The notes beneath the pieces are model-generated. The model worked only from the letters and a program-made list of their open reading frames with translations. It was not told where the DNA came from and did not search any database. A stretch of 64,000 nucleotides of DNA, taken from contig CAUYUJ010000126.1 of the NCBI GenBank assembly GCA_963575745.1, forward strand, positions 434,001 to 498,000, given 5' to 3'. Every line of letters begins with the position of its first letter. Positions within the stretch are counted from its first letter, which is position 1. The translations under genes were made by a program, and so were the position numbers. This DNA comes from Prorocentrum cordatum (taxonomy: Eukaryota). This document shows positions 1 to 64,000 of the stretch, one piece after another.

Positions 1-221
1 CACGGAGGATCGGTTGAAATCAACACTGGCTCGACGGGGCACCACGCACCGAAGACATCCTGACTACCATCGCACGGTTCGGAAATTACCCAGGCGAAGG
101 ACCGTGGGTACCACCGCGGTGAAAACCGCAATCGGTTGAGCTCCCGACGGGGCCGCGGAACGCCATGCAGGCGCTGCCGCTGGGGCAGGTCGCAAGTGGG
201 GATGCGGGGGTCAGCCCAGAA

Positions 222-830
222 CAGGGTGTGCCAAAATGAGGGGGTGGCGGCATGCGGGCGCAGCCACTGGGGCCTTGGGTGGAGCTCCCTATGAGGCCAC
301 AAAACGTATGAGGAGTGTCACAAAAATGAAGGGGGCGGCATGCGAGCGCAGCCGTTGGGGCCTTAGGTGGAGCTAGTTCGGTAATGCTCCTTATGGGATC
401 ACGAAGCGTGGGAAGGGGTGTGCCAAACTGAAGAGGTGGCAGCATGCGGGCGCCGCCACTGAGGCCTTAGGTGGAGCCCCCCGCCACGAAACGTGTCAGG
501 GGTGTGCCAAAGTGAGGGGGTGGAGGCATGCGGGCGCAGCCATTGGGTCCTTCGGTGGTGCCTCCGATGTGACCACGAAACGTGTCAGGGGTGTGCCAAA
601 ATGAAAGGGGGGCGGCATGCAGGCGCAGCCATTTGGGCCTTATGTGGCGCCCCCTTATAGGGACAACGAAACGTGCGAGGGGTGTGCCAAAATGAGGTGG
701 TGGCGGCATGCGGGCGCAACCACTGCGGGCCTTAGGTGGAGTTCCGTATGGGGCCAAGAAACGTGTGAGGGGTATACCAAAATGGAGGGGTGGCGGCATG
801 CGGTCGCAGTCACTGATGCGTGCTTTAGCT
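222..830. repeat. Satellite A, ~89-bp tandem unit (GGGGTGTGCCAAAATGAGGGGGTGGCGGCATGCGGGCGCAGCCACTGGGGCCTTAGGTGGAGCTCCC...CACGAAACGTGTGA)
   Basis: Unit recurs with ~89-bp period (GAAACGTGTCAGGGG at 488 and 577). The same unit occurs again at 18.3-21.7 kb. Confidence 0.9.
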
Positions 831-840
831 GTGTTTCCAG

Positions 841-945
841 GCTCGCGCGGCGCGAGCTCAGGTGCAGGCGGCCCAGTCGGCCACCATGGGCGCTGGCGGG
901 AGGCGCAAGCCTGTGGAGGAGGGAAGCAGAGCGGCCAAAGAACAG
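841..945 (+). CDS. Candidate isolated internal exon (ARAARAQVQAAQSATMGAGGRRKPVEEGSRAAKEQ), product unknown
   Basis: TTTCCAG|G acceptor at 840/841, CAG|GC donor at 945/946, 105 nt open frame in non-repetitive sequence. No family recognised. Confidence 0.3.
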
Positions 946-1199
946 GCGAGCCACAAGGGCCAAACCGCCGCCGCCCTGCCAGCCCCAAAATTCAGACCAA
1001 CATCTCATCTCGTTCCCGGCGGACTTGGTTCTTTCCCGGTGAACTATGTTGTTTCCCGGCGCGGCGCCGGGAGAGAGTTCAGTTTGGTGTGGCTTTTGAA
1101 AACAAGCCTCGCGCGTCGGTTTTCGAAAAAGCCGCTGGCACCGTAATGGTTGGCACCTTAGCTTCGCAGGGGACAAGCCGGGAAAGAGTCCACATGTGA

Positions 1200-1264
1200 A
1201 CACTACGACTACTAATACCACGACCACCACTACTAGCGCTACTACTAATACTACGACTACTACG

Positions 1265-1296
<32 letters not shown>

Positions 1297-1528
1297 CACC
1301 ACCACCACCACCACCACCACCACCACTCCTCCTCCTCCTCCTCCTCCTCCTCTTCCTCCTCCTCCTCCTCCTCCTCCTCCTCCTCCTCCTCCTCCTCCTC
1401 CTCCTCCTACTCCTACTCCTANNNNNNNNNNNNNNNNNNNNNNNNNNNNNNNNNNNNNNNNNNNNNNNNNNNNNNNNNNNNNNNNNNNNNNNNNNNNNNN
1501 NNNNNNNNNNNNNNNNNNNNNGACTACG

Positions 1529-1586
<58 letters not shown>

Positions 1587-1688
1587 ATACTACTACAACG
1601 ACTACGACTACGACTACGACTACGACTACGACTACTAGTACTATTTCTTCTTCTACTACCACTACTACTACTACTGCTGCTACTACTG

Positions 1689-1719
<31 letters not shown>

Positions 1720-1810
1720 CACTACCACTACCACTACCACTACAACTACCACTACGACTACTGTTACTACTACTACTACTACTACCACACCTACTACACC
1801 TACTACTTCG

Positions 1811-1853
<43 letters not shown>

Positions 1854-1854
1854 T

Positions 1855-1902
<48 letters not shown>

Positions 1903-1905
1903 ACT

Positions 1906-1965
<60 letters not shown>

Positions 1966-1999
1966 GACTACTACTACTACGACTACTACGACTACTACG

Positions 2000-2055
<56 letters not shown>

Positions 2056-2140
2056 GACTACTACTACTACTACTGCTACTACTACTACTACTACTACTAT
2101 TACAACTCCTACCCCTACTGCGACTAGTACTACTACGACT
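1200..2140. repeat. (ACT)n microsatellite with (ACC)n and (CCT)n runs; contains the assembly gap
   Basis: Directly visible trinucleotide tract. Confidence 0.95.
1422..1521. other. Assembly gap (100 N)
   Basis: Run of exactly 100 N, typical scaffold spacer. Confidence 0.99.
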
Positions 2141-3430
<1,290 letters not shown>

Positions 3431-3577
3431 ATATTAATAATTACCCTGGCGACGTACCCAACCCCTGCGCAATGCGGGGCATAAGTAACATGGGAGACTT
3501 TATGCGGAAGTGATGACGTGACATGGGCTCATATACTTCTGCGAGCGGCATTCGTGAAACTCGCAGCTTTTCAAAGA

Positions 3578-5742
3578 CTGCGAGGTCCCGCTCAAATCTG
3601 CGTGGTGCCTCACTCCGCTGGACCCGCCACCAGCCTTTGAAAGTAGCGACAGTTTCGCAGATCACATCCCCCCAAGCACGGCGAAGCCCCTCTCAGATCT
3701 GCGCGGTGCCATCGAACGTGGCGACGGTTTCGCAGATCGCAGCCCCACAGGGACGGCGAGGTCCCGCTCAGATGTGCGCGGTCTCACTCCGTTGGACGCC
3801 CTCGAAAGTGGTGACAGTGTCGCAGATCGCCATGCTGGCCCCCCAGACAGCCATCGAACAGTGCGACATATTCGCAGATCGCAACCCCCCGGGGACGGCG
3901 AGGTCCCGCTCTGATCTGCGCCGTGCCTCACTCCGCTGGACCCACCAGCAGCCCTCGAAAGTGGCGACAATTTCGCAGATCGCAGCCCCCCAGGGACGAG
4001 GTCCCATTCAGATCTGCGTGGTGCCTCACCCCGTTGGACCCACCAGCAGCCCTCGAAAGTGGTGACGTCTTCGGAGATTGCTATGCTGGCCCCCCAAGCA
4101 GCCCTCGAAAGCAGAGATGGCTTCGCAGATCGCAACCCCCCAGGGACGTCGAGGTCTTGCTCAGATCTGCGCGGTGCCCCACCCCGCTGGACCCACCAGC
4201 AGCCCTCGAAAGTGGCAACTGTCTCGCAGATCGCAGACCCCCAAGGACGGCGAGGTCCCGCTCAGGTCTGCGCGGTGCCTCACTTCGCTGGGCCCACCAG
4301 CAGCCCTCGAAAGTGGCGACAGGTTCGCAGATCACAGCCCCCCAGGCACGGCGAGGTCCCGCTCAGATCTGCGTGGTGCCTCACTGCCACACTCCGCTGG
4401 ACTCACCAGCAGCCCTCCAAAGTGGCGACAATTTCGCAGATCGCAGCCTCCCAAGGACGGCGAGGTCCCGCTCAGGTCTGCGCGGTGCCTCGCTCCGCTG
4501 GACCCACCAGCAGCCCTCGAAAGTGGCGACGGGTTCGCAGACCGCAGCCCCCCAGGCACAGCGAGGTCTTGCTCAGATCTGCGCGGTGCCTCACTCCTCT
4601 GGACCCCCAAGCAGCCCTCGAAAGTGGCGACAGGTTCGCAGATCACAGCCCCCAAGGCACGGCGAGGTCTTGATCAGATTTGCGCAGTGCCTCACTCAGC
4701 TGGACCCTCCAGCAGCCCTCGAAAGTGGCGACGGGTTCGCAGACCGCAGCCCCCCAGGCACAGCGAGGTCTTGCTCAGGCCTGCGCGGTGCCTCACCCCG
4801 TTGGACCCACCAGCAGCCCTCGAAAGTGGTGACGTCTTCGGAGATCGCAGCCCCCCAAGCACGGCAAGGTCTTACTCAGATCTGCGCGGTGCCCCGCCCC
4901 GCTGGACACACCAGCAGCCCTCGAAATTGGCGACTGTTTCGCAGATCGCAGCCCCCCAGGCACGGCGAGGTCCCGCTCAGATCTGCGCGGTGCCTCACTC
5001 CGCTGGACTCACCAGCAACCCTCGAAAGTGGCGACAGGTTCGCAGATCGCAGCCCCCCAGGCACGGCGAGGTCTTACTCAGATCTGCGCGGTGCCTCACT
5101 CCGCTGGACCCACCACCAGCCCTCGAACGTGGCGACGGGTTCGCAGATCGCAGCCCCCCAAGCACGGCGAGGTCTCGCTCAGGTCTGCGCGGTGCCTCAC
5201 TCCGCTGGACTCACCAGCAGCCCTCGAAGGTGGCGACAGTTTCGCAGATCGCAGCCCCTCAGGCACGACGAGGTCTTGCTCAGATCTGCGCCGTGCCTCA
5301 CTCCGCTGGACCCACCAGCAGCCCTCGAAAGTGGCGACAATTTCGCAGATCGCAGCCCCCCAGGTACGGCGAGGTCTTGCTCAGATCTGCGCGGTGCCTC
5401 ACTCCGCTGGACTCACCTGCAGCCCTCGAAAGTGGCGACGGCTTCGCAGATCGCATCCCCCCCAGGCACGGCGAGGTCTTGACCAGATCTGCGCGGTGCC
5501 TCACTCCGCTGGACCCCCAATCAGCCCTCGGAAGTGGCGACAGGTTCGCAGATCGCAGCCCCCCAGGCACGGCGAGATCTTGCTCAGATCTGCGCGGTGC
5601 CTCACTCCACTGGGCCCACCAGGAGCCCTCGAAAGTGGCGAAGGATTCGCAGATCGCAGCCCCCCAAGCACGGCGAGGTCTTGCTCAACTCTGCGCGGTG
5701 CCCCACTCCGCTGGACTCACCAGCAGACCTCGAAAGTGGCGC
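3578..5742. repeat. Satellite B, ~101-bp tandem unit (GCCCTCGAAAGTGGCGAC...TTCGCAGATCGCAGCCCCCCAGGCACGGCGAGGTC...CTCAGATCTGCGCGGTGCCTCACTCCGCTGGAC), roughly 20 copies
   Basis: GCCCTCGAAA recurs at 4202, 4303, 4513, 4614 etc. (period ~101). Confidence 0.93.
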
Positions 5743-5877
5743 AGTCCCCCAGCGACGGCGAAGGAAGGGCAGGAGGCGAGAGGAGGCGGGAGGCGGGAGG
5801 AGGAAGAGGAGGAGGGACGCGACCCCAGTGCTCTATTGAAAACGAATATCAAACCAAGAAGGGTTGGGAATAAGATT

Positions 5878-10795
<4,918 letters not shown>

Positions 10796-11082
10796 GGGGT
10801 ACGTACGTACATACTTCGTACGTAAAAAGTAATCATGATAAACAAATGTAGGAGCAGGAAGAGGAGGAGGAGGGGGAGGTGAAGGAGAAATCAGATGCGT
10901 AGTGCAAAAAATAATCTCCCTCCTCCTCCTTCGAGTCCCCGCCCTCTTCCCGCATGTTTTCCCCCCTCCCCCTCCGAATTGTCCTCCCCCTCATCCCCGT
11001 CCTCGTCCTCCTCCTCGTCCGCGTCCGCGTCCTCGTCTTCGTCGTCCTCGCCGTCGTCGTGCAGAGGCGTTCCAGAGGCGCT

Positions 11083-11866
11083 CCACAGGCGTTCCAGAGG
11101 CGTTCCAGAAGCGTTCCGGAAGCGCCCGAGAAGCGTTCCAGAGGCGCTCTGAAGAGCGTTCGAAACTGCTCCAGAGGCGTTCCGGAAGCGCTCCAGAAAC
11201 CTATCCAGAGGCGTTCCAGAAGCGCTTAGAAGCGCTCCAGAGGCGCTCAGAAGCGCTCCAGAGGCGCCCAGAACCGCCCGAGAGGCGGTCCAGAAGCGCT
11301 CCAGAGGCGCCCCAGAGGCGCCCCAGAGGCGCTCCAGAGGCGCTCCAGAGGCGTCCCAGAAGCGCCCCAGAAGCGTTCCAGAGGCGCTCCAGAGGCGCTC
11401 CAGAGGCGCTCCAGAGGCGCTCCAAAAAACTCCATAGGCCACAGGCTGTCCAGAAGCGCTCCAGAAGCGCCCCTGAGGCGCCCCAGAGGCGTTCCAGAGG
11501 CGCTCCACGGGAGCTCCAGAGGCGCTGCAGAGGCGCTCAGAAGCGCTCCAGAGGCGTTCCATAGGCGCTCCAGAGGCGCTCAAAACCGCTCCAGAGGCGT
11601 TCCAGAGGCGCTCAAAAGGCGTTCCAGAAGCGCTCCAGAAGCGTCCCCGGAGCGCTCCAGGCTCGCTCCAGGCTCGCTCCAGAGGCGCTTCAGAGGCGCT
11701 CACAAGCGCTCCAGAGGCGCCCCAGAGGCGCTCCAGATGCGTCAGAGGCGCTCCAGAAGCGCTCAGAAGCGCTCCAGAGGCGCCCCAGAGGCGCTCCAGA
11801 GGCGCGCACAAGCGCTCCAGAGGCGCCCACGAGCGAGCGCTCCAGAGGCGCTCACAAGCGCTCCAG
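11083..11866. repeat. 11-bp minisatellite (AGAGGCGCTCC)n
   Basis: Dozens of AGAGGCGCTCC/AGAAGCGTTCC variants. Confidence 0.92.
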
Positions 11867-12004
11867 GGGCCGCGCGGGGGGGCTCGTAGTGCGCTCGTAG
11901 GAAATCTTCCAAAGCTTCAAAAACTTCGCGGGGGTCCTGTAACTGGGGAAGAACCCAGTTTGCCGGGAAGTACACAAGTTCGCCGGGGCAACAAATATTT
12001 CAGT

Positions 12005-13700
12005 TCAGGGCCCCTGGGCCCTCGGCAGGTCAGCCTTGGGCGGGGGGGCGAGACGGGCCCTCTCGACATTCTCGGGGCGGCGCTGCAGCCCGCGGGTGGT
12101 GGGCGGGATCCGGCGCTCTGCAGCGGCAAGGCCCCGGCGCTTGCCGCCGGCCGCCCTCCCGTAGCAGCGGCACTCGGTACAAGCGCGGTGCCCGTTGATC
12201 GTGCTCAGCTGGTGCTCGCCGCTGGCCACCTCAGGGGCTCCTGCGCCCCCGCCAGGGTGAGCCTCTGCGGTGACCAAATCCGAAAGGTCGACCGCCCCCC
12301 TATCTTCGGGCGATCTCGAGCGGCGGTCAGAAACCGCATCGCACTGCAAACTGGCCGAGAGATCAAGAGACTGCAAAGTCACAGGCGCCTGCGAACGACA
12401 CTCCTGACTATGCGGCAGCACAGGTGGGGCCCCCTTTGGGGCCTTCGCAGCGGGCCCCACAGGAGTCTCCGAGGCGAGCGAAAGCACCGAGGAGGGGAGG
12501 CAGGGGCCCCCACTGCGAGCAACAGCAGCACAGAACGCGGCGGGGCCTCGACTGGCTTTCGGGCCCACAGAGGCCTCAGACAGGGGCACCACGCGGGCTT
12601 TCGCAGCGGGCCCATTCGAGTCGCCACTCACAGCTACCGCGTCCCCAAGCGCAGCGGACGACCCATCGGCGCTGCTCGTGCTTGCTCCAGACGCGGCCGC
12701 CAGCAGGAAATCTACCTTCTGCGGCGCGGCCCCCAGATCCCCAGGCTCCTCCTCTACGTTGCTCTCTGCGCCCTGGGACGCGTGCTCGACTGACTTGGCC
12801 AGGGCCGCGCGCGCTGCCGCAATGCAAACAAGCGTGGCCAACGCGTTCCGAGCCGACCGCTTCGAACGCCCACCCGACAACGACGGGGCGCACGGCTTCG
12901 GGACGCACTGCTCGGCCCAGAAGTGCGCCTCGGCGTTGCTGCTGCGGGCCGTCTTGAAGCACTCGAGGCAATGGGCCCCTCCGTTCGGCACCTCGACAAC
13001 CTCATGGCTCACCAAATGTAGCTGAGCCCCACCCGCCTCCGGCGGCACGACTTCGCTGGAGATGTCGGACCTCCTGCCCGCTGCCACGGACCCAGCCGCA
13101 GGGACCCAGAAGGCGGCGCCCTGCATGGCCCGGCAAACCTCGATGAGCAGCCGCACGGCGTCGGGGGCGCCAGCGTGCGCAGCCATGAACTTGGCGCATC
13201 GATCTGCCCCCATGTTGCCACGCCTCGCCCTGGCGGCGATCGGGCCGCCCATGGCATGCTGCGCCGACGCGTGCGCCTTGGCCTTGACGACCGTCAGCCC
13301 CTGTTCGCCAAGGCCGCCGAAGTCCTGCGCCGCATGCCAGACGCTGACCCACAGCTCGGCCCAGGCTGACTTGCTGCTGGAGGTCTCATTGGGCCGCCTC
13401 TCGTCGATCTCCTCGACCGCGGAGTCGGCGTCAAAACGAGCGACCGCTGACGGGGTCGCACGCCTAGGCAAGGAGGCGCAGCGCCAACAACTTCCCCCCG
13501 TCGATGGACTGCAGGACGTCCGCCAGAGGGGAGGCGAGCGCCCGCGTGGCCGATCGCGGCCCAGGGCAAATGGCTCCCCCTCCGCGAGGTGGGGCTACCA
13601 ACGCGCTGGTTGCACAAGCGGCCTTTGCCCCGCCGTCGATGACGGCGCCGTCAGCGTACAAGTCAGGCTCTGCAAACGGCACACCTGCTTCGTGACCCTT
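12005..13700 (-). pseudogene. LINE A RNase H and C-terminal region (frameshift near 13465)
   Basis: LYADGAVIDGG...DADSAV...LW...VVKAKAH...RRGNMGADRCAK matches the RNase H D/D/H/GN-AD pattern; CxxC motifs follow (CLEC, CTEC). Confidence 0.75.
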
Positions 13701-14223
13701 GACCCACTGCGCGGGCGAGAGGACGTCGCCCCTTGGCGGCCTCCAATCCGAAGGAGGGTTCGGGCAGCCATGGCCTCTCCAGCGTCGTCCTGATGGTGAT
13801 GGGGTCGCCTTTTGACCGGGAACCTCGAGCTCCGCGGGCAGCGAGAGGCTTGGCCGCGCCTCCTGGCACTCCAGATGCCGATGCCACGGGGGGCCTACAT
13901 TGTCTGGGCACAGCGAACACGTAGAAACCGAGCTGGGGCCCGCAGCGCACCTCCCGTTGAGCCACTGCCCGTCCACGAAACGCGAGATGGCGCACCCTGC
14001 TTCCGTGGAAGTGAGAGGGCGCCACTTCCTGGAAATGGGGGTGGTGCTTTTGCCTTCTGAGACCCACCTGCGTACCTGAGGCAAGAAGACGACCCCTGCC
14101 GCGTAGACGTCTTGGTGCGTGGACTGGGCGAGCTGAGCGAGCTGCCGCCGCTCGACGCACCCGGTGGCGATCTGCTTCGCCGACCACGGCGAGCTTGCGG
14201 CCAGGTTGAGCTGCCCCCCCGCG

Positions 14224-15400
14224 TTAGCGAGCCACTTCGCGAAGGAGCCGGCCGTGAACCCGACCCTCTTGAGCGACGGGACTGCAGCGCCGAGCGGGCC
14301 CCTGACGTAGCTCCACGCCCCCGGCGACGCTAACACTCCCGTCGAAGGTGCTCTGGAGCATGGCAGCGGGCATCCACTTCTCCGACACCGCCATGGCCAA
14401 CACAATAACGGGCCTGAAAGTCGCCGTGAAGATGGGATCCAGAGCGCGGGCCCCCGCCAGCATAAGCACCGCCGCGGCGTTCTTACCCTGCGGCCGCTGC
14501 TCCGCCGCGCGCTGAGTGATGGGCCGCATCTTCGAGAGCTCGCTGCAGTTGACCCCTGCGCAGTTGCCCCCGTAAACCGCCGATGGGTGTAGGCCAGCGT
14601 GAGCGACCTTGGCGGCCGCTGCGCGACCGCGCCGCAGCCCGAGGAAGCAGCGCACCTTGCCGAGCATCATCTCGACGTTGGCCAGCCGCTGCTGCCCGAT
14701 GGCTCACGCCGCCCCCCGGCCCTCAGCGCGGTCGATGCCGGGGTTGCGCGCCCGCCGAGCTCCTCGGACTCCTGCGATCTTGACCGGCCGCCTCGAGACC
14801 ACGCTGCGCGGGCCGACCGCGCTGCCTAGGACACGCGACTTCTTAACGGCAATATTGAGCTTCACCCTCTGCAGCTGGTCATCCAGATGGTCGTGGACGC
14901 CGCTAGCTCGCCCTGACCTCTCTGCTTGCCTCCCCACCTCTGACGCACGAGGTCGTCGACCTCGATTGCTGGGGAGACGGCCCCGAACCCGGCGACTATC
15001 GCGCCGAGCGGCTGCAGCAGCATGATCTTCATAGAACCCGCGGCAAAGGCGCCCCCCGCCATGACCGCCTAGTAAACCTCCAGGACGCGCGAGCAACGGC
15101 CATCCAAGTGCAGGACGCGCGGCGCTCGGCAAAGCGACGGATGGAGCTTGGCCAGCCAGAGCGGGAACCTATACCTGTCGGCCGCGCTCACGAGGCACTG
15201 GCGCGGGACCTGCTCGAAAGACTTCCAGGTCGAGCAGGGCGCCGGCCGAGGCCCAGTCCTGCTCGGGACGCCGGCGAAGTCCTCCTTCGGCCTTGGGGGC
15301 GAAAGCCATCTTGGCGATGAAACTTGGCCAGTTGACCAGCCGCTCATTCTCCATGATCAGTTCGATGTGTGTCACAACGCCTTGATCTTCTAACAGGCTG
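14224..15400 (-). pseudogene. LINE A reverse transcriptase (stops and frameshifts)
   Basis: PKAEGGLR, LLDL-KSFEQV, AVMAGGAFA and IEVDDL motifs in successive frames. Confidence 0.75.
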
Positions 15401-16307
15401 AGTTCACTCGGACGAACTCTGTCAAAAATTTGGCCCAGACTGAGGCTTGAAGGAGGCAGTCGCTCTCCGCAGATCGGGCACACTGGGCCGACGGGGGCGA
15501 CCCCCGCTGTCCGCAGGCCACGCCAGACGGCGCATCTCCCCCGCAGCGCAGGGACTCGCGCCAGGAGCAGTGAGGTCCCAGTACCCGCACCACTCGTCAA
15601 CCACGGCCTGCAGTCTTTCCTGAACCGTGAGTGGAACTGCGGCACCGACCTTTGCTGGTCTGGCATTCCACGACTGCGCCAGCTTGGTGGCGGCGCGAAT
15701 CCCTCCAGAGCCAGTGACCACCGACTGCTGCGCCCAATCGTTCTAGCCGCGCTTCGCCTCGGCCAGGTCGCGCTCGACCATCTCCTCGGACCAGGCGAAG
15801 CAGGCAGCGCTGGCCACCCCCAGCTGCTCGAGCGAGAAATCCTGGGCGCCGCTGCCAAGGGCGCGCGCGACGTCCTGCGGCACGGCGAGGTTCGGCGGGG
15901 CCTTGATAGTGAGCCTGCCGAGCGCTTTCAGCGCCCCCGCCCCGAGAGCGGCTCGCCGATCTGCGCCGCATCGCGCAGGCAAATAACCGCGGATCTGCAC
16001 CGAGCGGCCGCCCTAGTGACCCGCGGCAGCCCGGGCGGCGATGGGGGCAGTGGCCGAAGTGGCCACGGGCCCAGGGCTCCCAGCGCCCCCCGCGCAGCGG
16101 TCCAGCTCGTGAACGAGGCCGCACGCGTCGACCATGCTGACCTCAGCCTGCGCGAGAAAAGTCAGTCACATGCGGTCGAGGTCGCCCGTGGACTCCAGCT
16201 GCTCGCGCACGCGCGTCCACCTGGGGGGATGGCCCCTAGAGCAACGCGCAAGAAGTCGGGGCAGAGGGAGCCGCTTCGCCGTCTTCCTGACAGTGGCGTC
16301 CTGATGT

Positions 16308-16994
16308 TTACCAGGCCCCAACAGCTCCCGGGCGGCCGGCTGGGTAGCGCGGGTTCAGGTCGAGCCCGTGGGCGGCGCTGGCACTGGCGCCTCGGGAGAG
16401 CCTCGAGACGACGAAACAACCAATGATCTTGCCAGCGGACCAGCAGGCAGCCTCCGTAGGCGCTGCAATCACGGCACGCACTGCCTCCAGCCAGCCTGAC
16501 TCTGTCAAGACTGCGATCTCCATGTCGAGGTCGCCGCTGACGACGAAGGGCCTGTTGGTCGCCTGCAGTGCCCGGAGCACCTTGTGTAGCGTGTCCGCGC
16601 TGGCCCCGTTGAGCCCGACGTCGGCCTTCAGGTAGATGTTGGCCCGAGCTATGCCGCCTCTGCAGACGCCGTTGAAGTGGGAGATAAGCGCACGACCAGG
16701 CTCCAGGAGGGCTGGCTGGTCGAGCAGCTCGAAGCACCCTAGCCCGAGATGCTGTGGTACCACCTGGACGAGCCCGCCGCTGACCAAACGCCCTGGCCCT
16801 GCGTTGATCGCGGGTGCCGCCTCCGTGACCCAACCGAGCCGTCGGTTTTGCCGCTGGACGCCCTGCGTCCTCTGGGGGGCGAGGTGCGTCTCCTGGACGA
16901 CAGCGAAGTCGCTGCACCTGACTGTGGACGTGCTCAGCAAGCTGGGCGAAACGCGCGCGACCACGTGTTGGAATGGACGGTGAGCCCGACCCAC
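16308..16994 (-). pseudogene. LINE A apurinic-like (APE/EEP) endonuclease
   Basis: DFAVVQETHL, SGGL, ANIYL, PFVVSGDLDM motifs. Confidence 0.8.
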
Positions 16995-17068
16995 CAGCGC
17001 TCTTGCTGGCCGCCTGGCCGCCTGGGCATAGACGAGGAATGGTTGCCGCCGACGGCGCCGGGGATCGA

Positions 17069-18052
17069 CTACCCACCAGAAATCTTGGAACGTTTGGCAG
17101 CACGGATGGCTTCGAGTGCGTCCAGAAGCCGCTTCCGCTCGTGCTCGTCACCACAGCCACTGAACACCCAGCCAGGGTCCTCCTCGTCCAAGAACTTGCC
17201 GAAGGCGTCGCCGTTGTCCTGGCCCATGGTGGCGTCGCCGTCGCTGGCAGTAGTCGCGGCACCAAGGCCTCCGCCGCCCTTGCCTCCTCCGCCGCCTGCG
17301 CCAGCGCTGGCTCTGGATCTTGCCGCAAGGGCGCGCGGGCACGAGCCGGGGCACTCGCTGCGGCGACCACCTCGTCGAAAAAAGGCGGCGAAGCTGACCG
17401 AGACCTCTTCGCCCGATTTGCCCTCCGTGGGGATGGTCGCGACCTTCCCCTTGACGGTGCGGAGGGTCTTGGCCGCCGTAGCAGAGGCGTAGAGCTTGGC
17501 TGCTTGCTTCTTGGCCTCCTCGAGCTCGGCTTTGCGCTGAGCCATGACACGATCTGCCTCTGCCAGCGCCTCCAAAGCCTTGCGTGGTTGTTCCAGAAGG
17601 CGCCTCCTCTTAGCTGCCGCACCCGCCAACGCCAGCGAGGCCTGATTCACCGCTGCAAGGAGCTTGCGAACCGCTGAGCCCAAGGCTGCACTTCGGCGTG
17701 CCAGCTCGATCATGTCCCGAGAGTTTCTGGAGAGTCCGTCCTTGATCACATCGTACGCTTCTGGGGCCATGGCAGCGTAAACAGCGATCTTGTCGTGCGT
17801 GTGGGTGAGGATGGTGGGAGCAGCCCCCCCGCCGTTAGGCCCACCCTTACCGTGCCGTTCCTTGCTGATGCCGTTGCCTCCGTGCTGCTGGGCCCGTGGA
17901 GCGCCAGCGAGGCCTCCGCCTTGCGCACACTTGCCTCCAGGCTTGCGACCTCCGTCGTGAACGGCTAGAACGTGATGCTTGCCTTTACGCCCCGCATTGA
18001 AAAGAGCGAAAGATGCTGAGGCGTGAAGCTTCCGCACTGCACACGCACACAT
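17069..18052 (-). CDS. LINE A ORF1 (gag-position, coiled-coil-like); true start uncertain
   Basis: 327-codon ORF directly 5' of the APE, with Ala/Glu/Lys-rich helical stretch (LEALAEADRVMAQRKAELEEAKKQAAKL). Confidence 0.6.
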   Translation of the reverse strand: MCACAVRKLHASASFALFNAGRKGKHHVLAVHDGGRKPGGKCAQGGGLAGAPRAQQHGGNGISKERHGKGGPNGGGAAPTILTHTHDKIAVYAAMAPEAYDVIKDGLSRNSRDMIELARRSAALGSAVRKLLAAVNQASLALAGAAAKRRRLLEQPRKALEALAEADRVMAQRKAELEEAKKQAAKLYASATAAKTLRTVKGKVATIPTEGKSGEEVSVSFAAFFRRGGRRSECPGSCPRALAARSRASAGAGGGGGKGGGGLGAATTASDGDATMGQDNGDAFGKFLDEEDPGWVFSGCGDEHERKRLLDALEAIRAAKRSKISGG

Positions 18053-18263
18053 TCACACACACACACACACACACTGCCAGCACTTCGCCATGAAAGCGGG
18101 AGGGTCCAGCAGGCCAGGACAGTGAGGACATGGACTGCGCACCCTCGGGCTGAGGGAGGCAGGTGGCTACCAGGGGCGGACCTGGCTCCACAAGAAGAAT
18201 CGCGAGCTCGGGAAACCAAGCTGTCCCACTTTGGCACGAGGGCGCGGAAGCCCCCAGGTGCAT

Positions 18264-18285
18264 CGTGAGCCAAAATGGCTACGGA
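18264..18285 (-). other. Complete dinoflagellate spliced leader sequence at the 5' end of LINE A
   Basis: Reverse complement reads TCCGTAGCCATTTTGGCTCACG versus DinoSL DCCGTAGCCATTTTGGCTCAAG (21/22). Confidence 0.93.
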
Positions 18286-18299
18286 GCAATCGCTGATGC

Positions 18300-18445
18300 A
18301 TTAGATGTACCCCCCTTATGGGGCCGCGAGACGTGTGAGGGGTGTACCAACATGAGGGGGTGGCGGCATGCGGGCGCAGCCACTTGGGCCTTAGGTGGAG
18401 CTCCCTGCGGGGACCACGAAATGTGTGAGGGGTTTCCCAAGTGAG
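18300..18445. repeat. Satellite A, short block, followed by GA-rich tract and terminal motif at 18666-18708
   Basis: Same unit as 222-830. Confidence 0.85.
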
Positions 18446-18889
18446 GAGGGCGATGGGAGTCCCGAACTGGTTGACATGCGGAGGGCAGATGCAAGAGTGG
18501 GAGGAGGGAGAAACGGGAAGAGGAGCGGAGATGAGAGGAGAGGGGAGGGGAGGAGAGGAGAGGAGAGAAGAGGAGAAGAAGGGAGGGGAGAGGGGAGGAG
18601 AGGAGCGGAGAGGAGATAGGAGAGGAACGGAGAGGAGAGTGGAGAAAAACATGGGCGCGGGGACTGTCTCTTCAAAACGAGGGCCCAGCATCACAGGATG
18701 ACTGGGAAACATGAGTAATCTTATTGATCTGACTACTTGGGGCGAGTGCTCGCAAGACATGAACAGCTCGACCGTCTTCGTTTACACTCGCCGCATGCCC
18801 GTCCCTAAACAACACGCTACCTTCATTATCTTGGCGAAAAGGCCCAAACCATATGTAGTGGCGAGTACTGCCAATGCGAGACACGCCAT

Positions 18890-20072
18890 CGGTGGAGCTC
18901 CCGACGGAGCCGCGAAATGCGTGAAGAGAGGTCAAGGAATACCAAGCAAAATGTACGGGGGAGAAGGGGCGGCATACGGGCGCAACCACTGAGGCCTTAG
19001 GTGTAGCTCCCAATGGGGCCACGGACCGTGTAAAGGCTGCATGCGAGCGCAGCCACTGGGTCCTTAGGTGGGGCTCCCTATGGGACCACAAAACGTGAGG
19101 GGTGTGCCAAATTGAGGGGGTGGCGGCATGCGGGCGCAACCACTGAGGTTTTAGGTGTAGCCCCCTACGGGGCCACGAAACATGTGACGGGGGTGCCAAC
19201 GTGAATGGGTGGCGGCATGCGGGCGCAGCCCCTGGGGCCTTAGGTGGAGCTCCCAATGGGGCCACGAAGCGTTTGAGGGATGTGCCAAAATGAGAGGGTG
19301 CCGGCATGCGGGTGCCGCCCTTGGGGCCTGAGGTGTAGCTCCCGATGGGGTCACGAATGTGCGACGGGTGTGCCAAAAGTGCGGGGGGGGGCGCCATGTG
19401 GGCGCGACCACTGGGGCCTCAGGTGTAGCTCCCTATGGGGCCACGAAACGTGCGAGAGATATACCAGAATGAGGGGGTGGCGGCATGCGGGCGCAGCCAC
19501 TGAGGCATTAGGTGTAGCTCTCTATGGGGCCACGGAAGCGTGCGAGGGGTGTGCCAAAATGCGGGGGTGGCGGCGTGCGGGCACTGCCACTGGGGCCTTA
19601 GTTGGAGGAGCCACGAAACGTGTGAGAGGTGTGCGAACATTAGGGGGTGGCGGCATGTGGGCGCAACCACTGGGGCCTTAGGTGTGGCTCCCTATGGGGT
19701 CAAGGGGGTGGCGGCATGCGGGCGCAACCACTGGGGCTGTAGGCGTAGCTCCCTATGGGGGGCACGAAACGTGTGAAGGATGTAGCAGAATGAGGGGGTG
19801 GCGGCATGCGGGCGCAGCCCCTGAAGCCTTCGGTGTGACTCCCAATGGGGCCACGAAACGTGTGAGCAGCCGTTGGGGCCTTAGGTGTGACTCCCAATTG
19901 GGCCACGAAACGTGTGAGCAGCCGTTGGGGCCTTAGGTGTGGCTCCCAATGGCGCCACGCAGCGTGTGAGGGGTGTGCCAAAATGAGAGGGTGGCGGCAT
20001 GCGAGCGCAAGCACTGAGGCCTTAAGTGTAGCTCCTTATAGGGCCACGAAACGTGTGAAAGATGTACCAAAA
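18890..20072. repeat. Satellite A array
   Basis: ~89-bp units. The last unit is split at CCAAAAT and resumes at 21560. Confidence 0.9.
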
Positions 20073-21559
20073 TCACTCCGGAGGAAACCCCAATCAGTGG
20101 ATTTCAGAATTTGTCGCAGGTGCCTCAATCGGCCTTCCCCCCGCCCTAGTCAAATTCAAAGCAACGTTTGAGCCCAGCCTATGTATTACATGTTCCTCTC
20201 TCTCTTTTTCTCTCTCTCTCTCTCTCTCCCGCTCTATCTCTCTAGTTATATATTGATATAGTACTGCCTATATGTCCCGGTGCATTAATGGATATATATA
20301 TATATATATATACACACACGTGTGCTTACACGCAGTGTATCTTGATGTCTCTCTGTCTACTCCGCCTCTCAGATCATTTATGTACCATAATTGTTCGGTT
20401 CTCTCTCTCTCTTTCTCTCTCTCTCTCTTGTTCCTCCTCTGACCGCAGTGACATCGCAGTGACACGGAGATCGCAGTGACACGGAGACCTCCCCACTAGG
20501 ATATTGGTTGAGGATTCACGTTCGTGTCGCGCGCGCGGGCGCGGCGAAACTGCGCGGGCGGGCGAGAGGGATGAACTCGCCGTTGCCAGGGCGAAGCCGA
20601 ACCAAGCTTTGATGTCCCCCGGGTTGGCCAGCAGTGGCCCTGTGGTGTCCCGATGGTGCCCCGTTGGTGTCCCGAAAATGTCTCGATGGTGTTCCGTGGT
20701 GTCCCGTGGCGCGTGGGTGTCCCTTGCAATGTTATATGCTATGCAATGTCATGCTAGCGATAGTGAGATCGATTGTGCGATCGATACTGATGTCCACCGC
20801 ATGAGATCGAAAGTGAGATCGATCGTGAGATCGGTTGTGAAATCGATAGTGATATTGGTAGTGAGGCCGATTGAGTTAGAACGGTAGTCATATCGATCCA
20901 TGATCGATAGTGATATGGATAATGCTATCGACTGAATGGGATCGATAGTGAAATCGATCGACAGAGCGATCGTGTGTTCGATAATGGTATCGATGGTGAT
21001 ATCGATTGAGTGAGATCGATCGTGAGATCGATAGGGAGATAAGTAGTAAATTCAATAGTGAGAACGATAGTGGCATCGGTGATGACGTCGATAAAGAGAC
21101 CGATAATGAGGGCCATCGTGAGATCGACCGTGAGATCATTCGTGAGATCGACCGTGAGATCATTCGTGAGATCGATGGTGATATGAATAGTGTGATCGAC
21201 AATACGATCGATGGTGGGAACGATTGTGATATCGAGAGTGAGGTCGGTAGTGAGCTCGATAGTGACATCGATTGAATGAGATGGATATGGAGATCGGTAA
21301 TGACATCGATTATGAGATCGACCATGAACCCAAGAATCTGGGACCCAAAAAATGGAACCCCGGAAACCCCGCCGCCCACCGAACCCCGCCGCCCACTGAA
21401 ATCGGCCCAGAACCGGAAACCGGGAACCGGAAACCGGGAAACGGAAAACCTCGCCCCCGGGAACCTGGAACCTGGCGGCCCACCGAAATCGGCCCTGCAC
21501 TTTCGCCAATTCTGTCAATATCTGCTAGGACCCCTTCAGTGCAAGCACTGATTGGGGAT
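20073..21559 (-). mobile_element. Non-autonomous element family Z with asymmetric terminal inverted repeats (Helitron2/HINE-like), inserted in Satellite A
   Basis: CCCCAATCAGTG (20088-20099) is the exact reverse complement of CACTGATTGGGG (21546-21557). The flanks rejoin to the Satellite A unit CCAAAATGAGGGGGTGG with no TSD. Interior is (CT)n, (TA)n, GATCGAT-rich and GGAAACCGG repeats. Confidence 0.7.
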
Positions 21560-21740
21560 TGAGGGGGTGGCGGCATGCGGGCGCAGCCATTGGGGCCTTA
21601 GGTGTAGCTCCCTATGGGGCCACGAAACGTGTGAGGGGTGTGCCAAAATGAGTGTGTGGCGGCATGCGGGCGCCGCCAGTGGAGCTTTAGGTGTAGCTCC
21701 CAATGGGGCCACGAAACGAGTGAGGGGTGTGCTAAAGTGA
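21560..21740. repeat. Satellite A, continuation after element Z, followed by GA-rich tract
   Basis: Same unit. Confidence 0.88.
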
Positions 21741-22034
21741 AGAGGGGTGACGGGAGGAGGAGAAGGAGGAGGAGGAGGAGGAGGAAAACAGGGGAGGGGA
21801 GGGGAGGGGAGGAGAGGAGAGGAGAGAAGAGAGGAAAGGAGAGGATAGGAGAAGAGGGCCGCGGAGGCCGTCTCTTCAACAAGGGCCTTCAGTCCCACAA
21901 GCTGAGATAGCCTGAGTTACCGCGCCGCGCGGTGGCATGATGCTTGCGACCTCTGAGATACGTCTGAGCAAAAAATGAGGACCACGGAAACTGCGCCCCC
22001 GGTCGGGCGGGACATCCCAGATCAGCTCGGATGC

Positions 22035-22204
22035 TCACCATCTGCCCTGCCCGTGGACATTGGCGCCCACCAACATGTTGCTCGGGGTGGCGGCGCCGCT
22101 CCGGGACGTGCCCACCGCGAGGCTAAGGGCAGACTGCTCCGTGGAGTGGACAGAGTCGTTGCTGCCCATCTTCGCTTGGTACCACGCCTCCATCAGGGCT
22201 GGAC
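22035..22204 (-). CDS. RRM-protein gene, terminal exon (GPALMEAWYQAK...GQGRW*)
   Basis: GAG|GT acceptor; phase fits the preceding exon; TGA at 22037-22035. Confidence 0.55.
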
Positions 22205-22525
22205 CTCAACGTCGTTTTTCGTTTTGGTGTCGTATTGTTGTTCGTTTTGCTAGACCTGTTTTCCTGCACCTCCCTGCCACAACGAAAAACATAACACAGC
22301 CGAAGTCCAGCAAAGCTCGGGTCGGGCGAAAGGGGGGATAGCAAAGGGGAGGTTTGAGAATCAGCTCACGTAGCTGATTTTCCCGGCGCCTCCCGGCGCC
22401 GGAGACGGCTATGTATCGAGGAATGGGCCCCTCGGTGAGGCCGAAACCAGCTGCAAGCAGCAAATTTCGTACCCCCCCTTTCCCAATCCCCCCGTTCGCC
22501 CGGCCCGAAAAACAGCGTTTGGGTC

Positions 22526-22919
22526 CATCCCTGGCCTCTATCTCCAGGACCTCTGTGACCTCCGAGCGGGGGCAGGCCAGGCAGACCTGGGGGCCCCTCC
22601 TGCGTCGGCGGCGCCTCGCGGCGGACGAGTTCTTCTGGCCCACGATGGCCCTCCTGCTGCGGCTGGCCTGGAAGTGCCACGCGCGCTGCTGCTCGTCCTC
22701 CAGCACCACGAGGCCGCGCTGGCAGTCCGACAGGGCGCGCTCCGCGGCCTCCGGGCCCGCGAACTCGACGAACGCGTAGCGAGCGTTGCCGACGACGTCG
22801 CGGAACACGGCGCAGCGCTGCACCGCGCCCTCCTCACACGCGTCGAAGGCGAGGCAGAGCTCGTCGTCCGACGCCCGGCGCGGGAAGTTTGCGATCACCA
22901 GGGTCCTCCGCACCGCCTC
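22526..22919 (-). CDS. RRM-protein gene, exon with the RNA-recognition motif
   Basis: RNP2-like LVIANF and RNP1-like RYAFVEF, then AERAL. TTTGAAG|G acceptor. GA donor at 22525 inferred from phase. Confidence 0.8.
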
Positions 22920-23073
22920 CTTCAAAGGGGCCCAAGGACAGTAGACACAAATACCAAGATTCCCAATCTGTTGTCATATTTTCTTGACTTCCGTCGTCCC
23001 CCCCACTGCCCATGTCTTCCCCCATTTTCCAGGGGAGCCGACGATGAAGCGTGTCTGTGTGTCTCTTCCCCTC

Positions 23074-23269
23074 CTGATCCTTGTGAGACGACAGCGCCTG
23101 GGGCTGCCAGCGCGCGGCGCCGCCGGGCGGCTCGGGCGGCGGCAGCCTCCCCGCGGCGGCGGGCGCCGCCGCGGGGAGGCTGCCGATGCGGCCCAGGCCC
23201 GGCCGCGGCGCGGAGCCAGGAGCGACGGCGCGCGGCGCCCGCGCCGCCGCCCGCGGCGCAGCGGCTGCC
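23074..23269 (-). CDS. RRM-protein gene, Ala/Pro-rich exon
   Basis: ATGAG|G acceptor and CAG|GA donor; phases match both neighbours. Confidence 0.55.
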
Positions 23270-23456
23270 CTCATGCGAGGCGGGGGGTGTATCCACAACC
23301 ACCGCCTGGGAACCGACGCCTTGGTGCCCCAGCGGACGGTGGGTCTGGCTATATGTTGGCCCCTGGGGGCCCGAACATATCCATATCCACCGACTGCCGA
23401 GGTCTCCGAAAACTGATCTTCCAGGCGGTGGTCATGCATAAAGTCCAGCCTCGGAC

Positions 23457-23588
23457 CTCAGGGCTCCGGGGCGGCGGGCGGCGTCTTCGGCACCCCGGCT
23501 GGCGTCGGCCACGGAAGCATGGAAAGCGGAGAATCGGGGCGACTCTTCCTGGGCAGGTTCCGGCGGCACCCCCTGCTGCCAAAGGTGC

Positions 23589-23622
<34 letters not shown>

Positions 23623-23752
23623 GCTGGACCTCCGCGTTCTCGTCCTCGTCGTCACTGTCGGAGGCGGCGGCGGCGGCGGCGCCCATGAGGAACGCCTCCA
23701 CCGCCCTCTGGATGTTTTGCACGACGGTGTCGTCGGAACCCACACCTTCCTC
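23457..23752 (-). CDS. RRM-protein gene, acidic/poly-Q exon (EEGVGSDDTVVQNIQRAVEAFL...)
   Basis: TAAAG|G acceptor and AG|GT donor (phase 2) joining in frame to the next exon. Confidence 0.6.
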
Positions 23753-23815
23753 CTTTAGAGTCGAAGTATGTTCAACTCTGTTACCTTCGTGAAGGCTCGA
23801 ATCATGCATGGCCGC

Positions 23816-23842
23816 CTGCGCGTCACTGTGCGTGGAGCACAT
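23816..23842 (-). CDS. RRM-protein gene, putative first exon (MCSTHSDAQ)
   Basis: First ATG downstream of the relic SL; CAG|GC donor. The 63-nt intron is in frame without a stop and may be coding instead. Confidence 0.4.
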
Positions 23843-23886
23843 AATGTAACAAAGCGTGAGCGCAAAACAACTGGGCAAACAAACGT

Positions 23887-23903
23887 TTGAGCCAAAAGGG
23901 GCT
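23887..23903 (-). other. Relic (degenerate) spliced leader upstream of the RRM gene
   Basis: Minus strand AGCCCCTTTTGGCTCAA resembles DinoSL AGCCATTTTGGCTCAAG; lies ~45 nt before the ATG. Confidence 0.65.
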
Positions 23904-24015
23904 TGGACCACATATGCTGCCCCATCCAGAGGGACCACGTTTTCGCCTGAGCCCCCCAAAACAGCCTTGTCGGGCGCAAGAGCAAGATGACGACGGAGAC
24001 TGCGACAACAACAAA

Positions 24016-25855
24016 TTATCCCGGCAAAGCAACCAAACAGCGATGTGTATAACCATATCTGGAAGTATTCCCCTTAAGATTCAGGTGAGAATCCAGTTGT
24101 AGAATTCTGCTGTTCTCGCAGTCGCAGTCGCATGCGCAATGACAGTCGCAGTGGCAACGGCCTGAGGATCCAATGGAATCCTAAGGACTCCTACGGATTC
24201 CTAAGGCTTCCTTAGGCATCCTTAGGAATCCATAGGAATCCTTAGGAAACCTTAGGAATCCTGATTCCTAGGGATTCCTATGGATTCCTAAGGATTCCTA
24301 GGGAATCCTAAGAATTCCGAAGGATTCGCCTGCCTCGGCCTCAGCCTCAGCCTGCCTCAGCCTCAGCCTGCCTCAGCCTCAGCCTCAGCCTGTCTCAGCC
24401 TCAGCCTGCCTCAGCATCAGCCTCAGCCTCAGCCTCAGCCTGCCTCGGCTTGCCTCGGCCTCAGCCTCAGCCTGCCTCGGCCTCAGCCTCAGCCTCAGCC
24501 TGCCTCAGCCTCAGCCTCAGCCTGCCTCAGCCACAGCCTGCATCAGCCTCAGCCTCAGCCTGCCTCATCCCCAACTTGCCTCAGCCTCAGCCACAGCCTC
24601 AGCCTCAGCCTGCCTTAGCTTCAGCCTCAGCCTCAGCCTGCCTCGGTTTGCCTCAGCCTCAGCCTGAGCCTGCCTCGACCTCAGCCTCAGCCTCAGCCTC
24701 AGCGTCAGCCTCTCAGCCTCAGCCTGCATCAGCCTCAGCCTCAGCCTGCCTCAGCCTCAGCCTCAGCCTGCCTCAGCCTCAGCCTGCATCAGCCTCAGCC
24801 TCAGCCTGCCTCAGCCGCAGCTTGCCTCAGCCTCAGCCACTGCCTCAGCCTCAGTCTCAGCCTCAGCCTGCCTCAGCTTCAGCCTCAGCCTGCTTCGGCT
24901 TGCCTCAGCCTCAGCCTCAGCCTGCCTCGGCCTCAGCCTCAGCCTCAGCCTGCCTCAGCCTCAGCGTCAGCCTCTCAGCCTGAGCCTGCATCAGCCTCAG
25001 CCTCAGCCTCAGCCTCAGCCTGCCTCAGCCTAAGCCTCAGCCTGCCTCAGCCTCAGCCTGCCTCAGCCCCAACTTCAGCCGGCCCCAGCCTGCGTCAGCC
25101 TCAGCCTCAGCCTGCCTCAGCCTCAGCCTGCCTCAGCCTCAGCCTCAGCCTGCCTCGGCGTGCCTCAGCCCCAGCCTGCCTCGGCCTCAGCCTGCCTCGG
25201 CCTCAGCCGCGTCAGCTCGAACATTCAAAGTATGGCACAAGACTGGTGTTCTGGGAACACGAAGATCACGAAGTGGCCCACAGCTGGCTCCGGGCAATCA
25301 AAATATGGTACAGGAATGGTGGTCCGGGAACACGAAGAACACTAAGTGGCCTACAGTTCGCTATGGGCATTCAAAATGTGGCCTGGGAGTGGTGTTCTGG
25401 GAACACGAAGAACACGAAGTGGCCTACGGTTGGCTCCGGGCATTCAAAATGTGGCCTGGGCGCAGTGTTCTGGGAAAAACGAAGAACACGAAGTGGCCTA
25501 CAGTTGGCTCCAGGCATTCAAAATGTAGCCTGGGAGTGGAGTTCTGGGAACACGAAGAACACGAAGTGGCCTACAGTTGGTTCCAGGTATTCAAAATGTG
25601 GATTGGGAATGGTGTTCTGGGAGCACGAAGAACACGAAGTGGCCCACAGTTGGCTCCGGGCATTCGAAATGTGGCCTGGGAGTTGTGTTTTGGGAATGTA
25701 TTCCTAAAGTTTCCTAAGAATTCCTGAGGATTCCTAAGGATTCCTGGGACTGCACTTTTGTCTGGTTCTGTCCGGATCCCGCCCAGACCCCCTGGGGCGT
25801 CAAGATGTTCTCTTTTGAAACCACTAAAAACCTATCAGTAGAAGCTGTTAGGTAA
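24016..25855 (-). mobile_element. Family X copy 1: non-autonomous element with asymmetric TIRs, carrying GGAATCCTAAGGATTCC palindromic repeats, (CCTCAG)n and a ~73-bp tandem repeat
   Basis: Left end TTATCCCGGCAAAGCAACC(A/T)AACAGCGATG and right end CCTATCAG...GCTGTTAGGTAA are shared with three more copies. Confidence 0.8.
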
Positions 25856-25971
25856 AAGCCAGACCAAACAAAACGGGAAACGTCGCTTTTGTCCAGTCCA
25901 CTAGGTTTGTGAAACATGCTTTGTTGTTGGCTTGCCGCGCAAGTATGTCGTGGCGTGCGTGCGTTTGCGCG

Positions 25972-26339
25972 TGGTGGTCTGCCGTGCTGGTCTGCCGTGC
26001 TGCTGTGGTCTGCTACGCTTCTGTGGTATGCCGTGCTGGTCTGCAATGCTGGTCTGCTGTGTTGGTCTGCTGTGCTGATAAAGTATGTTATGTCCCTTTG
26101 GTATGCCGTGCTGGTTTGCCGTGCTTGGCTGCCGTGCTGGTTCGTCGTGATGCTCAACCTTGCTGTTGTGGTAGGATATGTTCTTATGGTTTGCCGTGAA
26201 AATGTTCCGTGCTGCTGCCGTCCGCTATGCTCCTGTGGTCTACCGTGCTGGTAAGCCCGGCGCCGAATTGACGAAATCGGTAATGGTATGCTGCACTGGT
26301 CTGCCGTACTGGTCTGCCTTGCTGGTCTGCCGTGCTGCT
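25972..26339. repeat. 13-bp satellite (GCTGGTCTGCCGT)n, degenerate; further pieces at ~31040-31089, ~32751-32860 and ~34372-34453
   Basis: Repeated GCTGGTCTGCCGT variants. Confidence 0.85.
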
Positions 26340-29300
26340 GTGAAAGTGAAAATGAAAGCCGGGGCTTTAAAAAAGGCTCTCCGGAGGAGCCCTCCAATAC
26401 AAGAAAAACGGGGCGGCCCTAAAAGGCCACGGCAGGCGGAGGCGGGCCAGCCGACAGGCTTGATTTAGGGCCCCCCAGACGCCAAGCCCACCCCTCACGC
26501 ACGGCAGTCGGACACCACAACATGACCCTGCACACAAATCACAACGAGCGAGTGTGCACCCAGTAAAGTACAGACACAAAGCTCGACAAGATGCAACGGC
26601 AATCGGGCACCACGAAATGACCGCGCTAACAAATCTCAACCGAGCGAGTGTGCAGCGAAGACAGTACAGGCACAACGCTCGACGAGATGCAAAGGAAGAA
26701 AGAACATATACTACATTATTAAATCATCACTCTTCTCGGCCCTGGCGCCGAGGCGATCCGCGCGGCGGCGCACGCGCCTGCGCTCGACCGCACTGACAGC
26801 GGCGTGAGCGCTGGCGGTCAGCTCGGCCTCGCCCAGGCCGTAGGCCGCCAGGAGGTCGCCGCGGGCCACCGCGCCTTGGCCGCCTGCCGCAGTCCCCGAA
26901 GCCTCAGGCGCAGGCCCGCCGCTCGCTCCGCGCGCACTGCCGCCGCCTCCAGGCGCGGCCCGAGGGCCTGCGGCGGCCTCGGCGCACGGGCGCTCGACCC
27001 CATGCCCGCTCGCACCTGCGGCTCCGCTGGAGCCCGCGGCACTGGCGCCCACGCCGCTTGCCGCTGGCTGCTCGGCCAGGACTCCGAGCCACTCCAGGTA
27101 GCGCTCCCGGGCATCTGCCGGCAGCGGCCCTTGCCCTCGGAGGCCGGGGATGGCCTGGTCCATCTGGCGCTGCTTCGCCGACCGCGGCCTCCCACCTGGG
27201 TGGGGTCCGCGCCCCCGCAGGCCGCGCTGGTCGCGCCCGCTCGCGTCCGCCCCGTCGGCCAGGCAGGGCCCCTTCGGCCGCGGCTTGACCCCGGGGCGGC
27301 CTCCGAGCAACATGTAGGATCCGCACTTGGCGCACGCCACCAGCTCCTGGGTCTGCTCGTCGTCGCCGCAGCAGGCGCAGCTGAGGGCGCGCCCGAGGAT
27401 GCTGATGGCCGCCGCGCCAGCCGAGAGGGCCGCGGCGCTGCCGGCCGAGCGGGCGCTCTCCAGGCGCGGCGCCTCGGGCGCCGGGCCCTCCTCGGCAGGC
27501 GGGGCCCGCGGGTCCGGCGGCACCTCGAAGCGGGCCTGCCGCCGCTCGCCAGCCTCAGGGAGGGCCTCGCAGCCCTTCTCGCTGATGCCTTCCCAGATGA
27601 CCGCTGCCTGGCCAATCCACCGTGCCAGCTCGCCGACCCCCTCAGCCAGCGCATGGTGCTCGCCGACGGCCTGGCTGTCCACGGCATTCAGCCTGGCCCC
27701 CATCTTGGCGAGGCGGTCGGCGCGGTCGTTCCCGCGCCGCCGGGCCTCCGCGAGGCGCCCATCCAGCACGGCCTGGCGGCTGCAGTGCGCGGGCACCTTC
27801 AGCGCTGCAAACGAGCCAGGCTCGAAGACCGCGTGGATCCTGCTTCAGAGGTGAGAGTTGGCCCTGCTGGGCGCCGTGGCGCAGGCTCGGCCCCGCGAAA
27901 GGCAGGAGACGGTGAAGCTGCAATCGACGTGAACCTCCCCGACCGCTGGCCCTGCATAATTGGCCAGCATCCACAGCGCGAAATCCTCCCCGTCCTTGGC
28001 CGTCTGCCGCGGGCAGAAGTCCCGCCTCGCCGTGCCGTGGGCGCCCGCGGCGAGGTCGCCGTCGTCGTCGCCTGCGCAGTGGCCCAGCCCGCTCGGCGAA
28101 GGGAGCCGAAGTGCGGCTCGAGAGCCGAGCCGTCCAAGCGCAGCTCCCCGTTCTGCGCGTCGTCGGGCGGCCCGCGGATCCACCGCGCACTCGCGGCGTC
28201 TGCGCGGCGGCCCTGCGGAGGGGGCGGCGCTGGGAGCCAGCAGCGCGCGAAGTCCTCTCCTGCCGCCTCGCTCTGGGCGCGGACCCGCTCAGCGCACCTG
28301 GCGAGGCGCGGAGACACGCTGTCCCTCCGCTGGGCCGCGAGCATGGGGCACTCGAACAGTCTGCGCCAGAAGGCGCCACGCGCCTCTCCACAGCAGCGGC
28401 GCCTGGCGTGGCCGCGCCCCTCGGCGTCGCACAGCCTGGCCCGCGCCCAGTGCGCGTTGGAGATATAGGCGATCAGCGCGCGCTGCTCTCGCTCGCCTAG
28501 GTCGCCCCCAAGCCCGAGCAGCGGCGCGATGGCATCCCAGAACAGCAGCCCCAGAGACACCCTGCCGCGGGAGAGCTTCCGCATCTCATGGCGATCGGAG
28601 GCGCGGCGCGCCCCGGGCCCTGCCTCGATCCCCAGCTCGCGCGGGCCCCTCTCCGCGCCCGCGGCTTGCAGCGCGATGTCGTCGACGACGCTGCGGGCCA
28701 CCGCCACAGGCCTGCCACCTGCAGAGGCGGCGCGGAGCGCCCCCAACACAGGCAGCTTGGCGACCGTAGTGGCGCATGCGCAGCCCGCCAACACGGCGCC
28801 CTGCGTGCCGAAAACATCTGAGGCGAGGCCGACGAAGCTGATGAACCTGGGGCTCTGGCACATCACGAGCAACCCCTTCAGCAAGCGGAGTTTGAAGCCA
28901 TGCTCGATGGCGCAGCTCCAGAGCACGTCGTGCCGCAGGTTCTCGTAAAACTTCGTGATGTCCAGGAAGGGGCTGGCTGGGGCAAACCCGCTCTCGCGGG
29001 CGAAGGCCGCGAACTGGCTGTGGAACCACCCTGCCTTCTCGCAGAGTCGACCCGCCTTGCCCAAGAAGGAACGATAGTCGCGATCCGCCTCCCGCAGCGC
29101 ACAGGCGGGCTGCCCGAGGCGGCTCCGGAGGCGGAGGAGGAGCGGAATGAAGGCGATCGGCCTCGCTCCTCCGTCGGCCTTGGGGATGAACACCATCATG
29201 GTCGCGAACGCCCCCCAGCGCTTGAAGCCGCTCCTCGTAGGCAGCAAGGATGTCCAGGCACCTCAGCTGCAGGGCCACAGGCAGGAGCACCAGCTGCCGT

Positions 29301-31030
29301 GGATGCAGCTGGTCGGCCCCCAGGCCCGCAGTCGGCGAGTAGCGCCTGCAAGTCACCTGCAGCATCTCGAGCGTGATGGGAGACATCCCCCGGCCCTGGA
29401 TGTCCCAGCCGCCGACGCCTGCACGCGCGGCGAAATGGCAGCAGCTTCTGCCAATTCGCCTCCAGCTGCTCGGCGGCCAGCATGCCCGCCAGCGGCCTGC
29501 CCGTGGCGGGGTCGACGACCTTCGGGGGGGACACGGCCCTCGAGAGACCGTGGGCCAGCCTGCCCCCGCGCTGGACCGCCCCCTTGGCCCAAGCCCGCCA
29601 GGTCGCCGCGCCCCAAGCGCCGTCGCGGCGCTGGGGGGCCGCGAGGCGCAGCTGGAGGACCTGGACGGCGCCGCCGTGCCCGAGCGCTCCCGCCTGGCTG
29701 ACAAGGTCGCCCCGCTCGCTGGCGTCGAAGCCGAGGGTCTCGACCTCATCCTCCTGGCAGGCCGAGGCGATGGTCTCCTCGAAAAGGCGCGTCGCACGCC
29801 CGGCCTGGAGGGCGTGCCAGGGCTCGCGGGGCGGGTGCCATCTCTGCGTCCGCTCGGCCATCAGTCGCTGCAGCGGTAGGTCCAGCGCCTGGCGGATGGC
29901 GCGCGTGAGCCCCGAGTGCCGATGGCGGCACTCGCGCTTCACCACGGCGCTGAGGGGCTTGAGCACACGCCTGGGCCCCTCCCCTCTCCCAAGGTAGCGC
30001 TTGGAGTCCGCGGTCTGGATCCCGTGGATTCCGACCAACGCGCCCTCCACCGCCTCCGCCCACGGGCGAGCCGCCGCGGGCAGGTCGGGCGGGAGGGGGC
30101 CGACCTCCCAGCTCCAGCGGCAGGGCTGCGCCTTCCACCTGGCGCGCCCGACGAGGCGGTGCACCTGGACCAGGGCGTCGCCGCGCTCGCAGCAGTCGTC
30201 GGCGTCGACGTCGGGGAAACGCCCAGGGCGGACGAGCACCTGCACCAGCGCGTCGGGCCTGACGTCCTGCAGCAGCAAGCGCACTGGCTTGTGGGGGAAG
30301 GGCCCGAGCCATCCAGTGCGGCTGCCTCCGCGACCCCGTGGGCGAGGCAGTATGAGCTCGCCAACCAGTCGTGCACGTGCTCAGCCCCTTGAGCCCTGCA
30401 GGTGGCCCCCGACGGGCCGAGGTACGCCCCGCGCTGCACGTTGGGCCAGCCGAGCTAGCGCAGGGTGCCAGGCTCCATGTTGAAGTCCCCTTACACCAGC
30501 CAGGGCAGCCCCACGGCGAGCACCGTGCCCCAGAAAGTGGCGAAGATGTCCAGGTTGACGACCTTGGGCCCCAGCCCGTCCTGCAGGTAGAAGGAGCAGG
30601 CCAGAAACTCCAGCCCTGAAGCAGCCGCGACCGTGACCCCGATGATGCGGTGTCCGAGGTCGTCAGGGTCCAGCCAGTCCACCTTGCCACCTTGAAGGTC
30701 GTCGCGGACCAAAACGCCGACGCCCCCAGAGTGCGCCAGCGGCCCCTCCTTGTCAGTCGCGGCCGAGGCGTGGAGGAAGGCTGCACAGCCCAAGCCCCTG
30801 GCCCTGCCGCGCGCCGCCTGCATCTGGTGCGGGGCCAGGCGCGTCTCCTGGATCAGCACCAGGTGGGGCCGCGAGCCCTCGCGGCTCACGAAGGCCTCGA
30901 GGACCTCCAGGCTGCGGCGCCACGCGTTGCCGTTGATCCCCAGGACCTCCAGGCCGCAGCGGACCTGCCGCTTGGCTGCAGCTGACTCGCCTGGCGCAGG
31001 TGGGAGCTGCACCCTGCCGCCGCCAATGCG
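26340..31030 (-). mobile_element. LINE family B copy 1 (APE-RT-RNase H; 5'-truncated, internal deletion near 28650, frameshifted), (TTTCAC)n tail
   Basis: APE: GING, LIQETRL, HSGGVGVLV, SFYL. RT: FIPKADGGARPIA, FLDITKFYE, VLAGCACAT, VVDDI. RNase H: LDGS, AKDGE, VDC, RRGNDRADRLAKMGA. Confidence 0.92.
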
Positions 31031-31089
31031 GGCGGCGGCGTGCTGCTGTGGTCTACTATGGCCCTGTGGTCTGCCGCGCTGGTCGGTCA

Positions 31090-32750
31090 GTGAAAATGAA
31101 AGTGAAAGCCGGGTCCTTGAAGGCTCAAAGGAGGAGCCCTCCAATACACACAAAAAAGGGCGGCCCAAGAAGGCCGGGGCAGGCGGAGGAGGGCCAGCCG
31201 ACAAGCTTGACTTAGGGCCCCCCCAGACGCCAAGCCCACCCCTCACGCACGGCAGTCAGACACCACGACATGACCGCGCAGTCACCCTCGAGGCGAGCAA
31301 GTGTGCTGCAAGGAAAGTACAGGCACAAAGCTCGACGAGATGCAACGGCAATCGGGCACCGCGGAACGACCGTGCTCGCAAATCTCGAAACGAGCGAGCG
31401 CGCAGCAAAGATAATGCAGACACATCGCTCGACGATATGCAAAGAAGAAAAAACATATACTACACAATTCAATCATCACTCTCCTCGGACCTGGCGCCGA
31501 GGCGGCCCGTCCAGCGGCGCGCGCGCGCGCCTGCGCTCGACCGCGCTGACGGCGGCCTGAGCGCCGGCAGTCAGCTCGGCCTCGCTCAGGGCCGTAGGCC
31601 GCCAGGAGGTCCACGCGCGCCGCAGCGCGTCGGCCGTCTGCCGCCGCCGCCGAGGCCTCAGGCGCAGCCGCGCCGCTGGCTCCAGGCGCTCTGCCGTCGC
31701 CGCCGGGCGCGGCCTGCGGGCCAGCGGCGGCCTCGGCGCGCAGGCGCTCGACCGCGTGCCCGCTCGCTTCTGCGGCGCCGCGGGGGCTCGCAGAGCCGGC
31801 GCCCCCGCCGCCTGCCGCTGGCTGCTCGGCCACGACCCCGAGCCAAGCCGATCCCGGGCGTCCGCCAGCACAGGCCCTTGCCCGCGGAGGCTGGGGATGG
31901 CCTGGTCCTTCTAGCGCTGCCCCGCCGACCGCGGCCTTCCACCTGGGGAGTCCGCGCTCCCACAGGCTGCGCTGGTTGCGCCCGCTCCTGTCCGTCTTGT
32001 AGGCCAAGCAGGGCCCCTTCAGCCGCGGCTTGACCCCCGAGCGGCCTCCCAGCACCATGTGGGCGCCGCGCTTGGCGCGCGCCACCAGCTCCTGGGTCTG
32101 CTCGCCGTCGCCACGGCAGGCGCAGCTGAGGGCATGCCCGAGGATGCTGAAGACCGCTGCACCAGCAGGGAGGGCCGCGGCGTTGCCGGCTGAGCGGGCA
32201 CTCTCCAGGCGCGGCCCCTTGGGCTCTGGGCCCTCCTCTGCGGGCGGGGCCTGCGCGTCTGGTGGCACCTCGAAGCACGCCTGCCGCCTCTCGCCAGCAT
32301 CGGGGAGGCCCTCGCTGTCCTTCTCGCCGATGCCCTGCCAGACGACCGCGGCCTGGCCGATCCACCGCGCCAGCTCGCCGACCACCTCAGCCAGGGCATG
32401 GTGCTCGCCGACGGCCTGGCTGTCAACTGCATGCAGCCTAGCCCCCATCTTGGCGAGGCGGTCGGCGCGGTCGTTCCCGCGCCGCCAAGCCTCCGCGAGG
32501 CGCCCATCCAGCACGGCCTGGCGGCTGCAGTGCGCGAGCGCCTCCGCGCTGCAAACGAGCCAGGCTCGAAGACCGCCTGGGCCCTGCTCCGGAGGCGGGA
32601 GTTGCCCGCGTAGTTGGCCAGCATCCACACCGCAAAGTCCTCGCCGTCCTTGGCCGTCTGCTGCGGGCAGAGGTCCCGCCTCACCGCGCCGTAGGCGCCC
32701 GCGACCAGGTTCCCGTCGTCGTCGCGCTGCGCGATGGCCCAGCCTGCCGC
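31090..32750 (-). mobile_element. LINE family B copy 2, 5'-truncated within RNase H
   Basis: Collinear with the 3' part of copy 1, same 3'UTR and TGAAAG tail. Confidence 0.9.
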
Positions 32751-32910
32751 GCTGGCCTGCCATGCTGGTCTGCCGTGCTGGTCTGCCATGTTGGTATGCC
32801 GTGCTTGTCTGCCGTGCTGCTGCGGTCTGCCATGATGGTTTGCTGCGCTGTTCTGCCGACTGCGACTGCGAAAATCAGGGACTTGAAGGCGAGGGGGGGG
32901 GGAATCCCCC

Positions 32911-34368
32911 GAGAAGAAAAGAAAAGAAAAGAAAAGAAAAGAAAAGAAAAGAAAAGAAAAGAAAAGAAAAAGAAAAGACAAGACAAGACAAGAAAAGAAA
33001 AGAAAAGAAAAGAAAAGAAAAGAAAAGAAAAGAAAAGAAAAGAAAAGAAAATAAAGAGCCCACTGAGGACCAGGGGCCCCGCCGACGGGGCCGAGGCCGC
33101 AAAAAGGCTTTCCCGAGAGGGGCGCCAGGCGGGGGGCGCGGCAGCCAGAGGGCCTCGAACCACCCCCCGCCCGCCGCGGGCCGCACAACCCTCGGGGCAT
33201 CTCCACTGCATATGGAAGTCCGGCGAGGGCGCGCTCAAATACAGGAGGAAACACAAGCGTGAGCGGGAACAGACTGCAGCGCGATACGCATACATACTCA
33301 CGCCCGGGCTCACCCCAGAAGTGCACGAGCCAATGACGACTCCTCTGCAGAGCGCATTCAAACACAGGAGCGCCCGTCATCGCAACCACTTCCAGCGCCC
33401 AGTCCTGCGTGGCCGATGCCGCTCTCGGAGGCGGCCCGGATGCGGCCCATCGTCGGGGGGCGGTGCGAAGAATACCCGTTTCGCAGCTCCCCCAACCGCG
33501 GGCGAGGCCCAGCACGGCCCCCCCCCCCCTTAGGCGCCCTTGCTCTCGCACTCGCGCCCCAGCGGCACGCGCTCAGCCACGGCCTCAAACACCTCGACCT
33601 CCACCGCTCGCTCGGAGACAGCGGCCGCGTCCTCGATTGGCGGCCGCGCTGCATCCAGGAGCACAAGGCCTTGGGCGATGTCGCTACGGCGAAGGGCGAC
33701 AATGGCCTCCTGGGCGGCAGCGAGCGCCTTCAGCGCATGGCACCTCTCGAACTCCACGACTCCCTCCGCGGGCGGCCCCGCATGGACCTGCAACGCTGGC
33801 AGCGCGAGCGGGTCCGAGAGCGCGCCTCTGCTCATCTTGCAGGTTCGAGTCGGGCGTGCAATTCCCGAAGGCGGCCTCCACGGCGGCCCCGCAGATCCGC
33901 CGCGCGAGCCCCGGCCGTCGACGACGCACTCGAATAACGCCTCGCGCAGCCACTCCGCCGCGAGGTCGACATGCGGAACCTGCGCCGCAACCTCGCCGGG
34001 GAGCCCCGCGGCGGGGCGGAGCACCGACGACGCCTCAGCCACGCCCGACTCGCTGGCCTTCATGACGCCCGCGGGCGGCGCCAGATGGGCCAGAACGACC
34101 TCGGCGGGATGCTGCTGGGCCAGCTCGGCGAGGCGCCAGCCCGCAACGATCCCCTGCCCACAGGGCCAGCTCGGCTGCTCGACGTCGACCGCCGAGCGCC
34201 CAGCCGCCTCGGGGGCCGCGGCGGGGGCCCGCGCGCCGGGCGGCCTGCGCCGGCAGCGCTCCGCGCGCCCGCGCCCTCGCTGAGGGTGCCCTTCTCCTCG
34301 CGCGCGCCTGGCCCCAACGCCGCAGCGGTCTCCGCCGCGGGCGAGAACTGGGGCGGCATGTCCTCGCC
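32911..34368 (-). mobile_element. Family C element 1: retroposed element with ~140-nt (TTTTC)n tail and unidentified GC-rich coding-like body
   Basis: (GAAAA)n at 32911-33050 on the + strand. The adjacent ~180 nt are homologous to 34490-34670. No RT motifs seen. Confidence 0.6.
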
Positions 34369-34477
34369 GCTCTGCTGGTCTGCTGTGCTGGTCTGCCGTG
34401 ATGGTCTGCCGCGCCGGTCTGCCATGCCCCTGGTCTGCCGCGCCGGTCTGCCGAATGCAAATGCGCACAACTGGGCG

Positions 34478-35990
34478 GGAAAGGAACGAGAAGGAGCCCA
34501 CGGAGGGCCAGGGCCCCCGCCGCGGGGCCGAGGCCGCAAAGGGCCCCCCCCGGGAGGGGGGGGGGCGGGGGGGCACGAGGCGGGGGGCGCGGCAATCGAA
34601 AGTCCCAAGCCTGCTCCCTCCCGCCGAGGGCAGCACGCCCCATCGGGGCATCTCAACTGCATAGCAAGGTCGGGCAAAGACGCATTCACCGAAGCGAAAG
34701 AAGTCGAACTACACAGCGGACGGCCAACAGCCGCAAACAAATACAGGAGGCATCGCTCACAATCCACACCGCGCCTGGAGGGTCTGCGCCGCAGCACTCC
34801 CCAGAGCCCACCGCGGCAGCCCGAATCCACATCGCGACAGACGACGACGGGAGGCTGGAAACTCAGACCGCGCCCTGCCGCGTTCTCTCAGTCTTCGCAA
34901 GATCCAACATGCCTGCACATGCGAATGAGGCGATCAAGCTCGCGCGAGCGCTCTGCGACCACGCCTGGCGGGAGGGCCTCCCCCAGTCTGGCCCCCATCG
35001 GCGAACCGGGCTCTCCAATCAATGGGTCTCCGACGCGGCCGAACGGAAAGGCCGAGCGCCCCGCTATCGCAGGGGCGCATCAAGTCAACGGCTCTGGCCT
35101 GGGTCGCCCACGAGGGGCCAGACCAACTGGGGGCGTCGTCAGGCCGAAGGGTGCGACGGGCCTCCCAGGGCCCCAGCCTCCGCGTCGACGACGTCGGGAG
35201 ATGGGCGAAAGGCACCCGCCTCGCAGCCGCCACGGCCGCGGCAGGGCGCCCCTCGGCCCCGCCGCTCAACGCCTCGGCCCTGGCGCGCGGAGAGGAGGGC
35301 GAGGGCCAGCAACAGCTCCCCGTCGCTCCCTCGGACTCCTCGCCGTCGCCAACAACGCGATGATCTGCTTCGATCTCAGCGGCCAGCTCCACGCCCAAAC
35401 CTCCCAAAATAAAGCCGACCTACACGCCCGGCCGCGCCGAGGAGCGCAGCGGCGCGCGGCGCGACCGGAACGGCTGGGCGCGAGACTGCAGGCGCGTCCG
35501 CGCAACTGCGGGCCGCGCGAGCGCCGCGGCTGGCTCGGCGATGCAGTCGTCGATCTCGATCTCCAGCGGCGACCGCGCCGCCACCAGGCTGGGGGCTTCG
35601 CCCGGGCGGGGCCCGCGCTCGGCCTCGCGCCAGGCAGGCGGCTCCGCCCTGGTCTCCGGGCAGGAGGCGGCGCGCCGCGCCACGTTGCGCAGCCGCGCGG
35701 CCGCCGGGGCCACGGGCTTGCCTGCGAGGCGGGCCGCGAGAACCGGCCGCGCGATCGCCTCGCGCCGCGGCACCTCGGGGCCCCCGTCGCCGTCGAGCTC
35801 GGCCCCGAGCAGCTCGCGGAGCCTGGCTGCCTCGCGCAGGGCCTCGAACAGCTCGCGCGCCAGCCGCTGCGCGAGGCGGTCCGCGGAGGCGCGCGCTCAG
35901 GCAGCGCCTCGCAGGACCTCCCGCGCCATCTCGCCCACGCGCCCGCACGCCGCGCACGCTCGAGCATGGCTTCGCGCGCGCTGGCCGATT
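34478..35990 (-). mobile_element. Family C element 2: same 3' module as element 1, visibly different coding-like body
   Basis: GAGCCCAC..AGGGCCCCCGCCG..GGGGCCGAGGCCGCAAA and TCGGGGCATCTC(C/A)ACTGCATA shared with element 1. Confidence 0.55.
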
Positions 35991-38720
35991 AAAGCGAAAG
36001 TGAAAGTGAAAGCCGGGGCCTCAAAAGCTCAAAGAAGGGGCCCTCCAATACACGCAAAAACGGGGCGGCCCGAAAAGGACCGGGGCAGGCGGAGGCGGGC
36101 CAGCCGACAGGCCTGACATAAGGCCCCCCCGGGCGCCTAGCCACCCCGCGCGCACGGCAATCGAGCATCGCGAAATGGCCGGTAAGAGCAGACACTGCAC
36201 TCGATCAAACAGACAACCAGAATGAGCATGCGAACTGCCATCGGAAAAAACAGACACCACACTCGATCAATGTGACGTGAAAGAGCACGTGAACTGCAAT
36301 CAATGACAAGAACAGATACTACACTCGTCTACAAAAAATCCTCGGGCCCGGCCCCGAGGCGGCGGGCGCCGCGGCGCACCCTCGTCGCGAAGCGAGCAAG
36401 CGAGCTGCTACAAGGGCAGTACGGACATACACTCGAACAAACAGGAGACCAGAACGACCACGCGAACCGCCTCAGGAGAACAGACACAGCACTCGAACAA
36501 ACTCAAATGAACGAGCAAACGAGATGCAATCGAAGAAAGAACAGATACTACACTTATTCAATCATCGCTCTCCTCGGCCCTGGCTCCGAGGCGGTCCGCG
36601 CGGCGGCGCGCGCGCCTGCGCTCGACCGCGCTGACGGCGGCCTGAGCGCCGGCTGTCAGCTCGGCCTCGCTCAGGCCGCAGGCCGCCAGGAGGTCCTCGC
36701 GAGCCGCAGCTCCGCGGCCGCCTGCCGCCGCAGCAGAGGCCCCAGGCGCAGGCCCGCCGCTGGCCCCAGGCGCCCTGCCGCCGCCGCCAGGCGAGGCGTG
36801 AGGGCCAGCGGCGGCCTCGGCGCGCAGGCGCTCGGCCTCCTGCCCGCTCGCTCCTGCGGCTCCGCTGGGGCTCGCAGCGCTGGCGCCACCGCCGCCTGCC
36901 GCTGGCTGCTCGGCCACGACCCCGAGCCGCTCCAGGCAGCGCTCCTGGGCGCCCGCCGGCACTGGCCTTTGCCCGCGGAGGCCGGGGGTGGCCCGGTCCT
37001 TCTGGCGCTGCTTCGCCGACCTCGGCCTTCCACCTGGGTGGGGCCCGCGCCCCCACAGGCTGCGCTGGCTGCGCCCGCTCTCGTCCGTCTTGTCAGCCAG
37101 GCAGGGCCCCTCCAGCCGCGGCTTGACCCCCGAACGACCTCCCAGCGCCATGTAGGCGCCGCACTTGGTGCACGCCACCAGCTCCCGGGTCTGCTCGCCG
37201 TCGCCGCAGCAGGCGTAGCTGAGGGCATGCCCGCGGATGCTGAAGGCCGCCGCGCTAGCAGAGAGGGCCGCGGCGCTGCCGGCCGAGCGGGCGCTCTCCA
37301 GGCGCGGCCTCTTGGGCTCTGGGCCCTCCTCCTCCTGGTCGGCGGGCGGGGCCTGCGAGTCTGGCGGCACCTGGGAGCGCACCTGCCGCCGCTCGTCAAC
37401 ATCTGGAAGGCCTTCACTGTCCTTCCCGCTGATGCCCTGCCAGATGACCGCGGCCTGGCCAATCCACCGCGCTGGCTCGCCGACCACCTCAGCCAGCGCA
37501 TGGTGTCCGCCACACCGCAAAGTCCTCGCCGTCCTTGGCCGTCTGCTGCGGGCAGAAGTCCCGCCTCACCGTGCCGTAGACGCCCGCGACCAGGTTCCCG
37601 TCGTCGTCGCACTGCGCGATGGCCCAGCCAGTTCCGCGGAGGGAGCTGAAGTGCGGCTCGAGAGCCGAGCCGTCCAAGTACAGCTTCCCATTCACCTTGT
37701 CGCCAGGCGGCCTGCGGATCCACCGCGCGCTCATGGCGTCTGTGCGGCGGCCCTGCGGAGGGGGCGGTGCTGGCAGCCAGCAGCGAGCGAAGTTCTCTCC
37801 TGCCGCCTCGCTTTGTGCACGAACCCGTTCGGTGCACCTAACGAGTCGTGGAGACACGCTGTCCCTCCGCTGGGCCGCCAACATGGGGCACTCGAAGAGC
37901 CCGTGCCACAGGGTGCCACGCGCCCCCCCGCAGCAGCGGAACCTGGCGTGGCCGCGCTCCTTGGCGTCGTACAGCCTGGCCCGCGTCCAGTGCGTGTTGG
38001 AGATGTAGGCGATCAGAGCATGCTGCTCTCGCTCGCCTAGGTCCCCCCCAGGTCCGAGCAGCGGCGCGATGGCATCCCAAAACAGAGGCCCCAGAGAAGC
38101 CCTGCTGCGGGCGAGCTTCCGCATCTCATGGCGGTCAGAGGCGCGCCGCGCCCCGAGCCCAGCCTCGATCCCCAGCTCGCGCGGGCCCAGGATCGTGAGG
38201 TCCAGCTTGTCCCCGAGGTCCGTGACGAGGCACCGCTCCGACTCGAAATGCAAACCGATCCTGGCCAGGGTGAGCACCGCTGCATCCACGGGGGACGCGC
38301 AGTGCACCCACGGCGACACAGCCTCGGCGCGTCGGGCTGCTGCTGCCTCCAGCCCACGCCTCAACATCCGCAAGGGCAGCTCCCCCGATTGGAGCAGCGC
38401 CGCCAACATCTGCACCGTGTAGCCCGCGGCGAGCACCGCTGGGTCCAGGTCGCGCCGCCGCCCGCAGCTCCACACAACGAAGCCTCAGGCCCAGGGCAGC
38501 ATCGCAAGGCAGCCGACCAGCACTGCGGCACGCTGTGAGCCGCCAGCTGTGTAGCTCCCCGTCCGCGATGCCCGTCACCGTGCGCGCCCAGATCATGCTG
38601 GCCGTCGGCCCTGCCTTGTGGATCAGGTCGACCTCCACTCCTGCAGCCTTGAGGCAGCGAAGCCGCCTGGCGCGCTGCAGGGCTCCAGCAGCACGGGCTC
38701 GACCTTCGTGAACACCTCCG
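35991..38720 (-). mobile_element. LINE family B copy 3, 5'-truncated after the RT core, with an internal deletion in RNase H near 37505
   Basis: Same 3'UTR and tail; LYLDGSALEPH and QTAKDGEDFA. Retains the post-RT segment missing from copy 1. Confidence 0.9.
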
Positions 38721-38739
38721 TCCTCCCACTTCCTCCGGC

Positions 38740-38978
38740 AACTTCCTCCTCCTACCTCCTCCTCCTCCTCCTCCTCCTCCTCCTCCTCCTCCTCGTCCTC
38801 GTCCTCTCCTCCTCCTCCTCCTCCTCCTCCTCCTCCTCTCCTGACCTCTCCTCCTCCTTCCGTTCCTGCTGTTCCTCCTTTTCGATTTAGCTCCCCCTCC
38901 TGCCTGCTTTCCTCCTCCTCCTCCTCCTCCTCCTCCTCCTCCTCCTCCTCCTCCTCCTCTTCCTCCTCCGCCTCCGCC
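38740..38978. repeat. (CCT)n microsatellite
   Basis: Directly visible. Confidence 0.9.
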
Positions 38979-39320
38979 ATCTCTAATTTCCTGCTCTGGT
39001 CCGCATCTGCCTTCTGAAAGATCTCGTGGGAGTCTCCTGGGGGCCTCTTGAAAGTGTCGCGGAAGCCTTATTGGAGGCTCTCGTTGGCACCTCGCGGGGT
39101 CTCTTAAGGCCTCCTGAGGGCCTCATGGACGCCTCCCGCGGGCTTTTCGGAGCCTCTTGGAGGCCTCCTCGGGGCCTCATGGGTGCCTCTTCGGGCGTCC
39201 TGGGAGCCTCTTGAGGCCGCTGGAGGTGGCTCGGGGCGCCTCTCGGGGTCCTTGCGGGGTCGCGTTGCAGCCTCGAAAACGTATCGGTAACGAAGAAGCG
39301 GGACGGCAAACATCATTGCT

Positions 39321-39410
39321 AATCCCACCGGCCCTCTGGGCGTCGGTGGTTTAGAGCGTTTCTTCTTCCACCCCTCCTTCTTCCCTTTCTGGGAGGGGTT
39401 TATCACTGTT
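39321..39410 (+). mobile_element. 5' fragment related to family Y
   Basis: AATCCCACCGGCCCTCTGGGCGTCGGTGGTTTAGAG...CTTCTTCCC..GGGTTTA matches 57185-57270. Confidence 0.55.
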
Positions 39411-39494
39411 CCCTATTAATATACACCCCCTCCCCTGGGCGACTGGGGGCCAACCCGAGTCCATGAGGGCCCCCCCATCATCCTTTGTAAACAA

Positions 39495-41016
39495 TTATCC
39501 CGGCAAAGCAACCTAACAGCGATGTGTATAAGCATATCTGGAAGCATTCCCCTTAAGATTCAGGTGAGAATCCAGTTGTAGAATTCTGCTGTTCTCGCAG
39601 TCGCAGTCGCATTCGCAATGACAGTCGCAGTGGCAACGGCCTCAGGATCCAAGGGAATCCTAAGGATTTCTAGGGGTTCCTACGGCGTCCTTAGGCATCC
39701 TTAGGAATCCATAGGAATCCTTAGGAAACCTTAGGAATCCTTAGGAATCCTGATTCCTAGGGATTCCTGAGGATTCCTAAGGATTCCTGAGGAATCCTAA
39801 GGATTCCTAAGGATTCCTGAGGATGCTCAACTATGCCTACGGATTCCTAAGGATGCCTACGGATTCGTAAGGAGTCCTAAAGATTCCTAAGGATTCCTAT
39901 GGATTCGTACGGATGCCTCAACCTGCCTCAGTTTCAGCCTCAGCCTCAGCCTGCCTCGGCTGGCCTCAGCCTCAGCCTCAGCCTGCCTCGGCCTCAGCCT
40001 CAGCCTGCCTCAGCCTCAGCCTCAGCCTGCCTCGGCCTCAGCCTGCCTCATCAGCCTCAGCCTCAGCCTCAGCCTCAGCCTCAGCCTGCCTCGGCTTGCC
40101 TCAGCCTCAGCCTCAGCCTCAGCCTGCCTCGGCCTCAGCCTGCCTCGGCCTCAGCCTGCCTCAGCCTCCCCTCCCCTCCTCCCCCCCCTTCCCCCCCCCC
40201 ATTCAGCCTCACCTTGTCTCAGCTTCGGCATGCCTCGGCCTCATCCTCAGCCTCAGCCCCAGTCTCAGCCTGTCTCGGCCTGAGCCTGCCTCGGCCTCAG
40301 CCTCAGCCTGCCTCAGCCTCAGCCTGCCTCAGCCTCAGCCTCAGCCTGTCTTAGCCTCAGCCTCAGCCTACCTCAGCCTCAGCCTGCCTCAGCCTCAGCC
40401 TCAGCCTGCCTCGGCGTGCCTCAGCCTCAGCCTCAGCCTGCCTCGGTCTCAGCCTGCCTCGGCCTCAGCCTGCCCCAGCTCGGGCATTCAAAATATGGCA
40501 CAGGACTAGTGATCTGGGAACACGAAGATCACGACGTGGACCACAGTTGGCTCCGGGCAATCAAAATATGATGCAGGAATAGTGTTCTGGGAACACGAAG
40601 AACACGAAGTGGCCTACAGTTGGCTCCGGGCATTCAAAATTAGCCTGGGAATTCTGTTTTGGGAACACGAAGAACACGAAGTGGCCTACAGGTGGCTCTG
40701 GGCATTCAAAATGTGGCCTGGGAATGGTGTTTTGGGAAGACGAAGAACACGAAGTGGCCTACAGTTGGCTCCGGGCATTCAAAATGTGGCCTGGGAATGG
40801 TGTTCTGGGAGCACGAAGAACACGAAGTGGCCTACAGCTGGCTCCGGGCATTCAAAATCATGCCCAGGGAGTGGTGTTCGGTTGGCCCTGGCAATGAAAA
40901 TAGGGAGTCCCCGGATTCCCGCGGCACCCGTCCGGCATCTGCCCAGACCCCCCTGGGGAGTCATGATGCTCTCTTTTGACCCCACTAGAAACCTATCAGT
41001 CTTCGCTGTTAGGTAG
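39495..41016 (-). mobile_element. Family X copy 2
   Basis: ACCTAACAGCGA near the left end and TCGCTGTTAGGT at the right end; same internal repeat order as copy 1. Confidence 0.82.
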
Positions 41017-41104
41017 CAATACACAACAAACTCTGCCTCCAAATTCGGAGCATGCGCAGCGAACCCGATGCGGCCTCCCCCCACCATTCCGGTCAAAAAA
41101 CATG

Positions 41105-43197
41105 TATCCCGGCAGAGCAACCTAACAGCGATGTGTAGGAGCATATCTGGAAGCATTCCCCTTAAGATTCAGATGAGAATCCAGTTGTAGAATTCTGCTG
41201 TTCTCGCAATCGTAGTTGCATTCGCGATGACAGCCGCAGTGGCAACGGCAGTCGCAGTCACAGCCTCAGCCTCAGCCTGCCTCAGCCTCAGCCTCAGCCT
41301 GCCTCAGCCTCAGCCTGCCTCAGACTCAGCCTCAGCCTGCTTCAGCCTCAGCATCAGTCTGCCTTCGGCCTCGGCCTCAGCCTCAGCCTGCCTCAGCCTC
41401 AGCCTGCATCAGCCTCAGCCTCAGCCTCAGCCTGCCTCAGCTCAGCCTGCCTCAGCCTCAGCCTCAGCCTGCCTCAGCCTCAGCCTGCTTCAGCCTCAGC
41501 CTCAGTCTGCCTTCGGCCTCGGCCTCAGCCTCAGCCCGCCTCAGCCTCAGCCTGCATCAGCCTCAGCCTCAGCCTCAGCCTGCCTCAGCATCAGCCTCAG
41601 CCTCAGCCTCAGCCTGCCTCAGCCTCAGCCTCATGCTCAGCCTCAGCCTCAGCCTGCCTCAAGCTGCCTCAGCCTCAGCCATCGGCCTCAGCCTCAGCCT
41701 GCCTCAGCCTCAGCCTCAGCCTCAGCCTCAGCCTCAGCTCAGCCTGCTCAGCCTCAGCCTTGCCTCAGTCTGCCTCGGCCTCAGCCTCAGCCTCAGCCTC
41801 AGCCTGCCTCAGCCTCAGCCTCAGCCTGCCTCAGCCTCAGCCTGCATCAGCCTCAGCCTCAGCCATCAGCCTGCCTCAGCATCAGCCTGCCTCAGCCTCA
41901 GCCTCAGCCTCTGCCTCAGCCTCAGCCTGCTTCAGCCTCAGCCTCAGTCTGCCTTCAGCCTCGGCCTCAGCCTCAGCCTGCCTCAGCCTCAGCCTGCATC
42001 AGCCTCAGCCTCAGCCCTCAGGCCTCAGCCTCAGCCTGCCTCAGCCTCAGCCTCAGCCTGCCTCAGCCTCAGCCTGCCTCAGCCTCAGCCTCAGCCTGCT
42101 TCAGCCTCAGCCTCAGTCTGCCTTCAGCCTCGGCCTCAGCCTCAGCCTGCCTTAGCCTCAGCCTGCATCAGCCTCAGCCTCAGCCTCAGCCTGCCTCAGC
42201 ATCAGCCTGCCTCAGCCTCAGCCTCAGCCTGCCTCAGCCTCAGCCTCAGCCTGCTTCAGCCTCAGCCTCAGTCTGCCTTCTGCCTCGCCTCAGCCTCAGG
42301 CTGCCTCAGCCTCGGCCTGCATCAGCCTCAGCCTCAGCCTCAGCCTGCCTCAGCATCAGCCTGCCTCAGCCTCAGCCTCAGCCTGCCTCAGCCTCAGCCT
42401 CAGCCTGCTTCAGCCTCGGCATCAGTCTGCCTTCAGCCTCGGCCTCAGCCTCAGCATGCCTCAGCCTCAGCCTGCATCAGCCTCAGCCTCAGCCTCAGCC
42501 TGCCTCAGCATCAGCCTGCCTCAGCCTCAGCCTCAGCCTGCCTCAGCCTCAGACTCAGCCTGCTTCAGCCTCAGCCTCAGTCTGCCTTCAGCCTCGGCCT
42601 CAGCCTCAGCTCAGCCTGCCTCAGCCTCAGCATCAGCCTGCCTCAGCATTCAAAATGTGGCCCGGGAATGGAGTTCTGGGAACTCGAAGAACACGAAGTG
42701 GCCTACAGTTGGCTCCGGGCATTCAAAATCATGCCCAGGAATGGAGTTCTGGGAACTCGAAGACCACGAAGTGGCCTACAGTTGGCTCCGGGCATTCAAA
42801 ATCAGGCCCAGGAATGGAGTTCTGGGAACTCGAAGACCACGAAGTGGCCTACAGTTGGCTCCGGGCATTCAAATCATGCCCAGGAATGGAGTTCTGGGAA
42901 CTCGAAGAAAACGAAGTGGCCTACAGTTGGCTCCGGGCATTCAAAATCATGCCCAGGAATTGAGTTCTGGGACCTCGAAGAACACGAAGTGGCCTACAGT
43001 TGGCTCCAGGCATTCAAAATCATGCCCAGGAATGGAGTTCTGAGAAGTCGAAGACCACGAAGTGCGTTACTGCTGGCTAAAAAAAGAGTCCCCAGATTCC
43101 CGCGGCACCCGTCCGGCATCTGCCCAGACCCCCCTGGGGAGTCATGATGCTCTCTTTTGACCCTACTAGAAATCTATCAGTCTTCGCTGTTAGGTAA
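41105..43197 (-). mobile_element. Family X copy 3 (variant lacking the GGAATCC palindromic block, longer (CCTCAG)n)
   Basis: Same termini. Confidence 0.82.
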
Positions 43198-43205
43198 CTA
43201 TTGAA

Positions 43206-45341
43206 TTATCCCGGCAAAGCAACCTAACAGCGATGTGTAGGAGCATATCTGGAAGCATTCCCCTTAAGATTCAGATGAGAATCCAGTTGTAGAAGTCTGC
43301 TGTTCTCGCAGTCGTAGTCGCATTCGCGATGACAGTCGCAGTGGCAACGGCAGGCGCAGTCACAGCCTCAGCCTCAGCCTCAGCCTGCATCAGCATCAGC
43401 CTCAGCCTCAGCCTCAGCCTCAGCCTGCCTCAGCCTCAGCCTCAGCCTGCTTCAGCCTCAGCCTCAGTCTGCCTTCAGCCTCGGCCTCAGCCTCAGCCTG
43501 CCTCAGCCTCAGCCTTCAGCCTCAGCCTCAGCCTCAGCCTGCCTCAGCATCAGCCTGCCTCAGCCTCAGCCTCAGCCTGCCTGCCTCAGCCTCAGCCTCC
43601 TGCTTCAGCCTCAGCCTCAGTCAGCCTTCAGCCTCGCCTCAGCCTCAGCCTGCCTCCTCAGCCTGCCTCAGCCTCAGCCTCAGCCTGCTCATCAGCCTCA
43701 GCCTCAGCCTCGGTCAGCCTCAGCCTGCCTCAGCCTCAGCCTGCCTCAGCCTCAGCCTCAGCCCTCAGCCTCAGCCTCAGTCTGCTCAGCCTGCATCAGC
43801 CTCAGCCTCAGCCTGCATCAGCCTCAGCCTCAGCCTCAGCCTGCCTCAGCATCAGCCTGCCTCAGCCTCAGCCTCAGCCTGCTCAGCCTCAGCCTCATCG
43901 CCTCAGCCTCAGTCTGCCTTCAGCCTCGGCCTCAGCCTCAGCCTGCCTCAGCATCAGCCTGCATCAGCCTAGCCTCAGCCTCAGCCTGCCTCAGCTCAGC
44001 CTGCCTCAGCCTCAGCCTCAGCCTGCCTCAGCCTCAGCCTCAGCCTGCTTCAGCCTCAGCCTCAGTCTGCCTTCAGCCTCGGCCTCAGCCTCAGCCTGCC
44101 TCAGCCTCAGCCTGCATCAGCCTCAGCCTCAGCCTCAGCCTGCATCAGCATCAGCCTGCCTCAGCCTCAGCCTCAGCCTCAGCCTGCCTCAGCCTCGGCC
44201 TCAGCCTGCTTCAGCCTCAGCCTCAGTCTGCCTTCAGCCTCGGCCTCAGCCTCAGCCTGCCTCAGCCTCAGCCTGCATCAGCCTCAGCCTCAGCCTCAGC
44301 CTGCATAAGCATCAGCCTGCCTCAGCCTCAGCCTCAGCCTCAGCCTGCCTCAGCCCGCCTCAGCCTGCTTCAGCCTCAGCCTCATCTGCCTTCAGCCTCG
44401 GCCTCAGCCTCAGCCTGCCTCAGCCTCAGCCTGCAGCTTCAGCCTCAGCCTCAGCCTCAGCCTGCCTCAGCCTCAGCCTGCTTCAGCCTCAGCCTCAGCT
44501 TCAGCCTGCCTCAGCCTCAGCCTGCATCAGCATCAGCCTCAGCCTCAGCCTGCCTCAGCATCAGCCTGCCTCAGCCTCAGCCTCAGCCTCAGCCTCAGCC
44601 TCAGCCTCAGTCTCAGCCTCAGCCTCAGCCTCAGTCTGCCTTCAGCCTCAGCCTCAGCCTCAGCCTGCCTCAGCCTCAGCCTGCATCAGCCTCAGCCTCA
44701 GCCTCAGCCTGCCTCAGCATCAGCCTGCCTCAGCCTCAGCCTAGCCTGCCTCAGCCTCAGCCTCAGCCTGCTTCAGCCTCAGCCTCAGTCTGCCTTCGGC
44801 CTCAGCCTCAGCCTCAGCCTGCCTTACCCTCAGCCTGCCTCAGCCTCAGCATCAGCCTGCCTCAGCATTCAAAATGTGGCCCGGGAATACAGACCTGGGA
44901 ACTCGAAAAACACAAAGTGGTTTACAGTTGGCTCCGGGCATTCAAATCAGGCCCAGGAATGGAATTCTGGGAACTCGAAGAAAACGAAGTGGCCTACAGT
45001 TGGCTCTGGGCATTCCAAATCATGCCCAGGAATTGAGTTCTGGGAACTCGAAGACCACGAAGTGGCCTACGGTTGGCTCCGGGCATTCAAAATCATGCCC
45101 AGGAATGGAATTCTGGGACCTCGAAGAACACGAAATGACCTACAGTTGGTTCCGGGCATTCAAAATCATACCCAGGAATGGAGTTCTTGGAAGTCGAAGA
45201 CCACTAAGTGCGTTACTGCTGGCTAAAAAAATCCCGGGATTCCCGGGGCACCCGTCCGGCATCTGCCCAAACCCCCTCTGGGGAGTCATGATGTTCTCTT
45301 TTGAGACCACTAGAAACCTATCAGTTTTCGCTGTTAGGTAA
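43206..45341 (-). mobile_element. Family X copy 4, head-to-tail with copy 3 (8-nt spacer)
   Basis: ...TAGGTAA-CTATTGAA-TTATCCCGG... junction. Confidence 0.82.
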
Positions 45342-45355
45342 TACAGAATACATTT

Positions 45356-45692
45356 GGCGGCGGCGGCGGCTGCGGCGGCTCCAGCGGGGGCAACGGCTGC
45401 GGCGGCTGCGGCGGTGGTGGCGGCGGTGGCGGCGGCGGCGGCGGGGGGGCGGCGGCGGCGGCCGCGGCGGCGGCGGTGGCGGCGGCGGCGGCGGCAGCGG
45501 TGGCGGCAGCGGCTGCGGCGGCAGCGGCTGCGGCGGCAGCGGCTGCGGCGGCGGCGCTTCGGCAGCGGGGCGGCGGCGGCGGCGGCGGCGGCGGGCGGCG
45601 GCGGCGGCGGCGGGTGGCGGCGGCGGCGGCGGCGGCGGACGGCGGCGGCGGCGGCGGCGGCGGCGGCGCGGCGGCGGCGGCGGCGGCGGCGG
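45356..45692. repeat. (GGC)n microsatellite
   Basis: Directly visible. Confidence 0.93.
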
Positions 45693-45944
45693 ATGCGCCC
45701 CCAGTAGCTGCCCATCCAAAGACGACAGCTGAATATGCTGCGGTTCGTGCCAGGCTCGGGTGCTGCGTATATGTTGGGAGGGCGGGTGGGGGTGAGCGAG
45801 ACGGCTTGCGGGCGGGAAGGGAGTGTCTTGGAGCGTTTCCTCTTCTACCCCTCCTTTTTCCCCTTCGGGGAGGGGTTATCCTTTTTCCTTATTGTTATAT
45901 ACCCCCACCGACCTCGTATTCCGGCCGGTAGCAACCCAATCCGG

Positions 45945-46640
45945 GACCTCCCATCCAGCCTGTAAAAAATCAATACAAAGTGGCCGCGTTTCCTCAACAT
46001 CGTCTTTCTTGTCGTCGACGATGCGAAAAGCGTGGCAAGAATAGGACGCGGCGCACATCGCGCGCGGCAGTCAATCTGGGCCCGCCCATCCTGACCATAA
46101 AAAATCAATACGAAGTTTTTTTTTCCTCTCAGCATGGCCTGCCTTGTCGCCGACGGTGCGAAAGATGTGGCAGCAGTGGGACGCGGCGCACATATGGGAC
46201 GCGGCGCACATCGCGCGCGGCCGTCAATCCGGGCCCGCCCATCCTGACTGTAAAAATCAATGCGCAGTCTCCGTTTTTTCCTCTCAGCATGGCCTGCCTT
46301 GTCGCCGACGGTGCGAAATATGCCGCAGGAATGGGACGCGGCGCACATCGCGCGCGGACGTCCATGCGGGCCGCGGGCCCTCCCATCCTGACTGTGAAAA
46401 AACAATACAGAGTTGCTGTTTTTCCTTTCGTCATGGCCTGTCTTGTCGTCGACGATGCGAAATGCGTGGCAGGAATGGGGCGCGCCGCACATCGCGCGCG
46501 GACTTCTGGGGCAACCCCAAGGCGGGAGGGACCACCTTACTTGTCAGAAGCGATGCCATCCTGATTTTCCCTGCCCACATAGCTGTTCTTGTCGTCCACC
46601 CCGCAAAAGTGCATGGCAAGAATTGGGCGCGGCACACCCC
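45945..46640. repeat. Degenerate ~135-155-bp tandem repeat (CTTGTCGTCGACGATGCGAAATGCGTGGCAGGAATGGGACGCGGCGCACATCGCGCGCGG); one more unit near 48300-48370
   Basis: Core motif at about 46008, 46143, 46298, 46442, 46588 and 48308. Confidence 0.8.
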
Positions 46641-46922
46641 CCTCCCCCCCCGCTCGAAGTGAATGAAATGACCTTCCCGCTTGGGCGCCGAGCGAAATGT
46701 TCTCAAAGTTGCGCTCCCGCTTTGCCTCGGCGCACGTCATTAGCTCGCCAATTCATTGGGCGCCGGGGCGTTCCAGGAGGACCTGGGGCGACGAATGCCT
46801 GGGACGTTTTTTGCTTGTTCAGGCTCTTGGAGGGCCTCCTGAGGTTCCCCGCGGGTTCTTGGCGCTACGGCCGTCTGGAGGCCATCTTGGGCGTCTTGGA
46901 ACGATCTTTCGGCGACTCAGGG

Positions 46923-48223
<1,301 letters not shown>

Positions 48224-48516
48224 GCGCCAGCACCCAGTTGCGCCAGCATTGTTTCTTATGTTGTGGGAGGGCGGAACGTGTCCGTTGTTCCTTTCAACAT
48301 GGCCAGTCTTGTCGTCGACGATGCGAAATGCGTGGCGGGAATGGGACGCGGCGCACATCCCGCGCGGACGTCAGTGCGGTGTCCTGGGGTATCCTCCACT
48401 CGCACTGAAATGCCCGCGCAGCCCCAGTTATGCCATCACTGTTTCTTATGTTGTGGGAGGGCGGGTGGGAATGGGCATGCCATCATGCTTGACTCGCTCG
48501 AGCTGGCTAGCTTGAC

Positions 48517-49535
48517 CCCTCCCCCTACCCCCTCCCCTGGACCTGGACGAGGGGGTCGCGAGGTATCAGGGCGTCCAAAACAGGCTCGGCGAGGAAGCCA
48601 AAATCATTGGTTTTACTCTGACTTTGGCTCCATTTTGGCCTCTTTGGGGGGGGGAACCCTAATTGAAGCTCCCCTCTTGTTTGATCGATCTCCTCCAAGA
48701 TGGCCCCAAGATGGCCCCCAAGGGTGCCCCAAGAGGGCCCCAAGAGGTGGCCAGGAAGCCCAAGAGGCCCCCAGGAGGCCCCCAGGATGCCCCCAAGAGG
48801 CTCCCAAGAGACCTCCAAGAGACCTCCCGGAGGCCCCAAGAGGCTCCCCAGAGGCACCCAAGACGCTCCAAGAGGCCTCGGCGACAATGCCAAAATCGTT
48901 GATTGTACTAAGATGTTGGCCACATTTTAGCCTCCTGGGGGGGGGCACTGCTTCAGGTGACTCCAAGAGCGCTTGGGAGAGCCAAAGATGATCTCCAAGA
49001 TGGCTCAAGATATCCCAAGATGCCTCAAGATGGCACCCGCGATGCTCCAAGAGGCCCCAAGACCGCTCCAAGACGGCTCCAAGTGGCCACAGAGCTCCCC
49101 CAAGAGGCCCCGCAGAGGCCAAAATCCTTCCAATACCTTGGGAAAACATGTTTTTGGCTTTCTCGCCGAGGCCTCAAGATGGCTCCAAGATGGCCCAAGA
49201 GGGCTCCAAGAGCGCTCCCAAGGCTCCCAAGAGTGCTTCAAGAGGGCCCCAAGAGGCGTCCAGGAGGCCCCAGGAGGCCCCAACAGGCGCCCCAGAGGCC
49301 TCCAAGAGGCTCCCAATAGACCCCCAAGAGGCCCCAAGAAGCTCTCCGAAGAACCCAAGACGCTCTAAGAGGCGTCCGGGACCGCCAAGAGGCCCCCAAG
49401 ACGCTCCAAGAGGCCTCCACTGGGGGACCCTTCCTCTGTGTGCTGCCCGCTTCCCTGATCGAGGCAATTCCTCTGGGCATCGTTTCTGGATGGGCTGGAT
49501 GGGCTAGATGGGGATTCGCGAAGCGTCAACTATTT
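48517..49535 (+). mobile_element. Family Y element, 5'-truncated, filled with CCAAGAGGCCC-type repeats
   Basis: Shares CCCTCCCCCTACCCCCTCCCC near the start and GATGGGCT...GGGGAT.CGCGAAGCGT at the end with 57185-58418. Confidence 0.65.
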
Positions 49536-49899
49536 CCATTGTTGTTCACAAGTTTTGGCCACTACAGGCCTTCCTTGGAGCTCTCTCGGGCGGTCTTGGG
49601 AGCCTCTTGAGCGCTGGTGGGGGCTTCGTGGGCTGTCGGAACGCCGTCTTGGGCCGTCTAGGAAGACCCTTGCCTGCCTCGGGGGCGTCCTGAGCCGTTG
49701 TAAGGCCTTCCCTGGGCGCTCTTGAAGCCCAGGAGGGCCGTACCAGGGATTTGCCGAGGTGGCCCCTGGGGGTGAGGTCGTGTATGAAAAAGAATGGTGA
49801 GAGAGAGAGAGAGAGGGAGGAATAGATATGGCTTCAGATAGATAGTAACGAGTGCTGCGAGGTCAGAAATTCGCAGTGACTGCAAGGCGGCCGCGCAGT

Positions 49900-52800
49900 C
49901 GTCGGTGGGAGGTACATCGGGTCAGACGCTCAAGGTAAGCTACACGGCTCATTGGGAAGGCTCCGCTGCACTACGCTGCAAAAACAACGCCCGGTGCATC
50001 GTAAGAAGCGTTCCGTGCGACGATCGAGGCAACGACCGATGTCATTCTAGACTCTCCACAGCTTCCCTTCTCCACCAATCCTGCATCATAGTGAGGCATC
50101 TGTTTACTCGTTTGGGGCAGCATCGGCGACGGCGGCGAGCCCAATTTTTCCGACGAAGCAATTTCAATGTTAAAGGACGGGTGACACATTCAGGAGTCTT
50201 ACCGAGGGTTCTGAATCTCCACTGTCTTTCTTTTTGATAGGCCGAAACATGAACGCGCTGCTGGTTGCAGGGAAAGCTACTTTCACCACTACTGCAACGA
50301 CAACCACCGTGCCAAGGGTCAGAAGAGGACTGCCGAAAGAAACCAAGAGACAATTTGGCAAAACGTAGCCGACAGAACTTCAGAAGAGTAACCGAGCCGC
50401 CCAGTGCTCGACTGCAGACCGCTGTCGCGTATCACCAATCACCCGTGCGGGGCACACTCCTGAGGCCCAACGCTAGGCATGGCGCCGAAGCCGCGTGGAT
50501 GCTAGCACTGACGCGTGAGCGAAATGGACCCACTACAGATCCAACCCTCCAACGGCCAGACGCTCTGTGATAGGTGCTTGCGGATGAAGACAGGGATAGT
50601 GGGGCACGTCGCAACTGTGACCAAACGACATAGCAACACTGTGCGCGGGTGGGTCAAATTCGAGAAAACACGACCCTTGACTTCAGTCTGCAGGCGGCCC
50701 CAGCATCGAATCGATAAGTCGGATCGGGTCGACCGGAGCATCGAATCGGCAGAAATCGGCAAAAACTGGCAGCCAAATCGAAATCGGCTGAGGTCGGCAG
50801 GTCCGAGCCGGATCGAGTCGGAAACCGGACCGCGTCAAGCCGGATCGGAATCGAAATCGGACCCCCCCCCTGGGGGGGGGATGTTTTGGAACCCCCCCTG
50901 GGGGGGTTTGGGTTTTTGGAACCACCCCCTGGGGGAAGGGGGGGGGGTTGGAACCCCCCCCTTGGGGGGGGGGGGTTTGGACCCCCCCCCCTGGGGGTGG
51001 GGGAGGTTTGGACCCCCCCCTGGGGGTGGGAGAGGTTTGGACCCCCCCCCTTGGGGGGGGGGGGGTTGGAACCCACCCCTGGGGGGAAGGGGGTGGACCC
51101 CCCCCCTGGGGGGAGGGAGTGTTTTTAGACCCCCCCCATGGGGGGGGTTTGGGTTTTTGGAACCCTGAGGGGGTTGCCGTCGTCGCCCCTCCTCCCCTCC
51201 TTCCCTCCCTCCCTCCTCCCTCCTCCCTCCTCCTGTCCTCCTTCCTCCTCCCTCCTCCTCCTGTTCCTCCCTCGTCCCCTCCTCCCTCCTCTCCTCTTCT
51301 TCTCCATCCTCCCTCCCCCGTCCTCCCCTCCTCCTCCTCGGGTGGGAGCCCCTGGGGGGGGGGGTTGGGGTCCCGGAGGTTTTGGACCCCCCCCCTGGGG
51401 GGGGTTTGCGGTCCCGGGGGTTTTGGACCCCCTTCCCTGGGGGGGGGTTTGGGGTCCCGGGGGTTTTGGAAAACCTCCCCCTGGGGGGGGGGTCCGGGAG
51501 CTTTTGGACCCCCCCACCCTGGGCCGGGGTTTAGGGTCCCAGAGCTTTTGGAAAACCCCCCCCTGGGGGTGGTTTGGGGCCCCGGGAGTTTGGGACACCC
51601 CCCCCTGGGGGAGGTTTTGGGGTCCCGGGGCTTTGGAAACCCCCCTTCTGGGGGGGGTTGGGCTCCCGGGGCTTTTGGACCCCCCCCCCTGGGGTGGGGT
51701 TGGGTCCCGGAGCTTTTGGACCCCCCCCCCTTAGGGGGGGGGGGGGGTTTTGACTCCCCCCTGGGGGTTCCTCCTCCCTCCTCCTCCTCCCCTTGGGGGC
51801 CAGAGCCGGAGCGAAGCCGGATCGGCAAAAGCCGGCAGGAATCGGCTGACGCATCGTATCGGCAGAAGCTGAATCGGGCGAACTCGAAATCGGAATCGCG
51901 AATCGGAATCCCGGAATCGAGTCGGTTCGAAATCGGAATCGCGGAAATCGATTCGAATCGAACCGGCGGAATCGGAATGACCCCTGGACAGTCTGCACAT
52001 AGTTATTGAATCAAACGGCGGTCCCATGCGAGCTGTGCAACTTTTCGACGTTCTGGGAAATGAGTCTGTAACTGCTGCCACATCGATTTCGGACAACCTC
52101 TCTGTAATAAGACGCTCTCTTCCGCTAGGGCCTCAACCGCATACGCGACCATGGAATACACAGGTGCACCAAACAAACAAGTAGTGGCCAAGGAACCAGG
52201 AACTCCTGGAAGCATTGGCCACATCGTGGAGAAATCATGAGCTGCGAAAAAAGGGTAGACGTAAATTACAAACGTACCGGCTGTCATTCGGGGAGGCAAG
52301 AGATGGGTCGGTGATCCAGGTTCAGCGTAAGGGAAGCTCCGAAATCGAACTCACACCTATCGCGGGTGACATATTTCTCGCCCACGAGCATGATCAGTTC
52401 CTTACTTCTATGTAAAGCTTGGACGGCGGGAGATGCCGTCCAATTCGTGTTCGGTGCCAGCTTGGTGGATGCACGCGCAGACTCATATAACCCACGTGTT
52501 GAACCAACATGAGCCGCCAAGAAGAATATTGGCCCATCAAGTAAGCACTCGTGTCGTGAATTCCCCTTGGCTGATTGCCCACGTTGGCCCAAAAAGATCA
52601 TCGCTCCTGCTGGAGAAGGTTGGGAACTTGATGATCGGAGTACTGTCTGCTGAAGCAAACACACGAGCTTTTATGCAGCCTCAGCGGCACGCGCTCCCTC
52701 CGAACACGTGCAAGGGCAATGCGACATGTCTCGCAGAGACGCGAGGGCGCCCAGCGGTGCGACAAAGCATTGGAAACCAATTACCACATCACATCTATCA

Positions 52801-53350
52801 TGCCATGTGGCGGATTCCTGATACGGCAAGGTCCCTGGGAGAATCCGCATCAGGGAGGAAAGGAAGGAGAGGGCAAAGGAGGATGGATGACGAGAGCGAG
52901 AAGGAGTGACTCGACGTAGTCGACAAAACACCAGATGCCACCCCTTTGACTTCTCGAAATACCCGACGAACAGGAAGGTGAGGTACCAGGGCAAGCAGTA
53001 GAAGGAACTTGAGGAAATGCGCCGCGAGGCTCAAGTGATACATGAGCCGGTTGCGCGACACGTGACTTGGGCCACAGCCACATACACCACGGATGAATAC
53101 CTCATTGAACCAAGTGAAAGCCAGCAGGCTAAGCTGAAATGGTTTCAACTCGATACGGCCCATGCCAAGACACCTCAGATCAACGGGCAACCTCGAAAGG
53201 TATCGTCTCCCCCCAAAAGAGCCTCGCAACTGCAAAACAACTTGGAACACTTCTCTCCTATATGCGTGTCCAACGTGAACTCTTTTTTTTCTCTCCAAGT
53301 GGAATGTACGAAATCTGGTTGGAACAGTATTCGTCTAGCGTGCTTCAACT
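49900..53350 (-). pseudogene. Possible heavily decayed LINE remnant (lower GC), interrupted by an insertion
   Basis: Weak motifs only: LNLDHRPI (APE-terminal SDH-like, ~52310) upstream of FRPIKKKDSGDSEPSVRLLNV (RT N-terminal-like, ~50220). Confidence 0.35.
50693..51988. mobile_element. Insertion with AATCGG-rich ends and a core of (C)nT(G)n palindromic repeats around a C/T-rich tract
   Basis: Sharp compositional boundaries; flanked by direct repeat CAGTCTGCA (50684-50692 and 51989-51997). Confidence 0.55.
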
Positions 53351-54078
53351 CCCTCTGGCCTGCGAGCCGCAGCCCCTGACCCAGGCCGAAGGGGTACGAG
53401 CAAAAATCGCAGCTGGCTGGCCGCCTTCGCGGGCGGGCGAGCGCAAGGCGAAAACGCTGTGCAGCCGGAGGAGGACGAGGGCAAAGAGGCGGGAGAGGGC
53501 AGGAAAAGGAAGGCGGCCTGCGGCAGCCGCGGGAGCAAGCCCGCACCGCCCGCTGCTCAGCCCTTTAACGTTCGGCGTAAACGTGTTGCGAGCAGGGCGG
53601 CACAACTGGCACAGTGACTGTGGTGCTGCCTATGGCGCAAAAGATAGAGCAGGGACAGACAGAGAGGAAAGCGAAGAAGAGTCCTTCCCACAGTGCAAAG
53701 GTACTGTCATGCCCGCCGGAGAAAATAAATCGCACTCCGTTGGGTGAACGTGGCGGCCGACTACGGGACATCGGAAAAACGGAAAAACCACTCGATCAAA
53801 ACACCCGTCAAAACAGTGCCGTAGCAGAAAGCGTAGAATCCAATCCCATTGAAAACACCATCAACTGATGCACGGCTCAGAATACGGACGGCCAGCACGT
53901 CCCACCCAAGCAGGTAAAGTGAAAGCGCAATTCAAAACCAGCGACGACGAAGGCCACCACAAAAGGCTCGGCTAAGCATACAGACGGCCGACACGCCCAC
54001 ATCCCACGAACGAATACTGCGCGAAGCACTGGTAGAACAGGACTGAAACACTAACTGAGACATATATGTATATATGTG

Positions 54079-54115
<37 letters not shown>

Positions 54116-54780
54116 TGCCACAGCTGCTTTTCCCACCGCTGGCACATGAAAGCAATGAAAGCGATAACACGCCGAGGGGCCGCGAATTGCTCCCACCTGC
54201 TTACCCGCTGTCGTCAAAAGCTGTTCTCGCGCGCACTGACCCGAGCATCGCAGCTGATGCAATCTGCTTCACCACCTACCCATCTGGCCCTGCAGCGAGA
54301 AACCGCTGCGTCTGATTGCCAGTCTCGCACGTGCTGGAGAAAGCGTTGTAGCTGATGACGGGCGGCGCAAGCTTCGGTTCCCATATACCGTTCAGCCGCG
54401 TCTGATCACACCGACTCTGCTCGCCATGCTCCCATGCGCCCAGTGCGATACTGTAAGAGCGGATGGCAGAGTCCGATGCGCCAAACGTGCGCACCAGCAA
54501 CTTAATGCGAGAGCGAAAGGAGCCAAGCAGAAATCATCGAGACAATTAGCCACGAGTATCCCTTCAACTCGATTTAACCAACCCGAACGACTGCGCACAA
54601 GGCCCAGATGACGAGTTGCCACTCAAGGTGCGACTCATGCCCAAGCGATAAGCCAGAAGGGGCCCATGGAAAGGATGGAGCCGCATGTGCTTGAGGAAGG
54701 ACGAGGGAGGAGAGGGGATTAGGAGGGATGAGCGCCCCCCGCGCGCGCTCTCGGCTCCCCCCCGGTCCGCGGCACTCGAC

Positions 54781-54849
54781 CCAGCCCTCGCTGAACTTCG
54801 CCTTGCGGTTGCCGCCCGAGCGCCTCCGCCGCTGGTGGTCCGCCTTGTC
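54781..54849 (-). CDS. ESF2: ESF2/ABT1 (pre-rRNA processing) exon: DKADHQRRRRSGGNRKAKFSEGW
   Basis: Matches the family pattern D...RRR..GGN....(F/Y).EGWVEF; GGCAG|G acceptor, TGG|GT donor. Confidence 0.82.
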
Positions 54850-55915
54850 CTGCCGCCAGGCGCGCGCCGGCGAAAGGCAGCCGAACGCGGTCAAGGATGG
54901 ACCGAGGCGGCACGGATGCAAGGGCACCCTCTGGAAGGTTACCCGTCCTTGCCATCGGCTTCGACTGCGTACACATTCACTGCCCCAGGCCTGGCCAGGG
55001 GCAGTGGATGTATTTTGATCTCCTAGGGTAACTATCTTCGCGCTTCGCGCTGAGCGAAGCGCGAAGCGTACCTATCTTCGCGCTTTCGCGCCTCCCCCAC
55101 CACAGGATACGTAAGAGACCCGCGCCTCGCTATGTAAGCGCCCAGACTGCGACGCGCGACGAACTTCGCGCCCTCGCGGCGGCGCTCGGAGCTCGTGGCC
55201 CCGAGGAAGCGACGCCGATGTCGCCACCCTCCCATGGGCCCTCGCCGCCACGGCTGGGCTCGACCGCGGAGCCCTGGTCACAACTTCACAGTACACATCG
55301 GCATCTGCTCGTGCCGACAGCGCGGAGCGGTCGACCGAGGAGCGACGATCGAGGCGCGAGGATCGTGGGCGTCCTTCGGCTTCCAGGCCCGTTGGGGGGC
55401 CCTCCTGGGGCCCCCGGAGGCCAGGCAGACTTCACCGCATCTGCCCCCACACGCGTAGCAAGCAACAGGAGCGCGAACGCCACCACTGCTGGCATCTTGC
55501 CGCTGCCGGCCCCGCGCTCAGGGGCCGTGCGGCGCCTATCCGCGAGCCGCCAGAATGGGGGATGGGAACTGGAGAGTTGACGTGTAGTTGGAGGAGGTCG
55601 AGGGAGAGGGTCCTGTTCTGCCCAGTTCTGTCCGTCCTCCCTGGTGGCACGGCGCCACCGGGGAGTCGATCAACCCCCCCAGCAGCGACCGTGCTGGGGT
55701 GGGGGGGGGGGAGGCCGCGTTCGAGGAACGCGATGACCATCAGGAATCAGGAGTCAGTGGGAGGAGGGACGAGGGCTGGGGCCGAGAGTTCTGGGTCCCC
55801 ACGTGTTGAGAGAGAGAGAGAGAGAGCCACGATGCTGGAGAGCTGGGCCCCCTCCCCGCCCCGAGCCTACTCGGCGGCGCCTCGCCTCCCCATCTGCTCC
55901 TCGCCCCTGCCACTC

Positions 55916-55993
55916 CTCGGGGGCGAGGTACACGCGGCCGATCTCGCCGAACTGCTCCATGAGGTGGCGGACCTTGTCGGCTCGCATGTGCGC
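55916..55993 (-). CDS. ESF2: ESF2/ABT1 exon: AHMRADKVRHLMEQFGEIGRVYLAPE
   Basis: Matches the family pattern M...K.R.L..FG.IGR.YL.PE(D); GAG|GA donor joins in frame to the 54849 exon. The 5' boundary is inferred. Confidence 0.82.
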
Positions 55994-56121
55994 CTCCGCG
56001 GATGGGGCAGAGAGGACCCTGGAGTCAGTGCGCACTGCCACCAGAGGACAAAGCGAGCCAGCCTGCCCAGAAGCGCTTGAGGCCACGCAGCCGAAGCTTT
56101 GCCGTGAGGAGCCTCGGGTGT

Positions 56122-56390
56122 TGCATTGTTTTTTGCGTTGCTTTGCATCGCCTTGCTTGGCGTGATTTGCACTGCGTTGTATTGTTGTGCAGTGCTTTGA
56201 ACTGGTGGCATTGCGCGAGTTGCTTTGCATCCCTCGCACTGCTTGCACAGCTTAGCGTTCCCTTGTATTGCTTTGCCCTGTCTTGCTTTGCATACAATGG
56301 ATTTGCAATGCATTGCCCTACACGGCAATGCCTCTTGGTTGGTTGTCTTGCACTGGCTCGCCTTGCTTGCATTGCTTTTCACTGCACTGC
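56122..56390. repeat. Degenerate pentamer repeat (TTGC(A/T))n
   Basis: Directly visible. Confidence 0.7.
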
Positions 56391-57184
56391 TCCGCGTTAC
56401 CGTTCGCGCTCTTCCACCAACGCCCTGGAGAAGACCACTGACCGCGAAGCGCGGTTGATTTCTTCGCGCATCCGCGGGTGTCCTGGTAGACAAAAGGAAA
56501 AGGAAAGAGCAAGACAATAATGACGAGAATGACGAGAATGTTGCAACGATGCGATTGGCTCGAAGCACGTTCCAGGAATTCCCGAGTACCTGGCGGCCCC
56601 CGTCGCTGGAGCCGGCGCGCAAACACAGGAGAGCATGGAACTCCTCGAACGCATCAATCTCACCACCTCTTCTGCTCCTCCTCTGATTTGGACGCCCGAA
56701 ATGGGTGCGGAAAGAATGGGTGGGTACAATGCCCAGCAGCAAATGTTGTCCAAAACCGACAGCGGCCGCTGTTGGGCAGGCGGCTTTTTGTCTTCAGTGG
56801 ACACAGGCCGCGGCGACGCCGACAGCGACTCCTGTTCAAAATGAACAGGAACTGCTGTTGGTCTTTGCACCCATTCTTTCCGTACCCATTTCGATCGTCC
56901 CGATCTGAGGGACGCGAAGCAGGGATGTATCCAGAACCAGCGCTCGGAAGACCGATCTTCGCGGACCTCGGCGGACCGTGGATTTGGACCTGTGAGAGAA
57001 CGTTTCTCATTTGGACACTTGCCTGGCACAAATCCCTGGAAACGTCGGAACCGCCCCCCTCCCCCCCCAAACATTTGAAGCGCCCGGCAAACTGCCCCCC
57101 CCCCGACCCTGGACTGGCCTCTCTGACCGGGCCCGCCCCCCTTCCCCCCCCCCAAAGTTGGGGGGTCGAGCCGAAACTAAACAA

Positions 57185-58418
57185 AATCCCACCAGCCCTT
57201 TGGGCGTGAGTGGTTTAGAGAGCCCGCTCTGTCCTCAACCCCCCTTCTTCCCCTTCGGGGAAGGGTTTACCCCTCCCCCTACCCCCTCCCCCTGGGCCTG
57301 GAGAGGGCGGGCCGCGGGTCGTCAGGGGAGTCTTTTTCGACTCCTGGGAGGGCAAAAAAACGACGACCCTCACGAGGATTCTGGCCCCGAGGGGGGGGAA
57401 GGAGCTTGGCGCCTGAACTCGTCGTTGAAGAAAAAACATTGATTTTACTACGGTTTTGGCCCCATTTTGGCCTCCTGAGGGGGCCGCGCTTCTCTTCCCT
57501 CATAGCAAAATCATTGATTTTACAAAAGTTTTGGGCTCATTTTGTCCTTCTCAGGGGGCAGCTCTCCTTTGCGCTTCTGCGGAGGTCGCAAGAGGCCCCA
57601 AGATGGCCCCAAGAGGCCCCCAGGAGGCTCCCAAGAGGCCTCCAAGAGGCCCCCCAGAGGCCCCCAAGCAGCCCGGAGAGGCCCCCAAGAGGCCCCCAAG
57701 AGGCCCCCAAGAGGCCCCACGAGGCCCCAAGAGGCCCCCAAGAGGCCCCCAAGAGGCCCCCAAGAGGCCCACGACGCCCCAAGAGGCCCCCAAGAGGCCC
57801 CCAAGAGGCCCCCAAGAGGCCCCACGAGGCTCCAAGAGGCCCCCAAGAGGCCCCACGAGGAGCCCGAACGACTCACATCAGGACGAGGGGCCCGAACGAC
57901 TCACACCACGAAGAGCCCGAACGACTCACACCACAAGGAGGGGCCCGAACGACTCACACCAGGACGAGGCGCCCGAACGACTCACACCACGAGGAGCCCG
58001 AAGGACTCACACCACGACGCGGGCCCCGAACGACTCACACCACGAGGAGCCCGAACGAGTCACACCAGGAGGAGGAGAAGCCCGAACGACTCACACCAGG
58101 ACGAAGAGCCCGAACGACTCACACCACGAAGAGCCCGAACGACTCACACCAGGAAGAAGGGCCCGAACGACTCAGACCAGGACGAGAAACCCCAAACGAC
58201 TCAAACCACGAGGAGCGCTTTCTCTCCCTCCTCCTTCGCCTCGTCCTTCTCCCGCTCCCCCCACAAGGAGGATGTACAAGGAGGCGGGAGGAAGGAGGAA
58301 CAGGGGAGATATGCGGGGCCCGGCGGACACACGCCTGAAAAACACGACTGTCGGCATGCTTCGCGAGAGTTGTTGCTGTGAGATGGGCTGGTGGGGATAC
58401 GCGAAGCGTAAAGAATTT
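57185..58418 (+). mobile_element. Family Y element, complete: asymmetric TIRs plus 3' mini-hairpin; interior CCAAGAGGCCC 12-mers and GCCCGAACGACTCACACCA ~28-mers
   Basis: ATCCCACCAGCCC (57186-57198) versus GGGCTGGTGGGGAT (58385-58398), then ACGC-GAA-GCGT hairpin (58399-58409). Confidence 0.75.
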
Positions 58419-58494
58419 CAACCGACTGTGATGGATACCAACAATTTTAATACCAATTCCAACCAAACTGGTACGAATTCCAACCGTGTTGGAA

Positions 58495-58856
58495 GCTCCT
58501 TTAAGATTCCGTAGAGATTCCATAGGGGGGGTCCTTAGATATGCTTCTAAAGATTCCTTTACAGATTCCTCGGGTTCGTCAGGGGTTTGTCCAGGATTCC
58601 TCAGGCATTCGTCAAGGCTTGCTCTGGACTTCTCAGAGATTCCTCAAGGTTCAAAAGAGATTCCTCCGGAAATCGTCAAGGTTCCCCAGAGATTCCTCTT
58701 CCTCGCGATTCGTCAGAGATTCCTCACGATTCATAAGAGATTCCCATTCCTCCGCTTTCTTGGGGGGATTCCTTAGGATTCTGCAGAGATTCCTATGGAA
58801 TCCTTTGGGTTCCGCAGATCTGGGGATTCCTCAAGAATTCTTGAAGGATTCCTCAA
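58495..58856. repeat. Degenerate GATTCCT-type short repeat
   Basis: Recurrent AGATTCCTC/GGATTCCT. Confidence 0.7.
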
Positions 58857-59617
58857 TGTGTGTCCTGAAAAATGTCTGAACAACTTCTGGCACAAATTCC
58901 CCCCGCGCAGCGCTTGCTCACTCCCGTGTAGCTGCTCTGTGGACGTCACGTCTCTGTTCAAAGAACCACTGATTTCCTGTTGAATGCAGTTTGGAACCAG
59001 GAAACGGCTCATGCCTTCCAATTGAATTCCAATTGACACACATCTAGAACAGCAAGGAATGGAACAGTTTGCGTGCATCGGCACATCCCAAATTCGATGC
59101 ATGAGCCATACGCCAACATAACATGAAACGATGCCATTACCATGAAGCATTGAGACTTAAACAATCGATCAACGACTACATTCGGAATGCCAAGCCATAA
59201 CAAACAATAAAGCACAATACATCACAAACAAGCACACGAGAAATTGCGAAATCCCATGTGCACCTTGCACCGACCCCCACGCCATTCCCCGCATACCCTA
59301 GGGGTGTCATATGACTTGCGTTGTGCAGCTCGCGCACATGAAGCCTGCTTGCTGGTTCCATTTGACGAATGCCATTTCAGATGTGCACTATGAGCTTATC
59401 ACTAAGAGCTGTCTGATTTACAAATGGATATCCATACTGCAGATGGCTTCGAGCGCGGGGCCCCGCCCCACCTTTCCTCACACGAGGCAAGACAAAATGC
59501 TGCAGCACAGACTCAACACGCACGGTACACAACTAGGCCCAGCTGGGCCTCCGTTGCTCATCCAGAGTCGGCCGCTAGGGCCGCGTGCGCGTACACAGTC
59601 ACTACGATTAGCACTGA

Positions 59618-60181
59618 TCAAGAACAAAGACTGTGCGTCATTGAGGCTGGTGGCCCTGACGGGCTCAAAAAATCCCCAAACGTCTCATCCCTACTCGGCT
59701 CACGTGGCTCGCGGCCTGGCCGCCGCGGGCCGTCATATGATCTGGCCTCTCCAACCTCGCTCTGCATATCCATGCTCTCTTCCCTTTCTGGCAAGGTCTC
59801 GAGAAGAAGATCCGCCGGTGCCCTGGCCTCCTGGATCATCGTCTTGATGAACTTCAGCCGCTGGTCCTCGACTTCCTGGAGCTCCGGGTTCCCCCACTCG
59901 CGCAGATTCCCGATAGCAGTCTTGATCTCCTGGTTGACAGGCAGCTCCGTAGAGATGACACTCCACGTCTCCGAATCGGACGCGCCGAAGTCCTCGTATC
60001 CGTGTGATGGCGGGATCCTCAGACATGAGATCACGTCGAGCATGCCGTCCAGCATCTGCGACTCCCTGTTCTTCAGAATGACTGCGTACGCTGCGTCCGC
60101 CGTGCTTGTGGGCGTCAGCGTGATCTTCGTCTTGTTGTTGCGACCCTCGCACTCGCCGAACATGCAAAGGCTGGTCACCAC
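59618..60181 (-). CDS. Unknown ORF downstream of the Copia RNase H (in frame with 60182-60403 across a single TAG)
   Basis: 187-codon non-repetitive ORF with protein-like composition. Confidence 0.45.
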   Translation of the reverse strand: MVTSLCMFGECEGRNNKTKITLTPTSTADAAYAVILKNRESQMLDGMLDVISCLRIPPSHGYEDFGASDSETWSVISTELPVNQEIKTAIGNLREWGNPELQEVEDQRLKFIKTMIQEARAPADLLLETLPEREESMDMQSEVGEARSYDGPRRPGREPREPSRDETFGDFLSPSGPPASMTHSLCS

Positions 60182-60379
60182 CTAGTACGTCGTCCGTGTA
60201 TGGCGGACTGGTGCCACTCTTGCGCTCTCGAAGAGGCTCCTTGTCTCGCCCTCCGACAGCAGGCTCACGAACTTCACCCCAGCGGCAATGGCCCTTGGAA
60301 TCGCGACTTGTGTTCGCTCTGCTGGATTCCTGCTTAGACCGAGCCGAAAGTAGCTGACGACGGATCCGTTCCCGAGCTG

Positions 60380-61136
60380 CTGCTGCCATCGCCGCTGGCT
60401 CATCTGCTAATTGATATTCACCACTCGTCATCGTAGCTCTCATCATGTCGGCAGGTTCAGCCTGGTCCTTAGTTAGTATGTCAGCCAACTGCAGGGCCGA
60501 TGGTACTCACCGATAGCACAACCCAAGACGACGAACACTTCCTTTCGTAATCACTAGATCGACAGCAACCCGTTTATTAGTACACGACCCCGCACTCCCA
60601 CACCCCACGATCTGATCATACAGCGACTTGCAATCGGCGACGGCGATGGGGGTCAGGAGTGGAAGAAATTCAGCCCGACGACGAAGACAGAATTCACTGC
60701 TACTCCCCTTTAGTAGTAGACAGGATACCCCTTCTAGATGCCCAAGACCGTCCATTTGTGTTTGAGTTTCTGCGGCTAGGGTAGACGACGTCACACTACG
60801 CAGACGATAACTCTTCCAGACCAAGGGGCTCCAGCGGCTCAGCTTGTTGTGTAGCATCCTTTCGTCCGCGGCTGCAATGACATATCCAGCCTGGGTCCCC
60901 GACTTCGATGCATTCTGATTGGACGCGTCAGCGTGCATGATGACTCTCAATCTGTCAATGGGAATGGCCTTGATCTTCCACGAAAGATTTGAGAACTGCT
61001 TAGCTCGACGGACGATTGTGTTGCCGCGTCTCACCTCACCGACGGTCGGTCTCGGCATACATTGTTGACTCATGGATACCTGCACTGCTAGATCAAGCCT
61101 GGATTCTCGAGCTGGCCAGTTCCCGCTCCCAAGCAT
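60380..61136 (-). pseudogene. Copia RNase H
   Basis: HADAS, TQAGY, WKS, SSTLAAET, DCKSLYD and LADILTK motifs. Confidence 0.9.
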
Positions 61137-62020
61137 GGCCCTGAAGTTCGCAATCTCCTTGTCGGTCGCCGGGTCCCTGGGGGGGCTCGAGGTCTGACTC
61201 CTGCAGGTTTCATGCGTTCAGCGAACTCCTTCTGAGACGCGGTGATTCCCTTGGCCCTGGGATCTTGACTGATGTTTGAACCACAGAACTTGCCCTCATT
61301 GATCTTCCACTTCGGAAGCGGAAGCTGAGACCTGAGGTACTTGAGAAAGGCATCGTACTTACTACCTTTTCCTCCAGTTAGGATATCGTCCACGTGCGTG
61401 GCGATGAGACCGCACAGCCTGCGGCCCTCGAAAAGAAAGAACATGCACGGGTCCAGCTTCGACTGTCTCCAGCCCTCACTTTTACCAGTCGGTAGCCAGT
61501 CAAGGATCGAATTCTTGAACTTTCCCCACCATTGCGCTGGGGCATCATTGAAGCCGTAGATCGGCCTGATCACCTTCAGCAGCTGGTCTGGGCGCATCCC
61601 AGGCAGACCACCTCGAGGTTGTCGCAGTTAGAGGTCACCACCTTCGCGCTGGATCGGGTCGGCCTCCAGGAACGCACCCTCCACGTCGCCGATCTGGACC
61701 TGGAAGCCGCGGGGCGCCAGTAACTGGTACGCCACCGCCTTTCCGTTCTGAAATAACGTGGGAGAGGACGTCTTGTTCTCTCGCACCAGCGTCATCAGGT
61801 CGGGGTCCAGGTATCCTTGACTGCACAGGCGCGCCTTGACGATCTCCGACTCGGTGTCGTCGATCTTGCTGGTCAAAATCACCCTGCTTCCCACGATCCG
61901 CTCCCGTGTAGTCCGTCGCACTTCGTCTGACTTCACTCTATCCGGTGGCTCGAGTGCCTGCTTCACCTCGACCAGATTCGCCATCTCCTTCGCCACGCCT
62001 GCCAGGATCTTCTTCTCACC
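61088..62020 (-). pseudogene. Copia reverse transcriptase
   Basis: KARL..QGY.DPD, SPT, GDVEGAFL, IYGFNDAPAQW, DPCMF and HVDDIL. Confidence 0.92.
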
Positions 62021-62649
62021 CTCCGTGCTCAGCCACTTCGGGCCCTTCCGATTTATGTCACGTCGACCTCCAGCCAGTAGAGCGTCCTCAAGTTCTTCCT
62101 CCGGCTCTGGATTCACGTACAGCACTCTGAACTCCTCGTCGTCTTCCTCCGCAGCGATCACCACCAGGGAGTCCTGTTTCTCCGCGATGCGTGGCATCTT
62201 CAGAGGTGGCTCCTTGTCGATATGATCCTCCTGCTTGGGCGCCTTGGTCGGCCTGATCATCTCATCCGACACCGTCCTCTTACCGACGAGGCGGCGTCTC
62301 ACAGTATGCTGGTCCTGCTCCTCCGGGACCTCCTGACCGGTGACTTGCTCATCCGCCTGGCCATCTTCTGCGCTATGTTCAGACGCCGGCCCCTCTGTCT
62401 CCTGCGGCTGAGCAGGATCGGATACTGGCGCCTGCCGTGCACCACCTTCTCCGCCAGGAGGTCGTTCATCAGCCGTGATGTCCATGAAGCCGCGCTGCGG
62501 ACCCTGGCCGCCCATGAACTCCTTCGACAGTGCACGCAGTTCAGGTTGAACGCCCTCAGCAGCTAGCTTCTCCTCAGGCGTGGCCAAGCGCAGCTGCTCA
62601 GGAGCGGCTTTGATCACCACACCAGGCATGGCCACCCAGTAGTCACCCT

Positions 62650-63620
62650 TCACCGGTCCCAGAACGACAGCCGAGCCTCGCCAACGGGCGTGAGCCTTTT
62701 TACCCAGGACGCCTCGTCCACGTCGCCATACAACAACACGATCACCTGGTTGAAAGACGCGGCCAAGCCTCTGGGTCGGCTGTCCAGATCAACGCGAGCG
62801 GCTCGGTTGTCCAAATACTCTATCACGGCCTGACGAGCACATTGGCGACGCTTCTCCATCTCGGCAAACGGCTCGTCGCGCAGGGCTGCGCCGTTGACCA
62901 CCACATTCGGCGTCTCCTGCATCAGGTCGGGCGGCGCCTCCGGATTTCGGCCCAGAGCAGTATGGCATGGAGAGCGTCCGTGAACACGCAGGAGAGAGTT
63001 CTTGGCCATCACCACTGCTCTGACACACTCTGTCCAGCCGTCCTTGTTCGTTGGAGTGTTCTGGTCCAGTACCTTGTTGAGGATACCCTCAAACCAAGCA
63101 CCGTGGCATTCGACGTGACCCGCTTGTTCGTGAGCCTCACCGGCCGCGCCCATCACCTCGATGCCTTGCTTCTCGAAGGAGTCTGTAATGTCCTGCCCAA
63201 GGTTGATCCTCCCCGCGTCGCACTTCAGGAACTTGGGCGGCCCGTAGGGCATGCCCCAGCTGGTCTCGAAGATCTCCTTCAGCATCCCCCCCGCTTCCTG
63301 CTCGAAAAAGGGGGTCATCTGCTGAAGACCGCTACTCGAGCAGACCACGTGAAGAGCCTTGATCTTCATGCCCGTCTTCCAGCCGGAAAGTTCCTCATTG
63401 TCCATCTCCACCAGTCTCAATGGCGCGACCTCGGACGGAACCTTCACAGGCCGGGAGGGCCTGGGAAGCCTCCGCCCCTCGCAGACCGAGCATGAAAACC
63501 TCCGAGCCATCGCCATTGCCATCTCGCTGGCCTTCGCGTGCTTCAGGATGCGAACCATGTCCTCGTTGCTTGGGCGCCCCAGATTCGCGTGGAGCCTGCG
63601 CAATGACGATTCCAATGACA
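62650..63620 (-). pseudogene. Copia integrase (zinc finger plus DDE core)
   Basis: LRRLHANLGRPS...CSVC; VEMD; YGPP..LKCDAG; AHEQAGHVE; GRSP. Confidence 0.9.
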
Positions 63621-63699
63621 GCTTCCTTCTCTCCACGATCTCGGGATCCTCCGTCACTGAGAGCACCTCCGCGCAGTGCATGATGTCGTCCACTTCCAG

Positions 63700-64000
63700 C
63701 TGGCGCAGTATTGCCCCTGCGATCTTCTTGCTCAGCCCCATCGGGTACTTCTCGGAATATTCGCTTCCCCTGATGCCTTGCACGCGGTTCCAGCACCATT
63801 GAGGTTCGTGATTCCGACGACATCGCAGCTCCCGCATCACCCACTTCAGCGAGTCCGCGTTGGTTGCGACACACCACTCCTTCGACATCAGCATGTTCGA
63901 GACGGGATCGCGAAGTCCGACTCGACATCCACTCGCAGACACCATGTGGACCTCTTTCTCGTTGCACAGATTCCACGCGGGAGCGCAGCCCCAAGAATTC
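63700..64000 (-). other. Putative C-terminal part of a cytosine-C5 methyltransferase-like domain fused upstream of the integrase
   Basis: In-frame SW...GCRVGLRDP...KEW...TN...LRC...H...G...YPMGLSKKI; catalytic motifs would lie beyond the window edge. Confidence 0.5.

What the first reader, a model, noticed from the sequence alone, without database searches (positions are those of the whole stretch)
11900..18285. A LINE whose 5' end is a complete dinoflagellate spliced leader
Seen: a 21/22 match to DinoSL on the minus strand at 18285-18264, followed directly by a 5'UTR, ORF1, APE, RT and RNase H on the same strand. Satellite A begins within ~15 nt on the other side. Established: DinoSL is trans-spliced onto nuclear mRNAs, and genomic SL copies mark reverse-transcribed mRNA; CRE/SLACS and NeSL elements instead target SL-RNA genes. 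Inference: this LINE's RNA was SL-trans-spliced and copied to the cap. That suggests a promoter-independent life cycle in which read-through transcription plus trans-splicing defines the 5' end. It also makes the family a candidate source of the RT behind SL-bearing retrogenes. The single mismatch (AAG to ACG) removes the terminal AG.
Basis: partly seen in the sequence, partly recalled or inferred. Interest (0 to 1): 0.8.

Follow-up and report, generated by a model that had tools for sequence, protein, structure and literature searches.

The report
Spliced-leader-capped LINE retrotransposon copy
A dead copy of a jumping gene (a LINE) starts exactly with the 22-letter leader that dinoflagellates splice onto their messenger RNAs, and an intact LINE from an unrelated public contig does the same, so these elements seem to spread as leader-capped messages.

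Summary
On the minus strand, 18285-18264 matches DinoSL at 21/22. It is the only match in the window, and 0 of 100 shuffles gave one. The SL begins where homology to the flanking 89-bp satellite stops. It is followed by a 493-nt leader, ORF1, and remnants of APE, RT and RNase H.

Pfam sees none of these domains directly. They are shown through homologues. The copy is dead: 7 frame changes and at least 5 in-frame stops.

No other copy of this family's 5' end could be retrieved, and no RNA run was listed. A scan for the exact SL in prokaryote-MAG contigs turned up one eukaryote-like contig, L143. It carries an intact, distantly related LINE with a 2536-aa ORF and APE, RVT_1 and RNase_H all above Pfam cut-offs. 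Its 5' end is SL nt 2-22. The same (AG)n microsatellite flanks it on both sides.

Best reading (0.75): the LINE mRNA was SL-trans-spliced and reverse-transcribed to its 5' end. A promoter-free life cycle and a role as the retrogene RT remain untested inferences. In five literature searches, of which four bore on this, I found no such LINE described.

The parts
18264..18285 (-). Complete 22-nt DinoSL copy, 21/22 identical, position 21 A>C. It is the 5' terminus of the element.
   Evidence: consensus from PMC7245778
17771..18263 (-). 5' leader of 493 nt. It starts with ATG right after the SL and contains a (GT)n run at 18083-18038. Whether all of it belongs to the LINE family is not shown.
   Evidence: no protein relatives of its 97-aa ORF
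17069..17770 (-). ORF1, 233 aa, open, with stop at 17071-17069. No Pfam family.
   Evidence: P0001 residues 96-233 align to 17800-17402 at 30% identity, E 2e-4
12005..17029 (-). ORF2 remnant: ATG at 17029, stop at 12007-12005. Seven frame changes and at least 5 in-frame stops.
   Evidence: P0011 N-terminus; P0151 HSPs in frames 2,1,0,2,0,2,1 with 5 stops
16311..16961 (-). APE (endonuclease/exonuclease/phosphatase) domain. QETH is kept; GDFN reads GDLD and IDYF reads IGCF.
14296..15829 (-). Reverse transcriptase domain, broken by frameshifts; YXDD position reads EVDDL.
   Evidence: homologues carry RVT_1
13866..13919 (-). CX2CX9HX4C zinc-knuckle-like motif after the RT.
   Evidence: read from the translation (by eye)
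13190..13660 (-). RNase H domain.
   Evidence: P0014 residues 1160-1282 (its Pfam RNase_H is 1130-1283) align to 13582-13190; P0151
11871..12004 (-). 3' UTR of 134 nt, with no poly(A).
11062..11870 (-). (GAGCGCCTCTG)n array of about 75 units. Possibly the element's 3' tail, possibly target DNA.
18286..20058 (.). 89-bp satellite A, broken in mid-unit at the SL. It forms the 5' flank.

Best explanation
This is a dead, full-length copy of an APE-type non-LTR retrotransposon (ORF1; ORF2 with APE, RT, zinc knuckle and RNase H). Its RNA template carried the dinoflagellate spliced leader.

Shown:
- A complete SL is the first 22 nt of the inserted DNA.
- It lies on the element's coding strand.
- It sits exactly where the flanking satellite is interrupted.

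Inferred mechanism:
- A source copy was transcribed, possibly by read-through.
- The pre-mRNA received the capped SL by trans-splicing at an acceptor about 0.5 kb upstream of ORF1.
- The mRNA was translated.
- Its own (or a related) APE/RT copied it by target-primed reverse transcription up to nucleotide 1 of the SL.
- The copy then decayed.

The same outcome is seen in an intact, distantly related LINE (L143). That makes an SL-defined 5' end look like a recurring property of LINEs in DinoSL-using organisms.
For: - SL match: 21/22, unique in the window, 0 of 100 shuffles.
- Satellite homology runs to 18283/18284, so the SL starts at the breakpoint. The T at 18285 is not the base the satellite unit would have there.
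- The SL is followed by AT, not a GU/GC donor (PMC6616646).
- Element anatomy is collinear with full-length homologues from 17800 to 12893.
- At least one frame change (15274-15227) lies inside an X1 contig identical to the window (15167-15405, 0 differences). The decay is therefore not only an assembly error.
- Independent case: of 20 stretches with the exact 21-nt SL in prokaryote-MAG contigs, 1 (L135 = L143, 9096 nt, GC 0.70) has LINE coding sequence downstream on the same strand.
- L143 layout: (AGAGAGAC)n/(AG)n at 1-116, exact SL nt 2-22 at 117-137, an ORF1 candidate at 231-1340 with a RanBP zinc finger, and an uninterrupted 2536-aa ORF at 1358-8965. Its scores are Exo_endo_phos 36.7, RVT_1 43.0 and RNase_H 25.9 bits, all at or above the Pfam cut-offs. 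The stop is followed by 37 nt ending in A6, and the (GA)n microsatellite resumes at 9006.
- Established background: DinoSL relicts mark reverse-transcribed mRNAs (PMC12014239, PMC5585692 passages).
Against: - Only one copy of this family was seen. No other 5' end, no RNA and no source copy could be examined.
- In the window the insertion is not closed. The 3' side shows an 11-mer array and other repeats, not satellite A, and no target-site duplication was found.
- The leader 18263-17771 is not shown to belong to the LINE family.
- The second LINE in the window (about 26142-32743) has no SL-like sequence upstream above background.
- L143 and the window's APE are only distantly related: direct BLASTP gives E 0.13, and L143's ORFs give no tblastn hit on the window. 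The link runs through shared homologues.
- In L143 the first SL base is a C, which may belong to the microsatellite.
- The preprint 10.1101/783902 (passages) reports no overlap between functions of DinoSL-relict genes and RT genes.
- The closest short relatives of the APE (62-69% identity) carry a green-alga label in their source. The host's identity as a dinoflagellate is therefore assumed from the SL, not shown.
Confidence: 0.75

Rival explanations
1. 5' transduction or chimera. The SL was spliced to an acceptor in host DNA upstream of a source copy, or to an unrelated host transcript. Part of the 493-nt leader would then not be LINE sequence, and the junction would not be a fixed family feature.
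For: The leader has no detectable relatives and contains a (GT)n run. No laid contig is shown to link the leader to ORF1.
Against: ORF1 follows in good context 515 nt from the SL start. The L143 element has a short (93-nt) leader directly before its ORF1. Nothing gene-like is seen in the leader.
Confidence: 0.1
2. The LINE inserted beside a pre-existing SL. Either it is a site-specific element targeting SL-RNA genes (like CRE/SLACS/NeSL), or it landed by chance next to an SL relic in the satellite.
For: The satellite A unit carries CATTTTGGCACA, an 11/12 match to the SL core; 12 of 5000 shuffles reach that score. APE-type LINEs that target small-RNA genes are known (recalled).
Against: The 26 nt upstream of the SL align to the ordinary satellite unit, out of register with the unit's own SL-like motif by 13 nt. 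No GU/GC donor follows the SL, and none follows the element's 3' array. Rfam gives nothing. In L143 the SL is flanked by (AG)n, which is not an SL gene. The 5' end would have to fall exactly at SL nt 22.
Confidence: 0.06
3. Template switch. The RT reached the 5' end of an uncapped LINE RNA and jumped onto SL RNA or onto another SL-bearing mRNA, as L1 does with U6 (recalled).
For: None specific. It would also place an SL at the 5' end.
Against: Only the 22-nt exon is present, ending exactly at the splice position. No SL-RNA intron is present. The same exact exon boundary is seen in L143.
Confidence: 0.05
4. Assembly artefact. The satellite/SL/LINE join is a mis-assembly.
For: No laid contig was shown to bridge 18264-18285. 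The flank is a very high-copy satellite (bin depth 36802).
Against: A mis-join would not create a 22-nt SL. SL-to-leader continuity is what matters, and it lies inside unique sequence. X1 contigs identical to the window cover five other parts of the element.
Confidence: 0.03

Closest known systems
DinoSL-relict retrogenes of dinoflagellates (Slamovits & Keeling 2008, as cited in PMC7245778; Song et al. 2017, PMC5585692)
   Same: A genomic SL copy at the 5' end of a reverse-transcribed, trans-spliced mRNA. It is on the same strand and a short leader precedes the ORF.
   Different: Here the retrocopied mRNA is that of the retrotransposon itself. The SL is full length (22 nt) and single, with no truncated CCATTTTGG... 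relic behind it. Song et al. only note enrichment of the GO term 'RNA-dependent DNA replication' among relict-bearing genes. No LINE 5' terminus is described in the passages I read.
CRE1/SLACS/CZAR and NeSL-1 (SL-RNA-gene-specific non-LTR elements; recalled, no call)
   Same: Non-LTR elements physically joined to SL sequence.
   Different: Those insert inside SL-RNA genes, so SL-gene sequence lies on both sides, and they use a restriction-like endonuclease. Here the flank is a satellite (window) or (AG)n (L143), the whole SL exon precedes the element, no donor follows, and the endonuclease is an APE.
L1Tc/ingi of trypanosomatids with the Pr77 internal promoter (PMC1874656, PMC8190864: abstracts seen in the search listing)
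   Same: LINEs in organisms with polycistronic transcription and SL trans-splicing. The problem is the same: how to make a translatable 5' end.
   Different: By those abstracts Pr77 yields abundant unspliced transcripts, so the element's 5' end is its own promoter sequence. Here the 5' end is the host's SL.
Dinoflagellate APE-RT-RNase H LINEs. Examples are the Prorocentrum cordatum / Polarella glacialis protein P0001 (names) and SymbioLINE (PMC5890265 passages).
   Same: Domain order, and sequence homology at 27-42% identity over APE, RT and RNase H.
   Different: No SL at their 5' ends is reported in what I read. Their genomic 5' ends could not be fetched here.

Membership tests
APE-type non-LTR retrotransposon (LINE) | Apurinic-endonuclease-like domain N-terminal to the RT | tested here: met
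   phmmer gave 409 hits, 40 at E<=1e-10. 10 of 16 scanned hits list Exo_endo_phos, 6 of them at or above the cut-off. tblastn maps the domain to 16961-16311. Pfam on the window's own piece gave no hit.
APE-type non-LTR retrotransposon (LINE) | Reverse transcriptase domain with a YXDD-type motif | tested here: met
   Homologues carry RVT_1: 11 of 16 list it, 9 of them at or above the cut-off. They align to 15829-14296. The motif reads EVDDL. Pfam on the window's own pieces gave no hit.
APE-type non-LTR retrotransposon (LINE) | Target-site duplication and a defined 3' tail | tested here: inconclusive
   No TSD was found. The 3' end runs into an 11-mer array of unclear ownership. In L143 an A6 tail and identical microsatellite flanks are seen.
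APE-type non-LTR retrotransposon (LINE) | Multiple dispersed, often 5'-truncated copies | tested here: inconclusive
   X1 contigs at 80-95% likeness lie on parts of the element, and fragments at 62-69% aa identity exist. No genome is held to count copies.
DinoSL-tagged retrocopy | SL sequence at the 5' boundary of the inserted DNA, on the sense strand, not followed by a GU/GC donor | tested here: met
DinoSL-tagged retrocopy | A parent copy without the SL, carrying an AG acceptor at the junction | not testable with these tools
   No genome is held. No related 5' ends were retrieved.
SL-RNA gene | SL exon followed by an intron starting GU or GC; tandem or 5S-linked arrays | tested here: not met
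   The SL is followed by AT; the rule comes from PMC6616646. It is the only SL in the window. Rfam found no RNA gene. For contrast, 7 of the 20 MAG stretches show SL followed by GTAC/GTTG/GTCT.
SL-gene-targeting non-LTR elements (CRE/SLACS/NeSL type) | Insertion within an SL-RNA gene, with SL-gene sequence on both sides | tested here: not met
   The upstream flank is satellite A. No SL remainder or intron lies after the 3' array.
SL-gene-targeting non-LTR elements (CRE/SLACS/NeSL type) | Restriction-enzyme-like endonuclease C-terminal to the RT, with no APE | tested here: not met
   An APE is present. The C-terminal 394 aa have no Pfam family, so a REL domain was not seen, though absence is not proven.

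The most novel reading that the evidence does not exclude
A group of LINEs in DinoSL-using protists has no promoter of its own. Any read-through transcript becomes a capped, translatable LINE mRNA by SL trans-splicing at the element's 5' edge. In SL-bearing daughters the relic SL's own terminal AG could be that edge, which would regenerate the same end each generation. The RT copies such RNAs to the cap. The same enzyme would then be the long-sought maker of the SL-tagged retrogenes, reported as more than 20% of genes in Symbiodiniaceae (PMC5585692, PMC6050394).
Probability: 0.3. Interest if true: 0.8.

Novelty: new variant of a known kind. Interest (0 to 1): 0.58.

Why it matters
LINEs lose everything upstream of their transcription start when they copy themselves, so they normally need an internal promoter. 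An SL-defined 5' end would be a different solution, available only where trans-splicing caps mRNAs.

It also bears on an open question in dinoflagellate genomics: which reverse transcriptase makes the very numerous SL-tagged retrogenes. Song et al. 2017 call this unknown, and Song et al. 2018 favour Ty1/copia.

A LINE whose own full-length copies carry the SL shows two things. Its machinery meets SL-capped RNA, and it can copy that RNA to the end. The question then becomes testable by comparing insertion signatures of these LINEs with those of retrogenes.

Tried and rejected
- Whole genome: none is held.
- Sequencing runs: 3 DNA runs of one study were listed. No RNA holder was listed.
- Read laying: X1 gave short contigs only. 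None was shown bridging the SL junction, and bin 17763-17981 had no cover.
- One X1 joint, 15835>18266 (1 contig, side 21, depth 65.6), could be an SL joined to an internal LINE site. The tool flags sides under 30 as unreliable, and no AG precedes 15835 on the minus strand. I left it as a lead.
- Pfam on the window's own ORF pieces gave no LINE family.
- The search for homologous proteins found nothing for the 400-aa RT-C piece among longer proteins, and nothing for the 97-aa ORF that starts at the SL junction.
- ORF1 in metagenome contigs: 594 pattern matches, none confirmed.
- Junction pattern in metagenome contigs: 2 hits, both chance. One is an SL-capped FKBP-like transcript contig, the other a bacterial membrane gene.
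- P0014 and P0009 in viral contigs: none.
- Exact SL in viral contigs: 119 stretches (956 kb, median GC 0.21) with 0 tblastn hits to the LINE proteins. No RT appeared among 87 downstream ORFs.
- PDB search with P0014: none.
- G001 holds no second copy of the L143 element.
- Earlier findings of this scan: nothing.
- Literature: five searches. One search covered only the strain label on the homologous fragments, so four bear on this claim. Passages of 15 papers were read. No LINE with an SL 5' terminus is described in them.
- Two papers on SL genes (PMC2734150, PMC1838650) are not held. No supplements were read.
Full report
**The observation.** On the minus strand the window reads ...gattgc|TCCGTAGCCATTTTGGCTCACG|atgcacctggggg at 18285-18264. 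The DinoSL consensus printed in PMC7245778 (passages) is DCCGTAGCCATTTTGGCTCAAG. The match is therefore 21 of 22, with D = T, and the single difference (A>C at position 21) destroys the terminal AG. A search allowing 3 mismatches finds this one site in 64 kb on both strands, and 0 of 100 shuffles gave a match. A looser scan finds one further candidate relic, CCCTTTTGGCTCAAA at 23900-23886, and only background elsewhere.

**What follows the SL.**
- Pfam finds no LINE domain in any minus-strand ORF piece (10 pieces, 41).
- The piece 16311-17147 has 409 relatives at E<=1e-3, 40 of them at E<=1e-10, among 1.84 billion representatives.
- Of 16 relatives scanned, 10 list Exo_endo_phos (6 at or above cut-off), 11 list RVT_1 (9 at or above cut-off) and 1 lists RNase_H.
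- These proteins map collinearly onto the window: ORF1 at 17800-17402, APE at 16961-16311, RT at 15829-14296 and RNase H at 13660-13190.
- ORF1 (17770-17069) is open. ORF2 starts at 17029 and ends at 12007-12005.
- The closest long relative, P0151, aligns in frames 2,1,0,2,0,2,1 with 5 stops inside the alignments. Counting the start frame, that is seven frame changes.
- APE motifs are altered: GDFN reads GDLD and IDYF reads IGCF.
- An X1 contig identical to the window covers 15167-15405, which contains one of the frame changes. The decay is therefore real at least there.
- The element ends in a 134-nt 3' UTR and then an 809-bp (GAGCGCCTCTG)n array.

**The flanks.** Upstream of the SL lies an 89-bp satellite with units at 224-815, 18286-20058 and 21560-21887. 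Blastn alignments to other units run down to 18283/18284. The satellite is therefore cut in mid-unit exactly at the SL. On the 3' side the satellite does not resume. The 11-mer array, a GA-rich stretch and kilobases of trinucleotide repeats follow. In the window the insertion is defined on its 5' side only.

**SL-RNA gene or trans-spliced RNA?** In Fugacium kawagutii all SL-gene sequences downstream of the SL start with GU or GC (PMC6616646 passages). Here AT follows. Rfam finds no RNA gene in the window, and nothing at E<=10 in 17900-18700. For contrast, among the SL matches in MAG contigs, 7 of 20 stretches show SL followed by GTAC, GTTG or GTCT, which are likely SL genes. The element has an APE rather than the restriction-like nuclease of SL-gene-specific elements (recalled).

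**Search for other copies.**
- No genome is held.
- One low-coverage DNA run holds 0.22 of the words, and no RNA run was listed. Its short contigs show other copies at 80-95% likeness over parts of the body but gave nothing usable at the junction.
- Protein and DNA scans of metagenome and viral collections for ORF1, the leader ORF, the junction and relatives found nothing relevant.

**An independent case.**
- I scanned the prokaryote genome collection for the exact 21-nt SL and got 20 stretches.
- tblastn with the 162 LINE proteins in hand hit 1 of them, L135, on the SL strand.
- The whole contig (L143, 9096 nt, GC 0.70, filed under a Pseudomonadota MAG, contig JBCBMO010000012.1) reads as follows:
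  - (AGAGAGAC)n/(AG)n at 1-116.
  - Exact SL nt 2-22 at 117-137. Base 116 is C, which may be microsatellite.
  - A 93-nt leader.
  - An ORF at 231-1340 with a RanBP-type zinc finger.
  - An uninterrupted 2536-aa frame at 1358-8965 with Exo_endo_phos (36.7 bits), RVT_1 (43.0) and RNase_H (25.9), all at or above the curated cut-offs.
  - A stop, then 37 nt ending in A6, and from 9006 the (GA)n microsatellite again.
- This is a closed insertion whose first base is the SL and whose coding capacity is intact.
- It is only distantly related to the window's element. Direct APE BLASTP gives E 0.13, and there is no direct tblastn hit. The same homologues hit both.
- The other non-donor SL sites in those contigs show no Pfam family downstream (20 ORFs).
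- The 119 SL-bearing stretches of the viral collection hold no such LINE.

**Interpretation.** Both elements are best read as copies of SL-trans-spliced LINE mRNA, reverse-transcribed to, or to within one base of, the 5' end. Neither carries a truncated relic SL behind the full SL. Either their source copies had a plain acceptor, or re-splicing uses the relic's terminal AG; this is inference. In the window's copy that AG is mutated. The second LINE of the window (about 26142-32743, flanked on both sides by (ACCAGCACGGCAG)n) shows no SL, so the feature is not universal or not always preserved. A promoter-free life cycle and a role in retrogene formation are compatible with the data but untested.

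**Prior knowledge.**
- DinoSL relicts as marks of retroposition are well established.
- Song et al. 2017 note 'RNA-dependent DNA replication' among enriched GO terms of relict-bearing genes and state that the RT responsible is unknown.
- Song et al. 2018 favour Ty1/copia.
- A Symbiodinium preprint saw no functional overlap between relict genes and RT genes.
- Trypanosomatid LINEs make unspliced transcripts from Pr77 (abstracts in the listing).
- In five searches (one search was only a strain-label look-up) and passages of 15 papers I found no description of a LINE whose 5' terminus is the SL.
- Unheld papers, one paper I could not open and unread supplements may hold one.

**Caveat on the host.** The window's organism is inferred to use DinoSL only from this SL and one weak relic. 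The closest named long homologue is from Prorocentrum/Polarella. The closest short fragments (62-69% identity) carry the source label of a prasinophyte culture.

**Verdict.** The core interpretation is supported at about 0.75. The wider claims remain open. Novelty: a new variant of known kinds, namely a LINE plus an SL-tagged retrocopy.

Noticed in passing
L143 (G001:C12, 1-9096; same contig as L135): An intact SL-capped LINE sits on a GC-70% contig binned in a Pseudomonadota MAG, so it is evidently eukaryotic contamination of the bin. The 2536-aa ORF has about 1180 aa of unknown function before the APE. Its first ATG lies only at nt 1907, although the frame is open from 1358.
   Followed up: yes
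window 26142-32743 (-): A second, different LINE: APE at 31030-30204, RT at 29654-28618, RNase H at 28114-27479. The same 13-mer repeat (ACCAGCACGGCAG)n lies upstream (32850-32744) and downstream (26340-25975). No SL-like sequence is seen at its 5' side.
   Followed up: partly
window 37567-38701 (-): A third LINE fragment covering only the RT C-terminal region, next to a (TCC)n array at 38744-38975.
   Followed up: no
window 23886-23900 (-) and 22209-22973 (-): A possible relic SL, CCCTTTTGGCTCAAA (13 of 15), lies about 0.9 kb upstream of an ORF with an RRM_1 domain. Relatives at 77-89% identity sit on short JGI, ENA and NCBI contigs.
   Followed up: partly
window 224-815, 18286-20058, 21560-21887: Each unit of the 89-bp satellite contains CATTTTGGCACA, an 11/12 match to the SL core with its Sm-like AUUUUGG. 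12 of 5000 shuffles of a unit consensus reach this score. The satellite may descend from SL-bearing sequence.
   Followed up: partly
window 18286-18311 and 834-860 (-): Two edge units of satellite A share a variant, GCATCAG.GA.TGC, not seen in the other 22 units listed. One abuts the SL; the other begins the array at 833. This may be a diverged duplication of one target unit, or chance.
   Followed up: no
window 48600-48655, 48890-48945, 57436-57480, 57507-57556 (+): A repeated motif, AAAATCATTGATTTTAC...CCATTTTGGCCTCCTG.GGGGG, stands beside (CAAGAGGCCCC)n arrays that resemble the 11-mer array behind the LINE. Rfam finds nothing there.
   Followed up: no
L001-L119 (IMG/VR contigs, mostly giant-virus MAG bins): The exact 21-nt DinoSL occurs at 134 distinct sites in AT-rich contigs (median GC 0.21). 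Only 11 sites are followed by GT/GC. Many lie 1-30 nt before long ORFs of virus-like genes such as ribonucleotide reductase, DNA polymerase X, Bro-N, YqaJ and DUF4116. One contig (L067) starts with the SL 7 nt before an RdRP_1 ORF. SL-tagged genes in giant-virus-like DNA deserve their own look.
   Followed up: partly
proteins P0004, P0008, P0011: The closest relatives of the window's APE (62-69% identity, 61-89 aa) are filed in EukProt under a Pyramimonas (green alga) culture name, while the window carries a dinoflagellate SL. Either that data set holds DinoSL-organism DNA or the host assumption needs checking.
   Followed up: partly
window 15835 / 18266 (read laying joint, X1) and 18260-18285 (X3): One X1 contig (depth 65.6) joins 15835 to 18266, inside the SL, with a side of only 21 letters. 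A contig from X3, another organism of the same study, carries an SL copy with 2 differences. Both are leads only.
   Followed up: partly
window 1326-10783, 46925-48223: There are kilobase-scale trinucleotide arrays: (AGT)n of 4.9 kb, (TAG)n of 1.3 kb and (ACT)n of 1.3 kb. There is also a 101-bp satellite at 4085-5741 and a 100-N gap at 1422-1521.
   Followed up: no
window 61091-61627 (-): A copia-type RT fragment: RVT_2 at 24.1 bits, below the cut-off.
   Followed up: no
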